NCBI GenBank assembly: GCA_002402375.1
Contig: DHFT01000039.1
Span: 12,809-76,808, forward strand
Source: Elusimicrobia bacterium UBA4817
GTDB lineage: Bacteria > Elusimicrobiota > UBA8919
Reading direction: 5' to 3'
Length of the DNA stretch: 64,000 bases
Part shown: in pieces, positions 1 through 64,000 of the stretch
Position numbering within the stretch: position 1 is the first letter of the stretch
Layout: each line of letters begins with the position of its first letter
Program-made: the position numbers and the translations under genes
The notes under the pieces: model-generated
The model's input: the letters and a program-made list of their open reading frames with translations, nothing else
The model's database searches: none
Told to the model about the DNA's origin: nothing

Positions 1-58
1 TCCTCTTTATTATTATCGTAAAGTACTGATGCTTTTTTTACACGCTGAATAACCGCTT

Positions 59-490
59 TCATTTTATCAGTTCAAAAATTTCTTTTACAGAGTTCACTTT
101 TATTATACCCGGAATATCCCATGTCTTTATTCCGATAATTGTTTTATCAATTGCTTTGGCAAGTCCGATTTCCGAAAGAGTCCCGTATTTGCCGGAAATT
201 GCGATAATAATATCTGCGGTTCTTGCAATTATTGCATTTCTTGCGTGGCTCATCGCAGTTATTATCGGTATATCAATATATTTGTTGGCGTCGTCTTTAT
301 TTTTACCGGGAAGAATGCCGACCGTTGTGCCGCCTGATTTTTTAGCGCCTCGGCATGCCGCCTCCATTACTCCGCCCATGCCGCCGCAGAGTAAAATATG
401 TTTTCTTTTGGCAATTTCAGAGCCGATTTCTTCCGCAATTTTTTCAATCTGTTTGTCGCACTTATTTCCGCCGATAATTCCTATTATCAT
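59..490 (-). CDS. TIGR00725/LOG-like (SLOG) Rossmann-fold nucleotide-binding protein
   Basis: 143 aa ORF; motifs 'LLCGGMGGVMEAACRGA' and 'TTVGILPG' are typical of the TIGR00725 / lysine-decarboxylase-like (LOG) family. Confidence 0.55.
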   Translation of the reverse strand: MIIGIIGGNKCDKQIEKIAEEIGSEIAKRKHILLCGGMGGVMEAACRGAKKSGGTTVGILPGKNKDDANKYIDIPIITAMSHARNAIIARTADIIIAISGKYGTLSEIGLAKAIDKTIIGIKTWDIPGIIKVNSVKEIFELIK

Positions 491-576
491 TTTTTGAACG
501 CAGATTCCGCAAAAAATCGTTATTTGACTTTATCTGTGTCCTCTATCCGTGTTAATCTGTGGTTTCATTTGTAAAT

Positions 577-648
577 CGTCCCCGACAGGAATCGAACCTG
601 CATCAATGGCTTCGGAGGCCATCACTCTATCCGTTGAGCTACAGGGAC
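577..648 (-). tRNA. tRNA-Arg (anticodon CCG)
   Basis: 72-nt cloverleaf read on the minus strand: acceptor stem GTCCCTG/CGGGGAC (one G-U pair), D-arm AGCTCAACGGATAGAGT, anticodon stem ATGGC/GCCAT with loop CTCCGAA (anticodon CCG), T-arm GGTTCGATTCC, discriminator G, no encoded CCA. Confidence 0.8.
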
Positions 649-675
649 ATAATTACGTATTTTACTTATTTTTTT

Positions 676-2019
676 TTATTCGTCAACTTTTTTCGTATAA
701 AGAATTGAGATTTTGTCTCTATAAATAATCTTCCATTTTTTTTCATCAATTTTCCTTTCCGGTTTCAAAAGTAAAAAATCCGTGTTTGCGAAGATTTCAA
801 ATTTCTCAAAATAATTTTTAAGGAAGAATACGGGATAAACGGTATCATATCTGCCGTCTATTGCTACTTTACACTGCGGATAGAGATGCCAAATAAGATA
901 TTCGCCCCAGTTGAATTCGTTAAAGATATTGCCGCCGAGTTTTTTTTCTTTTAGGAAATTCACCGCATTAGCGGGAAACCTGTCGCTATCCGTGATTTCA
1001 AGCGACGGATTTTTTAGGGTAGCAAAAAGCAGCAGGAAAAACGGAGAAAACGCCGAAATAGTTAAAATTATAACGGTTGCTCTTTTTTTGATGCTTTCAA
1101 AAAACGGGAGCAAAAACGGTGCTACTATGATTGCGAATACAGGGATATGTCTTGAATATCTACTTGCGAATAAAATACTGAGTAGTATAACCAAAGACGA
1201 AAGATATTTTTTTTGGAAAAGATAAATTAGTGAACTGACCGCAGAGATAATTGCAATAAATACGAATAAGTAGCCGACGAGCGGGAAATCTGACAGTGTA
1301 AATTTGCCCCATTCAGTGATGTATTTTGCGGTAAGCGGGTTTGTAAGAGCGCGAAATATTGCTTTCCAAAGATTAACGTGATAGGGCGTTATCAGTGATG
1401 CGAGCGGGAGTGCTATAATAATAAAAAGATGTTTTCGGTTATATTTTTCCAAAAGAAGAATTAGGGCGATTGCTAATCCTACGACAAATCCGCCGTGTGA
1501 GTTTGACCACAAAACCATTGTCGGGAACAGTAAAATCAGAAACGGTAGTTTTCCGGTTTTTTTGTATAAATGTAGTAAAAACCCGAAAATGGAAAGATAA
1601 AGATAAGTAAAAATCTGCGGTCTAAAAGATGTGCCTATAAAAATAAGTGATAAGGCAAAAAGATAGACAGGTAGAATTATTTTGTAATTTTTAGAGTAAA
1701 TCAGCAGAGTTAAAAACAGAAAACATCCGGTAAAAAATCCGATTAAAATTTTAAGAAATATCAGTCCTTTATCGCCGGACTTTTTATATGTTGAGTAAAG
1801 AATAACTTCCGATAACCATTCATGATTTACCCATTTATTGCCGTAAGCGGTATATGAATAAAAATCTATTTTCGGAATATTTTTTGTTTCAACAATTTGT
1901 TTGCCGAAAAAAAGATGTCCCCAGAAGTCCACATCCTGCCATCTGTTGAAAAAGAAAAAAGGGCTTGCTAAAAGCCCCGCAAAAAAAATAATTACAATTT
2001 GTTTTTTTATGTTAGTCAC
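676..2019 (-). CDS. polytopic membrane protein, possibly a GT-C-fold (ArnT/PMT-like) glycosyltransferase
   Basis: 447 aa with about 11 hydrophobic segments and a hydrophilic C-terminal tail; no sharper family assignment possible by eye. Confidence 0.35.
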   Translation of the reverse strand: MTNIKKQIVIIFFAGLLASPFFFFNRWQDVDFWGHLFFGKQIVETKNIPKIDFYSYTAYGNKWVNHEWLSEVILYSTYKKSGDKGLIFLKILIGFFTGCFLFLTLLIYSKNYKIILPVYLFALSLIFIGTSFRPQIFTYLYLSIFGFLLHLYKKTGKLPFLILLFPTMVLWSNSHGGFVVGLAIALILLLEKYNRKHLFIIIALPLASLITPYHVNLWKAIFRALTNPLTAKYITEWGKFTLSDFPLVGYLFVFIAIISAVSSLIYLFQKKYLSSLVILLSILFASRYSRHIPVFAIIVAPFLLPFFESIKKRATVIILTISAFSPFFLLLFATLKNPSLEITDSDRFPANAVNFLKEKKLGGNIFNEFNWGEYLIWHLYPQCKVAIDGRYDTVYPVFFLKNYFEKFEIFANTDFLLLKPERKIDEKKWKIIYRDKISILYTKKVDE

Positions 2020-4622
2020 TTTTGCTTTATAATTTTCTCAACGGATGATATCGCTTCATCCAGTTTTGAAATATCTTTTCCGCCGGCTTGTGCGAGGTCA
2101 ATTTTTCCGCCTCCTCCGCCGCCTACGATTTTTGATATTTCTTTTACAATTATTCTGGCATCAAATTTATCGGCGAGGTCTTTTGTAATTGACACAATGA
2201 GCGTCGGTTTTTCGTCAATAACAGAACCTAATACCACAATGCCTGATTTGATTTTGTTTTTCAGATTGTCGGAAGTGCTTCTGAGTTCATCTATGGATGT
2301 TATTTCCGTTTTTACCGCCAGTAGTTTTATGCCGTTGATTTCTTTAAGGTTTTTCAGTAAATCGTTTTCCTGTATTTTCGGTGTTTTTGAAATGCCCTTT
2401 TCAAGTTTTTTTTTATCGTCTGCAAGTTTTTGGAGTTTTGTAACGACTTCCGCCCGGGATGATTTCAATATCTCGGCCATTTCATCAATCGTTTCCCGCT
2501 GATTTTTCATAAAGTTATACGCTTCCATTCCGGTTATTGCTTCTATCCGCCGAAGACCGCTTCCGATACTGCCTTCGGATAAAATTATAAATTGTCCGAT
2601 TTCTCCGGTTGATTTACAATGAGTTCCGCCGCACAGTTCTACACTTTCAGGATTTTTTTCGTTTCCGGTAATGACGCACCGAACTTTCTCGCCGTATTTT
2701 TCGCCGAATAAAGCGAGCGCCCCCATTTTTTTTGCCTCGGCCACCGTCGTAATTTTTGTCGTCACTTTCAGATTTTCAAGAATTTTTTCATTAACATATT
2801 TTTCTATTAAAATCAGTTCCTCTTTTTTTAATTGTGTCGGATGGGAAAAATCAAATCTGAATCTGTCGTCGCTGACTTGTGAGCCGCGCTGAACGATATG
2901 GGTGCCGATAATTTGTCTTAAACTCTTATGCAAAAGATGAGTAGCGGTATGATTTCGCATAATGTTTTTTCTTCTTTCAAGAGCAATTTCGGCTCCAACC
3001 GTTTCGCCCGTTTTGATAATGCCTTTTATGATTTTTGCTCTGTGGATGATAAGGTTTTCAACCGGTTTCTGCGTATCAATAATTTCTACCTGACTTTGGA
3101 CTTCGGACTTCGGACTTCGGACTATTAACCTGCCCCTATCCCCAACCTGTCCGCCCGCTTCCCCGTAAAAAGGCGTCTCTTTTAGGATTATTTCCACCTC
3201 ATCGCCTTCGTTTGCCTGTTCAATAATTTTTCCGTCTTTTACTATTGCGGCTATTTTGGTTTTTGTTTTTGTCTCATCGTAGCCGGTAAAAACGGTATCT
3301 GCGAATTTTTTGTGAAGTTCAAAATAATTGCTCATATCAATATCTCCCGAACCTTTCCACGAAGTTTTGGAACGATTTTTTTGTTTCTCCATTTCTTCTT
3401 CAAACCCCTTGTCGTCTATAGATATTTCAGATTCAGCCAGAAGTTCTTTTGTTAAATCAAACGGGAAGCCGTAAGTATCATATAGTAAAAATGCATCTTT
3501 CCCGGAAATTGTTTTTCTGGATTTTTTTAATTCTTCAAGCATTTCAATCCCGCGCTCCAGCGTCATTAAAAATTTTTCTTCCTCCATTTTTATTATTCTT
3601 GCTATGTACTCGCGATTCAAATCCAGTTCAGGATATGCCGGTTTCATCGTCTCAACCACTTCAACTGCGATTCTGTAAAGGAACGGTTTGTCCATCTGCA
3701 ATTTTTTGCCGTGAGTAATTGCTCTTCTCAGGATTCTTCTTAAAACATAACCTCTTCCTTCATTGGACGGTAAAATGCCGTCGGAAATAAGAAATGTGAT
3801 TGCTCTCGCGTGGTCAGCAATTATTTTGGTAGATATATCATTTTTAATATCAGACAGGTTTTTTATAAAATCAATAATTCTTTTAAGCTCGTCGGTTTCA
3901 AAATTTGTTTTTGCCCTCTGAACCACCGCCGCCAGCCGTTCAAGTCCCATCCCGGTATCAATATTTTTTTGCGGAAGATTTTTTAATGTGCCGTCTGCTT
4001 GTTTGTCAAATTGCGTGAATACGAGGTTCCATACCTCAATATACCTGTCGCAGTCGCACCCCGGGCCGCAGGTTTTTTTGCCACAGCCGTTTCCTGTTCC
4101 CGTATCGTATAAAATTTCGGAACAGGGTCCGCAGGGACCGGTTTCTCCCATCTGCCAGAAGTTTGACGCCTCGCCTAATTTTACGATTTTGTTTAAAGGC
4201 AGGATTTTTTCCCAGATTTTGTATGCCTCGTCGTCATCTTTGTAGACGGAAGCGTAAAGTTTGTCCTTATCAAGTTTAAGTTCAACGGTCAGAAATTCCC
4301 ACGCCCACAAAATCGCTTCTTTTTTGAAATAATCGCCGAATGAAAAATTACCGAGCATCTCAAAAAACGTAAGATGTCTTGCGGTATGTCCGACATTTTC
4401 AATATCGGATGTCCTGAAACATTTCTGGACGGACGTCGCCCGCTGGTAATCGCTTTTGATTTTCTGCCTGCCTAAAAAATAATTTTTGAACTGCACCATT
4501 CCCGCCGATGTAAAAAGCAGCGTCGGGTCGGAAGAGGGCACCAGCGAGTCGCTCTTAAAAACGGTATGTTCTTTTTCTTTAAAAAACCTCAAAAATTTTT
4601 GTCTGATTTCGTTTGTAGTCAT
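2016..4622 (-). CDS. alaS: alanine--tRNA ligase
   Basis: 868 aa; N-terminus 'EIRQKFLRFFKEKEHTVFKSDSLVPSSDPTLLFTSAGMVQFK', class II catalytic core, editing domain (HxxxH), C-terminal GGGGG segment. Confidence 0.95.
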   Translation of the reverse strand: MTTNEIRQKFLRFFKEKEHTVFKSDSLVPSSDPTLLFTSAGMVQFKNYFLGRQKIKSDYQRATSVQKCFRTSDIENVGHTARHLTFFEMLGNFSFGDYFKKEAILWAWEFLTVELKLDKDKLYASVYKDDDEAYKIWEKILPLNKIVKLGEASNFWQMGETGPCGPCSEILYDTGTGNGCGKKTCGPGCDCDRYIEVWNLVFTQFDKQADGTLKNLPQKNIDTGMGLERLAAVVQRAKTNFETDELKRIIDFIKNLSDIKNDISTKIIADHARAITFLISDGILPSNEGRGYVLRRILRRAITHGKKLQMDKPFLYRIAVEVVETMKPAYPELDLNREYIARIIKMEEEKFLMTLERGIEMLEELKKSRKTISGKDAFLLYDTYGFPFDLTKELLAESEISIDDKGFEEEMEKQKNRSKTSWKGSGDIDMSNYFELHKKFADTVFTGYDETKTKTKIAAIVKDGKIIEQANEGDEVEIILKETPFYGEAGGQVGDRGRLIVRSPKSEVQSQVEIIDTQKPVENLIIHRAKIIKGIIKTGETVGAEIALERRKNIMRNHTATHLLHKSLRQIIGTHIVQRGSQVSDDRFRFDFSHPTQLKKEELILIEKYVNEKILENLKVTTKITTVAEAKKMGALALFGEKYGEKVRCVITGNEKNPESVELCGGTHCKSTGEIGQFIILSEGSIGSGLRRIEAITGMEAYNFMKNQRETIDEMAEILKSSRAEVVTKLQKLADDKKKLEKGISKTPKIQENDLLKNLKEINGIKLLAVKTEITSIDELRSTSDNLKNKIKSGIVVLGSVIDEKPTLIVSITKDLADKFDARIIVKEISKIVGGGGGGKIDLAQAGGKDISKLDEAISSVEKIIKQK

Positions 4623-4664
4623 AAATTACTTGGTGTCTGTTAAAATTATTAAAGATTAGAGAAG

Positions 4665-5039
4665 TTAATGTTGACTATTCACTTCAAAAATATTACCCAT
4701 CTTAAACATTGGCATAAACATAGATATAATTGTTACAAAGAATGTCAATCCTATTATGATAAATAGCGAAACCAATAATAATTTTGTGATTCTGATGTTT
4801 TTCCCTATAACTATATAAATATAAATTGCACTTATTGGCAATAAAATTACAAGCCACATTTTAGATAAAAAAAATATGCTTTTGGTGATTTGCGATAAAT
4901 CAACTCCTAAACTATCAAATATTTCTCTAAACGAAGGAACGACACCAATTAAAATATAAGAACAAACTATTATTGCCGCGAGTAAACCCAATTTAAGGTC
5001 AGTCAATTTAGAAATATTATTTTTAACAAATTTTATCAT
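4665..5039 (-). CDS. small integral membrane protein (3 predicted TM helices), hypothetical
   Basis: 124 aa ORF made of hydrophobic segments; no recognisable family. Confidence 0.4.
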   Translation of the reverse strand: MIKFVKNNISKLTDLKLGLLAAIIVCSYILIGVVPSFREIFDSLGVDLSQITKSIFFLSKMWLVILLPISAIYIYIVIGKNIRITKLLLVSLFIIIGLTFFVTIISMFMPMFKMGNIFEVNSQH

Positions 5040-5078
5040 TTAATTTCCTTATTGCTAAAGCATCAAATCAATGTCTAA

Positions 5079-5120
5079 AATGACGCATACCCGTGAATAC
5101 CATTGAGATTTTATGTTCGG
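5079..5120. repeat. imperfect direct-repeat copy of the purH 3' end (partner at 6351..6391)
   Basis: About 41 bp, 4 mismatches: 'atgacgcatacccgtgaataccattgagattttatgttcgg' versus 'atggcgcatgcctgtgaataccattgagattttatgctcg'. The 6351..6391 copy encodes the purH C-terminus (…MVFTGMRHLRH*). Confidence 0.8.
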
Positions 5121-5148
5121 TATATTTTTCGGAATTGACCGCAGTTAA

Positions 5149-6279
5149 TTATCCGATAATATCAAAATAATTATCCTTAGTTATAACGGTAAATTTAGAA
5201 TTTTTATATGTTTCAACAAAATCTTTCGGCGGTTTTACGCCTTTTGCTTTCCATTTGCATTCAAAACCCCAAAGACATCCAGCCCTTTCTTCAACAAAAT
5301 CAACCTCTTTCTGGTCGTAAGTCCTCCAGAAATATTTATTGCAATGAATATTTTTATAATTTAATTTTTTAATTCTTTCCGAAATACAATAATTCTCCCA
5401 TAATTTTCCTATGTCATCCCGCATAGTAATACTATTATAATTTGAAATAATAGCGTTGCGAACACCGTTGTCCCAAAAATAATATCGCGGTGTTTTTGTA
5501 TATTCCTTCCTTAAATTCCTGCTGAAACCGTATAATGAAAATAACACATAAGATTTTTCAAGTAATTCAAGATACCTCATCACCGTTTTTTTATTTGCAT
5601 TTAAGTTATTAGCGAGTTCAGAATATGAAATATCGTTACCGATTTGGAATGCTATAAGTCGTAATAAATTAAAAATGAATAAAGAGTTTTTGAGATTGTC
5701 CAATTGCAAAATATCTCTCAATAAATAACCGTCTCTTATTGATTCAAGCAGTTCTTTCTTTTCTTTTAAGGATTTTGCCGTCAATACCTGCGGATACATT
5801 CCATATATCAATCTGTCCTCTAAATTTTCCTTGTTTTTCAGAAAATCCTGATAATTGTTTAATTCTAATTGTGATATGGGATAAAAATAATAGAACTTAC
5901 TTCTCTCCACCAGAGGTTCTCCTATTTTGTTTTTTAAGTCAAATGAGGAAGAACCGGAAACAAAAACTGAAATTCCCGGGATATTGTCAACAATAAGTTT
6001 TAGATTGAGTCCGATGTTGGGTATTTTCTGGGCTTCGTCTATAAAAAGATATTTATAACCGGCTGTAAACTTTTCAAGAATGCTTAACATCTGACTTGAT
6101 AATATTTCTAACACATCTAAATTTTCACCATTTACCATTAGAACAGGTTTGTTTTTTAATTTCTCTTTCACCGAATTCATTAGCACGGTCTTACCGGTTC
6201 TTCTGGCACCGAAGAGTCCGATGACTTTGCCTGCCTTTAGAGACGATAGTATCTGATTTTCAATAAATCTGGGTATCAT
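5149..6279 (-). CDS. AAA+ ATPase with DUF4143-type C-terminal domain (COG1373-like)
   Basis: 376 aa; Walker A 'GARRTGKT'; N-terminal AAA domain followed by the extension typical of DUF4143 ATPases. Confidence 0.7.
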   Translation of the reverse strand: MIPRFIENQILSSLKAGKVIGLFGARRTGKTVLMNSVKEKLKNKPVLMVNGENLDVLEILSSQMLSILEKFTAGYKYLFIDEAQKIPNIGLNLKLIVDNIPGISVFVSGSSSFDLKNKIGEPLVERSKFYYFYPISQLELNNYQDFLKNKENLEDRLIYGMYPQVLTAKSLKEKKELLESIRDGYLLRDILQLDNLKNSLFIFNLLRLIAFQIGNDISYSELANNLNANKKTVMRYLELLEKSYVLFSLYGFSRNLRKEYTKTPRYYFWDNGVRNAIISNYNSITMRDDIGKLWENYCISERIKKLNYKNIHCNKYFWRTYDQKEVDFVEERAGCLWGFECKWKAKGVKPPKDFVETYKNSKFTVITKDNYFDIIG

Positions 6280-6339
6280 GGTGTCTGTATTTTAATAAAT
6301 ATATCTGGTTTTGTCAAGAGTTTTTTGTTTCCAAAATTT

Positions 6340-7851
6340 TTAATGACGGAGATGGCGCATGCCTGTGAATACCATTGAGATTTTATGCTCGTTGCAGACG
6401 GTTATTGATTCGTTATCTTTTACCGAGCCGCCGGGCTGAATAATTGCTTTTACGCCGATTTTTGCTGCTTCGTTGACGACATCTTTGAACGGGAAAAATG
6501 CGTCGGAGGATAAAACAAGCGGTAGACGGTAGACGGTAGACGGTAGACGGATTAAGTTCATTTTCATTTTTGCGATTTTTAGTGAGTCAATCCTTGACAT
6601 TTGGCCGCCGCCGATTCCTACCGTTCGGGTGCCTCTGGCAAGGACGATTGCATTTGATTTTACATATTTTGCGACGGTAAAAGCAAATTTTAACGATTCC
6701 AATTCTTCTTTTGCCGGTTTTGTCTTTGTAACAATTTTTAACTTGTCAAAAATTTTGCTGTCCTTTTCCTGAACAAGAAAGCCGTCGGAAATACTGCGGA
6801 ACTCAAGCGATTGAGCAAGTGAGCGATTAAGCGAGTGAGTTAAAACTCTTAAATTTTGTTTTTGCGAAAATATTTTCAGCGCATCTTTTGAATAATTCGG
6901 CGCAATAACACACTCGGTAAAAATTTTTATTACGTCTCTTGCGGTTCTGCCATCCACGATTTTATTAAACGCTACAATTCCGCCGAATGCCGAAACGGGG
7001 TCGCAGGCAAGAGCATTTTTGTAAGCATCAAAAATAGTTTTAGCGGTTGCAACTCCACAAGGATTATTATGCTTTACAATCACACAAGCAGGTTTTTCAA
7101 ATTCGCAAACCAGATTAAAAGCAGAATCCATATCAAGATAATTGTTATAAGAAAGTTCTTTCCCTTGCAGTTGTTTTACACTTCCGACTTCCGACTTCCC
7201 ACTTCCGATATGGTAAACTGCCGCTTTCTGATGAGGATTTTCACCGTACCGCAAGTCGGAAAATTTTTTAAGTCCAACTGTTATTTTTTCTGGAAACTGC
7301 TCGTCGGTAAAATAATTTGAAATAATAGAATCATAATAAGCGGTATGGCTGAATGCCTTTGCCGCAAGTTTTTTTCTGAATGAAAAATCTATCTTTGAAC
7401 TTTTAATATTATCTATGATGTTAGAATAATCTTTCGTGTCGCAGACCGCCAGAACATTCTCAAAATTTTTTGCGGCCGCGCGGAGCATCGCCACTCCGCC
7501 GATATCTATATTTTCAACTGAAGGTTTTTCTTCAAACGGATAAAGATTTATAACGACGATATCAATCGCGTTAATTTTGTGTTTTTTCAACTCGTCAATA
7601 TGTTGTTTTGTCTTTTTTGCCAGTATTCCCGCGTGGATTTTCGGATGCAGTGTCTTTACCCGCCCGTCAAGGATTTCCGGAAAGCCAGTAATTTTTTCAA
7701 CCGAAACGACGGAAATTCCCACTTTTTTAAGAAACGTTACTGTCCCGCCGGTTGATATAATTTTGACATCCAATTTTTTAAGTTCTTTTGCAAATTCAAC
7801 AATTCCGGTTTTGTCCGATACGCTGATTAATGCTGTTTTAATAGTTTTCAT
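6340..7851 (-). CDS. purH: bifunctional AICAR formyltransferase / IMP cyclohydrolase
   Basis: 503 aa; MGS-like N-terminal domain (KTALISVSDKTG…GGT) and C-terminus 'SDAFFPF…IIQPGGS…MVFTGMRHLRH' matching PurH. Confidence 0.95.
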   Translation of the reverse strand: MKTIKTALISVSDKTGIVEFAKELKKLDVKIISTGGTVTFLKKVGISVVSVEKITGFPEILDGRVKTLHPKIHAGILAKKTKQHIDELKKHKINAIDIVVINLYPFEEKPSVENIDIGGVAMLRAAAKNFENVLAVCDTKDYSNIIDNIKSSKIDFSFRKKLAAKAFSHTAYYDSIISNYFTDEQFPEKITVGLKKFSDLRYGENPHQKAAVYHIGSGKSEVGSVKQLQGKELSYNNYLDMDSAFNLVCEFEKPACVIVKHNNPCGVATAKTIFDAYKNALACDPVSAFGGIVAFNKIVDGRTARDVIKIFTECVIAPNYSKDALKIFSQKQNLRVLTHSLNRSLAQSLEFRSISDGFLVQEKDSKIFDKLKIVTKTKPAKEELESLKFAFTVAKYVKSNAIVLARGTRTVGIGGGQMSRIDSLKIAKMKMNLIRLPSTVYRLPLVLSSDAFFPFKDVVNEAAKIGVKAIIQPGGSVKDNESITVCNEHKISMVFTGMRHLRH

Positions 7852-8329
7852 CGGTGTCCTGTCCCGCGCCTTTTATAAATTTTGCTATGACACTTTCAAT
7901 CGTGTCGTAAGAAAATCCCCTGCCGGCAAGAAACTGAAAAATTTTACTCTTTGCTTTTAACGGTTCAAGTTTTTTATATCTCGCAAGTTTATTTTTTATT
8001 GTGTCAAAGGCCAGTTCCGTCTCGTCAATTTCCAGAGAGCTTAAAATTCCGGATGCCGTTTCGCGCGGTATTCCTTTTCTGTTTAATTCCCGCATAATAA
8101 AATTTTTGCTTTTATTGTGACGCAGGCGGTATTCCATCCATTCTTTCGCAAATTTTTCGTCGTCAATCAATTTTAATTTTTTCAATTTTTCTATTACGGT
8201 ATCAACAACGGTGCTATCATAATTTTTTCCGATTTTATCCCGTATCTCTTTTTCGGAATGGTTTCTCCTGGCAAAAAGCCAGAACGCATATTTTTGTGCC
8301 TTGTGATAATTCGTGGATTTTTCTTTCAT
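7838..8329 (-). CDS. recX: RecX family recombination regulator
   Basis: 163 aa, three-helix repeat architecture, 'YAFWLFARRNHSEKEIRDKI' RecX-like N-terminus. Confidence 0.7.
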   Translation of the reverse strand: MKEKSTNYHKAQKYAFWLFARRNHSEKEIRDKIGKNYDSTVVDTVIEKLKKLKLIDDEKFAKEWMEYRLRHNKSKNFIMRELNRKGIPRETASGILSSLEIDETELAFDTIKNKLARYKKLEPLKAKSKIFQFLAGRGFSYDTIESVIAKFIKGAGQDTDENY

Positions 8330-9360
8330 ATTTCAATGATACTATATTTTTTTTCTCCGAGTCCGAGTTTTACTGCGTAATCAAGTTGCACCGAGTAATC
8401 AATATCCGGAAATATGTGCTTGAAAAAATCGCTGCCGAATTTTTTGTTAACCAGTTTAAAAGATGCCGTATCAATCGCTACTGGGTCGCAAGATGCCAAA
8501 ATTCCTATATCGGGAATTTGCGGACTCTCTTTTGTCTCGTAGCAATCGCAGAATTTTGTTATGTAGTTCAGAAAATTTATGTAAATCGCTTTTTTATTTT
8601 TTAAGCACCCTGCGGCATATTCCGCCATTTTTTCCTGTAAGTTTTTCACGGATTCATCCCATGGAATTTTTATCGCATATTGCTCACAGGACAAAATACA
8701 TTCGCCGCACCCGATACAGGCAGTTTTATTTATTATAATTTTTTTATTCACAAGTTTCAAGGCATTTGACGGACACCACTTAATACAATTGCCGCATCCG
8801 ATACACTTTTCAGGTTTAATTTCAGGTTTTACGGAATTATGCATTTCGTATTTTCCGGCCCGTGCCCCGCAACCCATTCCGATATTTTTGATTGCCCCGC
8901 CGAACCCGGAAATCTCATGTCCCTTGAAGTGGGTTAAAAAAATAAATTTATCCGTATAATAAATATCCCGCGCGATTTTTACGGATTTAAAATGTTTTAG
9001 ATTTACATCAACATCTATGTAAGAATTTCCCCGCAGCCCGTCGGCAATTATTATCGGGCATCCGCAAATACCGAAACCGTGTTCAATCGCAATATTAAGA
9101 TGGTCAACGGCATTTGCCCGGCTTCCCCTGTAGATTGTATTTGCGTCGGTTAAAAACGGTTTTCCGCCGCGCGATTTTACAATTTCAACAATCGGTTTTA
9201 CATATTCGGGTTTGATGTAACCCTTGTTTCCTTTTTCTCCGAAATGAATTTTAATTGCTACGAAATCATTTTTAGAAACGAGCGAATTTATTCCCGATTT
9301 TTCCGCTATTTTTTTTACCGTTTCTGCCGAAAACGTCTTTGTGAAATATACATTACTCAT
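8326..9360 (-). CDS. DUF362-domain protein with two 4Fe-4S ferredoxin motifs
   Basis: 344 aa; 'CIGCGNCIKWCP' and 'CIGCGECILSCEQ' CxxCxxCxxxCP clusters embedded in a DUF362-like fold. Confidence 0.6.
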   Translation of the reverse strand: MSNVYFTKTFSAETVKKIAEKSGINSLVSKNDFVAIKIHFGEKGNKGYIKPEYVKPIVEIVKSRGGKPFLTDANTIYRGSRANAVDHLNIAIEHGFGICGCPIIIADGLRGNSYIDVDVNLKHFKSVKIARDIYYTDKFIFLTHFKGHEISGFGGAIKNIGMGCGARAGKYEMHNSVKPEIKPEKCIGCGNCIKWCPSNALKLVNKKIIINKTACIGCGECILSCEQYAIKIPWDESVKNLQEKMAEYAAGCLKNKKAIYINFLNYITKFCDCYETKESPQIPDIGILASCDPVAIDTASFKLVNKKFGSDFFKHIFPDIDYSVQLDYAVKLGLGEKKYSIIEI

Positions 9361-9769
9361 AAAATCCCGTCTTTTTGCGGTTTTCCTTTTTTAGTGATTG
9401 CAGATGTTTGTTTTTTAGAATTTTTTCCTTTGCCCGTTTGGACCGTTTTCTTTTTTGCCGTCTTATCTTTTCTATTCTCTGTTGTTCCTTGCTTTTTATC
9501 CCAAGCAGCATCCGTTCAATTTTATCCGTCAGTATGCGTCTTGCAATAAAACGGTTCAATAACTGCGACCGTTCCCGCTGGCATTTTATTTCAATTCCGG
9601 TCGGAGTATGTTTCAGATAAACGCAAGTTGACACTTTGTTAAGATTTTGTCCGCCCTTGCCGCTTGACCGCAAAAATTTTTCTTCAATATCTTTTTCGTA
9701 TATGCCCAGTTTAAGCATTTTCTCTTCAAGCGATTTTTGTTTTTGCGAATTTATTCCGAGGTTAATCAT
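9353..9769 (-). CDS. arfB: alternative ribosome-rescue factor ArfB (GGQ-motif peptidyl-tRNA hydrolase)
   Basis: 'SSGKGGQNLNKVST' GGQ motif plus a highly basic C-terminal tail. Start moved to the internal ATG (MINLGINSQ…) forming an ATGA overlap with the upstream stop at 9766. Confidence 0.7.
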   Translation of the reverse strand: MINLGINSQKQKSLEEKMLKLGIYEKDIEEKFLRSSGKGGQNLNKVSTCVYLKHTPTGIEIKCQRERSQLLNRFIARRILTDKIERMLLGIKSKEQQRIEKIRRQKRKRSKRAKEKILKNKHLQSLKKENRKKTGFYE

Positions 9770-10138
9770 AATTTTAATTTTCCGATAATGTCGTCGGCAA
9801 TTCTCTGCGGTTTTAAGTTTGAATTGACGCATACAAGCGTGGTTTTTCCGGTGACGAGCATTCGTTTTGTCTCTTTTTCTTCAATTCTGTATGAGAGTTC
9901 CAGACGGGTGCCGGCAGCAGATTCAAGTTGTGTTTGAATAATAATTGTTTCGCCGTATCTTGCGGGTGATTTATAATCTAATTCGGCGTGTGCAACAACA
10001 AACAGAATTCCCTGTTCGGCGAGTTGTTTAACGCTTATGTCTTTTTCCAAAAACCACTCGGTTCTTGCCCTCTCAAAATATGTTAGGTAATTGGCATAAT
10101 AAACTAGGCCGCCGCAATCGGTGTCCTGATAATAAATT

Positions 10139-10149
<11 letters not shown>
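9766..10149 (-). CDS. YbgC/4HBT-family hotdog acyl-CoA thioesterase
   Basis: 127 aa; 'YYQDTDCGGLVYYANYLTYFERARTEWF' hotdog-fold thioesterase signature. Confidence 0.7.
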
Positions 10150-12632
<2,483 letters not shown>

Positions 12633-12639
12633 TGTGCAT

Positions 12640-13050
12640 TTATTTGATTTTTCGTTTTGCTTTTATTTTATCCAGAATACCGTTAACAAATTTTCCGGAT
12701 TCATCCGTGGAAAAATCTTTTGCAAGTTCTATTGCTTCGTTTATTACTGCCTTCGGGGGTGTAGAAAGAGCATAGAGCAGTTCGTAAGAAGCAAGTCGCA
12801 AAATTGCCCTATCAACGGCGGCCATTCTATCAATATCCCAATTTTCCGCCGTCTGTTTTAGCAGTTCGTTTATTTCATCAAGATTTGCAATCGTTCCGTC
12901 AATAAGTTCCTGCGCGAATGCAACAATGTCCTTATCATAATTTTTTGTCTGCCAGAACGCTTTTTCTGCTTCTGCTTTGGTCAATTTACAGACATCCACA
13001 GCGTAGAGTATTTGCATTGCGCATTCTCGCGATATTCTTCTTGAACCCAT
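12640..13050 (-). CDS. nusB: transcription antitermination factor NusB
   Basis: 136 aa; '[18 protein letters not shown]' NusB family; conserved ribH-nusB adjacency. Confidence 0.85.
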
Positions 13051-13097
13051 TTTTTTGCTCCATCAATTCATTCCCCGACGATATAAGAGACCCTTCA

Positions 13098-13130
13098 CTT
13101 CGTTCAGGGTGACACTGTTGAGAAAGTTCA
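13098..13130. repeat. perfect 12-bp-stem palindrome 'tgacactgttga-gaaag-tcaacagtgtca' (REP-like, GTGACAC family)
   Basis: Seen directly between the ribH stop and nusB start; followed by TTTTATT on the plus strand. Its arms share 'gacactg' with the hairpins at 47165..47250. Confidence 0.6.
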
Positions 13131-13136
13131 ACAGTG

Positions 13137-13604
13137 TCATTTTATTACAGTATTCAGATTTGCCATCTCTATTGCCGTCATTGCTGCCTCGGCGCCTTTG
13201 TTGCCGGATTTTGTCCCTGCCCGTTCAATTGCCTGCTCAAGATTATCCGTCGTAATAACTCCGAAAACCGCCGGCACGCCGGTTTTAAGTCCGGTTGATG
13301 CAATCCCTTTTGTTACCTCCGCTGCGATATAATCAAAATGCGGCGTGTCGCCTTTTATGACCGCGCCCAGACAAATCACAGCGTCATATTTTTTTGACGA
13401 TGCGAGTTTGTTTGCCGCAAACGGAATTTCAAAAGAGCCCGGCACCCAAACGATGTCCAGATTTTTTTCGTCGGCATCGTGCCGTTTAAGCGCATCCAAA
13501 CATCCGTCTAAAAGTTTGGAAGTGATGAATTCGTTGAACCTTGAAATCACAATTCCAAATTTCAATCCCTTTGCCACTAGTTTCCCTTCAAAAACCTTTC
13601 CCAT
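13137..13604 (-). CDS. ribH: 6,7-dimethyl-8-ribityllumazine synthase
   Basis: 155 aa; '[14 protein letters not shown]…[15 protein letters not shown]' lumazine synthase signature. Confidence 0.9.
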
Positions 13605-13708
13605 AACACCCCCATTTAACGGCTAACGGCGTGAGAAAGTGAAAAAGAGAGAAAGTAAGAAAGTTAAAACCTTTTTACCTTTTCACGCCTTTTGCCTTTT
13701 CTATTCTT

Positions 13709-14911
13709 TTATAGCAAATGTCCGCATTTTTCCTTTTTAGTTTTCAGGTATCTTTCTGCAAATTTTGATTTAGGTTTTATTTTTATAGGGAGCCGGTTTA
13801 CAACTTTTAGTCCGTAGCCCTCAAGTCCGATAATCTTTTTCGGGTTGTTGGTTAAAAGTTTTATGGTTGAAAGCCCTAAATCTACAAGTATCTGCGCACC
13901 TATTCCGTAATCCCGTAAATCAGGTTTGAAACCCAGTTGTATATTTGCTTCCACGGTGTCATAACCCCTGTCTTGTAATTCATATGCTTTTATTTTATTC
14001 AGTAATCCGATACCTCTTCCCTCCTGATGCATATATAATAAAACGCCGGTTCCTTGTTTTTGGATGATCTGCATTGATTTTTCCAACTGTTCGCCGCAAT
14101 CGCACCGCAGCGAATGAAAAGCGTCGCCGGTTAAACAGGATGAATGCACTCTGACAATAACATTTTTTTTATTTTTGATATCTCCTTTTACCATCGCCAG
14201 ATGATTTTCTTTTTTTAATTTATCCTGATATAAGTGAAGTATGAAATTGCCGTATCTCGTAGGAAAGTTTGGAATCGTTACTATTTTTTCAACAAGTTTT
14301 TCCGTCTGCCGTCTGTATTCAATAATCTGTGCTATTGTAATTATTTTTAATTTATGTTTTTTTGAGAATTTTAGAAGTTGCGTCATTCTTGCCATAGTCC
14401 CGTCTTCGTTCATTATTTCGCAAATTACGCTTGACGGATAAAGCCCTGAAATTTTTGCCATATCCACGCCGGATTCCGTATGTCCCGCTCTGACCAGCAC
14501 TCCGCCTTCTTTATAACGCAGCGGAAAAATATGCCCCGGTTTTATTAAGTCGTCCGGTTTCGTTTTAGGATTAATAATTGTTTTAACCGTCTGCGCCCTG
14601 TCGTGTGCCGAAATGCCGGTGGTTATTCCTTTTTTTGAGTCAACCGAGACGGTGAATGCGGCTTCCTTTACTTCAAGTCCGCTTGTTACCATCGGATGAA
14701 GTTCCAACTCGTCAAGTCGTTTTCCTTCCATAGCAATGCATATTAAACCCCGTCCTTCCTTCGCCATAAAATTTATTTTTTCAGGAGTGATTTTTTCGGA
14801 AGCATAAACTATATCGCCTTCATTTTCCCTTGCCGGGTCGTCAACGATTATAACTGCTTTGCCTTTTTTGAAATCTTTTATCGCTTCTTTAATATCAGAA
14901 AATTCAATCAT
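13709..14911 (-). CDS. ribBA: bifunctional 3,4-dihydroxy-2-butanone-4-phosphate synthase / GTP cyclohydrolase II
   Basis: 400 aa; DHBP synthase N-terminal half (DDPARENEGD) and GTP cyclohydrolase II C-terminal half (Cys cluster 'CLTGDAFHSLRCDCG'). Confidence 0.95.
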   Translation of the reverse strand: MIEFSDIKEAIKDFKKGKAVIIVDDPARENEGDIVYASEKITPEKINFMAKEGRGLICIAMEGKRLDELELHPMVTSGLEVKEAAFTVSVDSKKGITTGISAHDRAQTVKTIINPKTKPDDLIKPGHIFPLRYKEGGVLVRAGHTESGVDMAKISGLYPSSVICEIMNEDGTMARMTQLLKFSKKHKLKIITIAQIIEYRRQTEKLVEKIVTIPNFPTRYGNFILHLYQDKLKKENHLAMVKGDIKNKKNVIVRVHSSCLTGDAFHSLRCDCGEQLEKSMQIIQKQGTGVLLYMHQEGRGIGLLNKIKAYELQDRGYDTVEANIQLGFKPDLRDYGIGAQILVDLGLSTIKLLTNNPKKIIGLEGYGLKVVNRLPIKIKPKSKFAERYLKTKKEKCGHLL

Positions 14912-15527
14912 AAAATCCCGCCTTTTTTAGAGTTTCAAGTGTTATTTTATTTTTTTCTTTTTGTTGCAAAACATATTTTGCAAGAATGTCGGTTTCCAAA
15001 TTAACGGTATCTCCGTTTTTTTTTTCTTTAAGTGTCGTGTTATTTAATGTATGAGGAATTATTGCCGTTGAAAATGAATTTGTTTTTTTTTCCGCTACCG
15101 TTAAACTGATTCCGTCAATAGCCACCGAACCCTTTTCTGCGATATATTTTGACAGATTTTCAGGTATTGAAAATTGCCAAATTTCCGAATTCCCCGATTT
15201 TTTTATTTTTAATATTTTTCCGGTTCCGTCAATGTGTCCCGTAACGAAATGTCCGCCTAATTTACCGTCGGATTTTAATGCTCTTTCAAGATTAATAATG
15301 CTTCCAATTTTTAATTCTCCCAAATTTGTTTTTTTTAAGGTTTCTTCGGAAATGTCAGCCGTGAACTCGTGAACTCGTGAACTCGCTAAATCGCTAACTG
15401 TCAAACAAATACCGCTAACACAAATACTGTCGCCAATGTTTATATCATCAAGTTTTGTCTCGACGGTAATTTGTGTTTTATTTATTTTTTTTACAGTTCC
15501 TAAATCTTCAATTATTCCAGTGAACAT
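14904..15527 (-). CDS. ribE: riboflavin synthase alpha subunit
   Basis: 'MFTGIIEDLGTV' N-terminus and the internal duplicated lumazine-binding repeat. Start moved to the internal ATG. Confidence 0.9.
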   Translation of the reverse strand: MFTGIIEDLGTVKKINKTQITVETKLDDINIGDSICVSGICLTVSDLASSRVHEFTADISEETLKKTNLGELKIGSIINLERALKSDGKLGGHFVTGHIDGTGKILKIKKSGNSEIWQFSIPENLSKYIAEKGSVAIDGISLTVAEKKTNSFSTAIIPHTLNNTTLKEKKNGDTVNLETDILAKYVLQQKEKNKITLETLKKAGFYD

Positions 15528-15531
15528 AGTT

Positions 15532-16545
15532 TTACACAAAGAGCGGGTTTGAAAAAATCCAGGGTTTGAAGCCAAATTTTTTCAGATAACATTCGCATCT
15601 GTATACGCCGTTTCCTTCGGTTTTTACTACTAATGTATCAGAAAAACTTTCTGCGAACAAGTTTCCGTTTTTAATGATTTTTATTTTTGCCGCCCTTGGT
15701 ATTTTAACGGTTATTTTATCATTTTCCCTGTAAAATTGAAAGCCCCTTGCATTTGAAAAATAATCGTTTGAGATAAAAGATTTTCCGTTTTTTAATGCGT
15801 TGTGAATCTTTTCAATATCAGAATCATTTTTTGAAAACGGCTCATCTATCGTTATATGAGTTCGTATAGTTCTAAATGCAAAGTCAAACGGGAAAATCTT
15901 TAAGTTAATGCCCAAATACTTCCTGGTGCTTTCATGGTTGTCAATTTCCCCTATCCCGTATTTTTTATTCGCTTCGCTCACCCCCGATTGAAATCGGGGG
16001 CTACAAGTTATGTCATCCCATCTTCTGAGTGTTTCTTTTTTGGGACCTTTAAGAAAATGTGCCGGGAATAGATAACTCAAAAGTGCCGTCGGATAATTTT
16101 TCAATGTCTTCTGCCAGTCGGTCTGCAAATCCCATATACAAAAGCCGGTGTAATTTTTAACGTTCCAGTCATTCCATCGGTATGATTTTATATCAAACTT
16201 TTTGTTGCCCTCGTGGTCGGGATGTGCGATAAAACCGTACCCGCCCTGACGGTTCACTTCGTCAATATATTTTTGCGGATTATTTTCCTGTTTATCAACA
16301 ACAACTGCATTTTTTATGTCAAAAGCGAGATAATGATTATATCTGGGAGAAATTTCTTCCCCGACAATAACAAGGGTGTTTTTATGCCAGCCCTCGTATT
16401 TTTTTGCTTCAATTGAAAAATGGTCTGTTACGACGATGAAATCAAGTCCGCATCTGTTAGCCGATTCAATAATTTCCTCCGGTTTCCTGTGTCCGTCAAA
16501 CGAATAAAAGGAATGAATATGAATTGCCCCGCAGTAATCAAACAT
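15532..16545 (-). CDS. PHP-domain metal-dependent phosphoesterase, embedded in the rib operon
   Basis: 337 aa; 'AIHIHSFYSFDGH…FIVVTDH' PHP His motifs; overlaps ribD by 8 bp and sits 5 bp upstream of ribE. Confidence 0.7.
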   Translation of the reverse strand: MFDYCGAIHIHSFYSFDGHRKPEEIIESANRCGLDFIVVTDHFSIEAKKYEGWHKNTLVIVGEEISPRYNHYLAFDIKNAVVVDKQENNPQKYIDEVNRQGGYGFIAHPDHEGNKKFDIKSYRWNDWNVKNYTGFCIWDLQTDWQKTLKNYPTALLSYLFPAHFLKGPKKETLRRWDDITCSPRFQSGVSEANKKYGIGEIDNHESTRKYLGINLKIFPFDFAFRTIRTHITIDEPFSKNDSDIEKIHNALKNGKSFISNDYFSNARGFQFYRENDKITVKIPRAAKIKIIKNGNLFAESFSDTLVVKTEGNGVYRCECYLKKFGFKPWIFSNPLFV

Positions 16546-17608
16546 TTAAATATCCCTCAAACAAAAAATCTTCTTCTATTTTTTCTACAGATATATTTTT
16601 AACGTCCGCGGCATTTTTTACGTATTCCGTACTGTTAATAATTTTAGGACAGATAAAAAACATAATTTTATCAACTAATTTTTCTTTAAGAAATGATTTG
16701 GCAACCGTTTCTCCGCCTTCAACAATCAGCGACGAAATACTCATTTTGCCGAGTTTAACCAGCAATTTTTTAATATCCAGAAAATTGTTTTTTAATGGGA
16801 GTTCAATTATCCCTATACCCATTTTTTTAAGTTTTTCTTTTTTAACTCTGTTTGAATTTATTGATGTTGCAATTATCGTTTTTGACTTACCGTTTAGTAC
16901 ATTTGTACTAAATGGAATTTTTAATCCGGTATCAAGAATTACTCTGACAGGATTTTTTCCTTTTCCGTGTGATGTCAGTTTCGGGTTGTCTTTTAATACA
17001 GTATTTATTCCAACCAGTATAGCATCGGTTCGGCTTCGTAATTGATGAACGGTTTCTCTGGATTTTTCAGAACTGAGCCATTTTGAATCTCCGCTCTCCG
17101 TTTTTGTTTTACCGTCTAAAGAGTATGCCATTTTAAGAATTACAAAGGGCGTTTTTGTTTTGATGTATTTTATGTATGTCTCGTTTAATTTTTTTGCTTC
17201 TTTTTCCATCACACTCACTTTACACTTTACACCTTTCACTTTCAACTGTCTTATCCCTTTCCCGCCAACCGCCGGGTTCGGGTCTTTTGTTGCGATAACA
17301 ACTTTTTTTATGCCGCTATTTATTATCTGCGGTACACAAGGCGGAGTTTTTTTATTGTAATGACAGCATGGCTCCAAGTTAACATACATCGTCGCATCTT
17401 TCGGGTTTTTACATTTTTTTAATGCCTCAACTTCCGCATGTGGCCCGCCAAAATATTTATGATAACCTGTTGAAAGAATTTTTCCGTTTTTTACGATTAC
17501 ACAACCGACCATAGGATTCGGACTGACTTTACCTTGTCCTTTTTTAGCAAGTTTTATTACCAATTGCATAAATTTTCTGTCTTCGTCTGTGTAATCTGTT
17601 TTTTTCAT
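16538..17608 (-). CDS. ribD: bifunctional diaminohydroxyphosphoribosylaminopyrimidine deaminase / 5-amino-6-(5-phosphoribosylamino)uracil reductase
   Basis: 356 aa; CMP/dCMP-type deaminase 'HAEVEAL…PCCHY…PPC' N-terminus and RibD reductase C-terminal domain. Confidence 0.9.
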   Translation of the reverse strand: MKKTDYTDEDRKFMQLVIKLAKKGQGKVSPNPMVGCVIVKNGKILSTGYHKYFGGPHAEVEALKKCKNPKDATMYVNLEPCCHYNKKTPPCVPQIINSGIKKVVIATKDPNPAVGGKGIRQLKVKGVKCKVSVMEKEAKKLNETYIKYIKTKTPFVILKMAYSLDGKTKTESGDSKWLSSEKSRETVHQLRSRTDAILVGINTVLKDNPKLTSHGKGKNPVRVILDTGLKIPFSTNVLNGKSKTIIATSINSNRVKKEKLKKMGIGIIELPLKNNFLDIKKLLVKLGKMSISSLIVEGGETVAKSFLKEKLVDKIMFFICPKIINSTEYVKNAADVKNISVEKIEEDFLFEGYLNV

Positions 17609-17632
17609 CTGTGTAATTTGTGTTCTATAAAT

Positions 17633-17668
17633 AAAAAATCCCCAATTTGTCTTCGGGGTTTATTGGGC
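17633..17668 (-). terminator. intrinsic terminator (FMN riboswitch expression platform)
   Basis: Minus-strand 'CCCAATAAACCCCGAAGACAAATTGGGGATTTTTTATTT': G/C stem followed by a U-tract, immediately 3' of the FMN aptamer. Confidence 0.65.
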
Positions 17669-17701
17669 GAATAAATTCACCTTTACAAAAAACATATTAT
17701 A

Positions 17702-17843
17702 CTCTTCTATCATCCGGACTTTACCGTCGGTATCTGAATTTCACAGATTCGGTCCCGAACATTTTTAATAAAAAATGTGAGAGATTAGCGGACTTTTACC
17801 GCCGGTCGGGAATTCCTGTTTAGGTCACCCCACCCCGAAGAGT
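17702..17843 (-). promoter_or_regulatory. FMN riboswitch (RFN element) leading the rib operon
   Basis: The minus strand reads 'CTCTTCGGGGTGGGGTGACCTAAACAGGAATTCCCGACCGGCGGTAAAAGTCCGC…GGGACCGAATCTGTGAAATTCAGATACCGACGGTAAAGTCCGGATGATAGAAGAG', matching the RFN consensus blocks GGGG(C/T)GGGTGAAATTCCC, GACCGGCGGTA.AAGTCCGC and CCGACGGTAAAGTCCGGATG. Confidence 0.85.
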
Positions 17844-17849
17844 AATGTA

Positions 17850-17877
17850 ATTATACAAAAAATAAAATAAATGTCAA
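17850..17877 (-). promoter_or_regulatory. sigma70-type promoter (TTGACA-N16-TATAAT) for the FMN riboswitch / rib operon
   Basis: The minus strand reads TTGACA, 16 nt, TATAAT, ending about 7 nt before the aptamer 5' end. Confidence 0.5.
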
Positions 17878-18797
17878 TTAAATTTTTTGGAAAAAGAAAT
17901 ATAAGTGGTTCTGTCAAACACGCTGTTGACGGCACTTGCAAAATCAAATCCGAAATCCTTCCATAGTATTCCGATCCCGAAATTTGTTCCGTTAATTTTT
18001 CCCGCTTTGTTGAGATATCCGCCTCTTAAAAAAAGCCAGTTGAGGTAAGAGTACTCGCCGCTGAATCTCGGACGGAATATATCATCTTTTTCCCGTAAAA
18101 AATCAAAAGATACGTCAAAATTATTTTCGCGGTTATTTAACAGGGTATATGACAGTCCGCATCGGACGGAACTTGGCAGGTCGTCTTTTACAGGGTCGTT
18201 GGAATAAATGACCTTTGTTCCGAAATTTTCGCCGGAAAATCCGAGTTTAAGATTTCTTACAAAATCAACTTTATATAAAATTCCGAAATCAATTGCTTGG
18301 GCGTTCCCGATAGTTTTTCCAAAAATGGGATTTTTTTCATATCTGTAAATGTATTTTAGATTTATTCCGAAGGAGAGATTGTGAAAAAGATTTCTTCCAT
18401 AGGCGACAGAAAACGCCCAGTCGTTCCATATCAGTTCGCCCATATCGTAGTTAAATTCGTCGGTAACGGGTATCGGGGTAATTCTGTAACTTAATATGCC
18501 GATAGCCATGGCGCCATGTTTTTTTAGCGACAACAGTCCGCCGAGATACTGCATAACGGCATCGCCTTGAGGCGCCGGCGAATGGGAAAAAGTTATTTCG
18601 CTTTCCGAATCCGCAATGCCTGCCGGATTATGAAAAAATGATGATGCGTCTAATTTTGTTGCGGCGGATGTTTCAGCTAAAGAAATTATTCTTGCGCCTC
18701 CTGCCAGTTTCAGAAAATCGGCGCCGGTGTGAGTGGAAGCGTAGAGGCAATTAAAAATTAAAAATGGAAAATTAAAAATTAAAATGATTGTTTTCAT
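17874..18797 (-). CDS. FadL/PorV/PorQ-like outer-membrane beta-barrel protein (T9SS-associated?)
   Basis: 307 aa, signal peptide, N-terminal 'GADFLKLAGGARIISLAETSAATKLDASSFFHNPAGIA' FadL/PorV-like motif, alternating beta-strand pattern; tandem paralogue of the next gene. Confidence 0.5.
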   Translation of the reverse strand: MKTIILIFNFPFLIFNCLYASTHTGADFLKLAGGARIISLAETSAATKLDASSFFHNPAGIADSESEITFSHSPAPQGDAVMQYLGGLLSLKKHGAMAIGILSYRITPIPVTDEFNYDMGELIWNDWAFSVAYGRNLFHNLSFGINLKYIYRYEKNPIFGKTIGNAQAIDFGILYKVDFVRNLKLGFSGENFGTKVIYSNDPVKDDLPSSVRCGLSYTLLNNRENNFDVSFDFLREKDDIFRPRFSGEYSYLNWLFLRGGYLNKAGKINGTNFGIGILWKDFGFDFASAVNSVFDRTTYISFSKKFN

Positions 18798-19741
18798 TAA
18801 AATTTGCAGTTCAGCGTAAATCTGTTAACGTCGGTCAATTTTTCATGTGAGGTGAATGAGTAGTCAATGGAGATTATTTTTGCCGAAAATCCCGCACCGA
18901 AAGAATAGTTCTGCAATGTTGTATATCCCGCCCGCAGTTTGAAATTTTTGACGGCGTTAAGTTCAACTCCCAAATTACCGTTCAAGATATTTTCTCTCTG
19001 TCTAACCCCGTCAACGGACAAAAGCAGTTTATCAAAATTCCTGCTTATTCCCAGTCGCAATTCCGACGGTAAAACGTCCTTTTCGCCGCCGAATGAAATT
19101 TTACTGCCTACATTTCTTATACAAAAACCGAAATCAAAAGGCAGGTTGTAGCCGGAATATAATAATCCCAAATCCGCCGCAATTGCCGTTGCCGATTCCC
19201 CTGCCAGTTTCTCGTTCAGATATTTTACGGTTATTCCTGCATCCAAAGGATAGATTTTTCTTGCGTAGGAAATACCGGCGACCGCGTCGCTGTTTAAGAA
19301 TTCGTCCCGTCCTATTCCGCGTTCATCTCTTTCAACATCTTTTGATGACAGATATTTTAATGTTATGCCGATGTTTCCTTTAATTTTTTGGATGTATGTT
19401 GAGAACTTCATATCCTCAAGATTGACATCTTCAAAATATTCCGAATGCGAAAAAGAAAAATTATAGTCGGGCAGGTTTGAAATTGCTGCGGGATTAAAAT
19501 CCAACGCTCCAAGATTTTCCGATAAGGATGTGACCGCTTCCGCCATGGCGGATGTTTTTGCCTCGGGGCTGATTCGTAGCAACAGTCCGGCAGATGTTCC
19601 GGTGTCAGAGGCAGAGAACAAAGTTAAAGGTATAAGGTTAAAGGTTAAAATAAAGCAGATGAAAAATGAAAAATGAAAAGTTGAAATTTTGGCAGTATTT
19701 AGACCTTTAACTTTTAATTTTAACCTTCTTTTTATTTTCAT
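18797..19741 (-). CDS. FadL/PorV/PorQ-like outer-membrane beta-barrel protein (paralogue)
   Basis: 314 aa, signal peptide, 'GTSAGLLLRISPEAKTSAMAEAVTSLSENLGALDFNPAAIS' motif, C-terminal Phe; start overlaps the downstream gene. Confidence 0.5.
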   Translation of the reverse strand: MKIKRRLKLKVKGLNTAKISTFHFSFFICFILTFNLIPLTLFSASDTGTSAGLLLRISPEAKTSAMAEAVTSLSENLGALDFNPAAISNLPDYNFSFSHSEYFEDVNLEDMKFSTYIQKIKGNIGITLKYLSSKDVERDERGIGRDEFLNSDAVAGISYARKIYPLDAGITVKYLNEKLAGESATAIAADLGLLYSGYNLPFDFGFCIRNVGSKISFGGEKDVLPSELRLGISRNFDKLLLSVDGVRQRENILNGNLGVELNAVKNFKLRAGYTTLQNYSFGAGFSAKIISIDYSFTSHEKLTDVNRFTLNCKF

Positions 19742-21279
19742 TTTTTTATGACTGTAATCTTTCCTTTACAGGAATCAGTTTGGGTTTTTGCTGCATAAAA
19801 ATATATTCCCGATGCAACAGTAGAACCATTTTCATTTTTGCCGTCCCATATAACGGAAGTTCCGCTGCCGTCAATTTCTCTGACGAGGTTTCCTTCCAAA
19901 TTATAAATTTTTATGTTTATCACAGAGTTATCCGGGAAATTTTTTATTGTCAGATTTCCGGTTGAAGGGTTATAAGGGTTCGGTGCGTTGACGACATAAT
20001 TTAATGACTGCGGTCCGTAGGTCACTTTTGAATAATAATCAGCCAAAAACTCATCCCAGTTTGTCGCCTGACAGAAACTTAAATTTTCATAATTACCGTC
20101 GGGATTATTCCAAATTTCCCAATCATCTTTTGTTTTCGGAAAGTTTATAGAAAGTCCGTGTGAATTTTTATGGGTGCTTCCAACTCTGTTTGCGAGCACA
20201 CAATCATTAATGGAGTCCATTACATTGCTCGCAGAGTTTCTCAAAGACGCCGAGTCCAAATCGGGGTTTTGTTCAATAATATAGGCTAAATCATAAATGT
20301 CAATTCCGCCGTATTGAACATTGCTTGATTCACCGTAATAATCAACCGCATCTCTTGTAAGATATAAAGGAATAGTTTTTTTTGTTGAGATAAGTTGATA
20401 TGCAAAATTATCTATTGCCGCCGCCAACTCGCCGATTTTTGACAAATCCACTGCCGATGCGGTTCTTTTATCAAGCACTGAAGAAAAATAAGAAACTGCC
20501 TCGTCGGAATACGCCTTATCCCAGATGTCAACAATTTTTTGCGAGAATGTTTTCGGGTCATAATTCGGATTTGAAACAAGTTCCGTCAAAATTCCGTCAT
20601 AAGGCCAGCCGTATTCGTTTTCTTCGGAGGCAACCATATAGTTCGCAGAATCTTTTATCTGATATGCGATTTCAATTTGTGCCATAAGGCATGCGTCCAA
20701 TCCGATGATGTCAATATTTTTTCCGAGATATGTTTTTATCGTAGAAAGTGCGTTTCCGAGTTCCGCCGTTGTCAGATAATCATTGTCGTCGGTAGTATCG
20801 TCCCATGCTATTCCTTTTTTTAGTTTTGGTGATTTGGGCCACCATCCGCCTCCGTGATTCCACACGACAAGACAATAATTTTCCGCCGGATAATTCGCTA
20901 TTGTCCATGTTGAAAATACGACAAGCGTTGCGTGGTCGCCTGTGTTCAATTCATTTGTTGTTGCAGACGGAAGTAAATTTGCAATAGTTATTGTAGGCGT
21001 GTTTATTGTGAATGTGTCGGTATCGTTTTGTATTTTGTAAAGGTAAGTATTACCGTCGCCGTTTTTATCCGCAAGAACAATTATGTTTACATCAGTTGAA
21101 TTTGCGGCAACTTCCATTTTGTTTATGTCCCGTTTCAACTGGTCGCCTTTCAGTGATGTATCAAGAGAATTATCACCTGCGATGTAGACGATAAATGTCC
21201 ATTTTGCCGCGGATAAAAATGTGCTAAAAAATATGGACAGGCATAATACCTGTCCATATTTAAGAATTTTTTTTGTCAT
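19738..21279 (-). CDS. clostripain-like (C11) cysteine peptidase with T9SS C-terminal sorting domain
   Basis: Signal peptide; 'WTFIVYIAGDNSLD', His-Gly dyad 'VVWNHGGGW', catalytic Cys 'IGLDACLMAQIE'; C-terminal approx 80 aa 'KIYNLEGNLV…SGIYFYAAKT…KITVIKK' matching the Por-secretion CTD pattern. Confidence 0.75.
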   Translation of the reverse strand: MTKKILKYGQVLCLSIFFSTFLSAAKWTFIVYIAGDNSLDTSLKGDQLKRDINKMEVAANSTDVNIIVLADKNGDGNTYLYKIQNDTDTFTINTPTITIANLLPSATTNELNTGDHATLVVFSTWTIANYPAENYCLVVWNHGGGWWPKSPKLKKGIAWDDTTDDNDYLTTAELGNALSTIKTYLGKNIDIIGLDACLMAQIEIAYQIKDSANYMVASEENEYGWPYDGILTELVSNPNYDPKTFSQKIVDIWDKAYSDEAVSYFSSVLDKRTASAVDLSKIGELAAAIDNFAYQLISTKKTIPLYLTRDAVDYYGESSNVQYGGIDIYDLAYIIEQNPDLDSASLRNSASNVMDSINDCVLANRVGSTHKNSHGLSINFPKTKDDWEIWNNPDGNYENLSFCQATNWDEFLADYYSKVTYGPQSLNYVVNAPNPYNPSTGNLTIKNFPDNSVINIKIYNLEGNLVREIDGSGTSVIWDGKNENGSTVASGIYFYAAKTQTDSCKGKITVIKK

Positions 21280-21282
21280 TTT

Positions 21283-23316
21283 TTATTTTAATACAACCGC
21301 CCGTTTTGTTCCGATTTCTTTTCCGTTGACGGTGAGACGGTAATAATAAACGCCCCTGGAAAGTTTGTCGCCGGAATCATATTTTACAGAGTGTTCGCCT
21401 TGCGTCTGGTCTTCGTCAACAATGGTATCAACTTCCTGTCCCGCTACATTGTAAAGTTTGATGGATACCCTGCCGCCCTCCGGTATAAAATAATTAAATG
21501 TCGTCGCCGGGTTAAACGGGTTGGGATAATTCTGACCGAGCGTTGCCTGTTTTACGCCCCCGTCTTCAGATTCAACTTCATCATCAACATCACTTCTTGA
21601 TGTCGCATAAGAGGAGCCGACGGTTACCGTCGGTTGTTTGGAAATTGCCGTAAGTGTTCCGCCGTTTCCCGCTGTTCTTGTCGTAAATTTTGCCGTGCCT
21701 TCCGACGGTTGTGTGGTAAATTTGAGGTATGAAAGTTTTAACTTGTCGCCGCTTCCGTACGCGAGCCGGTCAGCGGGTATCCCTGTTATTGTAACTTTTT
21801 GCCCCGAAACAGAAGCCGTCAGTTTATATGATGTCGTCCGATATTTATAAATATACGCCTTGACATATCCCTTGCCTGTTGATGCTGTGTTTTGAGGCGA
21901 TGTCCATCCGGTCGGAATCGTTACCTCCGCCGTTCCGCTTCCGAGTGAGCCCGCTGCTGACGGCGTCAGAGTGTATGTTATTGATGTGTAATATGTGCTT
22001 GGTGCTACGCCTTTTTTGGAAAGTGATGTTGTTCCGCTTCCGTCAGCACCTGTTTGAGTTGAACCTCCGCCGCTTCCGAGGTTTCCCGCATAGTATCTGT
22101 TCAAGAAATCATCCCACTTGTTTGCCGATTCAGAACCGTACAAAATTGCAGATGTATAGGCACTATCATAATATGATTTTGTTTTCGGGAAATAAACGCA
22201 CATTCCGTAAGAACCGTATTTTGCCGTATCATTTCTCGGCGAGGTAAATCTTGTTTTTACAACTGCGTCGGTTACTGCGGTTTTTAACTCTGATGCCGCC
22301 GTCTGAATAGAAGAACTTGTAACCTTGCTTCGGACCTGTTCTGCAAATCTGTAGATATCAAGTCCGTAATAACCGTCTGATTCCGAATACGCCTTGCAGT
22401 TTTCTCTGGCGGATTTTATTGATGTTAATTGCGAGTTATCGTTCATCGCATCTGCAAACGCATTCAGTTTTAATACAAGGTTGCTGACTTTCGGTATATC
22501 AATTGCCGATTGTGTTATTGCTTCCGATGTCGGATATGATTCTGCATATTTGTTGACTATTGTTTCGCCAAGTTGTTTCGGTGTCGCCGTCGGATTTGTC
22601 GCAAGCCATGAAAGAATTGTGTCGTGAGGCCAGCCGTCGCCCGGTTCCGTCTCTTCCGAGCCGACCATTACACCGTCGGTAGTATTTATTACATTTCTTA
22701 ATTCGTAAGCAACTTCCAGATGTCCCATAAGGCAGGCATCCATACCGATTAAATCAAAAGTATGTGATGCATTCTGGATTGCTGTTCTTACTTCTTTCAT
22801 ATAAAGACAATCATCGTTGTTCCCGTCGTCCCAGCATATTGCTCTTTCCATCGGCGAAAAAGAAATTGAGCGGTCGCGCCATCCGCCGCCGTGATTCCAC
22901 AAAACGAGCGCATACCTGTCCGCCGGATAATTAAGCCACACCCATGTTATAAAATTTGTGAGGGTTGTCGGCGAGCCCATATTTGATTCGCCGAGGTCTT
23001 CAAGCGCGTTTGCTGTCGTCGGCGTCATACCTTTTGTCACTTTGAATCTTTTACATGTTTTCCAGTCGCCGTAAGTTGTATCATAACCGGATGCCCTGTC
23101 AAACTGGACAACGATGTTTATATCGGCGTTGCTTCCCACCTTTGCCATTTCCAGAAAATCATTTACACCGGCGTCTTCAAGATTGTTGTCGGCGTCCAGA
23201 TAAACGGCGTAAGTCCATTTTGCTTTTGCGAAACACGGATTAACGCAGATAACACCGCAGATTAACACAGATAAAAACAATCCTGCCAATCCTACTGTCC
23301 AAACCCTTTTCAACAT
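21283..23316 (-). CDS. clostripain-like (C11) cysteine peptidase with T9SS C-terminal sorting domain (paralogue)
   Basis: Signal peptide; 'WTYAVYLDADNNLE', 'LVLWNHGGGW', 'IGMDACLMGHLE'; Ser/Thr/Gly-rich middle region; C-terminal 'KLYNVAGQEV…RGVYYYRLTVNGKEIGTKRAVVLK' CTD. Confidence 0.75.
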   Translation of the reverse strand: MLKRVWTVGLAGLFLSVLICGVICVNPCFAKAKWTYAVYLDADNNLEDAGVNDFLEMAKVGSNADINIVVQFDRASGYDTTYGDWKTCKRFKVTKGMTPTTANALEDLGESNMGSPTTLTNFITWVWLNYPADRYALVLWNHGGGWRDRSISFSPMERAICWDDGNNDDCLYMKEVRTAIQNASHTFDLIGMDACLMGHLEVAYELRNVINTTDGVMVGSEETEPGDGWPHDTILSWLATNPTATPKQLGETIVNKYAESYPTSEAITQSAIDIPKVSNLVLKLNAFADAMNDNSQLTSIKSARENCKAYSESDGYYGLDIYRFAEQVRSKVTSSSIQTAASELKTAVTDAVVKTRFTSPRNDTAKYGSYGMCVYFPKTKSYYDSAYTSAILYGSESANKWDDFLNRYYAGNLGSGGGSTQTGADGSGTTSLSKKGVAPSTYYTSITYTLTPSAAGSLGSGTAEVTIPTGWTSPQNTASTGKGYVKAYIYKYRTTSYKLTASVSGQKVTITGIPADRLAYGSGDKLKLSYLKFTTQPSEGTAKFTTRTAGNGGTLTAISKQPTVTVGSSYATSRSDVDDEVESEDGGVKQATLGQNYPNPFNPATTFNYFIPEGGRVSIKLYNVAGQEVDTIVDEDQTQGEHSVKYDSGDKLSRGVYYYRLTVNGKEIGTKRAVVLK

Positions 23317-23357
23317 ACCCTTCCTCCCGCCACCGTATCTATTGAATTTCTATTATT

Positions 23358-23386
23358 GTAATAACACAAAAATCAAAATTTGTCAA
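23358..23386 (-). promoter_or_regulatory. candidate sigma70-like promoter (TTGACA-N17-TATTAC) upstream of the C11 peptidase genes
   Basis: The minus strand reads TTGACAAATTTTGATTTTTGTGTTATTAC, about 40 nt upstream of the 21283..23316 start, which has a GGGAGGAAGG ribosome-binding site. Confidence 0.35.
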
Positions 23387-23394
23387 GTAGTTTT

Positions 23395-24672
23395 CTAAAA
23401 ACCGAAGCCCATTCCGAAGACCGTCTGTGATGTGGTTAAACTTATTTTATCGGTTTCGTTCTTTATGTCTCTTGTAAAGGAATATAAATTTCCCGATGAG
23501 CGATATTCCAAAAACGCCGATGCCGTTTCACCCAGTTTAATCCTTAATCCGAGCGGTATTCTGAACAGGAATCCTACATTAAATTGGTCCAGCGGTTTTT
23601 TCCATGTAGAGCCGTGGTACTGGTAAATGTAAGGTGATGTTGTATTATTCAAGGTTAATCCGATGCCGAGTCCGAGATAAGGTTGAACCGTTCTGCTTGA
23701 AAAACGGAAAAGTAAATCAAACGCCATAAGGTAAGTATTGACTTTGAGATAATCGTCAACATAAAAATTGAATGCGCTTGTTGAGAGGTCATTTAGGGTT
23801 ACCGTTGTTTTTTGTGCGGTGATTTTTTGCGCATAATGGGATATTTCTCCTTCAAAACCCAGCAGTTTCCCCGACCCGTAGCCGCCCATTCTGACACCCC
23901 AGAGTAGTCCGTCGCTTTCCGTTTCAAGGTCTTCCCAATCTATCTTGGAATAGGTCGGGTCGGTGGAAGAATAGGTTCCGTTTCCGTTCATATCAAGAGA
24001 TAATTCATACTCGTAAATCCGGGTTGAACTATTTTCAAAACTGAGATTTATTTTTCCGGTCCCGCTTCCGCCGAGAAAAATATCTACGAATGTGTCCAAT
24101 TTTTTTACGGGAGTGTAAGACGGCTGATACGGTTGTTGCGCGCTCACTGCCGGTTGTTGCATTTGTTGATTCACCGTCGGTTGCACCGTCGGCATATCCG
24201 ACCATATTTTTTTTACTTCAACGGAAGACGTGGCGATAACTTCCGCCGTTTCCGTGTTTATCAACCGCGCATTTATTTCCACCATTCCGTTTTCTACATC
24301 AAGGAGAGTTCCGGTTATAATTGCACCGACACCTAAAATCTTTCCGATTTTTTTTGTGCTTTCAACATCAATTATACCGGTTGTGCCGAGATTTTGTTCC
24401 GTCAAAACCTTTTCAAGAAGTTGTCTTTCTATTACCTGGAATTTTTTTAATTTTACTATTCGGGTTGTTAAACGTTCGGAAACGATAGCCCCGCCTTCCG
24501 ACTTTCTGCCGTCAAGGTAAATAAAAGGCATTATTGCTATTTTGGTTTGCGGCAATAAAGACGCCGAATCCGAGAACTCTTTTGCCATTTTATTATATGC
24601 GTCCTCGCGTGCAAAAGTTTTTGATGAGAGTATTAACAATAAAACAAATAAGACGTAATACTTTTTTTTCAT
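23395..24672 (-). CDS. outer-membrane lipoprotein: LpoB/CsgG/TolB-N-like periplasmic domain, Gln/Pro-rich linker, C-terminal beta-barrel
   Basis: Start moved to ATG 'MKKKYYVLFVLLL' (GAGGGGGA ribosome-binding site). 'IAIMPFIYLDGRKSEGGAIVSERLTTRIVKL…FQVIERQLLEKVLTEQNL…KIGKILGVGAIITGTL…VEINARLINTETAEVIAT' pattern, then a QQPxxQP linker, then alternating beta-strands ending 'GMGFGF'. Confidence 0.5.
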   Translation of the reverse strand: MKKKYYVLFVLLLILSSKTFAREDAYNKMAKEFSDSASLLPQTKIAIMPFIYLDGRKSEGGAIVSERLTTRIVKLKKFQVIERQLLEKVLTEQNLGTTGIIDVESTKKIGKILGVGAIITGTLLDVENGMVEINARLINTETAEVIATSSVEVKKIWSDMPTVQPTVNQQMQQPAVSAQQPYQPSYTPVKKLDTFVDIFLGGSGTGKINLSFENSSTRIYEYELSLDMNGNGTYSSTDPTYSKIDWEDLETESDGLLWGVRMGGYGSGKLLGFEGEISHYAQKITAQKTTVTLNDLSTSAFNFYVDDYLKVNTYLMAFDLLFRFSSRTVQPYLGLGIGLTLNNTTSPYIYQYHGSTWKKPLDQFNVGFLFRIPLGLRIKLGETASAFLEYRSSGNLYSFTRDIKNETDKISLTTSQTVFGMGFGF

Positions 24673-24695
24673 AAATAAATAATCCCCCTCAGAAA

Positions 24696-24923
24696 TTATT
24701 TGATTTTGCATCCGGGACAGCAACCGGTGATATTATTTGTCATATCGCAGGAACCACTTTTACAGCCGCCGGCCGAACTGCTTACAGCGAAGTTGGAAAA
24801 AGTTTTCGTAATATCGGAACTCCCGCACTGTTCACATTTGGGTTTTTCCGTATCAGTTGTTATATTTACAAGCAGTTCAAAATTCGCCCCGCACTTTTTA
24901 CAGATAAAAGAATGTATAGGCAT
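24696..24923 (-). CDS. FmdB-family zinc-ribbon protein
   Basis: 75 aa; 'MPIHSFICKKCGANFE…CEQCGS' CxxC…CxxC plus a Cys-rich tail. Confidence 0.7.
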   Translation of the reverse strand: MPIHSFICKKCGANFELLVNITTDTEKPKCEQCGSSDITKTFSNFAVSSSAGGCKSGSCDMTNNITGCCPGCKIK

Positions 24924-24924
24924 A

Positions 24925-25866
24925 TTATTTAGTATACTCTATTTCTTTCAATTTGTCAATATATTTTTCCGCTGAAAATGCCGCAATTGCTCCGTCGGAA
25001 CAAGCAGTGATGACTTGTTTTAATAATTTTTTTCTGCAGTCACCCGCAGCAAAAATTCCCGCTCTATCCGTTTTCATTTCATCGTCGGTGATTATGTAAC
25101 CGTTTTCATCAAGTTTTAAGATATTTTTGATATACTCGGTATTAGGATCATAGCCGACGAACATAAAAACGCCATCTACAGTTATTTCAGTTTTTTCGGA
25201 TGTTAAAATATTTTCTACCAGTACGCTTTCAACTTTTTGAGCGCCTTTAATTTCCATAAGCCGTGAATTCCACATAAAGTTTATTTTTTTATTTGTGAAT
25301 GAAGTGAATGCTCTTTCCTGTAAAATTTTTGTCGCACGCAGTTTGTCCCTTCTGTGAATCACCAAGACCTTATCCGCAAATTTTGTCAGAAAAAGCGCTT
25401 CTTCAATTGCTGTATCTCCTCCGCCGACTACTGCAACCGTTTTATTTTTATAAAGCGCTGCATCGCAGGTGGCACAGTAAGAAACACCCCTGCCTATGAA
25501 TTCTTTTTCGCCGGGAATTCCTAATTGTTTTGGTTTTGCACCCGTCGATATTATCAAGGAAAGTGCGGCATAAGTTTTGCCGTCCGTTTTAACTTCCATA
25601 TTTTTTTCTGTATAATTGATTGAGGTAACCTCTTGTGAAATAATTTCCAGCCCGAATTTTTCGGCCTGACTTTTGAAATTCAAAACAAGTTGGACTCCGC
25701 CGATACCGTCGGGAAAACCCGGATAATTCTCAATAAGAGCGGTGGCGACTGCCTGCCCGAATATTGAATAGTTGTCAATCAAAAGTGATTTCAGTCGTGC
25801 CCGTGAGGCATAAATTCCGGCAGTTAATCCCGCGGGTCCCCCGCCTATAATTATTACATCATACAT
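24925..25866 (-). CDS. trxB: thioredoxin-disulfide reductase
   Basis: 313 aa; FAD motif 'YDVIIIGGGPAGLTAGIYA', redox-active 'CATCDAALY', NADPH GxGxxA motif. Confidence 0.9.
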   Translation of the reverse strand: MYDVIIIGGGPAGLTAGIYASRARLKSLLIDNYSIFGQAVATALIENYPGFPDGIGGVQLVLNFKSQAEKFGLEIISQEVTSINYTEKNMEVKTDGKTYAALSLIISTGAKPKQLGIPGEKEFIGRGVSYCATCDAALYKNKTVAVVGGGDTAIEEALFLTKFADKVLVIHRRDKLRATKILQERAFTSFTNKKINFMWNSRLMEIKGAQKVESVLVENILTSEKTEITVDGVFMFVGYDPNTEYIKNILKLDENGYIITDDEMKTDRAGIFAAGDCRKKLLKQVITACSDGAIAAFSAEKYIDKLKEIEYTK

Positions 25867-25879
25867 AATCTTGTTTTAC

Positions 25880-26035
25880 CTCTTTCTATCCAGAGCGAAG
25901 CAAGAAATTTGTAAGGAACCCTGAGGAGCGACTACGCTTCCAAGAGCGACGAAAAGAGCGAAATCCGACAGGGTGGTCGGTGAGCGACCAAAGGGAGTCC
26001 CTTTAGGGACTTTTCCGACAAATTTGCTTGCGAGC
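25880..26035. repeat. GAGCGAC-rich intergenic repeat (family shared with 49230..49345)
   Basis: '…ggagcgactacgcttccaagagcgacgaaaagagcgaaatc…gtgagcgaccaaagggagtccctttagggac…': GAGCGA(C) recurs at least 5 times and there is an 'agtccctttagggact' palindrome. Resembles 'cagagcgaccacaagggagcgtc…aagaaatttgt…ccgagcgaccg' at 49290..49345. Confidence 0.55.
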
Positions 26036-26039
26036 GATA

Positions 26040-26753
26040 TTATTTTCCATAAGATAACCTTGTTACAAGTGGTTCCGGTAAAAATTTCTCACGCATTTTT
26101 GTTTGAACCTTTTTAATATCATATTCAACACGATGAAAAGTAATTTTGTTGTCTTCCAGAATTAAAAAACATGCCCGGTTGTCGCCGTCGCGGGGTTGGC
26201 CCACCGAGCCGACATTTATTATTGATTTTGCGGTTATCTGTGTTGTTTCTTCCGGTCTTAATCCGGTTATCCCATTTTCTGCACTATAAATAAACGGTCT
26301 GTGGCTGTGCCCGATAAAGCATATTTGTGTCTCAAAGAAATTAAGATTTTCATACATATCGGACTGTTTTATAAGATATTCATTTATCGGTTCTCGCGGG
26401 CTGCCGTGAACAGCAATAAAATTTTCTTCAATAATTTTTTCAGGTAACTCTCTCAAAAAGTTTTTATTCTCTTCAGTCAATTGCGAAGATGTCCACAAAA
26501 TTGCCGCTTTTGCATTATCGTTAAACCAGTTAACATCAAAAAGTCCAACTACCGCCCTGTCGTGATTCCCCGCGGCGATTTTTATGTTTTTTATTGACTT
26601 AATTTTTTCTACACATTCGTTTGGCTCTGGACCGTAACCGACGATATCCTCGCAGCAAATAATTTCATCAACATTCTCAAGGGAAATTTTTTCAATGACA
26701 CAATCCAACGCTTCAATGTTTGAATGTGTATCGGAAAAAACAGAGAGTTTCAC
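26040..26753 (-). CDS. calcineurin-like metallophosphoesterase (YfcE-like)
   Basis: 237 aa; 'VFSDTHSN…GNHD…GHSH' phosphoesterase motifs. Confidence 0.75.
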   Translation of the reverse strand: MKLSVFSDTHSNIEALDCVIEKISLENVDEIICCEDIVGYGPEPNECVEKIKSIKNIKIAAGNHDRAVVGLFDVNWFNDNAKAAILWTSSQLTEENKNFLRELPEKIIEENFIAVHGSPREPINEYLIKQSDMYENLNFFETQICFIGHSHRPFIYSAENGITGLRPEETTQITAKSIINVGSVGQPRDGDNRACFLILEDNKITFHRVEYDIKKVQTKMREKFLPEPLVTRLSYGK

Positions 26754-26761
26754 GAAAGTTA

Positions 26762-27514
26762 TTATACATAAAATTTTCTACAAATCAACCGTATTTTTTC
26801 TTTAAAAATTTTTAATGCAAAAGAAAAAAGTTTTATAATTCTTAAAATTCTCCACGGCTGCTGGACTACCCGGAAAAACCACTCTATATTTAAGTTTATC
26901 ATCCATTTTGGCGCCCGTCTTAAATTACCGGATAAAACATCAAAACTGCCTCCGACGCCCATTGCGATTTTCACGCCAAATTTATGGATATTTTTGTTGA
27001 GCCATATTTCCTGAAAAGGAGTGTTTAATCCCGCGAAAAGTATTTCCGCACCGGACGATTTTATTTGTGAAATTACATCCTGTTCGTTTCCTGTTTCACG
27101 AAAATAGCCGTTATGAAACCCCGCTATTTTTAAGTCGGGAAATTTTTTTTTGATTTCTCCGGTCGCTTTTGTAATTACCTCTTCTTTTGCGCCGAGAAAA
27201 AATATCGGACAATTTTTTTGCTGTGCATATTTAAGCAAAGAAATCATAAAATCAATTCCGGGAATTTTTTCTTTCAAAGGTGTTCCTAAAAATTTCGCAG
27301 CCCAACTAACCCCCGCACTTTCGGGAATAACGAGCGCCGCTTCGTCAAAAACATTTTTCAATTTTTCGTTTTTGCACGCTTCCAAAATCATTAAAGGATT
27401 TGCAGTTATTATTTGGCGGGATTTACCGTTAGTTAGAAAATCATCAACGAGTATTATCGCATTTTTTAGCGAGATATTATCAACTCTGATTGACAATATT
27501 TTTATGGAATGCAT
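26762..27514 (-). CDS. WecB/TagA/CpsF-family glycosyltransferase
   Basis: 250 aa; overall similarity to N-acetylmannosaminyltransferases of the WecG/TagA family. Confidence 0.65.
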   Translation of the reverse strand: MHSIKILSIRVDNISLKNAIILVDDFLTNGKSRQIITANPLMILEACKNEKLKNVFDEAALVIPESAGVSWAAKFLGTPLKEKIPGIDFMISLLKYAQQKNCPIFFLGAKEEVITKATGEIKKKFPDLKIAGFHNGYFRETGNEQDVISQIKSSGAEILFAGLNTPFQEIWLNKNIHKFGVKIAMGVGGSFDVLSGNLRRAPKWMINLNIEWFFRVVQQPWRILRIIKLFSFALKIFKEKIRLICRKFYV

Positions 27515-30500
27515 TTATTGTCGTAATCTTTCTTCCGGTACTTTTTCTCCTTCAAGATGCACGGAGATAATTTTTGAAATGCCTAATTCTTCCATAGTGA
27601 CGCCATAGAGAACATTTGCCGCCTCCATTGTGCGTTTGTTGTGGGTGATGACGAAAAACTGGGAGATTTTGGCGAATTCTTTAAGCATCCGCGTAAACCT
27701 TAATACATTTGCTTCGTCAAGTTGACCGTCAATTTCGTCAAGTATGCAAAACGGTGCGGGTTTTACCAGATATATCGCAAAAAGAATTGCTATCGCGGTA
27801 AGTGTTCTCTCTCCGCCGGAAAGAAGTGAAATGTGTTGAAGTTTTTTTCCCGGAGGCTGCGCTATGATGTCAATACCTGTTTCAAGAAGATTTCCTTCGT
27901 CGGTTAAGAGCAGATCCGCCTCGCCTCCTTCAAATAACTGGTTGAATATATTCCTGAAATTTTCACGGACTACGGTAAATGTTTTCTGAAAGTTCTGGCG
28001 GGTGGTGATGTTGATTTTGTTTATCGCGTTGTGCAAATCCTCTCTCGCTTTTTCCAAATCCTCTTTCTGTTTGGTTAAGAAATTATACCGCTGTTCAAGT
28101 TGCTCGTATTCTTCCGGCGCCGCAAGGTTGACCGCCCCGAGGGTTTCTATTTTCTTTTTTAGTTTTTCAACCTCATCCTGCTCCATTGCCACGACCTTAT
28201 AATTATTTACGGCATCTTCAATAGAAATTCCCTTTTCCTCTTTTATACGGTTTTCAATCTGCCTGATTTCCGACGCTGTGCTTGAAACGGCTCTTTCAAG
28301 CGTTCTGGTTTCTTCCTGAATGGTATTTTGATGCGTCCTGTGAGTTCTTAAATTATTTTCAAGTTCAATAATTGAGTTTTTTATTTCATCCCGTTCTTTT
28401 TCAATATTTCTAAGGACATCATCGACAGTGTCTTTTGAAACGACGATTTTATTTATTTCAGCGGTTGAGTCGGATATTATTTTTTCCATCGCAGCGATTT
28501 TGTCTGCGGAGTCATTAAAGTATTTTTTTGATTTTTCAATTTTTGCCGATGTAAGTTGCAGGGTTGTATCAGCCGATTTAATTTTTTCCCTGATATTTTC
28601 CATCTGGGAACTTTTTACCGAAAAATCTATTTGTACATTTGTAAAGTCACCTTCCAACTTTTCAAGTTCCGCTTGAAGTTTTTTCATCTGAATATCTGCA
28701 TCCGTGAAACCGGTTTTTGCCGAATTTTCCTGTGTGGAACATTTAGAAATCTTATCGGTAATTGCTATGATTTCCGATTCTTTTTCGATTTTTTGGTTAT
28801 TAAGATTTTCATATTCAGCGGATAAAATTGTAAGATAATTAACGGAGGTTTTTAATGATTCTTCCGCCGATGTAAGTTCTGCCATAATTTGCATCAATTC
28901 ATTTTTTTCTGTCTCTACTGAAACGGTAGTATCATTTAATTCCGTACCGGTTGAAGCAATTTCTCCCTGCTCATTTTTTATTAACTCGGTTAATTCTCCG
29001 ATTTCACCGTTGATTATTGCGGTTTCGTTTTTAAGGCGGTTTATTTCAGCGGATGTCTCCAAGGAACCTCTTAACCGGTTTGTAGAATGAACAGTTCCGC
29101 CGCAAATTATACCCCGGCTATAAATATTTTCATTTTTTAGCGTCGCATCGTCTAACAGAAAATCCATAATTTTTCTGAATTGTGAGTCGCAGTTTGCAAG
29201 GTCAGATATTTTTTTGCCGGAAAATACTTGCGATTGCGGAATTTGCATTCTTTCAATTTCCGACATTATCAAAAAGTTCGCCCAGCCATAGTTTCCGTTT
29301 TTCAGCCAGTTAATTATTTCAATTGCAGTATTTTCGGTATCTACAACAATGTAGTCGCTTTTTTCGCCGAGTGCCGACTGAACAACGGAAAGATTTTCGT
29401 CGCTGACAGTTATTATATCGCCTACCGTTCTGTGAACCCGTCCTTTGAAAGTTTCTTTTATTCTGGAATTTAATTCGTAATTTGAGTTGCGGCTCATCGC
29501 TTCCATCCGTGCAGTAAATTGTGCCCCTAATTCTTTTTTTGATAAAAGTTCATTCTGGTTTTTTTCTATATCCGAGCGGAGTTGATTTATTTTAGCCGAA
29601 AGGTTTTCCGCTTTTTTCTTTTTTTCCTCCAAAGTTAAGTTTATAACGGTGATTTTTTCTTTAATCGCGCCCGCAATTTTTTCCTGCTCGGATTTTTTGG
29701 TTAATGTTTCTTGTTCCTGTGTTTTTTGCTTTTCAATGCGGTTATTTATTTCTTTTAAGAATAAATCAATAGAAGTTTTTTTGTTGTGAAGTTCCGACAG
29801 TTCAGTCGCACACTTAAAAATTACAGATCTCAAATTTTCAATATCTGAATTTGTTTTTGTAATTTCCGAGTTCAGTTTATTTTTCTGTTCAGTTTTTTTG
29901 GCAAGTATTTCCGATGCTGTTGAAACGACAATCTCCGCTTCCTCAAGTTCTTTTTTGGCGCCGGCTAATTCCGCGGCATAATCGTTCAGGTCTGTTTGTC
30001 CCTGCTCTATTTCCTGCTTTGCCTCATCCTTTCTTATAATACTTTCCTTTTTAGCCGTTTCCGCAGAAAGTATCCGTTCATTTAATATCGCTATAGATGA
30101 GTCAATTTTGTTTGCCTCGGTTCGTTTTGATATAAGTTCGTCTTCTTTTGATGCGAGCGTGATTTTTAATTCCGAGTATTTGGCATCCAGTTTATCTATC
30201 TCAACCGAGACATTTGAAAGTTTTTCGTTCATCTCGGTAAGTTCTTTTAATTTTACCGAATTGGTTTCTTTAACCTGTTGATATTTTTGGACAAGTGAGT
30301 TGACTTCGTAATTTTTCAGTTCGTCAAGATATTTCTGGTATTGTCTTGCTTTTCTTGCCTGTGTGTCAAGTTTGCTTTTTTGGCTTTCAAGTTCCGACAG
30401 AATATCGTTCAGACGCAGCATATCCTGTCCGACTTTTTCAAGTTTTCTCAGTGCCTCTTCCCGTTTTGATTTATATTTTGATACACCGGCAACTTCTTCA

Positions 30501-30982
30501 AAAATATATCTTCTTTCCGCGGGTTTAGATTGCAGAATAAAGTCAATTTTTCCCTGCTCCATTATTGAATACGATTCCGTTCCGATTCCCGTATCCAAAA
30601 ATAAATCTTTTATATCTCTCAGCCGAACAGGTGTTTTATTTAACTGATATTCAGATTCACCAGTTCTGAAAAGTCGTCTGGTAACGGATACTTCCGAGTA
30701 ATCAATAGGAAGCACATTTTTTGAATTGTCAAAAGTTAAAGTTATTTCTGAAACGGAAGTTTGTTTTCTTGAAGCAGTTCCGCTGAAAATAACATCCTCC
30801 ATTTTTGTTCCGCGCAGTGATTTCGCCGACTGTTCGCCGAGGACCCATTTGATGGCATCGGTGATGTTTGTTTTTCCGCATCCGTTGGGGCCTACGATTG
30901 CCGTAATGCCTTCGCCGAAATTGAGAACTGTCCTGTCCGCAAATGATTTAAATCCGTTGATTTCAATCGTTTTTAAGTGCAT
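27515..30982 (-). CDS. smc: chromosome segregation protein SMC
   Basis: 1155 aa; N-terminal Walker A 'GPNGCGKTN', long coiled coils, hinge, C-terminal 'LSGGERTLTAIAILFAIY…ILDEIDGQLD' signature. Confidence 0.95.
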   Translation of the reverse strand: MHLKTIEINGFKSFADRTVLNFGEGITAIVGPNGCGKTNITDAIKWVLGEQSAKSLRGTKMEDVIFSGTASRKQTSVSEITLTFDNSKNVLPIDYSEVSVTRRLFRTGESEYQLNKTPVRLRDIKDLFLDTGIGTESYSIMEQGKIDFILQSKPAERRYIFEEVAGVSKYKSKREEALRKLEKVGQDMLRLNDILSELESQKSKLDTQARKARQYQKYLDELKNYEVNSLVQKYQQVKETNSVKLKELTEMNEKLSNVSVEIDKLDAKYSELKITLASKEDELISKRTEANKIDSSIAILNERILSAETAKKESIIRKDEAKQEIEQGQTDLNDYAAELAGAKKELEEAEIVVSTASEILAKKTEQKNKLNSEITKTNSDIENLRSVIFKCATELSELHNKKTSIDLFLKEINNRIEKQKTQEQETLTKKSEQEKIAGAIKEKITVINLTLEEKKKKAENLSAKINQLRSDIEKNQNELLSKKELGAQFTARMEAMSRNSNYELNSRIKETFKGRVHRTVGDIITVSDENLSVVQSALGEKSDYIVVDTENTAIEIINWLKNGNYGWANFLIMSEIERMQIPQSQVFSGKKISDLANCDSQFRKIMDFLLDDATLKNENIYSRGIICGGTVHSTNRLRGSLETSAEINRLKNETAIINGEIGELTELIKNEQGEIASTGTELNDTTVSVETEKNELMQIMAELTSAEESLKTSVNYLTILSAEYENLNNQKIEKESEIIAITDKISKCSTQENSAKTGFTDADIQMKKLQAELEKLEGDFTNVQIDFSVKSSQMENIREKIKSADTTLQLTSAKIEKSKKYFNDSADKIAAMEKIISDSTAEINKIVVSKDTVDDVLRNIEKERDEIKNSIIELENNLRTHRTHQNTIQEETRTLERAVSSTASEIRQIENRIKEEKGISIEDAVNNYKVVAMEQDEVEKLKKKIETLGAVNLAAPEEYEQLEQRYNFLTKQKEDLEKAREDLHNAINKINITTRQNFQKTFTVVRENFRNIFNQLFEGGEADLLLTDEGNLLETGIDIIAQPPGKKLQHISLLSGGERTLTAIAILFAIYLVKPAPFCILDEIDGQLDEANVLRFTRMLKEFAKISQFFVITHNKRTMEAANVLYGVTMEELGISKIISVHLEGEKVPEERLRQ

Positions 30983-31045
30983 TTTGTACCTTCCTTGTTT
31001 TATTTTCTTTTACCGAATTGACATCTTCTTTTACCATCTTTTAGT

Positions 31046-31074
31046 AAGTATACAAAAAAAAAAATTATTGTCAA
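31046..31074 (-). promoter_or_regulatory. consensus sigma70 promoter (TTGACA-N17-TATACT) upstream of smc
   Basis: The minus strand reads CTTGACAATAATTTTTTTTTTTGTATACT, about 60 nt upstream of the smc ATG. Confidence 0.55.
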
Positions 31075-31118
31075 GTGAAAAATTGATTATTAAAACTTTT
31101 TCTTTTTGGGATTAAGGG

Positions 31119-32579
31119 TCAAGGTTTTGCAGGCGGGTATTTTTCCAGCAGAGTAATAATTTCTTTATTTTTATATGCCTTTGCCTTATCCAGAGCAGTT
31201 TGTCCGTCGCTGTCTTTAGCGGTGGTATCTGCTCCGTTTTCAATCAATAATTTTGCACCCGCCGAGAAATCCTTTTTCGCGGCATACATAAGTGCGGTTG
31301 AACCGGTTATATCTTTTGAGTTAACATTCGCGCCTTTTTCAAGAAGTAATTTCACCGTTTCGGTTGAGTTTTTCTCCGCCGCCAGCATTAACGCGGATTT
31401 TTTGGAAATATATTTTAAGTTGACGTCTGCTCCCGCGTTTATAATGAGTGAGGATATATTTGAAAAATCATTATTTATGGCAACCGATAATGCCGTTTCA
31501 CCGGATTTGTTTTTTATATCAAGTTTCGCATTTTTGTCTATCAGTAATTTTGCCACATCAAAAGAATTGTTTTTTAAGGCAATAAGAAGCGGGGTATCGC
31601 CGTCTTTGTTTTTTTTGTTGAGATTTGCTTTTTTGTCAATCAGTGATTTCGCCGTTTCGTAATAATTTTTCTTTGCTGCGAGCATAAGAGCAGTTTGGCT
31701 TTCATTATTTGTAATGTTTATTTCCGCCCCGTTTACTATAAGCATGCCTGCAATTTCCGGAGAATCATTTTTTAACGCAATCAAAAGTGCCGTATCGCCG
31801 TTTTTGTTTTTTTGATTCAGGTTTGCCCCGTTTTCCAAAAGAAATTTTATCGCATCAGAAGAGTTTTTCCCGGCCGCCCACATCAGCGGCGTTAATCCGT
31901 AATTATCTTTTGCATTTATTTCCGCATTTTTTTTGAGCAGCAGTTTTACCGTATCCGTTGCATTTTTTGCCGCCGCCATCATTAAAGGTGTTTCGCCGAA
32001 TGAGTTTCTGCCATTAACATCGGCTCCCTTTTCAATAAGCAATTGGGCAAAACCGGAGTAATTTTGTCCGGCGACCGTCGTTAAAAGCGTATTGCCGTAA
32101 CCATCTTTTACGGTTATATCTGCACCCTGTTTAATCAGTAATTCGGCGGCATCCATAGAATTGTTGTTTGCCGCTATCGTCAAAGGTGTCTTGTCAAACA
32201 GATCTTTTGCGTTGACGTTTACGCCTTTTTCAATCAGCAGTTCGGCGACATCTTTTGAATTGTGAAGTGCGGCAATTCCCAGAGTTGTCATACCCAAAGA
32301 GTTCACGGCGTTGACATCCGCGCCTTTTTCTATGAGCAATCTCGCTATATCAATAGCATTTGTCGTCGCTGCGAGCATAAGCGGCGTTTCGCCGAATGAA
32401 TTTTTTGCATTTACATCAGCGCCTTTTTCTATCGCTTTTTTTATTTTTACCGTGTTTCCGCCGGTAATATCTTCCTTTGAAATTACAGGTACTGCGGCGG
32501 TAAGATAGCCGGTTGAAAATAAAAAAATAATTATAAACGATAATATTTTTCTGTTTATTTGGAGTATAATTTTAACCAT
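31119..32579 (-). CDS. secreted ankyrin-repeat protein (about 13 ANK repeats)
   Basis: 486 aa; N-terminal signal/TM segment followed by tandem 33-aa repeats 'G.TPLM.AA..N….KLLI.KGADVNAK'. Confidence 0.85.
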   Translation of the reverse strand: MVKIILQINRKILSFIIIFLFSTGYLTAAVPVISKEDITGGNTVKIKKAIEKGADVNAKNSFGETPLMLAATTNAIDIARLLIEKGADVNAVNSLGMTTLGIAALHNSKDVAELLIEKGVNVNAKDLFDKTPLTIAANNNSMDAAELLIKQGADITVKDGYGNTLLTTVAGQNYSGFAQLLIEKGADVNGRNSFGETPLMMAAAKNATDTVKLLLKKNAEINAKDNYGLTPLMWAAGKNSSDAIKFLLENGANLNQKNKNGDTALLIALKNDSPEIAGMLIVNGAEINITNNESQTALMLAAKKNYYETAKSLIDKKANLNKKNKDGDTPLLIALKNNSFDVAKLLIDKNAKLDIKNKSGETALSVAINNDFSNISSLIINAGADVNLKYISKKSALMLAAEKNSTETVKLLLEKGANVNSKDITGSTALMYAAKKDFSAGAKLLIENGADTTAKDSDGQTALDKAKAYKNKEIITLLEKYPPAKP

Positions 32580-32625
32580 TGTTTAACTATAAATCAAAGA
32601 TTCTTATCTTTTATCAGACACTTTT

Positions 32626-34296
32626 TTACTTTCTTAAAAATTTTCTGTCAAGTTCGTCTTTTGTGATTTTGATGACCGTTGGTCTTCCGTGAGGGCAGGT
32701 ATACGGATTTTCACATTCAAACAATTCTTCCAAAAGTTTTATTGATTCCGCATCCGTTAGTTTATCGCCTGATTTTATGGCGGTTTTGCAGGCGGTTTTT
32801 ATTATATCGTCAAGCAGTGTTGCGGACGACTCGCTTATTTCACCGACTTTTTTCTTTCTTATTATTTCGTTGATTATATTAACCGCGGAGATGTCGCCGA
32901 GGACAGCCGGTACGGACTTTAATGCGAAAGAGTTCTTACCGAATTCCTCCAGTTCAAAACCGATTTGCGTCAAATACTCTTTTAATCCGAAAAGTATATT
33001 AAATTCCTTCGGAGAGAGTTCAATGTTAACAGGCAGCAAAAGATTTTGAATTTCCTGTTTTCGGGCATTGACATTTTTTCTGAATTTCTCGTAAAGAATT
33101 TTTTCCTGCGCGGCGTGCTGGTCAACAATAAAAAGATTTTCGTTCTCCTGTGCCAGTATGTACAATTCAAAAATTCTTCCGATGTGCCGCAATGCCGGTT
33201 TTTTTTCTGTAAATTGTGATTGTATTTCTTTTGTGATATATTCAGTCGGTTGCGTTGAAATGCGTTCATCGGATTTTTGATATGCCGTATAGGAAATTTC
33301 AGGTATCGTTTCTTTTGTAACAATGTGATTCCGTATCGTCTGGTAAATCACCGAATAAATTGCTCCCTCGTCATTAAATTTAATTTCCCTTTTTGTCGGA
33401 TGGACGTTCACATCAATTATATCCGGTTTGATTTCAAACGCTAAAAAAACCGCAGGATTTTCATTGCCATTCAAAAACTCGCGATAACCGTTTTTAACGG
33501 CACTTAAAATCATTCTGGAGTTTATAGGTCTTTTATTAACCGATATAAAAATTCTGTTTCTGCTCAAAAATTTTAATTCGGGTTTGCTTATAAAACCGTA
33601 AATTGAAATTTTTTCGTGTTGCAGGTGTAGTTCAACAAGTTCATTAAGAAATTCATTCCCGAAAATCTGCGCTATGCGAATTTTTAAGTTGGTTGCCTGC
33701 GAATAAGAAAAAAGTTCTTTACCGTCGGATGTTAAAGAAAATGCGACATTAAAATTAACTACAGCATAATCCGTTAAAATAGAAATTATTTTGTTTTTTT
33801 CAGTGTTGTCCGATTTAAGAAATTTCAGCCGAGCGGGAATATTCCGGAAAAGATTTTTTACCTCAACAGTTGTGCCGTCGGGACAACCCTTGTCCTGCAA
33901 ATTTAATAGTTTGCCGTCCTCAATTTCCAATGAAAAGCCTGTTTTTGTATTCGGTGGCTTTGTGGTGATTAACATTTGCGAAACGGATGCTATTGAAGGC
34001 AATGCTTCACCTCTGAAACCCAGAGTATGGATTTTGCTCAAATCCGTTATGTCGGAAATTTTGCTTGTTGAGTGCCTTTCAATAGACAACACTGCATCTT
34101 CTTTTGACATTCCGCATCCGTCATCTGAAACGGCTATGAGTTCTCTGCCGCTGTTCTTTATTTTAACCGTTATATTTTTTGCGCCGGCATCCAGAGAGTT
34201 CTCAACAAGTTCTTTTATGACGGACGCGGGTCTTTCAATTACTTCGCCCGCCGCAATTTTGTTTATCAAATCTAACGAGAGAACTTTTATTTTCAT
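32626..34296 (-). CDS. mutL: DNA mismatch repair protein MutL
   Basis: 556 aa; GHKL ATPase motifs 'ELVENSLDAGA', 'DDGCGM', 'LGFRGEAL'; C-terminal dimerisation domain. Confidence 0.9.
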   Translation of the reverse strand: MKIKVLSLDLINKIAAGEVIERPASVIKELVENSLDAGAKNITVKIKNSGRELIAVSDDGCGMSKEDAVLSIERHSTSKISDITDLSKIHTLGFRGEALPSIASVSQMLITTKPPNTKTGFSLEIEDGKLLNLQDKGCPDGTTVEVKNLFRNIPARLKFLKSDNTEKNKIISILTDYAVVNFNVAFSLTSDGKELFSYSQATNLKIRIAQIFGNEFLNELVELHLQHEKISIYGFISKPELKFLSRNRIFISVNKRPINSRMILSAVKNGYREFLNGNENPAVFLAFEIKPDIIDVNVHPTKREIKFNDEGAIYSVIYQTIRNHIVTKETIPEISYTAYQKSDERISTQPTEYITKEIQSQFTEKKPALRHIGRIFELYILAQENENLFIVDQHAAQEKILYEKFRKNVNARKQEIQNLLLPVNIELSPKEFNILFGLKEYLTQIGFELEEFGKNSFALKSVPAVLGDISAVNIINEIIRKKKVGEISESSATLLDDIIKTACKTAIKSGDKLTDAESIKLLEELFECENPYTCPHGRPTVIKITKDELDRKFLRK

Positions 34297-34736
34297 GAGT
34301 AATGTCCTTTTGCAATTCTCTGGCAGTGCTCAAAATAACTGCATCCTTTTTTGCAAACAGGTTTTTCGCCGAGAAGAATTCTTGTTTCGCAGGAGTCAAA
34401 ATCATCAGCCATCCTGTTAATTTTTTTCACAATATCGTCAGGCATGTTTATAAATTGAATTCCTATTACATATGAACCCTCTTTGTTTTCGCATCTTACG
34501 ACCCTGCTCTTAACATTGTCAATTTTTAGGTCTTTTAAGTCAAAAGAAATTAAAACATTTGAACCTTCGGCAAGTGCTGAAAAAGTCAGCAATGCCATTC
34601 CGCCCGCCGAAAGATTTGCCATAATCGCGGGACTTGCTCTTCCGGCTTTTGAACCCCTCGTGCGGATTAAAACCGGTTTTATCAGATGATACAGAACCGG
34701 AAATCTTTTGGATTTTCTTTTTTCAATGTTGTTCAC
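34293..34736 (-). CDS. PilZ-domain protein with a C-terminal Cys cluster
   Basis: 147 aa; 'RKSKRFPV' RxxxR-type c-di-GMP switch, 'DLSAGGMAL' (D/N)xSxxG motif; C-terminal CxxxC…C…C. Confidence 0.6.
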   Translation of the reverse strand: MNNIEKRKSKRFPVLYHLIKPVLIRTRGSKAGRASPAIMANLSAGGMALLTFSALAEGSNVLISFDLKDLKIDNVKSRVVRCENKEGSYVIGIQFINMPDDIVKKINRMADDFDSCETRILLGEKPVCKKGCSYFEHCQRIAKGHYS

Positions 34737-37323
34737 TTATTCTCCTTTTCCATTCGTAAATTTTTTGCAGTGCATCTAACGGTTTCATTTCGTCGGGTTC
34801 AGTTTTTTCAATTTCATCAAGTACAGGTGATTTTGTAAGAATTTTTTCATCCGGCGGAATAAAAAGTTCCGGCTGTCGGGGATTTTTTTTGTTGTAATTT
34901 TTTTCAAAAAAGGCAAGAAGTTCTTCCGACCTGTCAATCACTTTTTTCGGAAGTCCGGCGATTTTTGCAACATGTATTCCGTAGGACTTATCTGCGCAGC
35001 CCTCAACAATTTTGTGAAGAAAAAGAACATCATTTTTCCATTCTTTAACTGCCACGCTTAAATTAATTATTTCACCGTCGTAAATATCGGCAAGTTCCGT
35101 CAGTTCAAAATAATGCGTCGCAAAAAGTACTTTGGCGCCGAGAGGTCTTAAATATTCAATCGTCGCCCATGCGATGGAAAGTCCGTCAAAAGTAGAAGTT
35201 CCCCTACCGACCTCGTCAAGCAGAATAAAACTTTTTTTTGTCGCATTGCCTAAAATGTTTGAGACCTCTTTCATCTCAACCATAAATGTTGATTCGCCGG
35301 CCGTTAAACGGTCGGAAGCCCCTATTCTGGTAAATATGGAATCAACAATTCCTATTTCCGCTTCTTTTGCCGGGACAAAACTTCCCATTTGCGACATAAT
35401 AATAATAAGTGCCGCCTGTCTTAAATAAGTTGATTTGCCGGACATATTCGGACCCGTTATTATGGCTATTCTTTTTTCGTTATCAAGTAAAATATCATTA
35501 GGTACGAATTGTTCGCCTAAAATTTTTTCTATAACAGGATGCCGCCCGTCAGTAATTTTTATAGTTGATGTGGAATTTACGCTCGGTCTTATGTATCTGT
35601 TTTCGGATGCAAGTTCCGCCAATGACGAAAACATATCTATTCCTGCGATTGCTTTTGCATTGGTCTGTATTACCTCAATATCCTGCATAATTTCCTGACG
35701 GATTTTCAGGAATATCTCATATTCAAGTGCGGCTCTTTTTTCCTCCGCCCCGAAAATCATTGCCTCTTTTTGTTTAAGGGCTTCAGTAATAAATCTTTCC
35801 CCGTTTGCGATAGTTTGTTTTCTGATATAGTCCGGCGGCACCTTGTCAAGGTTGGCTTTCGTAATTTCAATAAAATATCCGAAGACAGAATTGTATCGTA
35901 CCTTCAAGGATTGTATCTGCGTTCTTTGTTTTTCGTCCGTCTCAAATTTAGCAATCCAGTCCTTCGCATTTTTAGAGATAAATTTTAACTCATCAAGGTC
36001 GCTGTTGTATCCGGTTTTTATAAGTCCGCCTTCTTTAATGGTTGCCGGCGGCTCATTCACTATTGATTTTTCAATAAGATTTACAACTTCATCAACTGTT
36101 TTTAAGTCGGAAAAATAATTTTTTATAATTTCCGAACTGCCTAAAAAATCGGAGGATTTAATCGTTTCCGAGATTTTGCTTTTTATTTGAGGTATCACCA
36201 TCAGACTTTTTTTAAGAGCAACCAAATCCCTGCCGTTTGCCGTCTGTGCGGAAATTCTTGAAAGCAACCTTTCTATATCCTGGCAGTTTTGTAATATCTC
36301 CCGAATTTCCATCCGCAAAAGCCCGTTTATGATAAAAAACTCAATCGCATCCTGTCTTTCGGAAATATTTTTTATATCCAAAAGCGGCTCCAAAATTGAT
36401 TTTCTTAAAAGCCGTGCACCCATTGATGTAACCGTTTTATCCATTATTTCAAAAAGCGAACCGGTTCTGCTGCCGGATGAAATACCCTCTACAAGTTCAA
36501 GATTTTTTATTGCCAATTCATCCAGAGTCATAAAATCATTGCCGGTAATTTTCCTGATTTTTTGCACATTAGCCAACACATCCTGCTGCGTTTTTTTCAG
36601 ATAAGAAATAATCGCAGAACATACAATTCTGGTATTTTCATCCAACAGGGATTCCCTTCGGTCATTTTCCATATCTGAGAATTGAAATTTCAACGAAGTA
36701 TCTTCGGCGATTTCCGGCGAAAAGTTTATATTGTCTATGAAAGTTAGCGTTGTTTTTTCTTTTTTTATTGTTTTTATAAGATTTGTATTTTCCTGCTCGG
36801 ATTTAGGAAGAATTATTTCCGATGGAGTGTATTTTGATAGTTGCATATTTAATTTTCTTAAGTTGCGGTCGTCGGAAATTGACAGGTTGTAAAAATCTCC
36901 GGTTGAAACATCAATAAAAGCAACTGCAAAACCTGAATTGTAAGGATAGATTGCGCATAGAAAATTATTTATTTTCGCTTCAAGCAGATTTTCTTCCAAA
37001 ACGGTGCCGGATGTGATAACCCTGACGACCTCTCTTTTTACAAGCCCTTTTGACTTTGACGGGTCTTCCATCTGTTCGCAGATTGCGACGCTAAAACCTT
37101 CCCTTATAAGGCGGGCAACGTAGTATTTATAAGAGTGATAGGGAATTCCGCACATCGGCACATTCTGACGGGATGTAAGCGTTAGCCGTAAAACTTTTGA
37201 TGCTGTTTTTGCATCGTCGTCAAACATTTCATAAAAATCGCCGAGCCGGAAAAATAAAATTGAGTTTTTATGTTTGTCTTTTATCAGATGGTACTGGTTC
37301 ATTAAAGGTGTGAGTTTTGACAT
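34723..37323 (-). CDS. mutS: DNA mismatch repair protein MutS
   Basis: Mismatch-binding domain 'GDFYE(M)F', Walker A 'GPNMSGKST', 'DEVGRGTS' motif. Start moved to internal ATG 'MSKLTPLMNQY'. Confidence 0.95.
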   Translation of the reverse strand: MSKLTPLMNQYHLIKDKHKNSILFFRLGDFYEMFDDDAKTASKVLRLTLTSRQNVPMCGIPYHSYKYYVARLIREGFSVAICEQMEDPSKSKGLVKREVVRVITSGTVLEENLLEAKINNFLCAIYPYNSGFAVAFIDVSTGDFYNLSISDDRNLRKLNMQLSKYTPSEIILPKSEQENTNLIKTIKKEKTTLTFIDNINFSPEIAEDTSLKFQFSDMENDRRESLLDENTRIVCSAIISYLKKTQQDVLANVQKIRKITGNDFMTLDELAIKNLELVEGISSGSRTGSLFEIMDKTVTSMGARLLRKSILEPLLDIKNISERQDAIEFFIINGLLRMEIREILQNCQDIERLLSRISAQTANGRDLVALKKSLMVIPQIKSKISETIKSSDFLGSSEIIKNYFSDLKTVDEVVNLIEKSIVNEPPATIKEGGLIKTGYNSDLDELKFISKNAKDWIAKFETDEKQRTQIQSLKVRYNSVFGYFIEITKANLDKVPPDYIRKQTIANGERFITEALKQKEAMIFGAEEKRAALEYEIFLKIRQEIMQDIEVIQTNAKAIAGIDMFSSLAELASENRYIRPSVNSTSTIKITDGRHPVIEKILGEQFVPNDILLDNEKRIAIITGPNMSGKSTYLRQAALIIIMSQMGSFVPAKEAEIGIVDSIFTRIGASDRLTAGESTFMVEMKEVSNILGNATKKSFILLDEVGRGTSTFDGLSIAWATIEYLRPLGAKVLFATHYFELTELADIYDGEIINLSVAVKEWKNDVLFLHKIVEGCADKSYGIHVAKIAGLPKKVIDRSEELLAFFEKNYNKKNPRQPELFIPPDEKILTKSPVLDEIEKTEPDEMKPLDALQKIYEWKRRISEQH

Positions 37324-37358
37324 AAAAAAAGGTTTTTCAAATTTTAACAGGAAATCCA

Positions 37359-38426
37359 CTATATGCTATTATAAAAAATTGCGTTTAATCTTGCAAGCCT
37401 TTCTTTTTTAATTTCTGCCGGGATGTCGTCTTTCATATAAAACGCTTTCGTATTTTCTCTCGGCGAATACTTAAAAGTGAATGCCGACTTGAAGCCGACT
37501 TTTTTTATGATGTCCAGTGTCTGCCGAAAATCTTTTTCTGTTTCAGTCGGAAATCCGACAATTATGTCGGTTGTAATTGCAACACCGGGTATTTTTTTTC
37601 TGAGTTTTTTGATAATTTTTAGGTACTTTCCCCGCGTATATTTTCTATTCATAAGTTTAAGAATTTTATTTGAACCGGACTGCAAAGGTAAATGAATCTG
37701 CCGAGTGACCTTTTTACATGAAGCGATTGCGTTGATGATTTTGTCGGACATATCTTTCGGATGACTGGTCATAAAACCGATTTTTTTTATTTGAGGAATT
37801 TTATTAAGTTCAATCAGTAAATCGGCAAAATCAAATTTTCCAAATTTATAGCTATTTACATTCTGCCCGAGCAGGGTTATTTCGTTCCTACCCCGCGAAA
37901 TAAGTTTTTTTACATCGGCGAGTATATCTTTTTTAGGTCTTGATATTTCGTCGCCTCTTACAAACGGCACTACACAGTAAGAGCAGAAATTGGAGCATCC
38001 TTTCGTTATAGTTACGAATTCCGTTCCTTTATTGTTAGAATTTTTGGTTTTTGGATTTTTCGGTGTTATGTTAACGGTATCCTTTACTATTTCAGAAAAA
38101 TTTTCTATTTCCGTTGCAGGAATGATTTTATCAATATAGGGGAACTTTTTTTTAAGTTTTTCTTTCAAGCGTGAAGCAACGCAACCTGCTACAAAAATTT
38201 TTAATTTTTTATTTTTAATCTTTAATTGCTTCAATTCTCCGATAAAACTGAACGCTCTCTCTTCCGCATGCTGTCTTACCGTGCAGGTATTGGCGATGAT
38301 TATGTTGGCTTTGCGAATGTCGTTACATCTTTCATAACCCGCATCGTGCAGTTTTTCCGACATAAAATCCGAATCCGCCACATTCATCTGACAACCCATT
38401 GTGCGAATAAAGAAGGTTTTAGGCAT
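37359..38426 (-). CDS. MiaB-family radical-SAM methylthiotransferase lacking a TRAM domain
   Basis: 355 aa; MTTase N-domain Cys (C12, C48, C82), radical-SAM 'CSNFCSYC'; the protein ends right after 'RLARLNAIF', where the TRAM domain of MiaB/RimO/MtaB would follow. Confidence 0.7.
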   Translation of the reverse strand: MPKTFFIRTMGCQMNVADSDFMSEKLHDAGYERCNDIRKANIIIANTCTVRQHAEERAFSFIGELKQLKIKNKKLKIFVAGCVASRLKEKLKKKFPYIDKIIPATEIENFSEIVKDTVNITPKNPKTKNSNNKGTEFVTITKGCSNFCSYCVVPFVRGDEISRPKKDILADVKKLISRGRNEITLLGQNVNSYKFGKFDFADLLIELNKIPQIKKIGFMTSHPKDMSDKIINAIASCKKVTRQIHLPLQSGSNKILKLMNRKYTRGKYLKIIKKLRKKIPGVAITTDIIVGFPTETEKDFRQTLDIIKKVGFKSAFTFKYSPRENTKAFYMKDDIPAEIKKERLARLNAIFYNSI

Positions 38427-38453
38427 ATATTTTTAGAGATATTTCTATTTTGT

Positions 38454-39107
38454 TTAATTATCTTTTCGATATTTTATGTTGCTTAAATTAATGTGATCCC
38501 AATAATCATTTGGAATAGGTTCTCCATTATAATAAAATTGAACCCCATCTATCCATTCACCGGTATAGTTCTTTTGGAGAAAAGTATCTACTAACATTGT
38601 TGTTGTAATACTTCCTCCTGCTGAACCTTGGAAATAATGACTTTTCCAAGTAATACTGGAAGGTACAATCATCTTTGGTTCACTTAGGTTAATTATTGCT
38701 ACATTTTTTCCGTTGATTTGTTCAATTTTTAATATATCTATTGGCAGATAGCTAAATTTTATCGTTGATAACTTTTGAGATAGTATTTTTAACTTTTCTG
38801 TTAAAGGCAATTCATTCGGTAGTTTTATATAAAATAATATTATTTTTTCCATAGTATCACTGTCCCTACTATATACTTCAAAAAAATAATCATTTTTATT
38901 ATAAGGATTCTGTTGTGATAATACATCTGCTTTGGTTTTACCAATTTCTTTTTTATAGTTTTCAACTTCTATTTTTAACTGTTTGATTTTAGATTCTTGC
39001 CATAGAAAAATTATTACTGCTATAAGCAGAATAAGGATTAAGTTAATAATTACGAATTTTATACTTAATTGTGTTTTTATAGACTTCTGGATATTAAGTA
39101 GTTTCAT
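38454..39107 (-). CDS. membrane-anchored hypothetical protein (N-terminal TM, coiled-coil, C-terminal globular domain)
   Basis: 217 aa in the AT-rich islet; no recognisable family. Confidence 0.4.
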   Translation of the reverse strand: MKLLNIQKSIKTQLSIKFVIINLILILLIAVIIFLWQESKIKQLKIEVENYKKEIGKTKADVLSQQNPYNKNDYFFEVYSRDSDTMEKIILFYIKLPNELPLTEKLKILSQKLSTIKFSYLPIDILKIEQINGKNVAIINLSEPKMIVPSSITWKSHYFQGSAGGSITTTMLVDTFLQKNYTGEWIDGVQFYYNGEPIPNDYWDHINLSNIKYRKDN

Positions 39108-39141
39108 GATTTTTCCTTTTATGTTATGATTATCTGTCAGT

Positions 39142-40095
39142 TTACTTTGTTTTAATAGATTTATTTATTTCATTCCATTCAGTAATAATATCTTTACTTT
39201 TTTTCCACCATTCAATAAATGGTGGTTTATTTGAAGTTTTCTTTATTTCGCTGTATTGACCTCTTAATATCGTATCCGTAGAAGGAACATTATAACAGAC
39301 ATTTTTGGAAATAATCCATCTGTCGTGAATAGAGGATATTACTTTTTTATCAGTAAGTACTCTCAATTCACAAGTAATGTTTTTGCTGTTCAGTTCCTTT
39401 TTGAAATTTTTATAAATATTTCTCAAATTTTCACTGATTTTGTCAACCGACATTAAAATGTAAATCTTTTCAACGTTCTTAAAATTCAAAGATTCAGATA
39501 ATAATTCAAACCCTGCTTTAGAAAAGTATTTATCTATCCAATAAATATGTTTACTGCATGATTTTATAATATTCCAAAAAATCTTTCTATTTGTAAATGG
39601 TTTTTCAGGTGAAATCAGTGCTGTTTCAGAAACAAGCATCGGTTTATGAATCACATCAAAAATTGTTTTAATTGTTGCATCATGCAGTTCAACCTTTTTT
39701 TCAAGTTGATTTAATCGGTTTATAATTTCCTTATTTGAAGATGCGATTTTTCTAATATTGACAAAAACTCTCATAATACCTATATTAACTTGAACGGATT
39801 TTTTACTATTGAGTACGCTTGAAAGCATGGCAACACCTTGTTCAGTAAAGGCATATACATTTTTAGAGAATTTTAAGGATATCACAAATTGTGATATCCT
39901 CATTATTTCTTCTCTCGTCAATATGAACATAAAGTCTTTCGGAAATCTATCAATATTCCTCTTTACAGCTTGATTTAATATTCTGGTTTCTACTCCGTAA
40001 AGCTCTGCTAAATCTCTGTCAAGCATAACTTTTTGACCTTTAATTAAGAATATTTTTTTCTCAATTATTTCTTGTGGTATCATTTGTTGTTTCAT
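39142..40095 (-). CDS. ORF6N (KilA-N-like) DNA-binding domain fused to a coiled coil and an unknown C-terminal domain
   Basis: N-terminus 'IKGQKVMLDRDLAELYGVETRILNQAVKRNIDRFPKDFMFILTREE…AFTEQGVAMLSSVLNS' matches ORF6N; about 170-aa C-terminal region unassigned; extended -10 'TGCTATAAT' upstream. Confidence 0.6.
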   Translation of the reverse strand: MKQQMIPQEIIEKKIFLIKGQKVMLDRDLAELYGVETRILNQAVKRNIDRFPKDFMFILTREEIMRISQFVISLKFSKNVYAFTEQGVAMLSSVLNSKKSVQVNIGIMRVFVNIRKIASSNKEIINRLNQLEKKVELHDATIKTIFDVIHKPMLVSETALISPEKPFTNRKIFWNIIKSCSKHIYWIDKYFSKAGFELLSESLNFKNVEKIYILMSVDKISENLRNIYKNFKKELNSKNITCELRVLTDKKVISSIHDRWIISKNVCYNVPSTDTILRGQYSEIKKTSNKPPFIEWWKKSKDIITEWNEINKSIKTK

Positions 40096-40340
40096 AATGC
40101 TCCTTTATCTTGCGATACATTATAGCAAAATTCCATAAATATTACTTTCCATTTTCCAGAGATTGGTACTTTCTTTGCACACTCATTGAAATTATATTCA
40201 AAAACGTTAATAAATTACTGAATTTATCAGTTTTATCATCGGTTAACGGTTTTACAATTCCAGACCATCTGACATCCGAAAGTTTTAATAAAAAATGTTT
40301 TATTCACGATAACAGTATATAAAAAGCAAGCACAAATGAA

Positions 40341-40363
40341 CCCCCGATAGAATCATTCGGGGG
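40341..40363 (-). terminator. probable terminator hairpin downstream of the GT2 gene
   Basis: 'cccccga-tagaatcat-tcggggg', 7-bp G/C stem followed on the minus strand by a U-rich stretch. Confidence 0.4.
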
Positions 40364-40421
40364 CAGGCTCCGATGGACACAGAAACAAAAAAAGTATATC
40401 TTGTTATTTCTTTATAGATTT

Positions 40422-40475
40422 AATCTGTGATGCTTCGCTAAATCTGTGTTCATCTGTGGTTACAAGGTTTTCTTG
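40422..40475. repeat. second copy of the CACAGAT element (see 12542..12632)
   Basis: 'aatctgtgatgcttcgctaaatctgtgttcatctgtggttacaaggttttcttg', immediately 3' of the GT2 stop. Confidence 0.6.
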
Positions 40476-40478
40476 AAA

Positions 40479-41936
40479 TTATTTTTGCCTGAAGGATAGT
40501 AAAATGGACGATACTGAAAAATACATAAAACCGAACTGGAAAAGCAGAATTAATGGTGTAAGAAAGTATAGCCGTGCTCTTATCGTGAGGTAAAGCAAAA
40601 CGGTGAAATAGAGAGCCATAAAAAGTTCCAGATAAAGAACCAGATTTTTTTTGGATTTATATTTTGTAGCATTCAGTTTTGCGGTTTTACCGGTCATACC
40701 GCATTTCGGAGTTCTTACAAATTCGGAGTCGTATCCGTAAATTCCTTCTAACACGCATTTGGAATTATTTATGGCAAGACCAATACCGGCTGACATCAGA
40801 AACGGGATGTATTTTACGGAGTCCCAAAAACCGTATCCGAGTTCTTTCTGTGATGTGTAATAAAAATATGCGATTGAAAAGGTTCCGAGTAAAAATACCG
40901 GAATGTCAATCATATAAAGATTTGTATTACCTGTGTTCAATCGGACAAGAATTGCCGGAAGAAGTACCAGCGAAACGGCCGTAAGAAACAAATAAGAGAA
41001 ATTACTTGACAGATGAAATACCGCTTCAAGTTTAACTTTTAAGGGCGTGTCGCTTTTTAGTATTTTGCCGAGCAGTTTTTTTGCTACCTGTATCGTTCCT
41101 TTCGCCCATCTTCCCTGCTGGGTTTTGAAAGCGTTGACATCAATGGGCAGTTCTGCGGGAGTTACGACATCAGGGACAAAAACAAATTTCCAACCCTTAA
41201 TCTGTGCCCTGTAAGACAAATCCATATCTTCGGTAAGAGTATCTCCCTGCCATCCGCCGGATGCCTCTATAGTTTTTTTTCGCCATATCCCTGCGGTGCC
41301 GTTAAAATTAAAAAATCTCCCCGAGCGGTTTCTTGCGGTGTGTTCAATTAAGAAATGCCCGTCTAAAATTATTGCCTGTATTTTTGTCAGAAGCGAATAT
41401 TTTCTGTTTGAATGTCCCCACCTCGCCTGAACCATTCCTATATTCTCTTCAGTAAAATAAGGCATAAGATTTTTCAAAAAATCCGGTTGCGGAACAAAAT
41501 CAGCGTCAAAGATGGCTATGAATTCTCCGGTTGCTTTTGCCATACCGTTTTGCAGCGCGCCCGCTTTGAAACCGGTTCTATTGTTCCTGTGAATATAAAA
41601 AATGTTGAGGTTTTCTTTTTTGAATTTTTCAACGGTTTCTTTTGCGATTTTTTGCGTTTCGTCGGTGGAATCGTCAAGCACCTGAATTTCCAGTTTGTCT
41701 TTCGGGTAATCTAACCGGACAATATTTTCTATTAAACGCGCGACGACGTTCATCTCATTAAAAACAGGAAGTTGCACGGTAACGACGGGATAGGGGTTGA
41801 CGAGCGGCTTTGTTTCAGGCGTTGCCTTCTTATATTTTTTGTAGAAATATATGAGAAAATATCTGTGGCTTCCGAAAATTATAAGCCCCGATAAAGATAC
41901 AAAATAGATAACAAGAAGAATATTATTCGCCGTCAT
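40479..41936 (-). CDS. processive family-2 glycosyltransferase (cellulose/hyaluronan/chitin-synthase-like, QxxRW motif)
   Basis: 485 aa; N-terminal TM helices, 'DDSTDET', 'DAD', 'QQGRWAKG' and C-terminal TM helices, typical of membrane-embedded processive GT2 synthases. Confidence 0.7.
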   Translation of the reverse strand: MTANNILLVIYFVSLSGLIIFGSHRYFLIYFYKKYKKATPETKPLVNPYPVVTVQLPVFNEMNVVARLIENIVRLDYPKDKLEIQVLDDSTDETQKIAKETVEKFKKENLNIFYIHRNNRTGFKAGALQNGMAKATGEFIAIFDADFVPQPDFLKNLMPYFTEENIGMVQARWGHSNRKYSLLTKIQAIILDGHFLIEHTARNRSGRFFNFNGTAGIWRKKTIEASGGWQGDTLTEDMDLSYRAQIKGWKFVFVPDVVTPAELPIDVNAFKTQQGRWAKGTIQVAKKLLGKILKSDTPLKVKLEAVFHLSSNFSYLFLTAVSLVLLPAILVRLNTGNTNLYMIDIPVFLLGTFSIAYFYYTSQKELGYGFWDSVKYIPFLMSAGIGLAINNSKCVLEGIYGYDSEFVRTPKCGMTGKTAKLNATKYKSKKNLVLYLELFMALYFTVLLYLTIRARLYFLTPLILLFQFGFMYFSVSSILLSFRQK

Positions 41937-41942
41937 TTTTCC

Positions 41943-42287
41943 TTATTTTTGTTTATCAAACTTTGGCTGACAATTCATGCAGTACCGTGCATATGGCATT
42001 GCTTTAAGTCGCTCCGGCGGTATTTTTGCCGAACAATTTTCACAAAGCCCGTATTTGCCTGCTTCAATTTTTTTTAGTGCCGCATCAATTGAATTAAGCA
42101 TTACTTTTTCATTACCGCTTAATCCGAATATAAGTTCCTTTTCCTCGCTGTCACCTGCCGCATCAACTTCGTCGCCGACATTAGGTTCCTGCAAATCCTT
42201 TTGTTGCTTGTCTGCCACTGTTTTTAATAAATCGTTTTTTTTTGCAATGAGATTTTTTTTCAGTTCGTTTAAATCCTTGGCATTCAT
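41943..42287 (-). CDS. DksA/TraR-family C4 zinc-finger protein
   Basis: 114 aa; 'CENCSAKIPPERLKAMPYARYCMNC' C4 finger after a coiled-coil. Confidence 0.75.
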   Translation of the reverse strand: MNAKDLNELKKNLIAKKNDLLKTVADKQQKDLQEPNVGDEVDAAGDSEEKELIFGLSGNEKVMLNSIDAALKKIEAGKYGLCENCSAKIPPERLKAMPYARYCMNCQPKFDKQK

Positions 42288-42308
42288 TTTGCCCTCCGGT
42301 TTGGTTTT

Positions 42309-43763
42309 TTACTTTACAACTTTTATCGTTTTTAATGTGTCAGTTTCCTGTCCGCTGATTCTTATATCCTTTGACGAAAGTTCAAAAAGGTAATCGCAAA
42401 TTTCTTTTGTTATCCTTTCTCCGGGAATAAGAATGGGAATTCCGGGAGGATATGGCGTTAGCGTCTGGGCGGATATGTGCCCCGCTGCCTTGTTTAACGA
42501 AACCCGTTTTGATTCCTTCTGAAAGAAAACATCCCGGGGAGTCATTACCATTTCGGTTGTCAATGACGGCAGGTTCAGATTCCAGTTTTTCTCAATGCCG
42601 TGGTATTTGATGTCTATGTCTTCCAGTGCGTTCACTAATTTTTGCACATCTGCTTTTGCAGAGCCGATTCCCATAATCGCAATAAGATTAAAGAGGTCGG
42701 CGCAGTCAACCTGTATATTATATTGTTCGTTAAGTATATCTTCTATTTCCAATCCGGATAATCCGGTTTTCGTAACATTAACGGTAAGTTTTGTGACATC
42801 AAGGTCGTAGCCCCGCGAACGGATGTCCTCTCGAGTAAAACAAAAAAAATTTTTGAGACGGTTTATTTTTTTTCTGCCGTATTCAGCCGCGTCTATTATT
42901 TCTCCCAAAAGTTTTTCACCGTGCAGCACCGCCTGTCTTCTCGCTAAATCAATTGAGGATAATGTAAGATAGTTGGGGCTGGTCGTTTGCAGCATTGAGA
43001 CGACTTTTTTGACACGGTTGAAGTCAATTCTGTCGGAATTGATATGAAGAACCGAGCCCTGCGAGAGTGCCGATAAAATTTTATGCACCGACTGGACAAT
43101 CATATCGGCGTCCGCTTCAACGGCGGAGATGGGAAAATCGCGGTGAAATCTCAAATGTGGGCCGTGCGCCTCATCAACCAAAAGAAGTTTGTTGTTTTTG
43201 TGACAGATATTTGCAATTTCTAAAAGATCGCTTGTCACTCCATTATAGGTCGGGCTTGTGATAAATACCGCTTTTGCTTCCGGAAATTTTTTGATTGCCT
43301 CCGCTATCTGGTCGGGCTCCGCATCAAGAATTATGTCAAGATTCTGGTCTATTTTAGGCTGCAACCATATCGGCCAAAGTCCCGCCAAAATTATTCCGCC
43401 CAAAACGGATTTGTGAATATTCCTTGAGAGAATTATGGAATCGCCGGGTTTGCATGCGGATAAAAACATCGCCTGATTACCGGATGATGAACCGTTAACG
43501 AGGAACAGTGACTGTTCAACCCCGTACGCTTTTGCCATCAGTTCCTGCGCCTGTTTTATGCATTTTGTCGGGTCGTGAAGCGAATCAACATCCGGGAAAA
43601 CGGTTACATCAAAATAATATACATTTTTTCCGGTAAATGATAAAAGTTTTTTATCAATGCTTCTTCCGTTTTTGTGGCCCGGTGTATGAAAAGAAACCAT
43701 CCGCTTTTTAGCGTGGTTATAGACCGCTTCAAATAATGGTGCTGAGTCCTGCTTTGTCTTCAT
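42309..43763 (-). CDS. Orn/Lys/Arg decarboxylase-family PLP-dependent enzyme
   Basis: 484 aa; PLP-lysine region 'QSVHKILSALSQGSVLH'; class I/II aminotransferase fold with the C-terminal decarboxylase domain. Confidence 0.7.
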   Translation of the reverse strand: MKTKQDSAPLFEAVYNHAKKRMVSFHTPGHKNGRSIDKKLLSFTGKNVYYFDVTVFPDVDSLHDPTKCIKQAQELMAKAYGVEQSLFLVNGSSSGNQAMFLSACKPGDSIILSRNIHKSVLGGIILAGLWPIWLQPKIDQNLDIILDAEPDQIAEAIKKFPEAKAVFITSPTYNGVTSDLLEIANICHKNNKLLLVDEAHGPHLRFHRDFPISAVEADADMIVQSVHKILSALSQGSVLHINSDRIDFNRVKKVVSMLQTTSPNYLTLSSIDLARRQAVLHGEKLLGEIIDAAEYGRKKINRLKNFFCFTREDIRSRGYDLDVTKLTVNVTKTGLSGLEIEDILNEQYNIQVDCADLFNLIAIMGIGSAKADVQKLVNALEDIDIKYHGIEKNWNLNLPSLTTEMVMTPRDVFFQKESKRVSLNKAAGHISAQTLTPYPPGIPILIPGERITKEICDYLFELSSKDIRISGQETDTLKTIKVVK

Positions 43764-43806
43764 ATATTTTACTTGCCAGATAGAATATAAAATTTTATAA
43801 AGTTTG

Positions 43807-44649
43807 TCAAGGTTTTTTTATTAGTTCATTCAAACTCCCCGTTCTGTAACCCTCCAAATCAAGCGTAATATATGTGTAGTTATATTTTTTCAGGGCAGCA
43901 ACTATTTTTTTGTGAATATTGTTTTTGAATATTTGGTTTAACTGGTTTCCATCAATTTCTATTCTCGCGGTATCTTCATAATCACGCAGACGAAGATTCT
44001 TCAAATTAAGTTTTTTCAGTTTGGTTTCTGCGTCAGATATTTTTTTCAGTTTTTCGGAAGTTATTTTATGTCCGTAAGGAAACCTTGAAGCGAGACAGGG
44101 TGAAGCATCTTTGTTCCATGTTGGAAGTTTTAATTTTTTTGATAGAGCCCGTATATCTTTTTTTGTAAGTTTTGCGTAAGATAGCGGATGTCTTACATTC
44201 CATTTTTTTGCTGCTTTCCTACCGGGACGAAAATCATTTCTGTCAGAATAATTTGTGCCATCACAAATAGTTTCAATTTTATTTTCAGTTGCACATTTAT
44301 CTAAATGAGCAAACAACTCGTTTTTACACCAGTAACATCTGTCCGGCGTATTGCGTACGAAGTTTTTGTTGCTCATTTCGTCGGTTTTCAGGAAGAAATG
44401 TTTGATGCCGGATTGTTTAATAATTTTTTTTGCAAAGGATAAATCATCTTTTGGATATGTCTGGGAAATTGCGGTGGAGGTTGTGACATTTTTTTTGCCG
44501 AGTGTGTCAATCGCAACTTTTAATAAAAATGTTGAATCAACACCGCCGGAGTAAGCGATTAAAATTTTTTTATATTTTTCTAATAATCTTTTTAATCTTT
44601 CCAATTTTTCAATCTTTGAATCTTTTACCTGTTTCCGCAAACCAGCCAC
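43807..44649 (-). CDS. LarE-like PP-loop ATP pyrophosphatase (TIGR00268 family)
   Basis: 280 aa; 'IAYSGGVDSTFLL' PP-loop, 'CYWCK' Cys pair. Confidence 0.65.
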   Translation of the reverse strand: MAGLRKQVKDSKIEKLERLKRLLEKYKKILIAYSGGVDSTFLLKVAIDTLGKKNVTTSTAISQTYPKDDLSFAKKIIKQSGIKHFFLKTDEMSNKNFVRNTPDRCYWCKNELFAHLDKCATENKIETICDGTNYSDRNDFRPGRKAAKKWNVRHPLSYAKLTKKDIRALSKKLKLPTWNKDASPCLASRFPYGHKITSEKLKKISDAETKLKKLNLKNLRLRDYEDTARIEIDGNQLNQIFKNNIHKKIVAALKKYNYTYITLDLEGYRTGSLNELIKKP

Positions 44650-45151
44650 CTCCGAGATGGTGAATCGTTTTTATTTTGTCCGTCTTAATATATTCGTCAA
44701 AAAGTTTATCGTCGGCATCTGCATAAACGATTTTTGAGACAAAAAGCACAACATCACCGTATTTATATTGATTGATTACTTTACATTCAAGATGGGCGAA
44801 ACATTCTTTGATTTTCGGCGGTTTCACTTTTTGAGAGTTTATTGCGGTAAATTTGGCTCGCTTAAATTTGTCAGTATCTTTCCCGGATACGGAGCCGCAA
44901 TACAAAACCTTTTTTATAAGTTTTTTGTCGGGTATATTTACAACAAATTCTTTTGTTTTTTTTATCAGTTTTTGCGAGTATGCTTGTTCCCCCATAGCAA
45001 TTACCAAAAGCGGCGGTTCGGAATTGACAACGGTAAGCCATGCAAGGGTCATTATATTTGGTTTTCCGATTTTATCAACAGTTGTAATTAAAACAACGGG
45101 TCCGTGATTTATCAGTCGGTAGGCAATTTCCGGTTTGATATTTTTTAACAT
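44609..45151 (-). CDS. flavin reductase-like FMN-binding split-barrel protein
   Basis: 'HGPVVLITT…MTLAWLTVV' flavin-reductase domain. Start moved to the internal ATG (MLKNIK…) so it no longer overlaps the btuB terminator. Confidence 0.6.
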   Translation of the reverse strand: MLKNIKPEIAYRLINHGPVVLITTVDKIGKPNIMTLAWLTVVNSEPPLLVIAMGEQAYSQKLIKKTKEFVVNIPDKKLIKKVLYCGSVSGKDTDKFKRAKFTAINSQKVKPPKIKECFAHLECKVINQYKYGDVVLFVSKIVYADADDKLFDEYIKTDKIKTIHHLGGGWFAETGKRFKD

Positions 45152-45180
45152 AGAATAAAAACAGTATAGTTTTTTTTGAG

Positions 45181-45222
45181 AAAAAATCAAGAAAAAAAGA
45201 AGACGGCACTTAAGTGCCGTCT
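45181..45222 (-). terminator. intrinsic terminator downstream of the TonB-dependent receptor
   Basis: Perfect hairpin 'agacggcac-ttaa-gtgccgtct' followed on the minus strand by a long U-tract. Confidence 0.75.
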
Positions 45223-45244
45223 ACTAAAATTATTCCCGAAGAAT

Positions 45245-47110
45245 TTAGTCCCACAGATACAGATTTATCCCGCCTGAAAATGTTCTTCCGGGAAGCGGAT
45301 AATCTTCTCTCGCGAAATATCTTTTGTTAAAAATATTTTCACAGGAAAAATAAACTTCTGCCTGAAGAATTTTCCGGCTTACTTTCAAGTTCGCAAGAGT
45401 ATATCCTGGAATTTTTGGTTTCTCTATTTTATGTGTGTATTCAACACCGAGTTTTGTTTGAAGTTTCAGTGGTGCTAAATAATTCAGAAAATAATTCAAG
45501 CGATGTTTTGGTGTGTATTGCAAAATTTTATATGTTCCCCCCTCCTGTTTCCCTTTACTTTCAAGGAAGGTATAATTCAAACTCTGTGTCAGTTTTTTCA
45601 CAATACTACTTTCTGCTTCAATCTCAACTCCTCTTGAAAAAACCTTGCCGACATTTGAAGGTGTCCATATACCAGTTTCATCAGGCGCCCATTGAATAAA
45701 ATCCTTTACATCGCTGTAAAATAGTGTTATCTTTGAAACCAGAATTTCTTTTAATTTATACTCAATACCAAAATCACTCCCAACAGATGTTTCAGGTTTT
45801 AAGTTTGGATTTCCCGGCATAAATGGGTCAGGCCAGTATAAATCATTAAATGTTGGTGCCCTGAAAGCCCGTCCAATGGTTGAAGAAAGTTTGAAATTAT
45901 TGTTGATTTTGTAGATATTGACAATCCTCGGATTCAACTGCCCACCAAAAACATTGTTGTAATCGTATCTTGTTCCAATTGTTGTTGTCATCGGTTCAAG
46001 ATTAAATGTTTTTTGAGCAAAAATTGCAGAAGCGTCTGTCCATTTGTCAATATCGGTTGTTTTGGTAATTTCATTCTTTTTCTTATATCTGTCGTTTTTT
46101 CCCTCAACTCCTGCAGTTATGTCATACAAAGTATCAATCTGTATATTTGCTCCAAGGGTTTTTGAGATACCAATATCATCATCAGGTGAAAAATCCCAAG
46201 TTTCAGGATGTGTATCCGGGTCTTTGTAATGAAGATTATTCTGCTGAAAATAAATTTTGGATTGCAATTTTGTTTCATTCGCAATCTCTTTTTTGTAATT
46301 TAACTCGTAAGATTGTTTGGTTGTTTTTTGATTAGCATTTGGCGTCTCTGCTGTTTTTTCTTTTTCATTGTCATAATCAGCAAGTTTTGTGAAATTTCGT
46401 CCAGGTGTTTCAAGTTCTGATGTTAAGAAACCGTTGCTTAAAGAGATTTCTCCGTATTTTTCTAAATCATAACCGATTTTTGCGGAAAAATCCGTTGAAT
46501 CATAATCAGAATTATCCCTGAAACCGTCCGTTATATTTTTCCCGCCCGATAAACATAAGTTTGCTTTTCCCGGCATAGCGGTAAAGTTCATTTTGTAATT
46601 TTGCGTGTTGAAACTTCCCTGCTCAATGCCGATTTCGGTTTTGGGTTTTACGGCGGTTGCTTTTTTTGTGATGATGTTGACAACACCGCCCAAGGCATTT
46701 GCGCCGTAAAGGGCGGACGCCGGACCGCGCAGTATCTCAATCCGTTCTATATTTTCAGACGGAATTTCGGTAAGATTTGCCGAACCCAGCGATGTGTCGT
46801 TAACCGTGCGGCCGTCAACCATAACAAGTACCTGCTGTGCGGAAGCCCCGCCGCTTCGGATTCTCAGTTCAGATTGCGAACCGAGTGTGCCGTATTTTGA
46901 GACCTCTACAATACCGGTTTTATTTTTCAGAATTTCACCGACATTTTTTGCGTCGGAATTTTTTATTTCCTCTTCCGATATCACGGTTATATTTGTCGCT
47001 GTTTTTTCAACAGAAACCTCTTTTCTTAATCCGATAAACACTGCTGTTTCCTGTGCATAAAGCACACCCATTCCCGCTAATAGTATTGCTCCCCAAAAAA
47101 CTTTTTTCAT
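45245..47110 (-). CDS. btuB: TonB-dependent outer-membrane receptor (BtuB-like, cobalamin/corrinoid)
   Basis: 621 aa; signal peptide, TonB box, plug and 22-strand barrel ending in Phe/Trp; sits directly 3' of a cobalamin riboswitch. Confidence 0.8.
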   Translation of the reverse strand: MKKVFWGAILLAGMGVLYAQETAVFIGLRKEVSVEKTATNITVISEEEIKNSDAKNVGEILKNKTGIVEVSKYGTLGSQSELRIRSGGASAQQVLVMVDGRTVNDTSLGSANLTEIPSENIERIEILRGPASALYGANALGGVVNIITKKATAVKPKTEIGIEQGSFNTQNYKMNFTAMPGKANLCLSGGKNITDGFRDNSDYDSTDFSAKIGYDLEKYGEISLSNGFLTSELETPGRNFTKLADYDNEKEKTAETPNANQKTTKQSYELNYKKEIANETKLQSKIYFQQNNLHYKDPDTHPETWDFSPDDDIGISKTLGANIQIDTLYDITAGVEGKNDRYKKKNEITKTTDIDKWTDASAIFAQKTFNLEPMTTTIGTRYDYNNVFGGQLNPRIVNIYKINNNFKLSSTIGRAFRAPTFNDLYWPDPFMPGNPNLKPETSVGSDFGIEYKLKEILVSKITLFYSDVKDFIQWAPDETGIWTPSNVGKVFSRGVEIEAESSIVKKLTQSLNYTFLESKGKQEGGTYKILQYTPKHRLNYFLNYLAPLKLQTKLGVEYTHKIEKPKIPGYTLANLKVSRKILQAEVYFSCENIFNKRYFAREDYPLPGRTFSGGINLYLWD

Positions 47111-47289
47111 TTTTCCTCCAAAATTTTTATTTACTATTTTTCCATTTCTACTTTTAACCTGACGCGTAGCGTCACACTGAACTTGATTCAGTGTCTCGTT
47201 GAGAGATGCCGAAACTAGTTCGGCATGACACTTCGTGTCACTTTTAAGTTTTTATTTTCATTTCTGCCTCCCTTTCTCTCGAAGAGAAT

Positions 47290-47440
47290 TTTATTGCAGA
47301 CAGACAGATTTCCTGACTCAGGTTCGTCCGAAATTTCGCCTTCCCATCCCTATTTATCCGGACAGTGGCATTTATGAAATTTCATCCCCTTCACAGTAGC
47401 GGGACTGTTCCGGAATTACACCGGATTCCCTATTCTGCCT
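47290..47440 (-). promoter_or_regulatory. cobalamin (B12) riboswitch #1
   Basis: The minus strand reads 'AATAGGGAATCCGGTGTAATTCCGGAACAGTCCCGCTACTGTGAAGGGGATGAAA…AATGCCACTGTCCGG…GGGAAGGCG', containing the B12 box GCCACTG and the conserved GGTG.AA.TCC / CCCGC.ACTGT elements. Confidence 0.85.
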
Positions 47441-48216
47441 ACATTTGACACCAAAATTATATACGGTTTTTTTGATATAGGATTTTTTTCTACGACTACA
47501 ACCGTTTTATAAACCTCTTCAATAATTTGATAGGTTAAAACATCCGAAGGTATTCCGATTTTATGCATATTGCCGTTATTGAGAAGCATTATTCTATCGC
47601 AGTACTCGCTTGCTAAATTCAAATCGTGCAAAACCATCATCACCGTAAGTCCAAGGTTTGTATTTAATTTTTTTGTAAGGTCCAAAATTCTTATCTGATG
47701 CGCTATATCTAAATGCGCCGTCGGTTCATCCAGCACAAGCAGTTTCGGTTGTTGAACAATAGCACGGGCGATAAAAACAAGTTGTCTTTCACCGCCGCTT
47801 AATTCCAATATAGGACGGTTTCGTAAATTAAATGTTTCGGTTAATAACATTGCTTGTTCAACAATTTCTTCGTCTTGTTTCGTTTCTAAAAATTGTAATT
47901 TGGAATGATATGGCGTTCTGCCTAATTGCACGATTTCTTCCGCAGTCATGTTAAAGTATGATTCTGAAAATTGCGTCACCACAGCCATTTTTTTAGCCAG
48001 TTCGTTAAGTCCTGTTTTTTTTAGAGATTTCCCTTCAAAAATAATCTGTCCTGTCTGCGGTTTAATTATCTTACTTATCGCCCGAAGCAGTGTTGTTTTA
48101 CCGGAACCGTTAGGGCCGATTATTCCGAGTATTTCTTTGTTTTTTAGTTCAAAGTTAATATCTTTTAAGACGAACTTATTATTGTATCCGCAAACAAGAT
48201 TTTTTACTTCAAGCAT
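47416..48216 (-). CDS. btuD: ABC transporter ATP-binding protein (BtuD/FecE-type)
   Basis: 266 aa; Walker A 'GPNGSGKTT', 'LSGGERQ', Walker B 'LLVLDEPT'. Confidence 0.85.
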   Translation of the reverse strand: MLEVKNLVCGYNNKFVLKDINFELKNKEILGIIGPNGSGKTTLLRAISKIIKPQTGQIIFEGKSLKKTGLNELAKKMAVVTQFSESYFNMTAEEIVQLGRTPYHSKLQFLETKQDEEIVEQAMLLTETFNLRNRPILELSGGERQLVFIARAIVQQPKLLVLDEPTAHLDIAHQIRILDLTKKLNTNLGLTVMMVLHDLNLASEYCDRIMLLNNGNMHKIGIPSDVLTYQIIEEVYKTVVVVEKNPISKKPYIILVSNVGRIGNPV

Positions 48217-48217
48217 A

Positions 48218-49213
48218 TTATTTCCGTTTGTTTAAGAAATAGATAAACATCATTCCGCCGATAATTCCCGTAATTACGCCGACCGGAAGTTCTATGGGTG
48301 CAATAACTGTTCTTGCAAGTGTATCACATAAAATTAAAAATGCCCCGCCTGTTAAAAATGAGGCAATTATAAGTATTCTGTGGTCAGAGGCAATAAACAT
48401 TCGGACGAAATGAGGAATGACCAAACCGACAAATCCGATAACGCCGGCGACGGATACGGCTATGCCGGTTAACAGCGATGATAAAATAAAAAGTGCTTTT
48501 TTTGTTTTTTCGGTGTCCACACCTAAGTGCGACGCTTCTTCTTCACCCAAAGCAAAAGCATTTAAGTCGTGACAAAAAAGATATGTTCCAAACAGACCGA
48601 ATACAGATAAGAAAACTGTTATTTTTATAAGAAGCATATTCGGTTCTTCCAAAGAACCCATTATCCAGAATATAATTCCGTGAAGGTCTTCTGTTTGGGA
48701 GACAGCCATTATAAACATAATCAAAGATGATGAAATAAAACTGAGCATTACGCCTGTTAAAAGAAGTCCTTGAATTTTTAATATACCCTTTTTAAGAGTT
48801 AAAAAATAAACGAGCAAAACAACCAGAATAGCACCCGCAAAACCTGAAACAGGCAGAGATAAAATAGATGTATGGTATATTCCCAAAACGATGTTCAAAC
48901 ATACGCCGAGAGCGGCTCCGCCCGAAATACCGAGTGTGTACGGTTCAACCAGTGGATTGCGGAAAAGTCCTTGCAGAATAACGCCCGCCAGAGATAATGA
49001 GCCGCCGACTGCAAAGCCCAAAATAATTCGCGGCAGACGAATATCAAAAATGATGCTGTATTCGGTAGAACCCCTGCCTTCAAAGATTGTCCAAAAAATT
49101 TTTTTTAATGGTATTCCAGAAGAGCCGACGCATAAAGAAAAAATGCTGACAGCAAAAAGAACTCCTGCCAAAATTAATATCTGTATAGACCAACGGAATA
49201 ATTTTTTATTCAT
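48218..49213 (-). CDS. btuC: FecCD-family ABC permease (BtuC-type)
   Basis: 331 aa; about 9 TM helices, FecCD signature regions. Confidence 0.85.
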   Translation of the reverse strand: MNKKLFRWSIQILILAGVLFAVSIFSLCVGSSGIPLKKIFWTIFEGRGSTEYSIIFDIRLPRIILGFAVGGSLSLAGVILQGLFRNPLVEPYTLGISGGAALGVCLNIVLGIYHTSILSLPVSGFAGAILVVLLVYFLTLKKGILKIQGLLLTGVMLSFISSSLIMFIMAVSQTEDLHGIIFWIMGSLEEPNMLLIKITVFLSVFGLFGTYLFCHDLNAFALGEEEASHLGVDTEKTKKALFILSSLLTGIAVSVAGVIGFVGLVIPHFVRMFIASDHRILIIASFLTGGAFLILCDTLARTVIAPIELPVGVITGIIGGMMFIYFLNKRK

Positions 49214-49229
49214 TTATTTTTTCACATTC

Positions 49230-49345
49230 TTAATAATGGAGCGAGGGAAAAATTTCTGAAGAGCCTCAATTTGCGACTTCTTTTTTCCAGGAGCAAATTG
49301 CAGAGCGACCACAAGGGAGCGTCTCAAAGAAATTTGTTCCCGAGC
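49230..49345. repeat. GAGCGAC-rich intergenic repeat (second copy)
   Basis: See 25880..26035; lies between the btuC start and btuF stop. Confidence 0.5.
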
Positions 49346-49350
49346 GACCG

Positions 49351-50178
49351 TTATTTTTTTGGATATAAAATCTCAACAATTTCATTTAATGTTTCTGCAA
49401 AACTTACGGGCGTGGGACTGCAGAGTTTGTAAGAATCAACAATGTAAATTCGGTTATTTTCTACTGCGTTTATTGTTTTATATTTTTTCCAGATTTTTTT
49501 TTCTTCCTCAACTGCGATTCCCATAGTTGCTATAATAATCACATCTGGATTTTGAGCAACGACCTCTTCTATGCTATAAAATCCGGTTTTGGTGTTCGCG
49601 ATATTTACCCCTCCGGCAAATTCAATAAAATCATTTATGAATGAATCTTTTGTAGCGGTAAAGAGCGGCTTTGCACCTATTTGAACAAAAACCTTTTGTC
49701 CCGCGTTAACAGAATTTTTGGTCATTGTTTTCTTTTTTATCAATTCTACGTTACCCCTTACTTTCTCAATAATTTTTTCTGCCTCTTTTCTATTACCGAT
49801 AATTTCACCTAATTCCAGAAACTGACGGCAAATTTCATTGAAATTTTTTGCATATGAAAACTGAATAACCTTTATTCCTAAATTGTTTAATTTTTTTATG
49901 GTCTTGGGATTTGTCATTGAACTTGCAATAACCAAATCCGGCTTAAGAGCGAAAATTTTTTCCAAGTCCTGCTCTATTATAGTTCCTATTTTTTCTTTGT
50001 TTTTTGCATCTTCCGGAATCTTGCAATAAATTGTATTTCCTATAATTTTATCTTGTGCATTTAAGAGATAAAGTTGTTCTGTGAGGGTTGGTCCTAACGA
50101 GATAATTCTATCGGGAAAATCGGCGCTGTATAAAAAATTAAATCCGAGCATTAAAATTAAAAATATCTTCATATACAT
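49351..50178 (-). CDS. btuF: ABC transporter periplasmic substrate-binding protein (BtuF-like)
   Basis: 275 aa; signal peptide; class III substrate-binding fold similar to BtuF/FhuD. Confidence 0.75.
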   Translation of the reverse strand: MYMKIFLILMLGFNFLYSADFPDRIISLGPTLTEQLYLLNAQDKIIGNTIYCKIPEDAKNKEKIGTIIEQDLEKIFALKPDLVIASSMTNPKTIKKLNNLGIKVIQFSYAKNFNEICRQFLELGEIIGNRKEAEKIIEKVRGNVELIKKKTMTKNSVNAGQKVFVQIGAKPLFTATKDSFINDFIEFAGGVNIANTKTGFYSIEEVVAQNPDVIIIATMGIAVEEEKKIWKKYKTINAVENNRIYIVDSYKLCSPTPVSFAETLNEIVEILYPKK

Positions 50179-50882
50179 AAAATTAAAAGCACGAGGGTTT
50201 CAATTATTTCGTTTAATGCGCCTAATATATCTCCTGTAATTCCGCCGATTTTCTTGTTTATAAGTTTCAAAAAAATAAAGGAAACAAAAAATACTGCGAG
50301 CAGAATGAAAAATCCTTTCAGTTCAAAAACAAGAAAAGATATTAAAACTGCGATGATTGTAGCGATAAAAAAATCTTTTTTTGAAACGGTATCAATGAAA
50401 ATTTTTCCGAGTCCTTCATTTTTTGCCGGTTTGGAAATTGTACATGCAAAAACCAGACACCACCGGCTTAAAGTCGGAAAGAGTAGTAACGACGGATATA
50501 AATTTTTTTGCGGAATGCTTTGGAGTGCAAAAAATTTCATTCCGAGGATACAAAAAATCCCGATAACACCCATTGCTCCGATGTGGGCATCATCCATAAT
50601 TCTTAAAATATCACTTTTATTTTTCCCCGCGTAAAACCCGTCAAGCATGTCGGCAAAACCGTCCAAATGAAGTCCGCCGGTAATTATAACAAGCGAGACG
50701 ATAACCAGCATATCAACCACATTTTTGGAGAATAAAAGATAACCTAAATAATTTACCGATATAAGAAACCCGCCGATAAATAATCCGATAAGCGGAAAAA
50801 AAATTGCGCAGTTTTCAAATTCTTTTTTCACAACAGGAAAAACTGTTAAAAACCCAATTGCTGAAAGAAATTTTTTTATCAT
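50169..50882 (-). CDS. cobS: adenosylcobinamide-GDP ribazoletransferase (cobalamin synthase)
   Basis: 237 aa polytopic membrane protein; 'FLTVFPV…DGFADM…DG' CobS motifs. Confidence 0.85.
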   Translation of the reverse strand: MIKKFLSAIGFLTVFPVVKKEFENCAIFFPLIGLFIGGFLISVNYLGYLLFSKNVVDMLVIVSLVIITGGLHLDGFADMLDGFYAGKNKSDILRIMDDAHIGAMGVIGIFCILGMKFFALQSIPQKNLYPSLLLFPTLSRWCLVFACTISKPAKNEGLGKIFIDTVSKKDFFIATIIAVLISFLVFELKGFFILLAVFFVSFIFLKLINKKIGGITGDILGALNEIIETLVLLILCI

Positions 50883-51946
50883 TCTAATTTTTTACTTACA
50901 CCGGCACTTTCAAAGGTTGCCATTTCTGCGAGTATTTTACAGCCCGCATCAATAATGTTCAATCCTAATGCCGCGCCGGTTCCTTCGCCGAGCCGGAGAT
51001 TCAAATCAAGCACAGGTTTTAATCCGAGATGTTTTAAGATAACATTGTGCCCTTGTTCCACGGAACAATGTGAGGCGATCAGATATTCCACGACCGTCGG
51101 CTGTAATGTATATGCCAGAAGTGCGGCTGCCCCAGAGATAAAACCGTCAATAACCACAGGAATTTTATGAGATGCTCCTGCAAGAATTACGCCGGCAAGC
51201 CCTCCGATTTCAAACCCTCCAATTTTGGAAAGAACATCAAGTCCGTCTTTTTTATCCGGATTATTCAGAACGATTGCTTTTTTTATTGCTGCAATTTTGT
51301 TTTTTAACATTTTGTCGTCAATACCGGTTCCCCTACCAGTAATTTTTTCAACATCAACCCCGCAAATTACCGAGGTGATTGCTGAAGACGGTGTTGTATT
51401 TGCGATACCCATATCTCCTGTGCCGATGATATCAATTCCATTTTTTAATTCTTCTTCAACAAGTTCTATACCTGCTTCAATTGATTTTACTGCTTCATTC
51501 TTTGTCATTGCCGAACCTTTTGTAAAATTTTTCGTCCCAAAATTTATTTTTTTGTCTCTAAATCCTGGATTTGTAACTTCTATTTTTTCAGCAACTCCAC
51601 AATCTGCGACAATAACTTTCGCACCGGTATGCCTTGCTAAAACGTTTATTCCCGCCCCTCCCCGTAAAAAATTATAAACCATCTGCGTCGTCACTTCTTT
51701 TGGATAGCAAGAAACTCCCTCTTCAACAATTCCATGGTCACCCGCGAGTGTAAATATCACTTTTTTCTTTAGTTCCGGTTTTTCTTTTCCTGTGATTGCT
51801 ACGACTTGACAAGCAAGTTCTTCAAGCCGTCCCAAAGAACCAAGGGGTTTTGTGAGATTATCCAACCGCTTCTGTGTTTGTTCTAAAAGTTTTTCATCAA
51901 GCGGCTTAATTCTATTAATAACAGTATCAATTTTTTTACTAATCAC
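50879..51946 (-). CDS. cobT: nicotinate-nucleotide--dimethylbenzimidazole phosphoribosyltransferase
   Basis: 355 aa; 'GDMGIANTT' and 'GEGTGAAL' CobT signatures. Confidence 0.9.
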   Translation of the reverse strand: MISKKIDTVINRIKPLDEKLLEQTQKRLDNLTKPLGSLGRLEELACQVVAITGKEKPELKKKVIFTLAGDHGIVEEGVSCYPKEVTTQMVYNFLRGGAGINVLARHTGAKVIVADCGVAEKIEVTNPGFRDKKINFGTKNFTKGSAMTKNEAVKSIEAGIELVEEELKNGIDIIGTGDMGIANTTPSSAITSVICGVDVEKITGRGTGIDDKMLKNKIAAIKKAIVLNNPDKKDGLDVLSKIGGFEIGGLAGVILAGASHKIPVVIDGFISGAAALLAYTLQPTVVEYLIASHCSVEQGHNVILKHLGLKPVLDLNLRLGEGTGAALGLNIIDAGCKILAEMATFESAGVSKKLE

Positions 51947-52473
51947 TTTTCCTCCAGTTCGTATTCTTTTATATCGGCAAAATAATGTTTCCAGAAACCG
52001 TTTTTAAGGATTTTTTCAATTTTCGTTATTTTTATTTTTTTTCTGAAAATCGGTCCGTCATAAACATAAGTATGAAACTCGCCGTTTTCTCCGCAGGGAC
52101 AAATATTTTTATTAATCAAAAATTTTAATGTTTCTCTGTCAAATTCTCTGCCGACAAAATTTTCATCAAATAAATCCGCTTTTGCACTTACAACAACTGC
52201 CTTAAAGCCAAGTTCAATAAATTGAATAGCAACATCTTCCGGTTTTAAGTTCCATAACGGTTCAAGCGGTGTTATCCCCACTTCATTGCATACCCTTTCA
52301 ATCCAGCTTCTGTGTTCATCAAGATAGATATCGCCGAAAACCATTCCGGAAATTCCGTATTTTTCTTTTAATCCGAAAACAGCATCCTTAAATTCTTCCT
52401 CGTATTTTTTCATATCGGGACTTACCTCTTTTTGAATGACGGGAATTCCTATTGCTTCTGCCTGTGTTTTCAT
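51943..52473 (-). CDS. Dph6/MJ0570-like PP-loop ATPase (C-terminal part as called; reading frame continues upstream to about 52610)
   Basis: The same frame read upstream of the called Met gives 'KIKIISSWSGGKDSCLALHKTLQQRHQVLYL…', i.e. the SGGKDS PP-loop, with no in-frame ATG/GTG/TTG between the cobU stop and the motif. Confidence 0.6.
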   Translation of the reverse strand: MKTQAEAIGIPVIQKEVSPDMKKYEEEFKDAVFGLKEKYGISGMVFGDIYLDEHRSWIERVCNEVGITPLEPLWNLKPEDVAIQFIELGFKAVVVSAKADLFDENFVGREFDRETLKFLINKNICPCGENGEFHTYVYDGPIFRKKIKITKIEKILKNGFWKHYFADIKEYELEEK

Positions 52474-52619
52474 AAGTTTGTCGTCTATCCCGTGAAAGCA
52501 TCCCCGTTTTGTCTCTTTGGATATAAAATTTAATAAATATAAAACCTGATGTCTTTGCTGTAATGTTTTATGTAAAGCAAGACAAGAATCCTTTCCCCCC
52601 GACCATGATGAAATTATTT

Positions 52620-53162
52620 TTATTTTACGCCTCCTTTAATTAAAATCGGAATACCGGCAGCCATAAGATATACTTTGTCAGCAAATTTTGAAACTGTCCT
52701 ATTTGCATTTCCAAGTACATCCCTGAAATCTCTTGCAAGTTTATTTTTTGGAACGATTCCACCGCCTACCTCGTTTGAAACAATTAGTATTTTTTTATTT
52801 TTATTTTTTATCTCTTCAAGAAATTTCTTAATTTCTGCAACTATTTTTTGTTCGCTTTTGCCGTTCACCAATCGCCCGGAGACAAAAATTGTGAGGCAAT
52901 CTATTATTGCCGTATTGAAGTTTTCCTTAAATATTTCCGAAAGTTCTTTTTTAATTTCTACTGTTCGGAAATTTTTAGGTCTTGATTTTTTATGTTTTTC
53001 AATTCTTATTTTCATTTCAGAATCAGAGGGCTTTGCCGTTGCTGCGAACAATATATTCTTTTCTTTTTTAGCCCTCCCATAAGTCGTCGGACAGGCAAGT
53101 TCAATTGCAAAAGAACTCTTCCCGCTCCGGGCCCCGCCTAAAATAAAAATAATTTCACCCAT
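52620..53162 (-). CDS. cobU: bifunctional adenosylcobinamide kinase / adenosylcobinamide-phosphate guanylyltransferase
   Basis: 180 aa; P-loop 'GGARSGKSSFA', CobU/CobP family length and motifs. Confidence 0.85.
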   Translation of the reverse strand: MGEIIFILGGARSGKSSFAIELACPTTYGRAKKEKNILFAATAKPSDSEMKIRIEKHKKSRPKNFRTVEIKKELSEIFKENFNTAIIDCLTIFVSGRLVNGKSEQKIVAEIKKFLEEIKNKNKKILIVSNEVGGGIVPKNKLARDFRDVLGNANRTVSKFADKVYLMAAGIPILIKGGVK

Positions 53163-53674
53163 CAGTATTCTATTCCTTTTCGTGATTTTATGCCCGTGTA
53201 ATACGGATGTTTGACAAGCCGCATATCGGTTATTAAATCGGCAAGTTTAAGTATTTTTTTGTGAGCGCTTCTTCCCGTGATAACGATCTCCATTTTTTTA
53301 GGTTTGTTTTTTAATAAGCGAACAATTTTTTCAACATCAATATATTTATCACGGATAGCGATGTTTAATTCATCAAGAATCAGCAAATCGCATTTTTTTT
53401 CTTTGATGATTTTTGCAATTTTTTCCAGTGCTTTTTCGCATTCGTTTTTGATATCTTCAATCTTTATGTTTTTATAGAAATGCGGGTGTTTAGATGCAAA
53501 CGAATATATTTTCAGATTTTTAAGATGTTTGAGAACTTTCTGTTCCCCGTAAAATTTTTTGTCCTTAAAAAATTGTATTATGGAAACATTTTTGTTATGA
53601 CCTAAAGCCCGTATTGCCAATCCGATTGCAGCGGTTGTTTTACCTTTGCCATTGCCGGTGTAAATTTGTATCAT
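53162..53674 (-). CDS. cobO: cob(I)yrinic acid a,c-diamide adenosyltransferase (CobA/CobO/BtuR type)
   Basis: 'MIQIYTGNGKGKTTAAIGLAIRALGH' P-loop; start moved to the internal ATG because the upstream part of the long ORF is the riboswitch. Confidence 0.85.
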   Translation of the reverse strand: MIQIYTGNGKGKTTAAIGLAIRALGHNKNVSIIQFFKDKKFYGEQKVLKHLKNLKIYSFASKHPHFYKNIKIEDIKNECEKALEKIAKIIKEKKCDLLILDELNIAIRDKYIDVEKIVRLLKNKPKKMEIVITGRSAHKKILKLADLITDMRLVKHPYYTGIKSRKGIEY

Positions 53675-53689
53675 TTTTTCTCCATAAAC

Positions 53690-53850
53690 AAAAAACCCAA
53701 CTCCAGAGAAGTTGAGCAAACTTTCTCCCCGCGGAGTTTTTGTAATTGATAGACCGGGCTTCGCTTCGCTCGGTCGGACTAAAATCCGACCTACAAAAAC
53801 ATCACCGTTGCGGGGCAGCTTCCGAATTACACGGAATTCCTTCAATTACA
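53690..53850 (-). promoter_or_regulatory. cobalamin riboswitch #2 with terminator-type expression platform
   Basis: The minus strand reads 'GAAGGAATTCCGTGTAATTCGGAAGCTGCCCCGCAACGGTGATG…AAGCCCGGTC…CGGGGAGAAAG', nearly identical in its conserved blocks to riboswitch #1. It is followed by 'CAACTTCTCTGGAGTTGGGTTTTTTGTTT' (hairpin plus U-tract) just before the cobO ATG. Confidence 0.75.
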
Positions 53851-53857
53851 ATTTTTA

Positions 53858-53885
53858 ATTATATTATTTTTAACAAAAATGTCAA
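53858..53885 (-). promoter_or_regulatory. sigma70 promoter (TTGACA-N16-TATAAT) for riboswitch #2 and the cob operon
   Basis: The minus strand reads TTGACATTTTTGTTAAAAATAATATAAT, ending about 7 nt before the aptamer. Confidence 0.5.
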
Positions 53886-54751
53886 GAAAAAAGATGACTA
53901 TGATTTTTTTCCAAATTGTTTTTATATTTTTTCAGTTCTATAACAGCAGAATAAGGCACTTTTGTCTTTCCCATTATAGGCGGCTCGCCGTTCATTGCAC
54001 CGTGGCAGTCGCTTCCCCCTGTCATAATCATTCCGAATTTGTCCGCCATTTTTTTGAATTTGTCGGTTTCATCCGCCGAATGTTTTGTGTGCCAAACCTC
54101 AATACCCTTTAATCCGAAATTAGCAAGAGATTTTACAACATTGCAATTGATACTGTTAAAATGCGGATGCGCCAAAACCGGAATCCCGCCGACTTGTAAA
54201 ATCATTTTTATAGCTTCGTCGGGTGATAAACTGAATTTCGGAACATATGCAGGTTTACCGTCGCCGAGATATTTCCAGAATGCTTCCTGCGTATGCGAAA
54301 CGGATTTATTTTCAACGAGCATTTTTGCGAAATGAAGCCGCCCTATTACTCCGATGCCCGCTATTTCAAACAGCCGTTGTTCGTCAATCGTAATTCCCAG
54401 ACCTTTCAATTTATCCAAAATATGATATGCCCGTCTTTCTCTTGCCTTTCTGAAAAGTTTTAATTTTTGCTGAAAAGATGAATCCTCCCAGTTTATGAAA
54501 TATCCGAGTATGTGCATTTCCTGCTGATGAGAATTTTTTAATTCCACCGAAAGTTCTATTCCCGGTATTACTTCAATCCCTCTTTTTGAACCCTCTTTGA
54601 TTGCACTGGGTATTCCTTCGGTTGTATCGTGGTCGGTTATGCTGATGGTTGCAAGTCCTACTTTCTGTGCATACCTTACGCTTTCTTCCGGCGAGAAAGT
54701 TCCGTCTGAGTATTTTGTGTGAGTATGCAAATCCGCAAAAAGAGTATCCAT
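53882..54751 (-). CDS. PHP-domain phosphoesterase (TrpH/YciV-like)
   Basis: 289 aa; 'ADLHTHTKYSDG…ITDHD' PHP motifs. Confidence 0.75.
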   Translation of the reverse strand: MDTLFADLHTHTKYSDGTFSPEESVRYAQKVGLATISITDHDTTEGIPSAIKEGSKRGIEVIPGIELSVELKNSHQQEMHILGYFINWEDSSFQQKLKLFRKARERRAYHILDKLKGLGITIDEQRLFEIAGIGVIGRLHFAKMLVENKSVSHTQEAFWKYLGDGKPAYVPKFSLSPDEAIKMILQVGGIPVLAHPHFNSINCNVVKSLANFGLKGIEVWHTKHSADETDKFKKMADKFGMIMTGGSDCHGAMNGEPPIMGKTKVPYSAVIELKKYKNNLEKNHSHLFS

Positions 54752-54753
54752 TT

Positions 54754-56061
54754 TTACAGAAGTTCTCCGGCAAGGGCGGCCAGTTGCGACCTTTCCGTTT
54801 TTTTGAAATTTATATGTCCGTAAGTTTCCTGTCCTTTGAACCTTTCAACAAGATATGTCAGTCCATTTGATTCGGCGTCAAGGTAAGGATTGTCTATTTG
54901 ATAAGGGTCGCCGGTCAGGACAACTTTCGTACCGTCTCCCGCTCTGGAAATTATTGTCTTTATTTCGTGCGGAGTAAGATTCTGTGCGTCGTCAATTATA
55001 ATAAACTGTCTCGGAATACTTCTGCCTCTTAAAAACGCCAATGCCTCTATTTCTATTTTTCCGCTGTCAAAAAAATACTGGACTTTGTCCCCAGTGCTTT
55101 CGTCGGGGTTGTTTTTATCCACGAGAAATTCAAGGTTGTCGTAAATTGAACCCATCCACTGCGAAATTTTTTCCTCTTTTGTTCCCGGCAGGTATCCGAT
55201 ATCTTTTCCGACCGGCGTGACAGATTTGCCGACCAAAAGCCGTTTATAGATTTTTTCATCAATAGTTTTTTGAAGTCCCGCCGCCAAAGATAAAAGCGTT
55301 TTTCCTGCGCCCGGAACCCCGACAAGCGTTAACAATTGAATGTTGTCGGAAAGTAAAAGTTCAAACGCAAATTTCTGCTCGGTGTTGAGCGGTTTGAGTC
55401 CCCACACGGCGGATTCTTTATAAATAAGAGAAACAAGCGATTTTGATTTAGTATCGTATTTGCAAAGTGCGGATTTTTGCGGGCTTGTCTCGTCTTTCAA
55501 TATCACGAATTCGTTCGCGGTAAGTTCTTCTTTTATTTTGACGGACTTGTTTTTGTAAAATTTATCTATAATATCGGAGGAGGAGGTAATTTCGCGGTAG
55601 CCCTGGTATAACTGTTCAATTTTAATTTTTTCTTTTTCGTAGTCCTCCGCAACAAGTCCGATGGCTTCCGCTTTAATGCGAAGGTTTATGTCTTTCGTTA
55701 TAAAAACTATGTTTTCGTTTTTTTTCTGACGGGCAAACGCCGCCGAAAGTATCAGGTTATCTTTTTTACCGTTTGAAAAATCGTAGGGAAGGTTCACTTT
55801 TTGTTCAAGGTCTATGATGAGTTTTCCGCCGTTATCAAGAGGAATGCCCTCGCTGAATTTTCCTTTTACGGCGAGATTGTTTAATTTTCTGGCGACGCTT
55901 CTTGCCGCCCTGCCTCTTTCGTCGTGGAATCTTTTAAGATTGTCAAGCTCTTCAATAACTGCCATCGGTATGATGACTGTGTTGTCTTCAAATGCGGTAA
56001 GCGACTCGGGGTCGTGAATTAAAACGTTTGTGTCAAGAATAAAAGTTTTTTTAGCCATCAA
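54754..56061 (-). CDS. PhoH-like ATPase with N-terminal PIN domain (YlaK/PhoH2 type)
   Basis: 435 aa; N-terminal PIN (ILDTNVLIHD), Walker A 'GVPGAGKT' and the PhoH C-terminal region. Confidence 0.75.
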   Translation of the reverse strand: MMAKKTFILDTNVLIHDPESLTAFEDNTVIIPMAVIEELDNLKRFHDERGRAARSVARKLNNLAVKGKFSEGIPLDNGGKLIIDLEQKVNLPYDFSNGKKDNLILSAAFARQKKNENIVFITKDINLRIKAEAIGLVAEDYEKEKIKIEQLYQGYREITSSSDIIDKFYKNKSVKIKEELTANEFVILKDETSPQKSALCKYDTKSKSLVSLIYKESAVWGLKPLNTEQKFAFELLLSDNIQLLTLVGVPGAGKTLLSLAAGLQKTIDEKIYKRLLVGKSVTPVGKDIGYLPGTKEEKISQWMGSIYDNLEFLVDKNNPDESTGDKVQYFFDSGKIEIEALAFLRGRSIPRQFIIIDDAQNLTPHEIKTIISRAGDGTKVVLTGDPYQIDNPYLDAESNGLTYLVERFKGQETYGHINFKKTERSQLAALAGELL

Positions 56062-56101
56062 GTTTTATTCTACAATTTGAAAAAAATTTGTCAAGAAAAA
56101 T

Positions 56102-57679
56102 TTACAGTTCCAGAATTTTTTTTAATTCGGGTCTTAAAATTTTCGCTCCGAATTTTTCAAACATAGCGGCATTTTCCGTGTGAACCGGTATGACAAATTT
56201 GGGATTAACCGCTTGTATGAATTTTTTTATATCATCCGCCGAAGCATGTCCGGAAGTATGCGCATATTTCATATTTAAGCCCGCAAGTTTTATCCAGTTC
56301 ACAAGTATATCATGTGAAAATTCCATTTCCTCGTTAAACGGCTCCGCTTTGCCGTAGATATAGGTTCCTATAATTTTTTTATCCACTGGTAGAAATTGCA
56401 AAAGAGTAAGCGGGCCATTTGACGTGTATAAAATATATTTTCCGGGATTTGACAGTATCTGCTGTCGTCCGAGTGGTCCCCAGATAAATTTTTCGGTAGG
56501 AATTTTTATTGCTTTGAAAAAATCTTCGCTGTTTTGTGATTTTTTTACCGTTGCGGCGAATTTGTCGTAGTCATCGGAAGATTTTTTTGACTCCGTAATC
56601 TGTTTGGCAAGAAGTATTTTCTGATGCCCGCCTCTTCCTTCAATAAAATTTTCAACAAACAGGTTGTCCTCGCTAAAAATTTTTTCTGAAAATTTCTTTG
56701 ATGTCTTTTTCAGTTTTTCCCTGGACAAATATATCTTGAAATCGTCTATGCTCGGCAAATTTTCAACAAGATTTTTCTGCTCGTTATGATTTAAGTATAA
56801 AACAAAATATGCTTTTTTATCGTCAAGGATAAGTTCCCGTCCGGTTTCTTTCGCAACCCGTGAAAGCGTTTTTACCCTGTCAATATCGGCGGGCGAGGCG
56901 TCGTAAATTACCAGACCATTTTCCTTTTTTGTAATTTCACAGCATGCTTCAAAAACCTGTTCTTCAGTGTCAAACGCTTTTTCTTCGTCTTTTCTTGAAA
57001 GCCGCGTGCCCTCTGTAATAAGAACATCTATATTCTCTTTTGCTATTTCATTTTGAAAATATTCCGTTTCTTTTTTGCGGTATCCGTGAAATCTGAAATC
57101 GCCGGTGTAAGCGATTTTTTTATTTTTCGTGTAAATCAGATATGCACCGGCACCCACGATGGAATGGTCAACATCAAACCTGCGGACAGTTAAATCCTTT
57201 CCGATTTGTCTAACTTCATCCACTTCCATAGTATTAAAAGATTCCTGACTTGACTCGGCCGACCAGTTTTTATTTATGTCGCTTCTCAGTTTAAGGAATT
57301 TTTTTGTCGCTGCGGAGGAATAAATCGGTATGTCCGGTCTTACAAGTCCGAGATAACCGGTATGGTCAAGATGCCCGTGCGATAAAATTATTGCGTCAAT
57401 TTTTCTTTCTTCCGGTGTGCCCTCAACAAAAAAATCGCCGTTCGGAAGGTATCTGACTTTTAATCCGGCATTTTTATAAAGTCCTTCTAATTCCGGGAGT
57501 ACATTTATTTTTCTTAAGTCGTCTATGTTCGTGGGTCTTAAAAGCGGGAATTCAAAAAACTTTCCCTCCTCTGAAAAAGACATTCCGAAATCCAGAAAAA
57601 CTTTCGCATTGCCCTCTTCAAGCAGAATTTTGTTTCCGCCTATTTCGTCCACCCCGCCGTAAAAAGTCAGTTTAGCCAT
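56102..57679 (-). CDS. metallo-beta-lactamase / beta-CASP ribonuclease (RNase J-like)
   Basis: 525 aa; 'YGGVDEIGGNKILLE…LDFGMSF' N-terminus like RNase J, 'LSHGHLDHTG' HxHxDH motif. Confidence 0.6.
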   Translation of the reverse strand: MAKLTFYGGVDEIGGNKILLEEGNAKVFLDFGMSFSEEGKFFEFPLLRPTNIDDLRKINVLPELEGLYKNAGLKVRYLPNGDFFVEGTPEERKIDAIILSHGHLDHTGYLGLVRPDIPIYSSAATKKFLKLRSDINKNWSAESSQESFNTMEVDEVRQIGKDLTVRRFDVDHSIVGAGAYLIYTKNKKIAYTGDFRFHGYRKKETEYFQNEIAKENIDVLITEGTRLSRKDEEKAFDTEEQVFEACCEITKKENGLVIYDASPADIDRVKTLSRVAKETGRELILDDKKAYFVLYLNHNEQKNLVENLPSIDDFKIYLSREKLKKTSKKFSEKIFSEDNLFVENFIEGRGGHQKILLAKQITESKKSSDDYDKFAATVKKSQNSEDFFKAIKIPTEKFIWGPLGRQQILSNPGKYILYTSNGPLTLLQFLPVDKKIIGTYIYGKAEPFNEEMEFSHDILVNWIKLAGLNMKYAHTSGHASADDIKKFIQAVNPKFVIPVHTENAAMFEKFGAKILRPELKKILEL

Positions 57680-57721
57680 AAAATTTTACATTAACATAAC
57701 CAGAACCGTCCCGGTAATTTC

Positions 57722-58996
57722 TTAAAAATAAAACTGCATCCACATATCCAGTTTATTCTTGTATTGTTTGCTGCCAAATTCAGAGTTGCTATTGCCTGTC
57801 AAAAAAACAGGCCAGAATATAAATTCAAAGTTCGTTATAGGTTTATAACTTAATGGAATACCCGTTGTAGAACTTCTATCATTAACGTTAAAAATAGTAT
57901 AGACAGCAGGCGTAAAATACACCCAGTTAAACGGTTCCGGCCATGACATTTTTAGATACAAGTAATCCCGCATTAGATTTGTGCCGCTGAAATTGTTTTT
58001 TGCCGTATTTATTGCGCCGGAAATAGTGTTGGTATTACCTGAAGAAGCAGCGTTAACCAGAAAATTATTATAGTTCTCAAACTCTTTCACGCTCAAGCCC
58101 GCATCGTTATGATAATACTCAAATATAGTCGTAATATTCAACTCACTAAGCCATCGCATGCCAAAAAGATATGATGTGCCGTCAATGTATTTTGTTTCAA
58201 GAGAATTATCCGCAATAAGATATTTCGGCTGGCCGCGGAACATACTGAACTCTCCGTGCATCTCCAGATTAGTAAAAAGGTTCCGGGAAAAATCTACTCC
58301 TATTTTTTCAGGATTCACCTTGCTGTAATATTGCAGAAAATCAATATCCGCATCTAAAAACAGAAAATAAAATTTACCGGCAAAATCAGTATTTTGTATT
58401 TCCGATACTTTATTGTTTATCGTGTTTGCGGAAGGTATGGCAATTAAATCGAGCGCCATGTTCTTTATCAATTCCGATTGAAAACTCTTTGAATATTCGT
58501 AATTAACCGAGAAAAGACCTGTTTGTGAAAGTTCCGGATTTTCCGGGTCCTTGACAGGATTAACGTAGCCAACCGGGTTGAAAGCATAACCCTTGCCCCA
58601 GTTATACATTTTTTTGCCCATAAGCAAAAATGAGTTAGCGGACAGGTTCACATCTCCGTACAGTTCATACAGATTAAAGTCAGTTTGATTTTCGTTGTAA
58701 TATTCTGAGTGCGTCTTCAAATGAACTCCAATGTCCTTTGTCTGATAGTCGCCGTTCAAATAAAACTCCATACGATACGAGGATAAAATATCAGATAATT
58801 GCTGGTTGTAATATTGTAGTTGATACATCGGAGAATCTTTTTTGGTGCCTAAAATTGAATACTTGACATCAAGGTTTCCGCCTAATTCCAGCATTTCCTT
58901 TTTTGATTCCGACGATGGAATCTCAAAAGAATAATCTTCAGCATAAACAGCCGAGTTAATTATTAAAATACCGGCTACTACTGGCAGAAATTTCAT
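57722..58996 (-). CDS. outer-membrane beta-barrel protein, hypothetical
   Basis: 424 aa; signal peptide 'MKFLPVVAGILIINSAVYA', Tyr/Asn-rich alternating strands, C-terminal 'WMQFYF'. Confidence 0.5.
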   Translation of the reverse strand: MKFLPVVAGILIINSAVYAEDYSFEIPSSESKKEMLELGGNLDVKYSILGTKKDSPMYQLQYYNQQLSDILSSYRMEFYLNGDYQTKDIGVHLKTHSEYYNENQTDFNLYELYGDVNLSANSFLLMGKKMYNWGKGYAFNPVGYVNPVKDPENPELSQTGLFSVNYEYSKSFQSELIKNMALDLIAIPSANTINNKVSEIQNTDFAGKFYFLFLDADIDFLQYYSKVNPEKIGVDFSRNLFTNLEMHGEFSMFRGQPKYLIADNSLETKYIDGTSYLFGMRWLSELNITTIFEYYHNDAGLSVKEFENYNNFLVNAASSGNTNTISGAINTAKNNFSGTNLMRDYLYLKMSWPEPFNWVYFTPAVYTIFNVNDRSSTTGIPLSYKPITNFEFIFWPVFLTGNSNSEFGSKQYKNKLDMWMQFYF

Positions 58997-59739
58997 TTTC
59001 TCAGCCCGTCAAGTTTTGACATATAATTCATCGTAAATACTTCATCTTTGAATTCTCTGGGTTTAACCTGAGAATAAATAATTATTGATTTATAACCTTT
59101 ATACAACGGGCTGTATGTTTCCATAACCGAAGGTCTTACAAGCCCATTGCCAAAGTCCTTGATTTCCTTAAATTCAAGCGTTTTAATAAGCATTCCGCTG
59201 GCAGAATAGCATTCAATTTTTGTTAAAATCTCGTCTTTTGCCGCCCACATTTTTAATTTATCGTAAGCAACGGTATTGTTTTTGGCTTTTAATTCAAGGA
59301 TATATTTTTTTTCGTCCTTATCCATCTTGACTACATCGTATTCCGCATTATAGTCAATCTGCATGATGTCGGCGTTATTGAATACTCCGCCGACGATTGA
59401 CTGCAAACTGGTAATACGAATCGGCTTTCCCACATTTGGTATGTAAAGCCACATGTTTTCGCCCAACCGTAAAGTAGTTCTGCCTTTTTCGCTTGCAGGC
59501 GAAAGATAAAGCATCGCAATTTTGTCTTTTCCCTTTTTGACTGTATAAAAAATGAATTCTTTTTTTCTCCCGTTCGGTTCAATATTTATAAGTTTCCTGT
59601 ATGCCTCATAACTTTCAGGCATGAGTTTCCCGTCGATTCTTTTTAACAGTTCATTGCCGTCATCCTGAGAAAACGCCCGCCCGGAAAATAAAACAAGCGA
59701 TGAAAAAATTAAAATCAAATTTGTTAATTTCATGAACAA
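58993..59739 (-). CDS. LolA-like outer-membrane lipoprotein-sorting / carrier-fold protein
   Basis: 248 aa; signal peptide; similarity to the 'outer membrane lipoprotein-sorting protein' family; precedes an FtsX permease and an ABC ATPase. Confidence 0.5.
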   Translation of the reverse strand: MFMKLTNLILIFSSLVLFSGRAFSQDDGNELLKRIDGKLMPESYEAYRKLINIEPNGRKKEFIFYTVKKGKDKIAMLYLSPASEKGRTTLRLGENMWLYIPNVGKPIRITSLQSIVGGVFNNADIMQIDYNAEYDVVKMDKDEKKYILELKAKNNTVAYDKLKMWAAKDEILTKIECYSASGMLIKTLEFKEIKDFGNGLVRPSVMETYSPLYKGYKSIIIYSQVKPREFKDEVFTMNYMSKLDGLRK

Positions 59740-59748
59740 TATCCTCCC

Positions 59749-60999
59749 TTAAACATGTCTTAACGCTTCAACCGGTTCCATTTTAGATGCTTTGAACGCC
59801 GGCTGTAAACTTGCAAGCGCAGAAATTATAACCACTATAACTAACGCAAAAAAAACTTCAGCGGTTGGTATCTGCGGGGCAAGTGAAATTTCCATCATGC
59901 CAAACTTAAATTTCAGCTTTACCAAGTTAATGAACAATATAATTATTATGCCGATGATGCTGCCTGCTATCGCACTGAAAAAACCGAGCGAAAGGCCCTC
60001 GGTCAGAAATAAAGCGAGGATTTTTGACGGCAGAGTTCCTATTGAGGCAATAGTTCCTATCTCTCCGATTCTTTCATATACGGACATCATCATTACATTT
60101 AGTATGCTGATTAAAACTATAGAAATCAGAACGAGACGCACCACCATAATCAGCAGGGTCACTATTTTTGATATGCTTGCAAACGGAGATAATTCTTCCC
60201 ATGTATGAATTTCAAACATCGGCTTAGCCGTTGTTTCCCCCTGTATATTCTTTAACTCATTTTTTAAACCGGCATATATACTGCTTAATTTATTAAAATT
60301 ATTCAATTTGATAGCGATTTCAGTAATCTCACCGTTTTCTATTCTTAAAAGCGATTTTGCATCGTCAATATGAATGTATCCGTCTTTTCCCTGGGGGCCC
60401 AGTATGTTTTCCGATATACCGGAGATTTTAAAGGTCATTCCGTTAACCGAACCGTCTTTATTTGTTGCAACCAAAACAATGTTGTCTCCGAGTTTTAAAT
60501 TCATCCCGGTTGAAATATTTAACGGGATGACAATTGAGCCGGGGGAAACAAAACTCTCGGGATTTGAATTACCTTCTTTTATCCTTTCTACAAGAGATGG
60601 ACAGGTTTTGCTTTCTTTTTCCGGATAAACGGCAGTAAATCTCATGCCTGTTGTCTGAACATAATTACTTGCCATTGCCCCGAACCTTATTCGCGGAGAA
60701 TATGCTTTTATTTCCGGATTATTATCCAATAAAGATTCTATTTTCTTCAGCCCTTTTTCAGGAATACTAATATCAAGAGGCAGGTTATCTATTGAGCCCA
60801 CATAGCCCTTTTTGTGTATCTGGATGTCGCCAAGATTGGAATTTGTAAGAATTCCGATTACTTCGCTCTTAAATGAATTGCCTACGCCGCCAAATACTAT
60901 TACCATGGCGACGCCCACGGCGATTAATGACGCGGTAAGCAAGGTTCTACGAGTGTATCTCAAAAGGTTGCGCCATGCGATTTTTATTATACTTTTCAT
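59749..60999 (-). CDS. FtsX-like ABC transporter permease (LolC/E or MacB type)
   Basis: 416 aa; N-terminal TM, large periplasmic domain, C-terminal 3 TM FtsX fold. Confidence 0.75.
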   Translation of the reverse strand: MKSIIKIAWRNLLRYTRRTLLTASLIAVGVAMVIVFGGVGNSFKSEVIGILTNSNLGDIQIHKKGYVGSIDNLPLDISIPEKGLKKIESLLDNNPEIKAYSPRIRFGAMASNYVQTTGMRFTAVYPEKESKTCPSLVERIKEGNSNPESFVSPGSIVIPLNISTGMNLKLGDNIVLVATNKDGSVNGMTFKISGISENILGPQGKDGYIHIDDAKSLLRIENGEITEIAIKLNNFNKLSSIYAGLKNELKNIQGETTAKPMFEIHTWEELSPFASISKIVTLLIMVVRLVLISIVLISILNVMMMSVYERIGEIGTIASIGTLPSKILALFLTEGLSLGFFSAIAGSIIGIIIILFINLVKLKFKFGMMEISLAPQIPTAEVFFALVIVVIISALASLQPAFKASKMEPVEALRHV

Positions 61000-61706
61000 T
61001 TGGACACCTCCCCGGGTTTTTTATTTTCCTGTTTTTGGGTAATCAATCCGTCTTCCAGTGTATAAAGAATCTCTGCTTCTCCCACGATTTTCTGGTCATG
61101 TGTAGCAAAAATAAAAGTGGTATCAAATTTTTTTTTCATTTCATGCATAAGCCCGATCACCTTATATGCAGTGGCATGGTCAAGGTTTGCCGTTGGTTCA
61201 TCCGCAAGGACGAGTTTTGGTTCGGTTACAAGCGCTCTTGCTACCGCTACGCGTTGTTTCTGCCCGCCGGAGAGTTGTGCGGGATATTTATTTTGCTGGT
61301 CTATCATCCCTACCTTTTCAAGCAAGTCATTAATTCGTTGTTTCCTCTTTTCAGTCGGAACATTCTGAACCATTATCAGCGGATATTCAACATTTTCATA
61401 AACTGTAAGTATTGGGATAAGGTTAAAATTCTGAAATATAAAACCGATGTTATCGCCTCTGAATTTTGCTGATGTTTTTCTATCCATTTGGCTAATTTCT
61501 GTATTGGCTACCAACACTTTCCCTTCCGTCGGTTTATCAAGACAGCCGATTAAATTCAGCAATGTTGTTTTTCCGCTGCCCGAAGGTCCTACAAAAGAAA
61601 CGAATTTGCCGGATTCAATAGAAATACTTATCCCTTTTAAGGCGGGGGTAAGTACTTCTCCGGTAACATAACTTTTTTTCACATTATCAAGAACTACAAG
61701 TTCCAT
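60996..61706 (-). CDS. ABC transporter ATP-binding protein (LolD/MacB-type)
   Basis: 236 aa; 'GPSGSGKTTLL', 'LSGGQKQRVAVARAL', 'LADEPT'. Confidence 0.85.
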   Translation of the reverse strand: MELVVLDNVKKSYVTGEVLTPALKGISISIESGKFVSFVGPSGSGKTTLLNLIGCLDKPTEGKVLVANTEISQMDRKTSAKFRGDNIGFIFQNFNLIPILTVYENVEYPLIMVQNVPTEKRKQRINDLLEKVGMIDQQNKYPAQLSGGQKQRVAVARALVTEPKLVLADEPTANLDHATAYKVIGLMHEMKKKFDTTFIFATHDQKIVGEAEILYTLEDGLITQKQENKKPGEVSK

Positions 61707-61874
61707 TTTCCACCTCCTTTACGGTTGCTTTATTTCAAAACCTTTAATATTGATTATACAATTATTTTTGTTTTTGTCAATTTTGTTTTCTTAGAGGTGA
61801 TATGAAATAGTCGGATGGTGCCGGTTTATTTTACATCGGAAGACCGTTGATGTTTTTTTCAACAAACAGACGCT

Positions 61875-62918
61875 TCATACAAAATATTTTTTTTTGAAAT
61901 ATGCCGCCAGATTTACAAGCGATATTAAAACCGGTACTTCTACAAGAGGGCCTATTACCGCAGCAAATGCCTGACCCGAATTTATTCCGAATACGGCTAC
62001 GGAGACCGCGATTGCCAGTTCAAAATTATTGCTTGCGGCGGTGAATGAAAGCGTTGCGGTCTTGCAGTAGCCGGCATTCAGTTTTTTTCCCATATAAAAC
62101 GAAACAAGAAACATTATTACAAAATAAATCAAAAGCGGGATTGCAATTCTAACGACATCAAGCGGAATTTTTACGATATATTCCCCTTTCAGCGAGAACA
62201 TTACAATAATTGTGAACAATAACGCTATTAAAGTTATCGGACTGATTTTCGGGATAAATTTTTCGTGATACCACTGTTTGTCTTTTATTTTTATCAGAGT
62301 AAATCGTGTAATAATTCCTGCTAAAAACGGAATGCCAAGATAGATAAAAACACTTTTTGCAATCTGTCCAATCGTTATATTTACAACCGTTCCCTTTAAC
62401 CCGAACCATCCGGGTAAAACGGTAATGAAAATCCACGTATAAACGGAAAAAAACAGAACCTGAAAAATTGAGTTGAAAGCAACAAGTCCCGCACAGTATT
62501 CCGTGTCGCCGCAAGCCAAGTCATTCCAGACAATCACCATTGCAATACATCTTGCAAGACCTATCATAATCAGCCCGACCATATATTCCGGATAATTTCT
62601 CAAAAAAATTATTGCCAGAAAAAACATTAAAATGGGGCCAATAACCCAGTTCTGTATAAGGGAAAGCGAAAGAACTTTTACGTCGCGAAATACGTCGCCT
62701 AATTCTTCGTATTTTACTTTTGCCAGCGGCGGATACATCATTAAAATCAAACCGATTGCAATTGGAATATTTGTTGTGCCAACCTGAAACTGATTCCAAA
62801 AATTTACGATTGGCGGATAAAAATATCCGGAAAACACCCCGACAGCCATTGCTAAAAAAATCCATAATGTAAGAAACCTGTCCAGAAACGACAGCTTTTT
62901 TATAACACCTTCCGTCAT
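61875..62918 (-). CDS. ACR3-family arsenite efflux transporter (bile acid:Na+ symporter fold)
   Basis: 347 aa; 10 TM helices; similar to the ACR3/ArsB BART superfamily. Confidence 0.7.
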
Positions 62919-62920
62919 AA

Positions 62921-63619
62921 CTACCCCCCGATTAACAAATAAATTCCTGCGAAGATAATAAGTACTCCGCAGATTTTTTTAAGTATAACAGCACTCTTTG
63001 ATTTTTCATTCCAGTTCAGATAGTGTTGAATAATTTCAGTAAATGTTCCGGCAAAAATTATTACGGAGCAATGTCCGACGGAATAAGCAAATATTAAAGA
63101 CACCGAAAAAAATAAATTTGTTGAAGCGGTTGTAAATACGATACCTATCATCGGCGCCATATAGGCAAAGGTGCAAGGACCCAATGCGACACCAAAAATT
63201 AAACCGAGAATAAAAGCCGCTATCAATCCTTTATTTTTGTAACCCGATGCAGTTGCACTTTTGAAATCTAATGGGATTACACCGAGTAGGTGTAACCCGA
63301 CGATAAAAAATATTACTGATACAAAATAGTTCCCGTATTTACCCACATCACCCATTATTCTTCCGAGCAGACCTGTAATTATTCCTATTATTCCGATTGT
63401 GATAAGTATTCCAAAGGCAAAAAGAAGCGAAATAAAAAATGCTCTTTTGGTTGATATTCTGCCCTGTTCGTCTATAAAACCGATTATAAGCGGAATACTT
63501 GCCAGATGACACGGGCTTAAAATGATGCTCAGTACTCCCCAGATAAATGCCGATATTATTGCTATTTCCGGAGTTGAATTTAGAGCGAAAGTAAGCCGGT
63601 TAAAAATTTCAAGAATCAT
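62921..63619 (-). CDS. CcdA/DsbD-type cytochrome c biogenesis / thiol-disulfide transmembrane protein
   Basis: 232 aa, 6-8 TM helices, two conserved Cys in TM segments ('SPCHL', 'GPCTF'). Confidence 0.65.
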
Positions 63620-64000
63620 TTTTTAACCCCCTGCATTTCAAGAATTTTTACCAGTTCCTCTTTAGGGAAAAATCCTTCGTGTCTAAAAAACTCTCTCCCG
63701 TTTTTATCTAAAAAAACTTGCGTTGGGATTAACCGTATTTTGTATTTTTCGGCGTAAGGTCTTCCTTCCTGCGTCCAAACATCATAAAACACGACTTTTA
63801 CCTGATCTTTGTATTCTTCTTCTATCTCTTTCATTATCGGCTGCATCATCTTGCATGGGATACATCCGACCGAACCGAGTTCAACAAAAGTAACTATCGG
63901 TTTTTCAATTTTTGAAGAAATAACTTTTTCCGATTTTTTAGGGGTTTCTTTTGGTTGTTCAATAGTTTTTGTGTCTGTCTTTTTTGTTTCTATAACAGTA
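63616..64000 (-). CDS. thioredoxin-family protein, 5'-partial (runs off the window edge)
   Basis: The called 77-aa ORF starts at Met-Met, but the same frame stays open upstream to the window end and encodes '…PIVTFVELGSVGCIPCKMMQPIMKEI…', placing the CxxC active site (GCIPC) before the called start. Confidence 0.7.
   Translation of the reverse strand, partial: TVIETKKTDTKTIEQPKETPKKSEKVISSKIEKPIVTFVELGSVGCIPCKMMQPIMKEIEEEYKDQVKVVFYDVWTQEGRPYAEKYKIRLIPTQVFLDKNGREFFRHEGFFPKEELVKILEMQGVKK

Follow-up and report, generated by a model that had tools for sequence, protein, structure and literature searches.

The window (the entire stretch of 64,000 nucleotides analyzed here, from an Elusimicrobiota MAG and denoted W in comparisons with the relatives' loci L001, L008, and so on) contains an intact alaS gene near its left end, and inside it a short heptanucleotide array lying within a length-variable loop of the encoded enzyme:

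2016..4622, minus strand: alaS, alanine--tRNA ligase, 868 aa, intact; tRNA-synt_2c, tRNA_SAD and DHHA1 domains, with H558, H562, C664 and H668 invariant in the alignment
3075..3134, minus strand: length-variable AlaRS loop G497..D516, a modelled beta-hairpin (strand 497-502, turn 503-507, strand 508-521)
3092..3123, minus strand: heptanucleotide array, coding strand A-(GTCCGAA)3-GTCCAAA-GTC, 4.6 copies, encoding V501-R-S-P-K-S-E-V-Q-S510

The host gene is the sole alaS, and is essential. Its product is 100% identical to HAX61590.1, matches AlaRS entries in the PDB (E=2e-141) and the Pfam families PF01411, PF07973 and PF02272, and contains class II catalytic and tRNA-recognition, editing (HxxxH, CxxxH) and C-terminal DHHA1 domains. 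Tandem Repeats Finder reports a period of 7, 4.6 copies, 96% matches and a score of 57 for window positions 3092-3123, with the unit GACTTCG; the reverse complement of the array, AGTCCGAAGTCCGAAGTCCGAAGTCCAAAGTC, lies within the ORF at 2016-4622 on the minus strand, and is translated as ...LIVRSPKSEVQSQVEII... The 7-nt unit, which is not a triplet multiple, occupies alaS codons 501-511. The preliminary description of an in-frame heptanucleotide array is thus borne out by the program call, by direct reading and by the ORF translation, which agrees with that given earlier, and the array does lie between conserved GGQxGDxG and DTQKP blocks. The window has four exact runs with a period of 7 and three or more copies, compared to 0.02 expected from order-2 Markov shuffles, and the alaS array consists of head-to-tail units in the 5-11-nt range, beyond what composition would give, as is characteristic of long-unit simple sequence repeats. 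It is not an assembly artefact, a doubt that had been raised as a test, because six independent contigs of one sister species (JGI and ENA assemblies) carry an identical copy.

The G497-D516 loop is 18 residues long here, versus a mode of 12, the length seen in 59 of 118 homologues and in 42 of the 70 loci that belong to other phyla. It had been reported as about 6-7 residues longer than its E. coli equivalent, as would fit a +21 bp (3 x 7) expansion; the loop is indeed longer, but the excess over the canonical loop is six residues, or 18 nt, rather than seven. The E. coli string quoted for that comparison does not match the enterobacterial sequence checked, that of Pectobacterium, in which the loop is GDQGELKNAGVSFAVQDTQK. 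In the structure model the loop is part of the beta-barrel preceding the AlaRS editing core, with the array encoding the tip of a surface beta-hairpin in this barrel (pLDDT 83-87).

The comparison with relatives draws on two syntenic neighbourhoods for all of the clade data; an AlaRS scan of genome contigs provided three further clade members, and the other 77 loci are a control from other phyla. A segment of the same length occupies the alaS site in W, L001-L007, L010, L011, L024 and L091 (AlaRS identity 71-89%), with heptamer periodicity in relatives down to 71%, and L009 has the same array with a 30-nt insert. The segment length is kept in nine of the 11 lineages compared, with L009 and L092 longer and L090 shorter, and is retained in L008 and L024, where the repeat itself has decayed. 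L090 has no array and a canonical 12-residue loop, though its AlaRS is 86% identical to that of the array-bearing L010. The array units differ by lineage (GTCCGAA, GTTAAAA, ATTAAAA, RTCAGAR), and the loop residues vary widely (VRSPKSEVQS, VKSEKLKLEI, IKNEKLKIEC, IRDQRSEIVA). Judged by these alignments, the insert is old and stable, placed at the loop tip, and of the same length in most of the clade. The copy-number heterogeneity anticipated earlier is absent from the eight full-length cluster members (assemblies of two species), all of which are in frame; a metagenome pattern scan, using flank anchors and two variable gaps, matched only the known L001 contig and is uninformative on alaS strain variation. 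None of nine array codons differs between W and L009, compared to 51% at synonymous sites elsewhere (P=0.0016). The same synonymous-site test on W and L001 is not significant (P=0.058), so that conservation between these two is not striking, and the W-L009 comparison is the only significant one. The alaS gene of L092 is split, and this is caused by an A9 run and not by a heptamer array.

Equivalent arrays are found in purH, ligA, ribE and a MiaB-like gene, always at fixed sites, and are listed here together with an intergenic member of the class and the mismatch repair genes:

6520..6550, minus strand: perfect array at purH site 2, with CGTCTAC x4.4 on the coding strand; the L001 version is shorter by exactly 21 nt
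7180..7208, minus strand: array at purH site 1, with GGAAGTS x4.1 on the coding strand; the L008 and L011 orthologues are exactly 21 nt shorter
12032..12061, minus strand: ligA array, coding strand CTTCCGA x4.3, perfect
13631..13664, no strand: intergenic octamer array GTGAGAAA x4.2, between ribH and ribBA, a non-genic class member
15360..15385, minus strand: octanucleotide array in a riboflavin synthase (ribE-like) gene, coding strand CGAGTTCA x3.25
32626..37359, minus strand: mutL (32626-34296) and mutS (34723-37359), with full domain sets; mismatch repair is present in the genome
38196..38227, minus strand: heptamer array of the AATTAAA type, x4.6, within a UPF0004/radical-SAM (MiaB-like) gene; L094 and L096 also carry arrays at this site

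The purH orthologues differ between species by exactly three units, either 21 nt (7-mers) or 24 nt (8-mer); with an array missing from one orthologue, the difference can amount to exactly three units. At site 2, the L008 array is made of 8-mers, exceeds L001 by 24 nt and is derived from its own flank (GAC TCA ATC T), and L011, L024 and L092 have other heptamer units; the motif [RHK]-[LFV]-P is found at both ends of this site in all unit variants and in the non-repeat L090 version. In ligA, the arrays of L001, L008 and L011 are equal in length and at the same site with different units, and the site exceeds that of L009 and L090 by 15 nt. The L008 ribE-like gene contains CGATTTCG x2.9 at the corresponding site, and orthologue comparison reveals that arrays have been entirely lost in some lineages. 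The logic by which three units keep the frame, as put forward in the preliminary description, holds at the two purH sites with their clean 21-nt and 24-nt differences; simple three-unit steps do not account for all sites, since the differences are +18 nt in alaS and +15 nt in ligA.

The alaS array is one of many 7-/8-base arrays in and between genes of this Elusimicrobiota group. In 346 kb of clade DNA there are 29 period-7 arrays (0.3 expected) and 14 period-8 arrays (0.4 expected), and none with periods of 4-6 in the same 346 kb; period-7 density is 10.6 per 100 kb in the clade versus 0.55 per 100 kb in other phyla. Among the alaS-region loci, 24 of 33 period-7 arrays are inside long ORFs, such that they are not predominantly intergenic, and 18 of these 24 genic heptamer arrays have 4.1-4.9 copies; arrays in the MutS neighbourhood are mostly intergenic. 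Within the approximately 20-64 kb sampled per genome the arrays have many different unit sequences, and the GGAAGTN/NACTTCC and AATTAAA families recur across sites above shuffles. RNA secondary structure was not detected in five arrays (z-scores -0.8 to +1.9), and no Rfam family matches at the arrays. The relatives also contain genome-specific intergenic 8- and 11-mer families.

Units within an array are 0.8-1.0 identical versus 0.43-0.71 for orthologous copies, and the ligA units of W and L008 share only 0.46 identity while the genes are about 86% identical. Copies thus resemble others in their own genome more closely than they resemble their orthologues, which is concerted evolution, and the alaS unit changes in concert between species. 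There is also sharing between loci. Non-orthologous arrays with a unit distance of at most 1 account for 23 of 296 pairs versus 9.9 in shuffles, the P value being optimistic because orthologous arrays are counted repeatedly. The purH site 1 and ligA arrays of W form a 29-nt inverted repeat with 97% complementarity, limited to the arrays; the purH-1 and purH-2 arrays of L092 are exact reverse complements 630 nt apart; and the alaS array of L011 and the MiaB-like array of L096 match exactly over 32 nt. L011 alaS resembles that of the distant L091 only within 100 nt around the array. Some arrays contain inserts of 24-30 nt, and no further copies of these, as might be expected of an SDR-like mobile element, were found in the loci examined.

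Heptanucleotide repeats are described as the most over-represented long-unit class in prokaryotes, for which polymerase slippage has been proposed (Mrazek, Guo and Shah 2007, as cited in PMC4679880 and PMC4692102), and units that are not multiples of three are reported as rare in coding regions in that literature (PMC4679880, PMC4692102). The arrays reported here share with prokaryotic long-unit repeats the head-to-tail 7-nt units far above chance, the peak at 7 nt, and the many units per genome; they differ in that most are inside housekeeping ORFs, kept in frame via three extra units, and that they are maintained at orthologous sites across species with concerted unit turnover. The poly-psi VNTR of neuO in the E. 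coli K1 prophage CUS-3 (PMC8653822) likewise has a coding 7-nt unit and gives full-length protein only at multiple-of-three copies, with three units specifying a 7-residue peptide. However, the neuO repeat comprises 14-39 copies, lies at the 5′ end of a surface-modification gene that is not essential, and switches on and off at high frequency (PMC8653822), whereas in alaS there are 4.6 copies, placed mid-gene in an essential gene, with no length variation. Dispersed fixed heptamers, such as the cyanobacterial STRR, GGGNATC of Xanthomonas and Nostoc (PMC4692102) and TAACTGA of Beggiatoaceae (PMC4679880), resemble these arrays in having about 2-6 copies, with about four units favoured, and in being abundant in particular lineages; however, each genome uses just one or a few fixed units of this kind, and these repeats are mainly intergenic and under-represented in ORFs, in contrast to the many units in frame within genes seen here. 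Another published repeat class (20-21 nt and 52 nt units) also has a conserved unit length with unit sequence varying between loci and species, but is non-coding, and its method folds 7-nt into 14-nt units and leaves in-frame heptamers aside. A literature search brought up no account of heptamer arrays that are in frame in Elusimicrobiota, nor of concerted evolution in such arrays.

We consider that the alaS repeat is probably a short non-triplet coding microsatellite, a non-functional by-product of a lineage-wide multiplication of 7-/8-nt units; no evidence of function was found. Replication slippage or template switching would generate arrays out of local sequence, with purifying selection on the ORF passing only net three-unit changes, giving about 1.x + 3 = 4.x copies, and with insertions tolerated only in loops that can accommodate about seven extra residues. 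Out-of-register pairing or conversion inside the array would homogenise the copies, such that new unit variants sweep through it, and an array would end either when exactly three units are deleted or as point mutations erode it. In E. coli, 7-8-nt loops escape MutS, and such loops would evade MutS here; unit lengths in the clade show a sharp peak at 7-8 nt, with MutS and MutL intact. Loss of mismatch repair was considered as a cause and is ruled out by the intact mutS and mutL genes of the window. Several observations fit this explanation poorly. Slippage does not normally add three units to about 1.x copies in a single step, and in alaS any intermediate would be a lethal frameshift; both count against it. 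Ongoing slippage at alaS finds no support in the eight assemblies, with no copy-number variant observed. The excess conservation between W and L009 can be explained by conversion, and could also be explained by constraint, and the sharing of units above shuffles, including reverse-complement pairs, is not predicted by purely local slippage.

Selection at the protein level for the extra hairpin residues, for example for a tRNA or domain contact, with the DNA periodicity simply the historical route to them, is possible though unlikely. It would account for the segment length kept even with a decayed repeat, for the modelled ordered hairpin, and for the motif at both ends of purH site 2, but the insert is missing from most AlaRS proteins, its residues are widely variable, and L090 has the canonical loop. 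A recent +21 bp expansion onto a canonical loop, specific to this alaS and perhaps still varying in copy number, is very unlikely and already largely refuted by the orthologue DNA: although 4.6 copies is about 1.6 + 3, the loop exceeds the mode length, and purH does show genuine steps of three units, the excess here is 18 nt, the segment has the same length in many relatives with AlaRS identities down to 71%, the eight full-length members of two species are equal in length, and the metagenome scan, which matched the L001 contig only, contained no variant. Still less probable is a phase-variable contingency locus, for which the heptanucleotide unit in a coding region recalls the architecture of neuO (PMC8653822), or an assembly artefact, and we regard either as extremely improbable; alaS is essential and single-copy, the array has only 4.6 copies and no length variants, and independent JGI, ENA, NCBI and Logan assemblies agree. 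Phase-variable repeats switch frequently on and off through out-of-frame copy numbers, in dispensable and usually surface-related genes, and here all assemblies have the same in-frame copy number.

The array may alternatively be a functional nucleic-acid element, either a platform for a heptad-reading single-strand binding protein or an mRNA pause or regulatory site. The W-L009 conservation above the synonymous background and the persistence of arrays as arrays over long times are in its favour, and cold-shock proteins bind heptamer repeats (PMC4679880); with units that differ between species at the same site, neither RNA structure nor an Rfam match, and outright array loss in some lineages, we consider this highly improbable. 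That arrays are written or overwritten from templates elsewhere, through ectopic conversion, template switching or a very small mobile element, is quite unlikely. The non-orthologous unit sharing, the purH/ligA inverted repeat of W, the reverse-complementary purH arrays of L092, the 32-nt identity between L011 and L096, the restricted resemblance of L011 to L091, and the 24-30-nt inserts all point that way. However, the L008 octamer was clearly made from its own flank, the sharing test repeats orthologous arrays, AT pressure together with stop-codon avoidance can converge on AATTAAA-type units, and the inserts have no more copies in the loci examined. The inverted purH/ligA pair, the L092 pair and the identical 32-nt arrays in different genes of separate genomes also suggest a more speculative and rather unlikely idea, that the clade has a specific process that makes and homogenises 7-8-nt arrays even in essential genes, a genome-wide templated 'heptamer drive' with unit exchange in either orientation.

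Essential genes would be expected to purge microsatellites with non-triplet units, and in this clade such arrays are retained across species in alaS, purH, ligA and ribE, at loop sites that stay fixed. These genomes offer a natural system for asking why 7-nt units dominate prokaryotic long-unit repeats (a question open since 2007), how unique sequence gives rise to microsatellites, and how reading-frame selection shapes indel spectra and the evolution of loops in conserved proteins. On a practical level, lineage-specific inserts of 7 or 8 residues can mislead the alignment and annotation of proteins from MAGs.

The repeat at window positions 3092–3123 (GACTTTGGACTTCGGACTTCGGACTTCGGACT on the forward strand) lies within a gene whose product is 100% identical to the alanine–tRNA ligase HAX61590.1 of an Elusimicrobiota MAG, contains all three AlaRS Pfam domains, and matches solved AlaRS catalytic fragments (E=2e-141); the editing residues H558, H562, C664 and H668 are retained and invariant.

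Features of the window, with strand where assigned
576–649 (−), tRNA-Arg(CCG)
2016–4622 (−), alaS ORF
3092–3123, heptamer array within the alaS ORF
17698–17846 (−), FMN riboswitch upstream of the rib operon
17874–23316, two weak PorV-like ORFs, then a pair of clostripain (C11) peptidases, both ending in a type IX secretion sorting tail
31119–32579, 486-aa ankyrin-repeat protein (Ank_2, E=4.5e-111)
32626–37359, adjacent mutL and mutS genes with complete domain sets
38196–38227, AATTAAA array in a MiaB-like radical-SAM gene; with arrays at the same position in the relatives' loci L094 (9061–9091) and L096 (9085–9116), three genomes have it (×4.4–4.6)
47286–47470 (−) and 53731–53901 (−), cobalamin riboswitches; one precedes a TonB-dependent receptor, the other scores barely above threshold

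Tandem Repeats Finder reports period 7, 4.6 copies and 96% matches, and on the coding strand the array consists of an A, three GTCCGAA units, one GTCCAAA unit and a closing GTC. Since a seven-base unit does not divide into whole codons, each of the three full units is translated in a different phase, and the array encodes V-R-S-P-K-S-E and then V-Q-S (residues 501–510). Exact period-7 runs of at least three copies number four in the window, compared to 0.02 in order-2 Markov shuffles, and the identical array recurs in a sister species, on six independent contigs; the repeat is therefore real and non-random, and the six contigs rule out an assembly artefact. The preliminary description of an in-frame repeat in alaS is thus sound as an observation, and its interpretation stands in part.

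In an AlphaFold2 model built from 55 homologues (mean pLDDT 85.5), strands 497–502 and 508–521 and the turn 503–507 form a β-hairpin within a β-barrel (452–546) that follows the tRNA-recognition helices and precedes the editing core, and the modelled position of residues 497–521 places the repeat-encoded segment at the predicted hairpin tip. The 'editing-domain junction' first proposed is a fair label. Eighteen residues separate the invariant G497 and D516, compared to a mode of 12 (59/118 homologues and 42 of the 70 loci from other phyla; range 8–29), and an enterobacterial AlaRS has GDQGELKNAGVSFAVQDTQK at this loop. The window loop is therefore six residues (18 nt) longer than the canonical one, and not seven (21 nt), such that the suggested lengthening is upheld and its suggested size of +21 bp (3 × 7) is not.

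In addition to this difference in length, comparison with orthologues shows that arrays occupy the same site in relatives (alaS DNA from ten, with 71–89% AlaRS identity to the window). GTCCGAA units are present in the window, in L001–L006, in L007, and in L009, where a 30-nt insert lies within the fourth unit. The corresponding units are GTTAAAA, GTGAAAA and GTTAAAA in L010, ATTAAAA, ATGAAAA and ATTAAAA in L011 and L091, ATCAGAG, ATCAGAG and GTCAGAA in L024, and AAGTTAG (×2.6, plus other sequence) in L092; L008 has a decayed version of equal length, and in L090, which shares 86% identity with L010, the loop is of the canonical 12 residues. The G in the second unit of the AT-rich variants prevents an in-frame TAA. 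Unit identity is 0.64–0.93 within one genome, compared to often only 0.43–0.57 at orthologous positions between genomes, and with the wide spread among relatives this indicates that the alaS array is ancient and that its units turn over in concert. None of nine array codons differs between the window and L009 against a 51% background (P=0.0016, significant), and there are no synonymous changes in 10 array codons relative to L001 against a 25% background (P=0.058, not significant). The copy-number heterogeneity raised initially was not seen among the eight full-length members of two 90% clusters, all of which encode VRSPKSEVQSQ, and a metagenome scan for alaS alleles three units shorter or longer returned only a contig already known. 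In L092 (9343–12022), alaS does not form one reading frame: a frameshift at an A9 run, probably a sequencing error and unconnected with the arrays, leaves ORFs of 214 aa and 673 aa.

The main interest lies in the behaviour of these arrays as a class, more than in the alaS instance alone. Within 346 kb of clade DNA, all of it from the syntenic neighbourhoods of two genes, alaS and mutS, there are 29 period-7 and 14 period-8 arrays, compared to 0.3 and 0.4 in composition-matched shuffles; period 4–6 arrays are absent, and periods 9–15 are in only 2–4-fold excess. Period-7 arrays number 10.6 per 100 kb here, against 0.55 in 1.27 Mb from 77 other bacteria, and the class, sampled at these two neighbourhoods, is likely genome-wide. 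Other window genes with arrays are purH (two sites), ligA, ribE, ribD and the MiaB-like gene; 10 of the 12 window arrays of 7 or 8 nt are within the first 20 kb (3000–20000), with just two, both AT-rich, at 38196 and 44585 in the following 44 kb (20000–64000). Arrays in the mutS neighbourhoods are mostly intergenic. Copy numbers of 4.1–4.9 are found in 18/24 genic heptamer arrays, the number expected if three units were added to a single original copy.

At purH site 1 the window, L024 and L090 are exactly 21 nt longer than L008 and L011. At site 2 the units are CGTCTAC (×4.4) in the window, CRCTTCC in L011, CACTTAC in L024 and CATCTTC (×4.7, perfect) in L092; L090 has an equal-length segment without a repeat, L001 is shorter by exactly 21 nt, and L008 has an octamer array (CTCAATCT ×5.2), derived from its own flanking codons, that makes it exactly 24 nt longer than L001. 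The ligA arrays of the window, L001, L008 and L011 are equal in length but different in unit; that of the window is perfect and that of L008 0.93 identical internally, but identity between the two is only 0.46, on a scale where their alaS genes share about 86% nucleotide identity. The three-unit arithmetic does not fit every site: the ligA site exceeds that of L009 and L090 by 15 nt, and the excess at alaS is 18 nt.

What these comparisons show is a heptamer array that is old, keeps the reading frame, evolves in concert and sits at a hairpin tip tolerant of it; it is a member of a lineage-wide class with three-unit steps. Arrays may be born by slippage or template switching of 7–8-nt units from local sequence, with selection on reading frame letting through only net three-unit changes; out-of-register pairing or conversion could keep the units alike, and exact three-unit deletion or point decay would end the array. 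A three-unit gain in alaS would somehow have to avoid lethal frameshift intermediates. Unit sharing among non-orthologous arrays goes beyond local slippage, with 23/296 such pairs differing by at most one mismatch compared to 9.9 expected from shuffles, in a test that overcounts orthologous arrays. The window purH site 1 (7180–7208) and ligA (12033–12061) arrays, 4.8 kb apart, make up an inverted repeat of 29 nt with 97% complementarity that does not extend outside them, and the two L092 purH arrays (8282–8300 and 8928–8960) are exact reverse complements. The L011 alaS array (11496–11527) and the MiaB-like array of L096 share the same 32-nt sequence, including the G avoiding an in-frame TAA, and the likeness between the alaS genes of L011 and the distant L091 is confined to the 100 nt surrounding the array. 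Non-repeat inserts of 24–30 nt occur in heptamer arrays of alaS, ligA and purH (L009 11525–11554, L092 294–317 and L001 7213–7236); all three preserve the reading frame, GC-rich stems occur in two (AATCCC..GGGATT and GCCCG..CGGGC), and there are no further copies among the clade loci compared. They are reminiscent of the small dispersed repeats that lie inside heptamer arrays in cyanobacteria.

Loss of mismatch repair was considered as the cause of this pattern and rejected because the window codes for full-length MutS and MutL. (In relatives a small PilZ-like ORF lies between the two genes.) RNA folding of five arrays was no better than that of shuffles, and an Rfam search gave no match at these five. 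The alaS array behaves as a long-unit SSR, and the absence of 4–6-nt arrays and the 7–8-nt peak match the spectrum of Mrazek et al. as it is related in PMC4679880 and PMC4692102. It has the 'multiple of three' logic in common with the neuO heptanucleotide VNTR (PMC8653822), but a contingency locus of that type failed as an explanation, the alaS array being short, invariant and in an essential gene. It differs too from the STRR, GGGNATC and TAACTGA repeats, which have their own fixed units and are mainly intergenic (PMC4679880, PMC4692102), and a literature search found no description of in-frame, concertedly evolving heptamer arrays like this one.

Two genomes contain dispersed intergenic arrays of other kinds. 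GCA_016928195.1 has a genome-specific octamer family, CGTATCA(N)/TGATACGT, including one locus with two inverted arrays just downstream of mutS, and GCA_016218625.1 has 11-mer arrays of ACACGGAACAG and its complement, with one adjacent inverted pair.

Dispersed arrays in the relatives' loci
L097 12578–12713, 18037–18115 and 19560–19588, and L091 8689, 13351, 22112 and 22184 (both loci from one genome), CGTATCA(N) octamer arrays
L094 5612–5697, 13201–13241 and 17671–17712, 11-mer arrays of ACACGGAACAG
L001 18680, L091 19879 and L097 7011, similar 11-mer arrays

A Y1 transposase gene (PF01797; L003 56–1006) adjoins the alaS neighbourhood in one strain of the sister species, and may have a bearing on the intergenic inverted repeat families. 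Ankyrin-repeat proteins such as the 486-aa protein of the window are uncommon in bacteria.

Follow-up and report, generated by a model that had tools for sequence, protein, structure and literature searches.

How does a single gene come to lie between a housekeeping gene and a second copy of that gene's end? This is the question raised by the locus analysed here, in which the last codons of purH recur on the far side of a lone ATPase gene within a 64-kb stretch of DNA (64,000 nucleotides, hereafter the window) from Elusimicrobia bacterium UBA4817.

A repeat search returned a single long direct repeat at this locus (5070-5119 versus 6342-6391; 50 nt, 84% identity, spacing 1272), which, extended to include the stop codons, spans the last 17 codons of purH and matches at 43 of 52 bases, leaving nine differing positions between the proximal copy (DR-A) and the distal copy (DR-B; table 1). 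The 41-bp repeat previously noted at the 3' end of purH in the first-pass annotation is real, with five mismatches in 41 rather than four. The window contains just two copies of its 23-nt core, GTGAATACCATTGAGATTTTATG (5093-5115 and 6365-6387), 0 being expected from 100 shuffles, and the core is also present in purH of the relatives L004, L174 and L175 (compared loci are designated by L numbers). Read in the purH frame, DR-B is uninterrupted and encodes a terminus ending in EHKISMVFTGMRHFRH and a stop, where the genuine purH ends in EHKISMVFTGMRHLRH; relative to the family consensus it shows zero non-synonymous changes, and its stop codon is kept. It is purH itself that departs from the family, ending in MRHLRH with a leucine where 119 of 120 homologues have a phenylalanine.

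[quoted passage not shown] These data support a foreign, low-GC insertion with a version of the purH terminus on either side. The same arrangement recurs in four further assemblies that derive from different samples: ERZ27315072 (ENA) and SRR5324132 and SRR6486361 (Logan) are 100% identical to the window arrangement, and GCA_003486845.1 (NCBI) differs solely by a 7-nt gap in purH. An assembly artefact is thereby ruled out.

Table 1. Features of the purH-alaS region (positions in the window).
Feature	Position	Strand	Basis or remark
alaS, conserved right border of the variable interval	2016..4622	-	synteny in L004, L005, L174
124-aa membrane-type ORF, no Pfam family; second small variable unit	4665..5039	-	ORF and homology search
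TTTG right behind the orphan stop	5064..5067	-	same as native post-purH sequence in relative L177 (CATTTTAGACATTGATTTG)
DR-B, distal repeat copy: orphan purH terminus, canonical ..MRHFRH, TGA stop	5068..5119	-	repeat search
14-nt filler, cassette to distal repeat	5120..5133	-	repeat and homology alignments
15-nt near-palindromic tail after the ATPase stop, TTAACTGCGGTCAAT	5134..5148	-	common to the L175 ATPase remnant
PDC-S01 gene, 376 aa: AAA_14 P-loop ATPase, helical and winged-helix region, DUF4143 PD-(D/E)xK domain	5149..6279	-	Pfam, PADLOC
Left arm, sigma-70-type promoter: TTGACA (6317-6312), 17-nt spacer, TAAAAT (6294-6289)	6280..6339	-	best regional promoter match, 11/12
DR-A, proximal repeat copy: functional last 16 purH codons and TAA stop	6340..6391	-	repeat search, translation
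23-nt repeat core	6365..6387		identical in DR-A and DR-B
purH (AICAR formyltransferase/IMP cyclohydrolase), 503 aa	6340..7851	-	Pfam AICARFT_IMPCHas 6e-122 and MGS

Two further ideas about the repeat were rejected. Mutagenesis of the type caused by diversity-generating retroelements (DGR) does not fit, as the differences, inspected by eye, are mostly third-position transitions rather than adenine-specific, and no reverse transcriptase was seen. Read-through of the ATPase into the orphan end would be in frame in the window, in L114 and in both L143 copies and out of frame in L112 and L126; four of six is not significantly different from the one-third expected.

The cargo itself matches the PADLOC family PDC-S01 (PDLC04789) over its full length (E 8.6e-144, residues 1-375 on profile positions 1-373 of 375), as well as Pfam AAA_14 (4.9e-25) and DUF4143 (3.4e-40). 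Judged by these profiles, it is a member of a single-gene phage-defence candidate family, and the link between the DUF4143 ATPase and defence drawn by the earlier annotation is supported to that extent. G24xRRxGKT31, D81E82, D327 and E340xK342 are invariant across 53 sequences, and the Walker and D..ExK motifs are intact. The AF2 model (pLDDT 88.8) has an AAA+/STAND-like fold, its Foldseek matches comprising Apaf-1, NLRs, RuvB, DnaA, ORC and Avs5; the DUF4143 domain modelled alone reached a pLDDT of 58, too low for a fold search, and the ATPase sequence gave no significant match to solved structures. The literature on DUF4143/COG1373 yielded its membership of the PD-(D/E)xK superfamily alone (PMC3424549), and PMC12988326 presents PDC-S01 as an ATPase-PD-(D/E)xK candidate, as yet untested, and as the fourth most common defence. 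In a defence role, ATP-driven sensing or oligomerisation would switch on the nuclease. This predicted ATPase-nuclease lacks a methyltransferase and is not a restriction-modification (RM) system; by analogy, it is type-IV-like at most. The family has spread horizontally very widely, with 64-70% identity across phyla; viral contigs held no close relative, and distant matches occur in only eight phage records, versus 290 plasmid records.

The insert lies in a variable neighbourhood, next to purH, recX, DUF362 and alaS. The stretch between purH and alaS is a hot spot of variable defence cargo in relatives, where it holds AbiV with BrnT/CopG, a type II RM system, a PDDEXK_5 gene or a TmtA-like fragment, and its left border falls exactly at the purH stop in every relative. 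L004, L005, L174, L175 and L177 each have one purH end and other cargo, their purH DNA being 77-85% identical (about 82-85% for the nearest, L174, L175 and L177). In L175, purH is followed by a fragment of the same ATPase lineage, behind which the purH end does not recur; the same ATPase without the repeat, named beforehand as evidence against integration at the purH end, is thus found in part. The earlier map of the interval needed correction in one respect, namely that a 124-aa ORF separates the distal repeat from alaS. Copies of this ORF occur at unrelated loci in other Elusimicrobiota (83-86% DNA identity, homology window 5050-4689), all of its homologues having other contexts, with no empty site in which purH directly adjoins it. 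Exact look-ups with the ATPase, with the 124-aa ORF and with alaS likewise returned contigs of the same filled type alone, with no same-species empty site.

The affinities of the two purH ends bear on which of them is native. The C-terminus of every purH relative reads RHF[RK]H, and DR-B together with the TTTG behind it equals the native purH end of L177; overall, DR-B is nearer to L177 and DR-A nearer to L174, the closest relative. The event can be read in either direction: the orphan copy may have been displaced by the ATPase, or it may have arrived along with the 124-aa unit downstream. The codons form a mosaic, in which the 5' part of DR-A (GAG, ACA, CGC) and the 3' part of DR-B (TTT, AGA, TGA) match relatives and the reciprocal halves do not. 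This pattern, which involves about seven sites, is compatible with an attL/attR-like reciprocal crossover. A sliding-window search for a breakpoint inside purH against relatives was too noisy for use.

The best explanation, to which we give a probability of roughly 0.55, is that the insert is a minimal defence-candidate cassette that arrived by recombination in the purH terminus without an element-encoded integrase. This self-contained mobile unit would be little more than a single PDC-S01 gene that has a strong promoter of its own and a start of the leaderless type. Recombination would have occurred inside the conserved last 17 purH codons, between two diverged but functional termini, one resident and the other carried by incoming DNA, either as a reciprocal Campbell-type crossover or as a one-sided homologous event completed by an illegitimate join; one terminus would thereby remain on purH and the other stand as an orphan behind the cassette. 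A duplicated gene end requires a single or one-sided crossover and is not produced by plain double-crossover exchange. The identity runs in the arms are short (23 nt at the window locus, about 11 nt in L143), and such lengths are marginal for RecA-type recombination.

An integrase-bearing element that entered the 3' end of purH site-specifically, with a replacement end, and decayed to the ATPase between attL and attR, or that was mobilised in trans, as in CIME-type remnants, would also account for repeats that overlap a gene's 3' end, for the reconstituted gene end and for the codon mosaic, which suits a reciprocal crossover. The ATPase copies found elsewhere make it unlikely. Copies of this lineage (84-94% aa identity) occupy no fewer than five unrelated loci as solitary genes, some flanked by other repeats and some by none, and the DNA common to L084, L086/L087, L088-L091, L094, L095, L096 and L102 is the promoter and the ORF only, inter-locus homology running from the -35 box to 3-15 nt past the stop codon. 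In L088, for instance, the ATPase lies between the genes for 4HBT and RF-1; in L174, L175 and L177 these two overlap, giving a filled and an empty version of the site. Unit borders that hug promoter and stop at every locus are not a result that random decay would repeat. The flanking repeats, for their part, vary from place to place: 74 nt in L084 (89% identity, a terminator and the last eight codons of an HTH gene), 52 nt in L126 (the 3' end of an Rce1-like gene, all five differences synonymous), 88 nt in L116, 32 nt in L094 and 25 nt in L161. The repeats of the window, L084, L094, L116, L126 and L161 are mutually unrelated, sharing no motif, and since different, locus-specific repeats flank other copies of the ATPase, there is no fixed att site. 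Moreover, the purH-alaS interval contains no integrase or fragment of one, the only non-ORF DNA between the ATPase ORF and the repeats being about 60 nt that make up its promoter, plus about 29 nt, and identity at the putative crossover is merely about 3 nt. The array in L143, where the last approximately 15 codons of the host gene are copied behind each of three or four cassettes (the later copies partial), does resemble the tandem 'accretion' of CIMEs and IMEs (PMC5704250). Of the site-specific integration at a gene's 3' end proposed in the first-pass annotation, there remain an insertion bounded by versions of the purH terminus and a perfect displaced frame, but not a fixed att site; the accompanying proposal of a degraded element that had lost its integrase is not upheld, in view of the missing integrase remnant and of the solitary unit at other loci.

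The anatomy of the unit is in keeping with integrase-independent recombination of a minimal cassette. The left arm is kept in ATPase copies elsewhere (upstream alignment, 10 loci), homology to L084 beginning at 6336, and the 15-nt tail forms the right end of the conserved unit. Only nine nucleotides separate the predicted promoter from the ATPase ATG, with no Shine-Dalgarno sequence, so that the ATPase mRNA looks leaderless. An insertion sequence or transposon was rejected because the insert ends carry no terminal inverted repeats, no transposase domain was found, and repeat lengths vary from 15 to 111 nt across loci. No small contig showed the terminal overlap expected of a circular form.

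It is also conceivable, if quite improbable, that the PDC-S01 ATPase-nuclease is an autonomous selfish element that breaks DNA, for example by distant staggered nicks, and inserts its own gene. The unit's only gene does encode a predicted nuclease whose D..ExK and Walker motifs are intact, the variable-length repeats abut the unit ends, junction microhomology is seen in L094 (7 nt, TTGACAA) and L116 (5 nt, CTTGA), the family has the very wide horizontal spread described above, and double-strand breakage was suggested as a common property by Furuta et al. (PMC2853133). However, the alignment of other loci revealed no conserved terminal sequences at the unit ends, a SoFic gene, which has no nuclease, is flanked by a similarly tight 34-nt repeat, and a long flanking repeat is absent at about 75% of ATPase loci. 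Furthermore, a target duplication starts as two identical copies of which the orphan decays neutrally, and this is contradicted by the substitutions: over the coding repeat copies of five pooled loci, 26 differences are synonymous and six non-synonymous (neutrality P = 6e-13; with one copy alone constrained, P = 9e-8, weakening to 6e-4 and 0.017 under an assumed strong transition bias). As the differences are mostly synonymous, both copies bear a signature of purifying selection and would each descend from a functional gene end, the two lineages having diverged, as recombination between two purH termini would have it.

The same test bears on a local tandem duplication or classical target-site duplication followed by drift of both copies in place, which is the simplest source of a direct repeat and suits L115 and L116, where the repeats are 97-100% identical. 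At purH, this is very improbable: neutral decay of one copy is rejected by the test just given, the orphan combines nine differences from DR-A with a coding sequence fully conforming to the consensus and an intact stop, and the L143 copies use different serine codon families (AGT versus TCA) for the same peptide. Chance similarity, a dispersed REP-like repeat (which had been raised as an objection to the integration reading) or a metagenome assembly chimera can be practically dismissed, for although AT-rich intergenic DNA yields many short chance repeats (families D2-D6), this one is purH coding sequence, present just twice in the 64 kb where 0 copies would be expected, and it recurs in four independent assemblies from different assemblers.

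The association of such repeats with the ATPase is not confined to purH. At 13 of 16 loci, no more than 40 nt separate the stop codon from the start of the downstream repeat copy (P = 1e-14), and strong flanking repeats accompany 15 of 63 ATPase genes versus two of 51 neighbouring ORFs (P = 0.003; P = 0.06 in the uncorrected neighbour control, in which two of the four matches were themselves AAA_14-DUF4143 genes and one was the SoFic gene). Not every repeat is a unique target duplication: some, in L105, L110 and L112/L114/L115, are intergenic or modular sequences present in several copies, and a REP-like pattern fits L105 and L110.

The purH-end scar therefore looks like a recurrent movement mode of such genes, and not like the wreck of a larger integrating element. 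Tentatively, and with considerable doubt, this might be generalized: cassettes of the PDC-S01/SoFic type could carry a mimic of a host gene end, maintained by selection, and cross over there without a recombinase of their own, arrays being the result. If true, this would amount to a homology-addressed, integron-like route for defence genes into 'mobility-gene-free' hot spots, each arrival displacing the resident gene end and stacking cassettes with gene-end copies between them, as in L143.

Taken alone, the purH locus is an ordinary case of a scar type known for restriction genes. PDC-S01 is nonetheless reported among the most abundant defence candidates of bacteria and archaea, and how defence genes enter hot spots without mobility genes is a question of the field that these junctions address. 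They offer promoter-to-stop units, orphan gene ends apparently under selection and stacked arrays, and they make excision circles, recA dependence and nuclease dependence testable.

Among known systems, the closest parallel is 'insertion with long target duplication', which was reportedly described for restriction-modification genes by Nobusato et al. in 2000. The PDC-S01 insert shares with it a predicted nuclease-type defence gene, imperfect repeats of variable length and deviant GC content. In the cases treated by Furuta et al., imperfect repeats of 30-420 bp, single-copy in genomes without the insert, surround genes in the absence of mobility genes and may extend into the 3' end of a neighbouring gene, the solitary type IV gene mcrA being one of the inserts (PMC2853133). 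These authors consider repeats above 30 bp, inserts below 20 kb, no transposase, integrase or phage gene, and a unique repeat; the purH locus has a 52-nt repeat at a spacing of 1272 nt, no such gene between purH and alaS, and two repeat copies in 64 kb. It differs in that the cargo is a PDC-S01 ATPase-nuclease rather than a demonstrated restriction enzyme, and in two traits that are not among the features reported in the part of that study used here: the purH copies differ almost solely at synonymous sites, which indicates two functional alleles, and the L143/L115 arrays have a gene-end copy per cassette.

As for PDC-S01 as defined in PADLOC, the likeness extends from the full-length HMM match to the ATPase and PD-(D/E)xK composition, the solitary state and the position in or beside defence genes; its insertion mode is not described in the Payne et al. 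2024 preprint or in PMC12988326. CIMEs (Guedon et al. 2017, PMC5704250) similarly have no recombination genes inside and build up in tandem, as is seen at related loci; unlike them, the purH insert holds no ICE/IME remains, consists of a single gene with less than 100 nt of extra DNA, and belongs to a unit flanked elsewhere by unrelated repeats with no fixed att core.

The interval also resembles defence hot spots flanked by core genes, in having variable defence cargo between housekeeping genes and no mobility genes. In such hot spots, cargo is exchanged via flanking homology, and homology-facilitated illegitimate recombination is a known process. Lastly, the cassette arrays recall integron cassettes as single genes without a recombinase of their own, stacked with a recurring site (L143, L105); no IntI was seen, and PDC-S01 cassettes differ from these in having their own predicted promoter, and in that their site is a copy of a host gene end and not an attC hairpin.

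A direct repeat of the purH 3' end brackets the gene studied here, an ATPase gene lying between purH and alaS. A repeat search of the window returned one long direct pair, at 5070-5119 and 6342-6391 (50 nt, 84% identical, spacing 1272). Extended to the stop codons, the pair agrees at 43 of 52 bases, and a 23-nt identical core occurs twice in the window versus not at all in 100 shuffles. The first-pass annotation had described both the duplicated purH end and the single ATPase ORF between its copies, and both are confirmed with a 52-nt pair, although its 41-nt version of the repeat contains five mismatches, not four, and its map omitted a 124-aa ORF before alaS. The same structure is found in four other assemblies from different samples (three base-for-base identical, one with only a 7-nt gap), and an assembly chimera is therefore ruled out.

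Features of the purH-alaS interval, of the same locus in relatives and of further ATPase loci (positions refer to the contig named)
Contig	Feature	Position	Strand	Remarks
Window	purH	6340-7851	-	
Window	Proximal repeat copy (DR-A)	6340-6391	-	Working purH end
Window	ATPase ORF, 376 aa	5149-6279	-	AAA_14 + DUF4143; sole ORF between repeat copies
Window	Distal repeat copy (DR-B)	5068-5119	-	Orphan purH end
Window	124-aa ORF	4665-5039		Between distal copy and alaS
L004	Downstream of purH			365-aa gene without assignment, AbiV, BrnT/CopG
L005	Downstream of purH			Type II methyltransferase, MjaI-like endonuclease
L174	Downstream of purH			PDDEXK_5 gene
L175	Downstream of purH			TmtA-like fragment, IS200-type Y1 transposase, 3' fragment of same ATPase (93% aa, 90% nt)
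L177	Downstream of purH			124-aa membrane ORF, unrelated
L084	ATPase homologue			Between HEAT-repeat gene and HTH gene
L086	ATPase homologue			Adjoins peptidase U32 gene
L088-L091, L097/L098	ATPase homologues			Between 4HBT and RF-1 genes
L096	ATPase homologue			In front of tRNA gene
L143	Array behind 1092-aa Laminin_G_3 gene	3380-7640		HTH_3 ORF, two different AAA_14-DUF4143 genes, SoFic; AbiEii further along
L143	34-nt direct repeat, 97% identical	6447-6480 / 7568-7601		Tightly brackets SoFic gene (PADLOC 4.7e-63)
L115	Tandem AAA_14-DUF4143 genes	332-3200		Two different genes (411, 376 aa)
L105	Multi-copy ~80-nt intergenic repeat	800-7700		Parts successive genes, two AAA_14-DUF4143 genes among them; then AATGACTATTGAC-type short repeats
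L105	21-nt tandem array	7840-8238		

The ATPase gene belongs to a known candidate defence family, its product being a full-length member of PADLOC PDC-S01 (profile search, E = 8.6e-144). PDC-S01, a single-gene phage-defence candidate identified via 'guilt by embedding', is described as a fusion of an ATPase with a PD-(D/E)xK domain and ranked the fourth commonest of prokaryotic defences (PMC12988326), validation of its candidate class being reported as mostly pending. Walker A (G24xRRxGKT31), Walker B (D81E82) and the nuclease motif (D327...E340xK342) are invariant in 53 homologues. Because the AlphaFold model (pLDDT 88.8) matches Apaf-1, plant NLRs, RuvB, DnaA, ORC/Cdc6, clamp loaders, TnsC/MuB and Avs5, the protein is predicted to join an AAA+/STAND-like ATPase to a helical and winged-helix module and then to a nuclease domain. 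Fold and family literature point to a likely mode of action in which nucleotide-dependent sensing or oligomerisation would license DNA cleavage. The region's best promoter match (TTGACA, 17 nt, TAAAAT) ends 9 nt before the ATPase ATG, which no Shine-Dalgarno sequence precedes, and GC content is 26-32% over 4650-6150 versus approximately 39-42% in purH. The window itself is a long co-directional housekeeping block (47 of 49 ORFs of at least 170 aa on the minus strand), with the low-GC interval 4650-6300 embedded in it.

From comparison with relatives, the locus downstream of purH is a hot spot whose cargo differs from one to the next, the onset of variable DNA lying at most ~10 nt from the purH stop codon in every relative. 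In L175 (8743-9985), PurH is 80% identical to that of the window (purH DNA 83%), and the ATPase remnant consists of the last 61 codons, directly after the IS200-type Y1_Tnp/DnaA_C gene. The window's membrane-type 124-aa ORF, a small RBS-plus-ORF unit (4665-5050) with weak PilC/GspF-like NCBIfam matches and no Pfam family, recurs at 83-86% DNA identity in other Elusimicrobiota, where the copies (L180, L184, L186) occupy unrelated loci. Within purH, the coding strand of a variable loop carries a tandem repeat of a heptanucleotide, (CCGTCTA)x4, at 6520-6547; three copies in GCA_003486845.1 (L093, an NCBI MAG) lead to a purH frameshift ~65 codons before the end, and Logan contigs L002 and L003 start at or just past this repeat. 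Slippage, phase variation or assembly error could each underlie the copy-number change.

The mobile unit seems to be the gene itself, promoter plus ORF. Indeed, ATPase homologues of 84-94% identity occupy widely differing contexts, at the sites listed in the table and at additional ones, and DNA homology between the window and those loci starts just upstream of the -35 box and stops 3 nt past the stop codon (15 nt past it for L175). L088 allows a clean comparison of filled and empty sites: a 1.67-kb segment with the ATPase parts 4HBT from RF-1, genes which share an ATGA overlap in L175 and L177 and are separated by 4 nt in L174; a long repeat is absent from this insertion site. The window comes from an Elusimicrobiota MAG. 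Other phyla have thousands of homologues at 64-70% identity, and 290 plasmid records hold relatives of the ATPase.

Direct repeats were sought within 800 nt either side of 73 ATPase loci (cut-off E < 0.01) and were detected at 20; in inverted orientation a repeat was detected at five, and pairing the flanks of different loci gave one at two. Flanking repeats recur and differ from locus to locus, clean two-copy cases being the window, L084, L126, L116, L094 and L161. The 92% homologue in L084 lies between copies of a 74-nt repeat (89% identical) that duplicates both a terminator hairpin and the final eight codons of a convergent HTH gene, frame and stop codon being kept in the orphan copy. In L126, an Rce1-like gene has its 3' end repeated, with all five differences synonymous, stop codon included. 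The downstream copy begins at most 40 nt after the ATPase stop codon at 13 of 16 loci (P = 1e-14), and junction microhomology is seen at two (TTGACAA in L094, CTTGA in L116). Flanking repeats are enriched at ATPase genes (15/63) versus similar-size neighbouring ORFs (2/51; P = 0.003), a figure corrected for two 'controls' that are further AAA_14-DUF4143 genes and one that is a SoFic gene. A long repeat is missing at about three-quarters of ATPase loci, and the repeats of L105 and L110 (intergenic) and of L112, L114 and L115 (a coiled-coil module) are multi-copy rather than unique duplications; in L115, the same C-terminal module (..LIVDGVDIL..QQKQIDELKK.. up to the stop codon) follows each ATPase and also occurs elsewhere in the contig. 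As the SoFic gene of L143 has a flanking repeat of its own, this type of scar is not confined to the ATPase family.

Both repeat copies look like functional gene ends. In the window, the distal copy reads ..EHKISMVFTGMRHFRH in the purH frame, then stop and TTTG, and the working end ..EHKISMVFTGMRHLRH, then stop; seven or eight of their nine base differences are synonymous or stop-for-stop swaps. Since RHF[RK]H ends 119 of 119 informative purH homologues, it is the orphan copy that retains the invariant Phe, the working copy having Leu, and the orphan copy's final 19 nt together with TTTG are identical to the native purH end of L177. Five coding repeats pooled give 26 synonymous versus six non-synonymous differences (P = 6e-13 under neutrality; P = 9e-8 with only one copy constrained, weakening to 6e-4 and 0.017 under an assumed strong transition bias). 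In L143, the last ~15 codons of the Laminin_G_3 gene (NGGAAIKFGPSTGSP, then stop) recur, fully or partially, after the HTH gene, two different ATPase genes and the SoFic gene, once fused in frame to an ATPase, with the peptide kept and the codons differing (Ser AGT versus TCA; stop TAA, TAG or TGA). Simple duplication and decay does not account for this synonymous bias and these codon changes. The copies must stem from different functional alleles, and hence from recombination between diverged lineages, one gene end being brought by the incoming DNA.

We favour, with a probability of roughly 0.55, acquisition of the ATPase cassette via a crossover within the conserved end of purH, one gene end being supplied by the incoming segment. 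DR-A matches relatives in its 5' half (GAG, ACA, CGC) but not in its 3' half (CTC, CGT, TAA), and DR-B matches them in its 3' half (TTT, AGA, TGA, TTTG) but not in its 5' half (GAA, ACG, CGT). This codon mosaic, at few sites, would support a reciprocal exchange near His500. Taken whole, DR-A is nearer L174 and DR-B nearer L177, so that events could also have run in the opposite order, the orphan end having come in with the downstream unit. A self-mobilising nuclease gene is possible, but conserved ends are lacking and the SoFic case is left unaccounted for. The degraded integrative element proposed in the first-pass annotation, whose duplicated purH end and defence-type ATPase hold, is disfavoured, as is a CIME (PMC5704250) that left ATPase and repeats behind: the purH-alaS interval holds no remnant, repeats differ at other loci and unit boundaries always hug the gene.

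Beyond the crossover favoured for purH, the wider pattern merits a systematic survey, orphan gene ends still having the look of selected sequence and gene-end copies parting the cassettes of arrays. The scar itself belongs to a type already described, albeit one without a settled mechanism. The pattern at purH matches the 'insertion with long target duplication' reported for restriction genes of all types (PMC2853133), with the enzymology unsolved, without mobility genes and with imperfect repeats of 30-420 bp.

Follow-up and report, generated by a model that had tools for sequence, protein, structure and literature searches.

Described heptanucleotide repeats and the arrays of the window

According to the survey by Mrazek, Guo and Shah (2007), as it is reported in PMC4679880 and PMC4692102, heptanucleotides are the most common class of prokaryotic long simple sequence repeats (long SSRs, with units of 5-11 nt), and a location in coding sequence is likeliest for units with a length divisible by three. 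Dispersed families of heptamers were described in Xanthomonas (GGGAATC), Nostoc (GGGGAYT and the STRR) and Beggiatoaceae (TAACTGA) (PMC4692102, PMC4679880); the Xanthomonas arrays show a marked preference for four units, which was attributed to G-quadruplex formation (PMC4692102). A repeat site of fixed position, occupied by alternative classes of heptanucleotide motifs, is known in the P6b element of the Nostoc trnL intron (PMC3488679).

We analysed a 64 000-nt stretch of DNA from Elusimicrobia bacterium UBA4817, called here the window, which has a G+C content of 37.7% and carries nearly every gene on the minus strand. The arrays of 7- and 8-nt units present in it and in related genomes belong to the known heptanucleotide class of long SSRs; what is new is that they are coding, fixed in position and located in essential genes. 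As far as the survey is represented in the papers that cite it, our arrays share with prokaryotic long SSRs the tandem iteration of heptamers beyond chance length, lineage specificity, a preference for the 7-nt period and slippage as the proposed mechanism. We observed head-to-tail iteration of units in the 5-11 nt range, lineage-specific dominance of period 7 and length polymorphism in whole units (21/24 nt). Unlike the repeats of the survey, again as cited, the 7- and 8-nt units considered here are in frame within essential genes, their sites are kept across genera, and the alleles differ by three units.

In comparison with the dispersed families, heptamers characteristic of a genome also appear to recur at several loci of our DNA, in either orientation and with some inverted pairs, and the preference of Xanthomonas for four units is a further likeness. 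However, the dispersed repeats are mainly intergenic, under-represented in coding sequence and G-rich (PMC4692102, PMC4679880), while the arrays described here are mostly coding and have no G-tracts (GGG runs were absent from every unit of the window and clade arrays); each dispersed family (STRR, GGGAATC, TAACTGA) also has one consensus, whereas several unit families occur here. The trnL P6b site resembles our sites in having degenerate heptamers at one conserved position, with motif classes, copy-number variants and pairing arms (compare the ribBA-ribH spacer below); still, P6b is a non-coding RNA element of a cyanobacterial group I intron free of the reading-frame constraint that acts on the coding arrays. 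In the tandem repeats of Borgs (PMC9879509) the unit is a multiple of three, unlike the units of 7 or 8 nt seen here, from which a period of seven residues arises only over three DNA units. In the open-access literature we found no description of in-frame 7- or 8-nt arrays at conserved sites of essential genes, nor of switching from 7-nt to 8-nt units; Lin and Kussell (2012) contained nothing on heptamers, and a 2025 survey of short tandem repeats across the tree of life nothing specific.

Arrays in purH and in other genes

An earlier note on this DNA had reported three short tandem repeats inside a single gene, purH. The gene (6340-7851, minus strand; 503 aa) was identified by its ORF, its orthologues and its Pfam domains (MGS + AICARFT_IMPCHas, E = 6e-122), and it does hold all three repeats. 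Site 1 (6520-6550, minus strand) consists of 4.4 copies of the sense unit TCTACCG with 100% matches (Tandem Repeats Finder, TRF, with CGGTAGA as the forward-strand unit); site 3 (7180-7208, minus strand) has 4.1 copies of GGAAGT(G/C) with one mismatch (TRF, ACTTCCG on the forward strand). Both heptamer arrays were thus confirmed, but the description of site 2 (6806-6839, minus strand) as an 8-mer in four copies was loose: agcgatt(g/a) is present in only two of the four 8-mers, and TRF reports a 16-mer in 2.1 copies (88% matches) enclosing a degenerate 8-nt sub-period (3.8 copies, 72%). Among the genomes compared, this site 2 repeat is unique to the window genome.

The ORF is read through all three repeats in frame, as had been claimed, with the peptides RLPSTVYRLP (site 1, directly ahead of the SDAFFPF motif), SLNRSLAQSLEF (site 2) and GSGKSEVGSV (site 3). 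The placement of the repeats in linkers between conserved blocks also appears to be right: all three sites fall into variable columns of the orthologue alignment, and a mediocre AlphaFold2 model (mean pLDDT 66) puts them between secondary-structure elements. Given the moderate confidence of this model, it is chiefly the variability in the alignment that supports the loop assignment.

Further arrays of the same kind were detected by TRF on the minus strand of the window. In alaS (ORF 2016-4622, Pfam tRNA-synt_2c) the sense unit GTCCGAA is repeated 4.6 times (3092-3123). In ligA, 4.3 perfect copies of CTTCCGA (12032-12061) are located within the adenylation domain defined by Pfam, with the EVRGE-coding sequence just downstream; the unit at purH site 3 is, up to rotation, its exact reverse complement, as the earlier note had seen. 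Inspection of the flanks of four GC-rich arrays gave no common motif, the sole feature being an inverted copy of the ligA unit that adjoins the ligA array. The riboflavin synthase gene ribE has 8-mer arrays (15356-15397; TRF and a mismatch-tolerant scan) with the sense units GTTAGCGA TTTAGCGA GTTCACGA x3, and ribD has 3.9 copies of a GTGTAAA-like unit (17216-17242) found as an array only in the window genome. The spacer between ribBA and ribH (13631-13700) carries two 8-mer arrays in inverted orientation that jointly make a hairpin. Besides these, there are AT-rich arrays: 5.1 copies of AATTAAA (18749-18784) at the junction of two ORFs without a Pfam match, a unit that recurs in the alaS and intergenic arrays of two relatives (L081 and L167), and two adjoining arrays, GTTAAAG x3.9 and ATGAAAA x3.0 (19623-19679), near the 5' end of ORF 18797-19741. 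Most of the GC-containing arrays of the window are inside alaS, purH, ligA, ribE and ribD rather than intergenic.

The excess of such arrays is not due to chance. In the window we counted five exact period-7 runs with at least 13 matches, against none in 40 dinucleotide shuffles. The earlier note had proposed counting 7- and 8-mer repeats in coding sequences against shuffled codons; among the 54 coding sequences of the window, five runs of period 7 and one of period 8 had at least 12 matches, while 200 codon shuffles produced none. Periods 4-6 and 9-12 were not enriched, and the mismatch-tolerant scan of the window yielded arrays at 7 and 8 only. In 165 kb of DNA from eleven clade members TRF detected 29 period-7 and nine period-8 arrays, and no array with period 5, 6 or 9. 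By comparison, loci of other phyla retrieved with the same query (1.84 Mb) had two period-7 and four period-8 arrays, the density in the window being ∼60 times higher; no arrays were seen in ∼60 kb examined from more distant Elusimicrobiota (55-60% identity). We consider the arrays real and statistically secure.

The periodicity belongs to the DNA, not to the protein. In agreement with the DNA-level process suggested in the earlier note, units are read in all three frames, purH and ligA use one unit in opposite orientations to encode unrelated peptides, and some arrays are intergenic. One could argue that the encoded peptides, rich in Pro, Ser, Thr and charged residues, suit loops and that repeat linkers of seven residues were selected at the protein level. 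Yet a 21-nt protein repeat would not need a 7-nt periodicity, nor would such selection explain the use of both orientations or the intergenic arrays. Moreover, one array requires a unit that avoids a stop codon: within the AATTAAA array of alaS in L081 and L167 a single AATGAAA unit stands exactly where a TAA stop would fall. Artefacts of assembly, for their part, should not reappear at orthologous positions in independent assemblies (NCBI, JGI, ENA and Logan), as these arrays do. Protein-level selection and assembly artefact, even taken together, are therefore hardly credible.

We also considered a mutator lineage deficient in mismatch repair. This candidate was rejected, as both mutS and mutL are intact: a MutS that includes domains I-V is encoded at 34723-37359 of the window, and MutL is present at full length (32626-34296).

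Orthologous sites with different units

The sites were compared in contigs from Elusimicrobiota MAGs and metagenomes with 72-84% PurH identity (designated by L numbers), those nearest to the window having 81-84%; a look-up of the exact PurH protein of the window gave no hit. At purH site 1 nine relatives have 7-mer or 8-mer arrays built from other units, and L162 has one unit only. Against TCTACCG in the window, the unit is CTTCCCA in L081, CTTCCCG in L170, TYTATCG in L168, TCTCCCA in L083 and ATCCCCA in L167, with a degenerate CTTACCA in L002. At site 3, four units are present in L002, L164 and L168, and L170 has TCAAATC x4.6. The alaS columns that hold the window array are occupied in relatives by the GAAGTCN family or by AATTAAA. 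In ligA the units are TCTACCC (L081), TCTACAC (L161) or CTTCCYA; in L164 the ligA array is absent and the sequence 15 nt shorter. In ribE the genomes use GTTCACGA, TTTCACGA or TTTCGCGA, with each substitution carried by every copy; substitutions are common to all copies within L081 and likewise within L161.

Units are on average 0.90 identical within an array and 0.61 identical between genomes at orthologous positions, the latter value resembling the identity of third codon positions (0.55-0.75). Homogenised units thus differ from genome to genome, as is characteristic of concerted evolution: the site is old and its sequence is kept young.

The earlier note had taken the repeats for possible lineage-specific insertions, but the age of the sites contradicts this. 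Repeats occupy the same positions in orthologues down to ∼72% PurH identity (L167), a 7-residue periodicity of the protein is visible even at 65-69%, and the array loops are usually equal in length to the non-repeat loops of more distant orthologues, on which ground we rejected a net insertion. Such same-site repeats, which the note would have read as ancestral sequence, leave the DNA-level process unrefuted because the copies are homogenised within each genome.

The lineage can be regarded as a natural experiment: its conserved genes offer a few sites at which many genomes can be aligned and set against an ancestral loop that is known. Repeat birth, homogenisation, contraction and re-expansion by three units, as well as switching from 7 to 8 nt, are readable directly at these sites. 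Of practical note, loops with a sequence shaped by a DNA-level process, and not by the function of the protein, are tolerated in essential enzymes; analyses that handle array segments like any other coding sequence will go astray in alignment, phylogeny and tests for selection.

Two sites suggest how the units become alike. The ribD array region is as long as its counterparts in the relatives, with which it shares a TGTAAAG core (TGTAAA only in L161), a pattern that points to homogenisation in place. At purH site 2 the relatives show three other alleles, of the same length or 3 nt longer; one of them, inside the coding sequence, forms a perfect palindrome whose stem has 12 bp, and L167 keeps the pairing through compensatory changes. 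Inverted repeats, namely this palindrome and the arms in the ribBA-ribH spacer, behave like direct arrays.

Pairing raises the question of whether selection favours the arrays as such, in the role of functional nucleic-acid elements, for instance protein-binding sites or RNA or DNA structures. The spacer of the window is predicted to fold with -24.3 kcal/mol (z = -1.5), and in L081 the same spacer builds its predicted hairpin (z = -2.5) from AATTAAG/TTAATTC heptamers, so that the intergenic pair forms a predicted hairpin in two genomes. The conservation of sites across long divergence, the inverted unit copy next to the ligA array, and the Nostoc P6b hairpin made of degenerate heptanucleotide repeats (PMC3488679) could be cited in the same sense. 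However, the unit sequence is not conserved at any one site, and this variation rules out a fixed binding motif; arrays were contracted or lost without compensating change in L162, L164 and L081; and the coding arrays fold no better than shuffled sequences (z = -0.4 for purH site 2). We thus find selection for such elements improbable.

Copy number, unit length and a putative mechanism

Alleles that differ in length were seen at several sites. Compared with the window, purH site 3 lacks exactly 21 nt in L081, L161 and L083; the one GGAAGTG unit retained by L083 precedes the flank that in the window comes after the four units. L162 is 21 or 24 nt shorter at site 1. The earlier note had suggested checking whether copy numbers change only in steps that preserve the frame; the one-unit and four-unit alleles are indeed exactly 21 nt apart, and all array alleles in 11 genomes are in frame. 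The spectrum of indels between clade genomes has peaks at 21 and 24 nt, although these are pairwise counts in which an event is counted repeatedly; there are ∼4-5 independent events per length, not all of them in arrays. Unit length changes as well: in L169, L164 and L161 the array at purH site 1 is made of 8-mers and the site has gained a net 3 nt, and the ribE site, which has 8-mers in the other genomes, is occupied by a 7-mer array in L162. Near-identical contigs obtained from separate samples (L162 and L163; L164, L165 and L166) showed no indels relative to each other, so that on this timescale the turnover is slow, and we rejected hypervariability of the arrays.

These observations bear on phase variation, which is classically built on non-triplet tandem repeats inside ORFs. 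In a contingency locus a one-unit change would turn the gene on or off. Our arrays have this architecture, and slipped-strand mispairing, which we propose here, would be the length-changing mechanism in both cases. The phase-variable loci of host-adapted pathogens, though, use units of 1-5 nt in promoters or in genes for surface proteins, restriction-modification or virulence, vary between sibling cells and toggle the frame. The arrays considered here are, in contrast, placed mid-gene in core housekeeping functions (AlaRS, PurH, LigA, RibD and RibE); they are in frame in every one of the genomes and have the same length in near-identical contigs. Phase variation is thus very unlikely to explain them.

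We think it probable, with some reserve, that the arrays are old, position-fixed, microsatellite-like repeats of 7- or 8-nt units, which occupy sequence-tolerant loops in housekeeping proteins as well as one hairpin between genes and are kept by short-range template switching. The process would require a high rate of short-range template switching relative to point mutation, during replication or repair. When copying goes out of register and returns to it, a unit would be overwritten by its neighbour, giving homogenisation in place with unchanged length; when it fails to return, whole units would be gained or lost and the length would change. Selection for the reading frame would leave only 1+3n copies visible in coding sequence. 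Because only three-unit changes (21/24 nt) keep the frame, the coding states to be seen are 1, 4 or 7 units (arrays of ∼4.4). A contraction from four units to one, followed by the addition of three units of either 7 or 8 nt, could switch the unit length with the frame unbroken.

In E. coli, template-switch mutagenesis at quasi-palindromes and direct repeats is said to have been observed by Ripley and by the Lovett laboratory as rare events in reporter assays. The likeness would be that imperfect direct or inverted repeats are made perfect when a misaligned template close by is copied, as may have happened in the in-place homogenisation and in the site 2 palindrome of purH. Unlike the rare reporter events, template switching in this lineage would dominate the long-term evolution of the loops that carry arrays. 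MutS of E. coli recognises loops of 1-4 nt; slippage loops of 7 nt would be larger and for that reason escape an intact mismatch repair. Template switching (slipped-strand misalignment) is counted as an inferred mechanism because no slippage event was directly observed, the near-identical contigs having no length differences; the reason for the 7-8 nt step is likewise inferred. The only proposal we found for this step is that of Mrazek et al. (2007), as cited in PMC4679880 and PMC4692102, who suggested that it reflects how long a stretch of DNA the polymerase contacts. The present system could make the long-standing question of heptamer predominance testable.

Simple slippage leaves several features unaccounted for. 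It gives no reason for a step of 7-8 nt rather than 5, 6 or 9. Nor does it explain how an essential gene (alaS, ligA) rose from one unit to four without frameshifted alleles of two or three units, or why intergenic arrays have ∼4-5 units and none exceeds 5.4. Unit families shared by unrelated sites are not predicted by slippage of whatever sequence was present. We found the CTTCCGA family at three loci of the window, in ligA, in purH (as the reverse complement) and in alaS (as a variant with one mismatch), with P ∼8e-4 for four GC-rich units; AATTAAA is present at several loci, and the remaining arrays carry unrelated units, window families having been sought in 64 kb only.

Because step size, the one-to-four jump, the ceiling of 5.4 units and the shared families are not explained by slippage, we keep some weight, albeit small, on an unlikely alternative: a dedicated or polymerase-intrinsic process, either reiterative synthesis or an unrecognised enzyme, that writes about three extra units of 7-8 nt per event in a burst and introduces a preferred heptamer family at numerous loci. 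The occurrence of unit families at non-orthologous sites in both orientations would be expected from it, and so would the narrow range of copy numbers (3.0-5.4 units in TRF arrays of the 165 kb clade DNA, intergenic ones included), similar to the four units favoured by the intergenic heptamer arrays of Xanthomonas (PMC4692102), and the presence of one- and four-unit alleles without intermediates. Against it, frame selection alone accounts for the missing intermediates in coding sequence; the units of one site are separated between genomes by single substitutions, as drift with homogenisation would produce; and the ribD array seems to have arisen in place out of an imperfect repeat of two units that was already there. 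Template switching remains the reading we prefer. If the writing process were true, it would also underlie the heptanucleotide families of Xanthomonas, cyanobacteria (Nostoc), Beggiatoaceae and Omnitrophota, and the coding arrays described here would be its cleanest natural record, since the reading frame filters the outcomes.

One more array is relevant to such a process. An unrelated contig from Omnitrophota (L017) carries AGCTGTC with the same copy number as purH site 1, 4.4, in frame within a folC-like gene; the phenomenon therefore extends beyond one phylum.

Coding arrays and their alleles among related contigs

The array in alaS was recovered in two related Elusimicrobiota contigs, L081 (15644-15675) and L167 (15803-15840), in which 35 of 36 aligned nucleotides are identical, the stop-avoiding AATGAAA unit among them. 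Alanyl-tRNA synthetases of the two contigs each have only about 76-87% identity to that of the window; near-identity of the arrays in spite of this divergence points to purifying selection acting after the array had become fixed, or else to exchange of the segment.

In the related contig L162 (about 11010-11045), and also in L168 and L167, the purH site orthologous to window positions 6806-6839 carries an alternative allele which, within coding sequence, is a perfect palindrome, CTATTCGTGTAT-CCGC-ATACACGAATAG. The palindrome of L167 is still perfect owing to compensatory changes (CTTTTCGTGTTT..AAACACGAAAAG). The spread of alleles at this site does not track overall purH distance.

On the minus strand, at window positions 12020-12040, the ligA array (CTTCCGA x4.3) is followed at a distance of 9 nt by the heptamer GGAAGTC, which matches the unit exactly as an inverted complement and is located within the conserved sequence encoding EVRGE. 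A comparable inverted match of 6-7 nt is present in L162. It may be that GGAAGTC served as a template from which the CTTCCGA unit originated by strand switching.

Repeats of a similar kind were found in an Omnitrophota contig, L017 (2815-2875 and 3218-3248). Its folC-like gene contains an in-frame AGCTGTC x4.4 array as well as a 23-nt tandem repeat, GGCACCAGGTGCCAAATGCAACA, of about 2.6 copies, which likewise forms part of the translated sequence. Directly past the purH stop codon there is an 8-mer array, CCGTTATC x4.1.

Array placement and mismatch repair genes

Arrays of period 7 or 8 are distributed unevenly along the window: when positions 1-20500 were compared with 20500-64000, 10 of the 12 were within the first 20 kb, and smc, mutL, mutS and other housekeeping genes of the second part had none. 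Gene strand and composition are similar in the array-rich and array-poor parts. Since mutL and mutS (32626-37359) are adjacent and apparently complete, the lineage has mismatch repair. The window also encodes two clostripain-family (C11) peptidase paralogues in tandem (19738-23316), the first with a type IX secretion sorting domain at its C-terminus, and a 486-aa ankyrin-repeat protein (31119-32579).

Intergenic hairpins and the purH-alaS interval

The spacer between ribBA and ribH, 72-125 nt in size over the clade, contains an inverted pair of arrays able to form a hairpin, both in the window (13631-13700) and in L081 (4180-4260). In the window the pair consists of 8-mer units (-24.3 kcal/mol, z = -1.5, relative to shuffled sequence), and in L081 of AATTAAG/TTAATTC heptamers (z = -2.5); the spacer of the related contig L161 has no arrays. 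The hairpin may act as a terminator or attenuator within the rib operon.

Small GC-rich hairpin elements, CCCCCGA...TCGGGGG, present in some genomes of the clade and missing from others, were seen as indels of 29-40 nt between the window and L081, L161 and L167. They might serve as terminators, or they might be miniature mobile elements.

The content of the purH-alaS interval varies among the window and its relatives. It is occupied in the window by a 376-aa ORF, putatively ATPase-like by appearance (5149-6279), in L161 by a PDDEXK_5 gene, in L162 by SACS, DUF4143 and a Y1 transposase that also has a DnaA_C domain, in L167 by AAA_14/DUF4143 and an MFS transporter, and in L081 by about 2.6 kb of unrelated DNA.

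Follow-up and report, generated by a model that had tools for sequence, protein, structure and literature searches.

Tandem heptamer and octamer arrays inside ribE, ribD and other housekeeping genes of a groundwater Elusimicrobiota clade

Introduction

Dispersed heptamer families, such as the cyanobacterial STRR and the TAACTGA and GGGNATC repeats, have been known for decades, and their origin and spread are not understood. STRR heptamers were reportedly found by Vioque, in 1997, inside the RNase P RNA gene of heterocyst-forming cyanobacteria. Two other kinds of short repeat, the Rickettsia palindromic elements (RPE) and the cyanobacterial small dispersed repeats (SDR), are said to have been described by Ogata in 2000 and by Elhai in 2008, respectively. 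In many bacteria, heptamers outnumber all other classes of long simple sequence repeats, and polymerase slippage is the cause proposed for them, according to the account of Mrazek 2007 given in a later paper (PMC4679880). The GGGNATC heptamers of Xanthomonas and Nostoc occur preferentially as four units (Rehm et al. 2015, PMC4692102).

Here, we analyze period-7 and period-8 tandem arrays in a 64,000-nucleotide stretch of DNA (the window, meaning that whole stretch) from an uncultured groundwater Elusimicrobiota bacterium, whose genome has 37% GC and is probably small. Its relatives are likewise Elusimicrobiota MAGs. A literature search found no description of such repeats in Elusimicrobia. An earlier, sequence-only reading of the window had noticed repeats in ribE and ribD and grouped them with others in alaS, purH, and ligA. 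We find that this grouping holds. Beyond it, a comparison of relatives shows lineage-wide orthologous hot spots with rapid unit turnover.

Results

Arrays in intact genes

The arrays described earlier in ribE and ribD are real: they are evident both in the sequence and with TRF, and lie inside intact minus-strand ORFs (Table 1). On the plus strand, TRF reports CGTGAACT x3.25 in ribE at 15360-15385, 100% exact, and two diverged 8-mers continue the array in register, giving five 8-mers over 15360-15399. The coding strand reads GTTAGCGA TTTAGCGA GTTCACGA x3, translated as ...VSDLASSRVHEFTADIS... in RibE. The ribD array is reported as CACTTTA x3.9 (17216-17242 of the plus strand, 85% matches) and is translated as ...KVKGVKCKVSV... 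(residues 123-133). TRF also bears out the earlier count of at least seven intragenic arrays in the first 20 kb (alaS, purH with three, ligA, ribE, and ribD). Every array preserves the reading frame, as had been stated, and the ribE and ribD repeats belong to the same phenomenon as those of alaS, purH, and ligA. These five host genes are all single-copy housekeeping genes. A frameshift in alaS of one relative (L004) was considered as an out-of-frame array and ruled out; it sits at an A-run and is unrelated.

Table 1. Features of the window, in window coordinates.
Feature	Position	Strand	Details
alaS array (AGTCCGA)x4.6, coding strand	3092..3123	-	residues 500-511
purH array 3 (CCGTCTA)x4.4	6520..6550	-	TRF
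purH period-8/16 array	6806..6839	-	residues 338-349; length-neutral vs relatives
purH array 2 (CGGAAGT)x4.1, coding strand	7180..7208	-	reverse complement of ligA unit
ligA array (ACTTCCG)x4.3, coding strand	12032..12061	-	residues 171-181; orthologous hot spot in relatives
Two period-8 arrays filling the ribH-ribBA intercistronic spacer	13631..13700	-	relatives have arrays in the spacer too
ribE (riboflavin synthase)	14904..15527	-	intact ORF, 207 aa
ribE hypervariable hot spot	15357..15398	-	codons 44-57 (VSDLASSRVHEFTA), between conserved motifs G-I-C-L-T and D-I-S-E-E-T
ribE period-8 array	15360..15399	-	CGTGAACT x3 exact, then CGCTAAAT, CGCTAACT; sequence and TRF
ribD (bifunctional deaminase/reductase)	16538..17608	-	intact ORF, 356 aa
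ribD period-7 array, imperfect	17216..17242	-	codons 123-131; coding strand GAAAGTG AAAGGTG TAAAGTG TAAAGTG
FMN riboswitch	17698..17846	-	heads operon ribD-PHP-ribE-ribBA-ribH-nusB-ligA
Period-7 array (TTTTAAT)x5, signal-peptide region of PorV-like outer-membrane protein gene	18749..18784	-	
Two period-7 arrays, N-terminal (signal-peptide) region of second PorV-like gene	19623..19679	-	

Excess over chance

The periodicity lies at the DNA level and far exceeds expectation. In an exact-run census (periods 4 to 12, at least 12 matches), the window has six runs (five of period 7 and one of period 8), compared with 0.26 expected from dinucleotide shuffles and 0.18 from triplet shuffles. At a TRF score of at least 40, nine period-7 arrays are observed versus 0.017 expected from shuffles, and two period-8 arrays versus 0.03. 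The window holds about 500 times as many period-7/8 arrays as shuffles do, with no excess at periods 6, 9, and 12. Dinucleotide, Markov, and triplet shuffles thus rule out an origin by chance or composition. Because the expectations at scores of at least 40 are so low, even the imperfect ribD array (TRF score 40) is unexpected by chance. Among TRF arrays with scores of at least 36 in the window and six relatives, period 7 leads (30), followed by periods 8, 14, and 16.

The arrays consist of head-to-tail units within the 5- to 11-nt range and are longer than chance allows in both TRF and the exact-run census, as in simple sequence repeats. A typical array has about four copies of a 7- or 8-nt unit and spans 26-35 nt. 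Arrays are equally frequent in coding sequence and spacers, occur on either strand, and are concentrated in the first 20 kb of the window.

Orthologous hot spots across the clade

Period-7/8 arrays are present in every member of the window's groundwater Elusimicrobiota clade, whose MAGs include GCA_003486845.1, JACRDL01, JBBAAR01, PEVQ01, JAZDKR01, JAFGLF01, GCA_040757695.1, GCA_043816185.1, and GCA_017973875.1. Exact 7/8-mer arrays per 10 kb number 0.94 in the window and 2.05 in 14 clade relatives, compared with 0.07 at 75 other ligA loci; sister lineages such as L006 and L007 are poor in arrays. A search of JGI metagenome contigs for close relatives yielded two relevant loci only, one of them duplicating L002.

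We compared the ribE site across 16 genomes (the window and 15 relatives), with 10-64 kb examined per genome. The site is repeat-derived in all 16, and 14 carry a 7- or 8-mer array. The two exceptions are a contracted two-unit remnant (L166) and a decayed expanded array (L164). Genes are still intact in L166 and P0018, where the array is contracted or absent. The ribE site is an old hot spot, and its array is probably recycled constantly. Orthologous hot spots also occur at ligA (8 of 10 genomes carry an array, always in a span that stays at 22 aa), purH, and alaS, and arrays lie at matching codons in more than 15 genomes from differing studies and assemblers. The arrays form a lineage-wide set of fast-changing repeats at tolerant spots of essential genes.

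The sequence-only reading had placed the repeats in surface loops as insertions, which is correct in part. In ribE, the array encodes the far half, including the tip, of a beta-hairpin in the N-terminal barrel; the AF2 model has a strand at residues 40-49, a turn at 50-52, and a strand at 53-58. The length of this hairpin differs among solved homologues, with the window 3 aa longer than 9ryj, and ribE has 3-4 aa more than array-free homologues. For ribD, the proposal fails: the array lies in a folded helix-turn-strand and is not an insertion. Sequence matches to solved structures already fix the folds of both RibE and RibD.

Only the window has the ribD array. This array is length-neutral, with no indel relative to seven relatives, and aligns without gaps to 4 PDB and 32 database homologues; since no homologue shows an indel, a simple loop insertion is ruled out. 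Within the folded deaminase domain (model pLDDT >90), the array recodes a helix end together with a turn and a short beta-strand, and it replaces two nearly invariant residues (G132S and L134M). The array shares a conserved seed, TGTAAAGT, and is probably young, born through substitutions only around that seed. The lack of an indel, the conserved seed, and the overwriting of two nearly invariant residues are predicted by a mutational process and not by a selected feature.

Turnover of units between relatives

Units can change in concert without a change in length: GTTCACGA x3 in the window's ribE corresponds to TTTCACGA x3 in L002, and ACTTCCG x4 in its ligA to ACTTCCC x4 in L001. Homogenization is partial in L165 (TCTACAC x3 plus TCTACCC) and in the window's purH-2 (CGGAAGT GGGAAGT CGGAAGT CGGAAGT; L003 has GGGAAGT). 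Length differences between genomes come in three-unit steps (21 or 48 nt). At purH-2, the window is 21 nt longer than L165 and L002; at ribE, L166 is 21 nt shorter than L003 (two versus five units), and L164 has an additional 48 nt (6 x 8). Whole-unit length differences between relatives include 7 nt at purH-3 in L171.

Most between-species differences at one site are one or two substitutions per unit. Flanks can differ by 3-6%, yet the ribE arrays between them are unrelated, and the period even flips between 7 and 8. The window and L163 share an identical 26-nt ribE array despite ribE DNA that is only 73.8% identical. Array type does not track flank phylogeny, and L167, which like L170 stems from the co-occurring Hainich H41 populations, resembles a short-patch replacement.

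Unit sharing and inserts

Units are shared between sites far more often than expected. Among 171 cross-site unit pairs, 6 match exactly, compared with 0.39 expected, and none of 5000 null draws reaches 6. Within single genomes, one unit is common to two sites in the window (ligA and purH-2, inverted) and in L004 (purH-2 and purH-3, inverted); in L168, ribE and ligA both hold perfect (TCTACCC)n in direct orientation. Between genomes, TCGTCCA is common to ribE of L172 and ligA of L005, and the distant genome L022 carries (CGGAAGT)x3.7. Many differing units coexist per genome, within the 10-64 kb examined in each.

L005 has a 24-nt insert, CCTGCCTCGCCGTCGTCAGGCGGG, flanked by CTCACTG/CTGCTCA heptamers, at two ribE sites, one of which is array-free in all other genomes. 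A related insert lies within the L004 ligA array. No constant termini or target-site duplications are visible at the arrays, and no transposase, reverse transcriptase, or HUH nuclease genes occur among the window genes examined.

The PHP gene of the window holds a 30-nt palindromic insert. Inverted copies are also seen near arrays, with GGAAGTC (12019-12041) by the ligA array and TTCCGACTT 53 nt upstream of purH-2. Hairpin templating from such copies was considered and dropped as unproven; the copies do not co-change with the units in relatives.

Assembly support and strain variants

Two independent Logan assemblies, from other runs, are 100% identical to the window through five arrays. GCA_003486845.1, from the same population and otherwise 99.87% identical to the window, has one unit fewer at purH-3, which breaks the frame; this variant could be an assembler error. 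One Logan contig ends inside the purH-3 array, and contigs often break off at arrays. The variant and these breaks are indirect hints of slippage. Searching by exact protein and by clusters at 90% protein identity revealed a strain variant at purH-3 only, with the RibE and RibD clusters having one member each.

Misassembly or a pseudogene had been named earlier as the alternative to genuine repeats. We find that the genes are intact, retain their catalytic motifs, and match solved structures over their full length, and that the arrays recur in independent assemblies, so neither alternative holds. The two Logan assemblies, together with orthologous arrays in more than 15 genomes, rule out an assembly artefact as the source of the repeats.

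Discussion

The ribE and ribD repeats are, in our judgment, probably non-adaptive, STRR-like tandem repeats shaped by slippage, template switching, and selection for the reading frame. Nascent-strand mispairing would give rise to the arrays and homogenize them, through slippage in register inside one array, transient misalignment by which a neighboring unit is copied with no change in length, and occasional template switching to another nearby array. Purifying selection would retain only outcomes that preserve the frame, meaning conversions that leave the length unchanged or the gain or loss of three units (21 or 24 nt), at tolerant places such as loops, the tips of beta-hairpins, signal peptides, and the spacers between cistrons. 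Repeated contraction to one or two units, each time followed by re-expansion, would make the units of an array change together and leave close relatives with unrelated units. No function is indicated for either array, and they probably have none of their own.

Two aspects call for more than this. Frame selection alone does not set the size of the arrays, because arrays in spacers likewise favor about four units. Simple local slippage is insufficient, because units are shared across genes, the L163 array is identical to that of the window, and unrelated arrays lie in similar flanks. These results need ectopic template switching, inter-lineage recombination, or a real dispersal mechanism.

Dispersal is central to an alternative that we consider possible but doubtful, in which the arrays either are tiny mobile elements themselves or move along with them. 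A dedicated system would copy heptamer or octamer arrays of about 30 nt into preferred permissive sites, both in the same genome and across related ones, at times together with an adjoining 24-nt GC-rich palindrome; slippage would only modify them afterward. This would account for unit classes common to several sites well above chance, for the single unit held at two sites in three genomes (the window, L004, and L168), for the L005 insert at two ribE sites and its relative in the L004 ligA array, for the incongruence of array type with flank phylogeny and the short-patch-like L167, for (CGGAAGT)x3.7 in distant L022, and for the clustering of arrays in the first 20 kb; dispersed heptamer families without a known mechanism provide a precedent (PMC4679880). 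However, many unit types occur within one genome, neither constant termini nor target-site duplications are visible, the window genes examined include no mobility gene, and the ribD and purH 16-mer arrays arose without insertion. Differences between species are mostly one or two substitutions per unit, consistent with descent in place, and recombination among co-occurring relatives could mimic the phylogenetic incongruence. Tentatively, and with the odds against it, one might picture "nomadic microsatellites": self-propagating, dispersed heptamer or octamer arrays of about 30 nt that jump or are copied, in either orientation, between permissive sites of one genome, such as from ribE or purH to ligA, and also between related genomes, sometimes with the 24-nt palindrome. 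If so, the process would intrinsically yield about four units and would lie behind the cyanobacterial STRR and other dispersed heptamers, and the conserved coding hot spots would offer an aligned, dated series of events for working out its mechanism.

Selection for a function, whether phase-variable switching, a peptide role, or DNA or mRNA sites for a heptamer-reading protein, seems to us improbable. Units that are not multiples of three are a hallmark of contingency loci, and the 7/8-nt units inside these ORFs share it; purH-3 has a frame-breaking variant in unit number, some arrays lie in outer-membrane protein genes, hot spots persist clade-wide, L163 has the same array as the window at 26% DNA divergence, and cold-shock proteins can bind heptamer repeats (PMC4679880). 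The hosts, however, are single-copy housekeeping enzymes, for which switching off would be harmful, and not surface, host-interaction, or restriction-modification genes. Units, and hence the encoded peptides, are unrelated between close relatives; L166 and P0018 keep intact genes with a contracted or missing array; arrays occur on either strand and in spacers; the two Logan assemblies match the window exactly through five arrays; and the ribD array degrades conserved residues. Chance, a composition effect, or an assembly artefact is hardly credible. De Bruijn assemblers can miscount tandem units, one assembly does differ by one unit, and contigs do tend to end at arrays, but against this reading stand a roughly 500-fold excess over shuffles, arrays at matching codons in more than 15 genomes from various studies and assemblers, an intact frame at every window array, and Logan contigs that are 100% identical through five arrays.

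Slippage with template switching under frame selection thus remains our preferred reading. The arrays are of a known but mechanistically unexplained kind, and why the units have 7 or 8 nt, and why they occur in this clade, lies beyond the slippage model. Because the arrays lie inside conserved housekeeping genes, their flanks align perfectly across relatives and single events can be read off: an array born by substitution (ribD), expansion and contraction by three units, homogenization, period change, replacement, and copying between genes. Units that are not multiples of three can persist in essential genes. In practical terms, the arrays break short-read assemblies and can give rise to frameshifts, whether spurious or real, of which purH of GCA_003486845.1 is an example, and the hypervariable protein segments that they encode could pass for diversifying selection.

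Among described systems, RPE and SDR are similar in that they are short DNA, selfish or neutral, that conserved proteins accommodate in frame. Unlike these, the ribE and ribD features are tandem repeats, neither palindromic nor fixed in sequence, which sets them apart from mini-insertions, and ribD lacks an insertion altogether. The resemblance to RPE and SDR is limited to the 24-nt inserts of L004 and L005 and the 30-nt PHP insert. The arrays also resemble the cyanobacterial STRR: reportedly, these too are few-copy tandem heptamers placed where an essential gene tolerates them structurally, with unrelated units at one place in closely related strains and a product that does not need them, and their unit families are said to be dispersed over many loci by no known mechanism, as those here may be. 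The arrays work like STRR but fall outside that family taxonomically. In contrast to STRR, the arrays described here belong to Elusimicrobiota and not to heterocyst-forming cyanobacteria, include 8-mers besides 7-mers, and lie in protein-coding hosts, where the frame adds a three-unit quantization. Many unit types also seem to coexist here, within the 10-64 kb examined per genome, unlike the few genome-wide families reported for STRR.

The TAACTGA direct repeats of marine Beggiatoaceae, Cyanobacteria, and Bacteroidetes also comprise two to six heptamers at many loci, with a patchy phylogeny that suggests transfer and no evident mechanism (MacGregor 2015, PMC4679880). They differ in having a single unit, a mostly intergenic position just upstream of start codons, and a proposed translational role (PMC4679880). 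The GGGNATC repeats share dispersed heptamer arrays and a clear preference for about four units; they are G-rich and under-represented in coding regions, and their preference has been attributed to G-quadruplexes (PMC4692102). The units described here are not G-rich, so their preference for about four units is not explicable by quadruplexes, and such a preference does not require them. Finally, the LSSR(5-11) of Mrazek et al. 2007, as related in two later papers (PMC4679880, PMC4692102), share the 7-nt unit, the over-representation of heptamers, and a proposed slippage origin. In the available account of that survey, units that are not multiples of three are mostly extragenic and occur in large, often GC-rich genomes, whereas here they lie inside housekeeping genes at 37% GC, where an orthologous series shows array turnover.

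Results

We located the ribE and ribD repeats by direct reading of the region and with Tandem Repeats Finder (TRF), and both recover them where the sequence-only reading had placed them. The peptides it gave for the two genes are correct. The repeats are the same frame-preserving phenomenon as the alaS, purH, and ligA arrays. The minus strand is the coding strand for every gene in the window. In ribE, two diverged 8-mers (CGCTAAAT and CGCTAACT) follow the exact array in register on the plus strand. Both ORFs are intact, and full-length matches of their products to solved riboflavin synthases and solved RibD proteins rule out a pseudogene; NCBI lists the window RibE as riboflavin synthase, with an "Elusimicrobia bacterium" MAG as its source. 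Mis-assembly is ruled out as well: two Logan assemblies (public assemblies, built from other runs) show 100% identity with the window across 6523 to 15995 and 12862 to 15838. Because five arrays lie inside this span, they are not an artefact of one assembly.

Features of the region (window positions unless another locus is named)
Feature	Position	Strand	Remarks
tRNA gene (one)	577-648		
alaS array	3092-3123	minus	TRF
purH-3 array	6520-6550	minus	TRF
purH array	6806-6839	minus	TRF
purH-2 array	7180-7208	minus	TRF
Inverted copy of ligA unit	12019-12041		GACTTCC...GGAAGTC
ligA array	12032-12061	minus	TRF
ribH-ribBA spacer arrays	13631-13700		two period-8 arrays fill nearly all of the 104-nt spacer
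ribE	14904-15527	minus	207 aa, intact ORF; houses ribE tract
ribE tract	15360-15399		period 8, five units
Exact ribE array	15360-15385		plus-strand CGTGAACT x3.25, zero mismatches (TRF, direct reading)
PHP-domain gene	15532-16545	minus	in-frame 30-nt insert at 15976-16005
ribD	16538-17608	minus	356 aa, intact ORF; houses ribD array
ribD array	17216-17242		CACTTTA x3.9, 85% matches (TRF)
FMN riboswitch	17698-17846		head of operon ribD-PHP-ribE-ribBA-ribH-nusB-ligA
PorV-like gene arrays	18749-18784, 19623-19679	minus	N-terminal regions of two genes
AT-rich arrays	38196-38227, 44585-44626		
Hairpin	40341-40363		CCCCCGATAGAATCATTCGGGGG
Cobalamin riboswitches (two)	47286-47470, 53731-53901	minus	second barely over Rfam threshold
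24-nt insert, L005 ribE (twice)	6682-6705, 7026-7049		
24-nt insert, L004 ligA	6350-6373		
Further ribE hot spot, relatives	L168 382-418; L082 454-487; L163 10318-10344; L003 ribE nt 324-343		

The 7- and 8-nt arrays of the window exceed chance. At periods 4 to 12, the window has six exact runs with 12 or more matches (five of period 7, one of period 8), against 0.26 expected from dinucleotide shuffles and 0.18 from triplet shuffles. At a TRF score of at least 40, there are nine period-7 arrays (0.017 expected) and two period-8 arrays (0.03 expected); the ribD array is unexpected too, since its score of 40 meets this cut-off. Periods 9 and 12, the usual expectation for coding sequence, show no excess in the window by TRF against shuffles. 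All arrays with G- or C-containing units lie within positions 1 to 20000, a clustering that would fit local spread between neighboring arrays. The other 44 kb (20001 to 64000) hold only a few AT-rich arrays.

The ribH-ribBA spacer arrays read GTGAGAAA x4.2 and ACCTTTTT x3.9 on the plus strand. The same spacer also bears 7-, 8-, 14-, or 16-mer arrays in relatives, and thus spacers are hot spots too. Two adjacent genes for PorV-like outer-membrane proteins have hydrophobic N-terminal (signal-peptide) regions encoded by heptamer arrays. In variants of at least 90% identity (database proteins P0257 and P0258), the differences fall within array-encoded residues.

Judged by its LigA relatives, the window belongs to a clade of groundwater Elusimicrobiota MAGs (LigA identity 74 to 90% for L001-L005; 62% or less for the next relatives). 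The density of exact 7/8-mer arrays per 10 kb is 0.94 for the window and 2.05 for 14 clade relatives, against 0.07 for other ligA loci (n = 75) and 0.35 for other ribE loci (n = 78), a set in which a few GC-rich contigs are likewise heptamer-rich. A TRF count over the window plus six relatives gives 30 period-7 arrays, followed by periods 8 (11 arrays), 16 (9), and 14 (8), with only a handful at periods 6, 9, or 12. Three unrelated metagenome contigs with distant RibE homologues (L109, L128, and L147; 57 to 61% GC) have between two and four exact heptamer arrays within 3 to 11 kb, with 2.7 to 4.7 copies; L109 and L147 have CGCGGAA in common. Other uncultured lineages thus also possess heptamer arrays of about four units.

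We compared ribE DNA across 16 genomes (15 clade relatives plus the window). In every one, a hypervariable segment built of tandem 7- or 8-mers separates the conserved motifs G-[VI]-C-L-T and D-I-S-E-E-T, with an array in 14 genomes and a contracted remnant in L166. The same hypervariable pattern is seen at the protein level in 37 database RibE proteins; in distant homologues, the position is short and ordinary.

Array units at the ribE and ligA sites (L numbers are ribE/ligA loci of clade relatives)
Genome	ribE	ligA
Window	GTTAGCGA TTTAGCGA GTTCACGA x3	ACTTCCG x4
L001	TTACTCG-type x4-5	ACTTCCC x4
L002	GTTAACAA TTTAACAA TTTCACGA x3; each unit departs identically from window's	TCTACCC x4
L003	TTACTCG-type x4-5	decayed mixture
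L004	(CGTCAAC TGTCAAC) x2	
L005	CTGCTCA units broken by 24-nt GC-rich insert	
L082	AAATGCC x4.7	
L163	GAGTTCAC x4.5	decayed mixture
L164	8-mer array, expanded and decayed, +48 nt	
L165		TCTACAC x3 + TCTACCC
L166	two units only; exactly 21 nt below L003	
L167	TACTCGC x4.4, perfect	
L168	TCTACCC x5	TCTACCC x4
L169	TTTCACGA x4	
L170	(AACTCTA AACTCTC) x2.3	
L172	TCGTCCA x4, then 8-mers	

In these alignments, ribE array type does not track relatedness. Six genomes (L002, L165, L166, L167, L169, and L170) share 92 to 97% protein identity once the hot spot is excluded; where compared, their flanking DNA diverges from that of L169 by 3 to 6%. At the ribE site they have an 8-mer array, a contracted remnant, or one of two 7-mer arrays that are unrelated to each other. 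The ribE DNA of the window and L163 is 73.8% identical, and the longest exact common stretch is the 26-nt array itself. The L167 allele, with L001 SNPs for ~15 nt left of the array and the tail of the 8-mer allele retained on the right, looks like a short-patch replacement. One subgroup of relatives has AATTYCNN-type 8-mer arrays at a further ribE hot spot (residues ~107 to 125), with ISLFHNSRIVKFS-like sequence in place of IKKSGNSEIWQFS; the window has no array there.

The sequence-only reading suggested insertion into surface loops, which holds for ribE and fails for ribD. In the AF2 model of RibE (pLDDT 79; 80 to 85 here), a hairpin has strands at residues 40 to 49 and 53 to 58 with a turn at 50 to 52, and the array codes for its distal half. 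The hairpin is length-variable: the four solved riboflavin synthases all show alignment gaps at this site, with the window exceeding 9ryj by 3 aa. The ligA and purH arrays too sit, by alignment, in length-variable segments (ligA residues 171 to 181, +3 aa versus E. coli; purH residues 434 to 444, +4 aa versus 4ehi; purH residues 215 to 224, +1 to +2 aa).

The ribD array is a length-neutral recoding. RibD residues 123 to 133 span the end of helix 117 to 124, a turn, strand 128 to 131, and the next turn (AF2 model, pLDDT 92), and are predicted to form a folded, fixed-length deaminase-domain segment rather than a loop. No array occurs at this position in the seven clade relatives examined, and no indel occurs there in these relatives, four PDB homologues, or 32 database homologues. 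Thus, the array is young, specific to the window lineage, and made by substitution only. All relatives have TGTAAAGT (coding C-K-V) at the site, and in the window the bases beside it have turned into extra copies (GAAAGTG AAAGGTG TAAAGTG TAAAGTG). The peptide changes from NKNNVTCKVGI-like to VKGVKCKVSV, altering two nearly invariant positions (G132S and L134M).

Five kinds of array change can be read from alignments of relatives. At the ligA site, where the SIPL-to-LEVRG span is 22 aa in seven genomes, the aligned units change in concert without change of length. The purH-3 units CCGTCTA, CCACTTC, and CCATCTT differ by one to two substitutions per unit that recur throughout the array; in L165 the site holds an 8-mer. 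Three-unit steps are seen at purH-2 (+21 nt) and in the ribE of L166 (-21 nt) and L164 (+48 nt). The two ribE units of L166, set against the 4.4 perfect units of a variant unit in the 96%-identical L167, read as homogenization following contraction. Nested 24-nt inserts, described below, are another of the five kinds. L171 (GCA_003486845.1, DNFW01000087.1), from another public assembly of this population, is 99.87% identical to window 1 to 7043, the sole gap being one purH-3 heptamer (L171 ~494 to 517, corresponding to window 6520 to 6550; 3.4 units versus 4.4). The loss causes a frameshift that truncates PurH in that assembly ("hypothetical protein, partial", HAX61593.1), and reflects either genuine slippage or a miscount of units by the assembler; one Logan contig stops within the purH-3 array, and further contigs begin or end in arrays. 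The alaS gene of L004 shifts frame (~15990 to 16010) at an A9 run that is A7 in the window, which is probably an error of sequencing or assembly, or else a genuine homopolymer frameshift. Located at the A-run, it is unrelated to the arrays.

We find that units are shared between loci. The window purH-2 unit CGGAAGT is the exact reverse complement of the ligA unit ACTTCCG, and the alaS unit is one base off. In L004, purH-2 is built of AAGATGG and purH-3 of its reverse complement, and the TCTACCC arrays of L168 ribE and ligA are both perfect. TCGTCCA is the ribE unit of L172 and the ligA unit of L005; ACTTCCC is found at ligA in L001 and L003 and at purH-3 in L002, and its inverted form is at purH-2 in L003. 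When each distinct unit is counted once per site, a unit class is shared in 6 of 171 cross-site pairs (null mean 0.39) and 21 of 171 lie within one mismatch (null mean 5.2), values reached by 0 of 5000 draws of stop-free heptamers from the same genes. A distant Elusimicrobiota MAG (L022; 53% LigA identity) has the window purH-2/ligA unit as an intergenic (CGGAAGT)x3.7, just past a stop codon and ahead of a terminator-like hairpin (L022 8825 to 8850 and 9007 to 9029). This sharing argues that arrays at separate sites are not of independent origin.

A 24-nt GC-rich insert (CCTGCC-N10-CAGGCGGG), in frame inside heptamer arrays of L005 and L004, resembles a tiny dispersed element. L005 has it together with flanking heptamers at its second ribE site, where all other genomes are array-free. 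No copy was found in the window; L002, L003, and L164 have other 24-nt inserts. The PHP-gene insert (CSPRFQSGVS), with its GC-rich palindrome CCCCCGATTGAAATCGGGGG, also occurs in L001 and L003 and is missing from five other relatives; L002 and L165 have a separate 21-nt insert at another place in the gene. One Logan contig terminates within this palindrome, and the window has a similar hairpin elsewhere. The inverted copy of the ligA unit lies directly after the array in conserved LEVRG codons, and for purH-2 a 9-nt inverted copy is located 53 nt upstream, within conserved SDL codons. These copies, which do not covary with the units in relatives, could reflect chance or hairpin-templated seeding.

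Discussion

Our results favor a DNA-level mutational process over a selected feature. Unit lengths are not multiples of three, and spacers and genes both bear arrays. Encoded peptides are unrelated among close relatives, conserved residues are degraded in ribD, and relatives with a contracted or lost array retain intact genes. The preference for about four units appears intrinsic to the process, since spacers show it as well.

The most economical account combines slippage, misalignment, and template switching. Slipped-strand mispairing would act inside arrays, transient misalignment would duplicate a neighboring unit with length unchanged, and the template might now and then switch to another array nearby. 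Selection would pass only in-frame, structurally tolerated outcomes, and cycles of contraction and re-expansion would yield concerted change and fast drift of units. A true dispersal mechanism and recombination between lineages are live rivals: the sharing of units between sites, the mismatch of array type and phylogeny, and the heptamer-flanked insert at two L005 ribE sites all go beyond purely local slippage.

The short tandemly repeated repetitive heptamers (STRR) of cyanobacteria are a dispersed heptamer family. In 1997, Vioque reportedly described STRR in the RNase P RNA gene of heterocyst-forming cyanobacteria, within helix P12; the insert is said to be dispensable there, and closely related strains to carry unrelated STRR. 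This seems to be the closest precedent.

As Mrazek 2007 is relayed in PMC4679880, heptamers are the most abundant long simple repeat class in many bacteria, with polymerase slippage over a ~7-nt contact as the proposed cause, and units that are not multiples of three are rare in coding regions. TAACTGA arrays of two to six copies occur in Beggiatoaceae, Cyanobacteria, and Bacteroidetes, with "no mechanism evident" (PMC4679880), and GGGNATC arrays are another dispersed heptamer family (PMC4692102). The G-rich heptamers of Xanthomonas and Nostoc prefer about four units, for which quadruplexes are held responsible (PMC4692102), a cause that cannot apply to the units here.

Our literature search found no report of such arrays in Elusimicrobia. 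The kind of repeat is known, without evidence of function, and the aligned hot-spot series is unusually informative on the origin and spread of dispersed heptamer repeats. Compared with the STRR, TAACTGA, and GGGNATC families, the window arrays work alike, but they occur in another phylum and inside protein-coding housekeeping genes.
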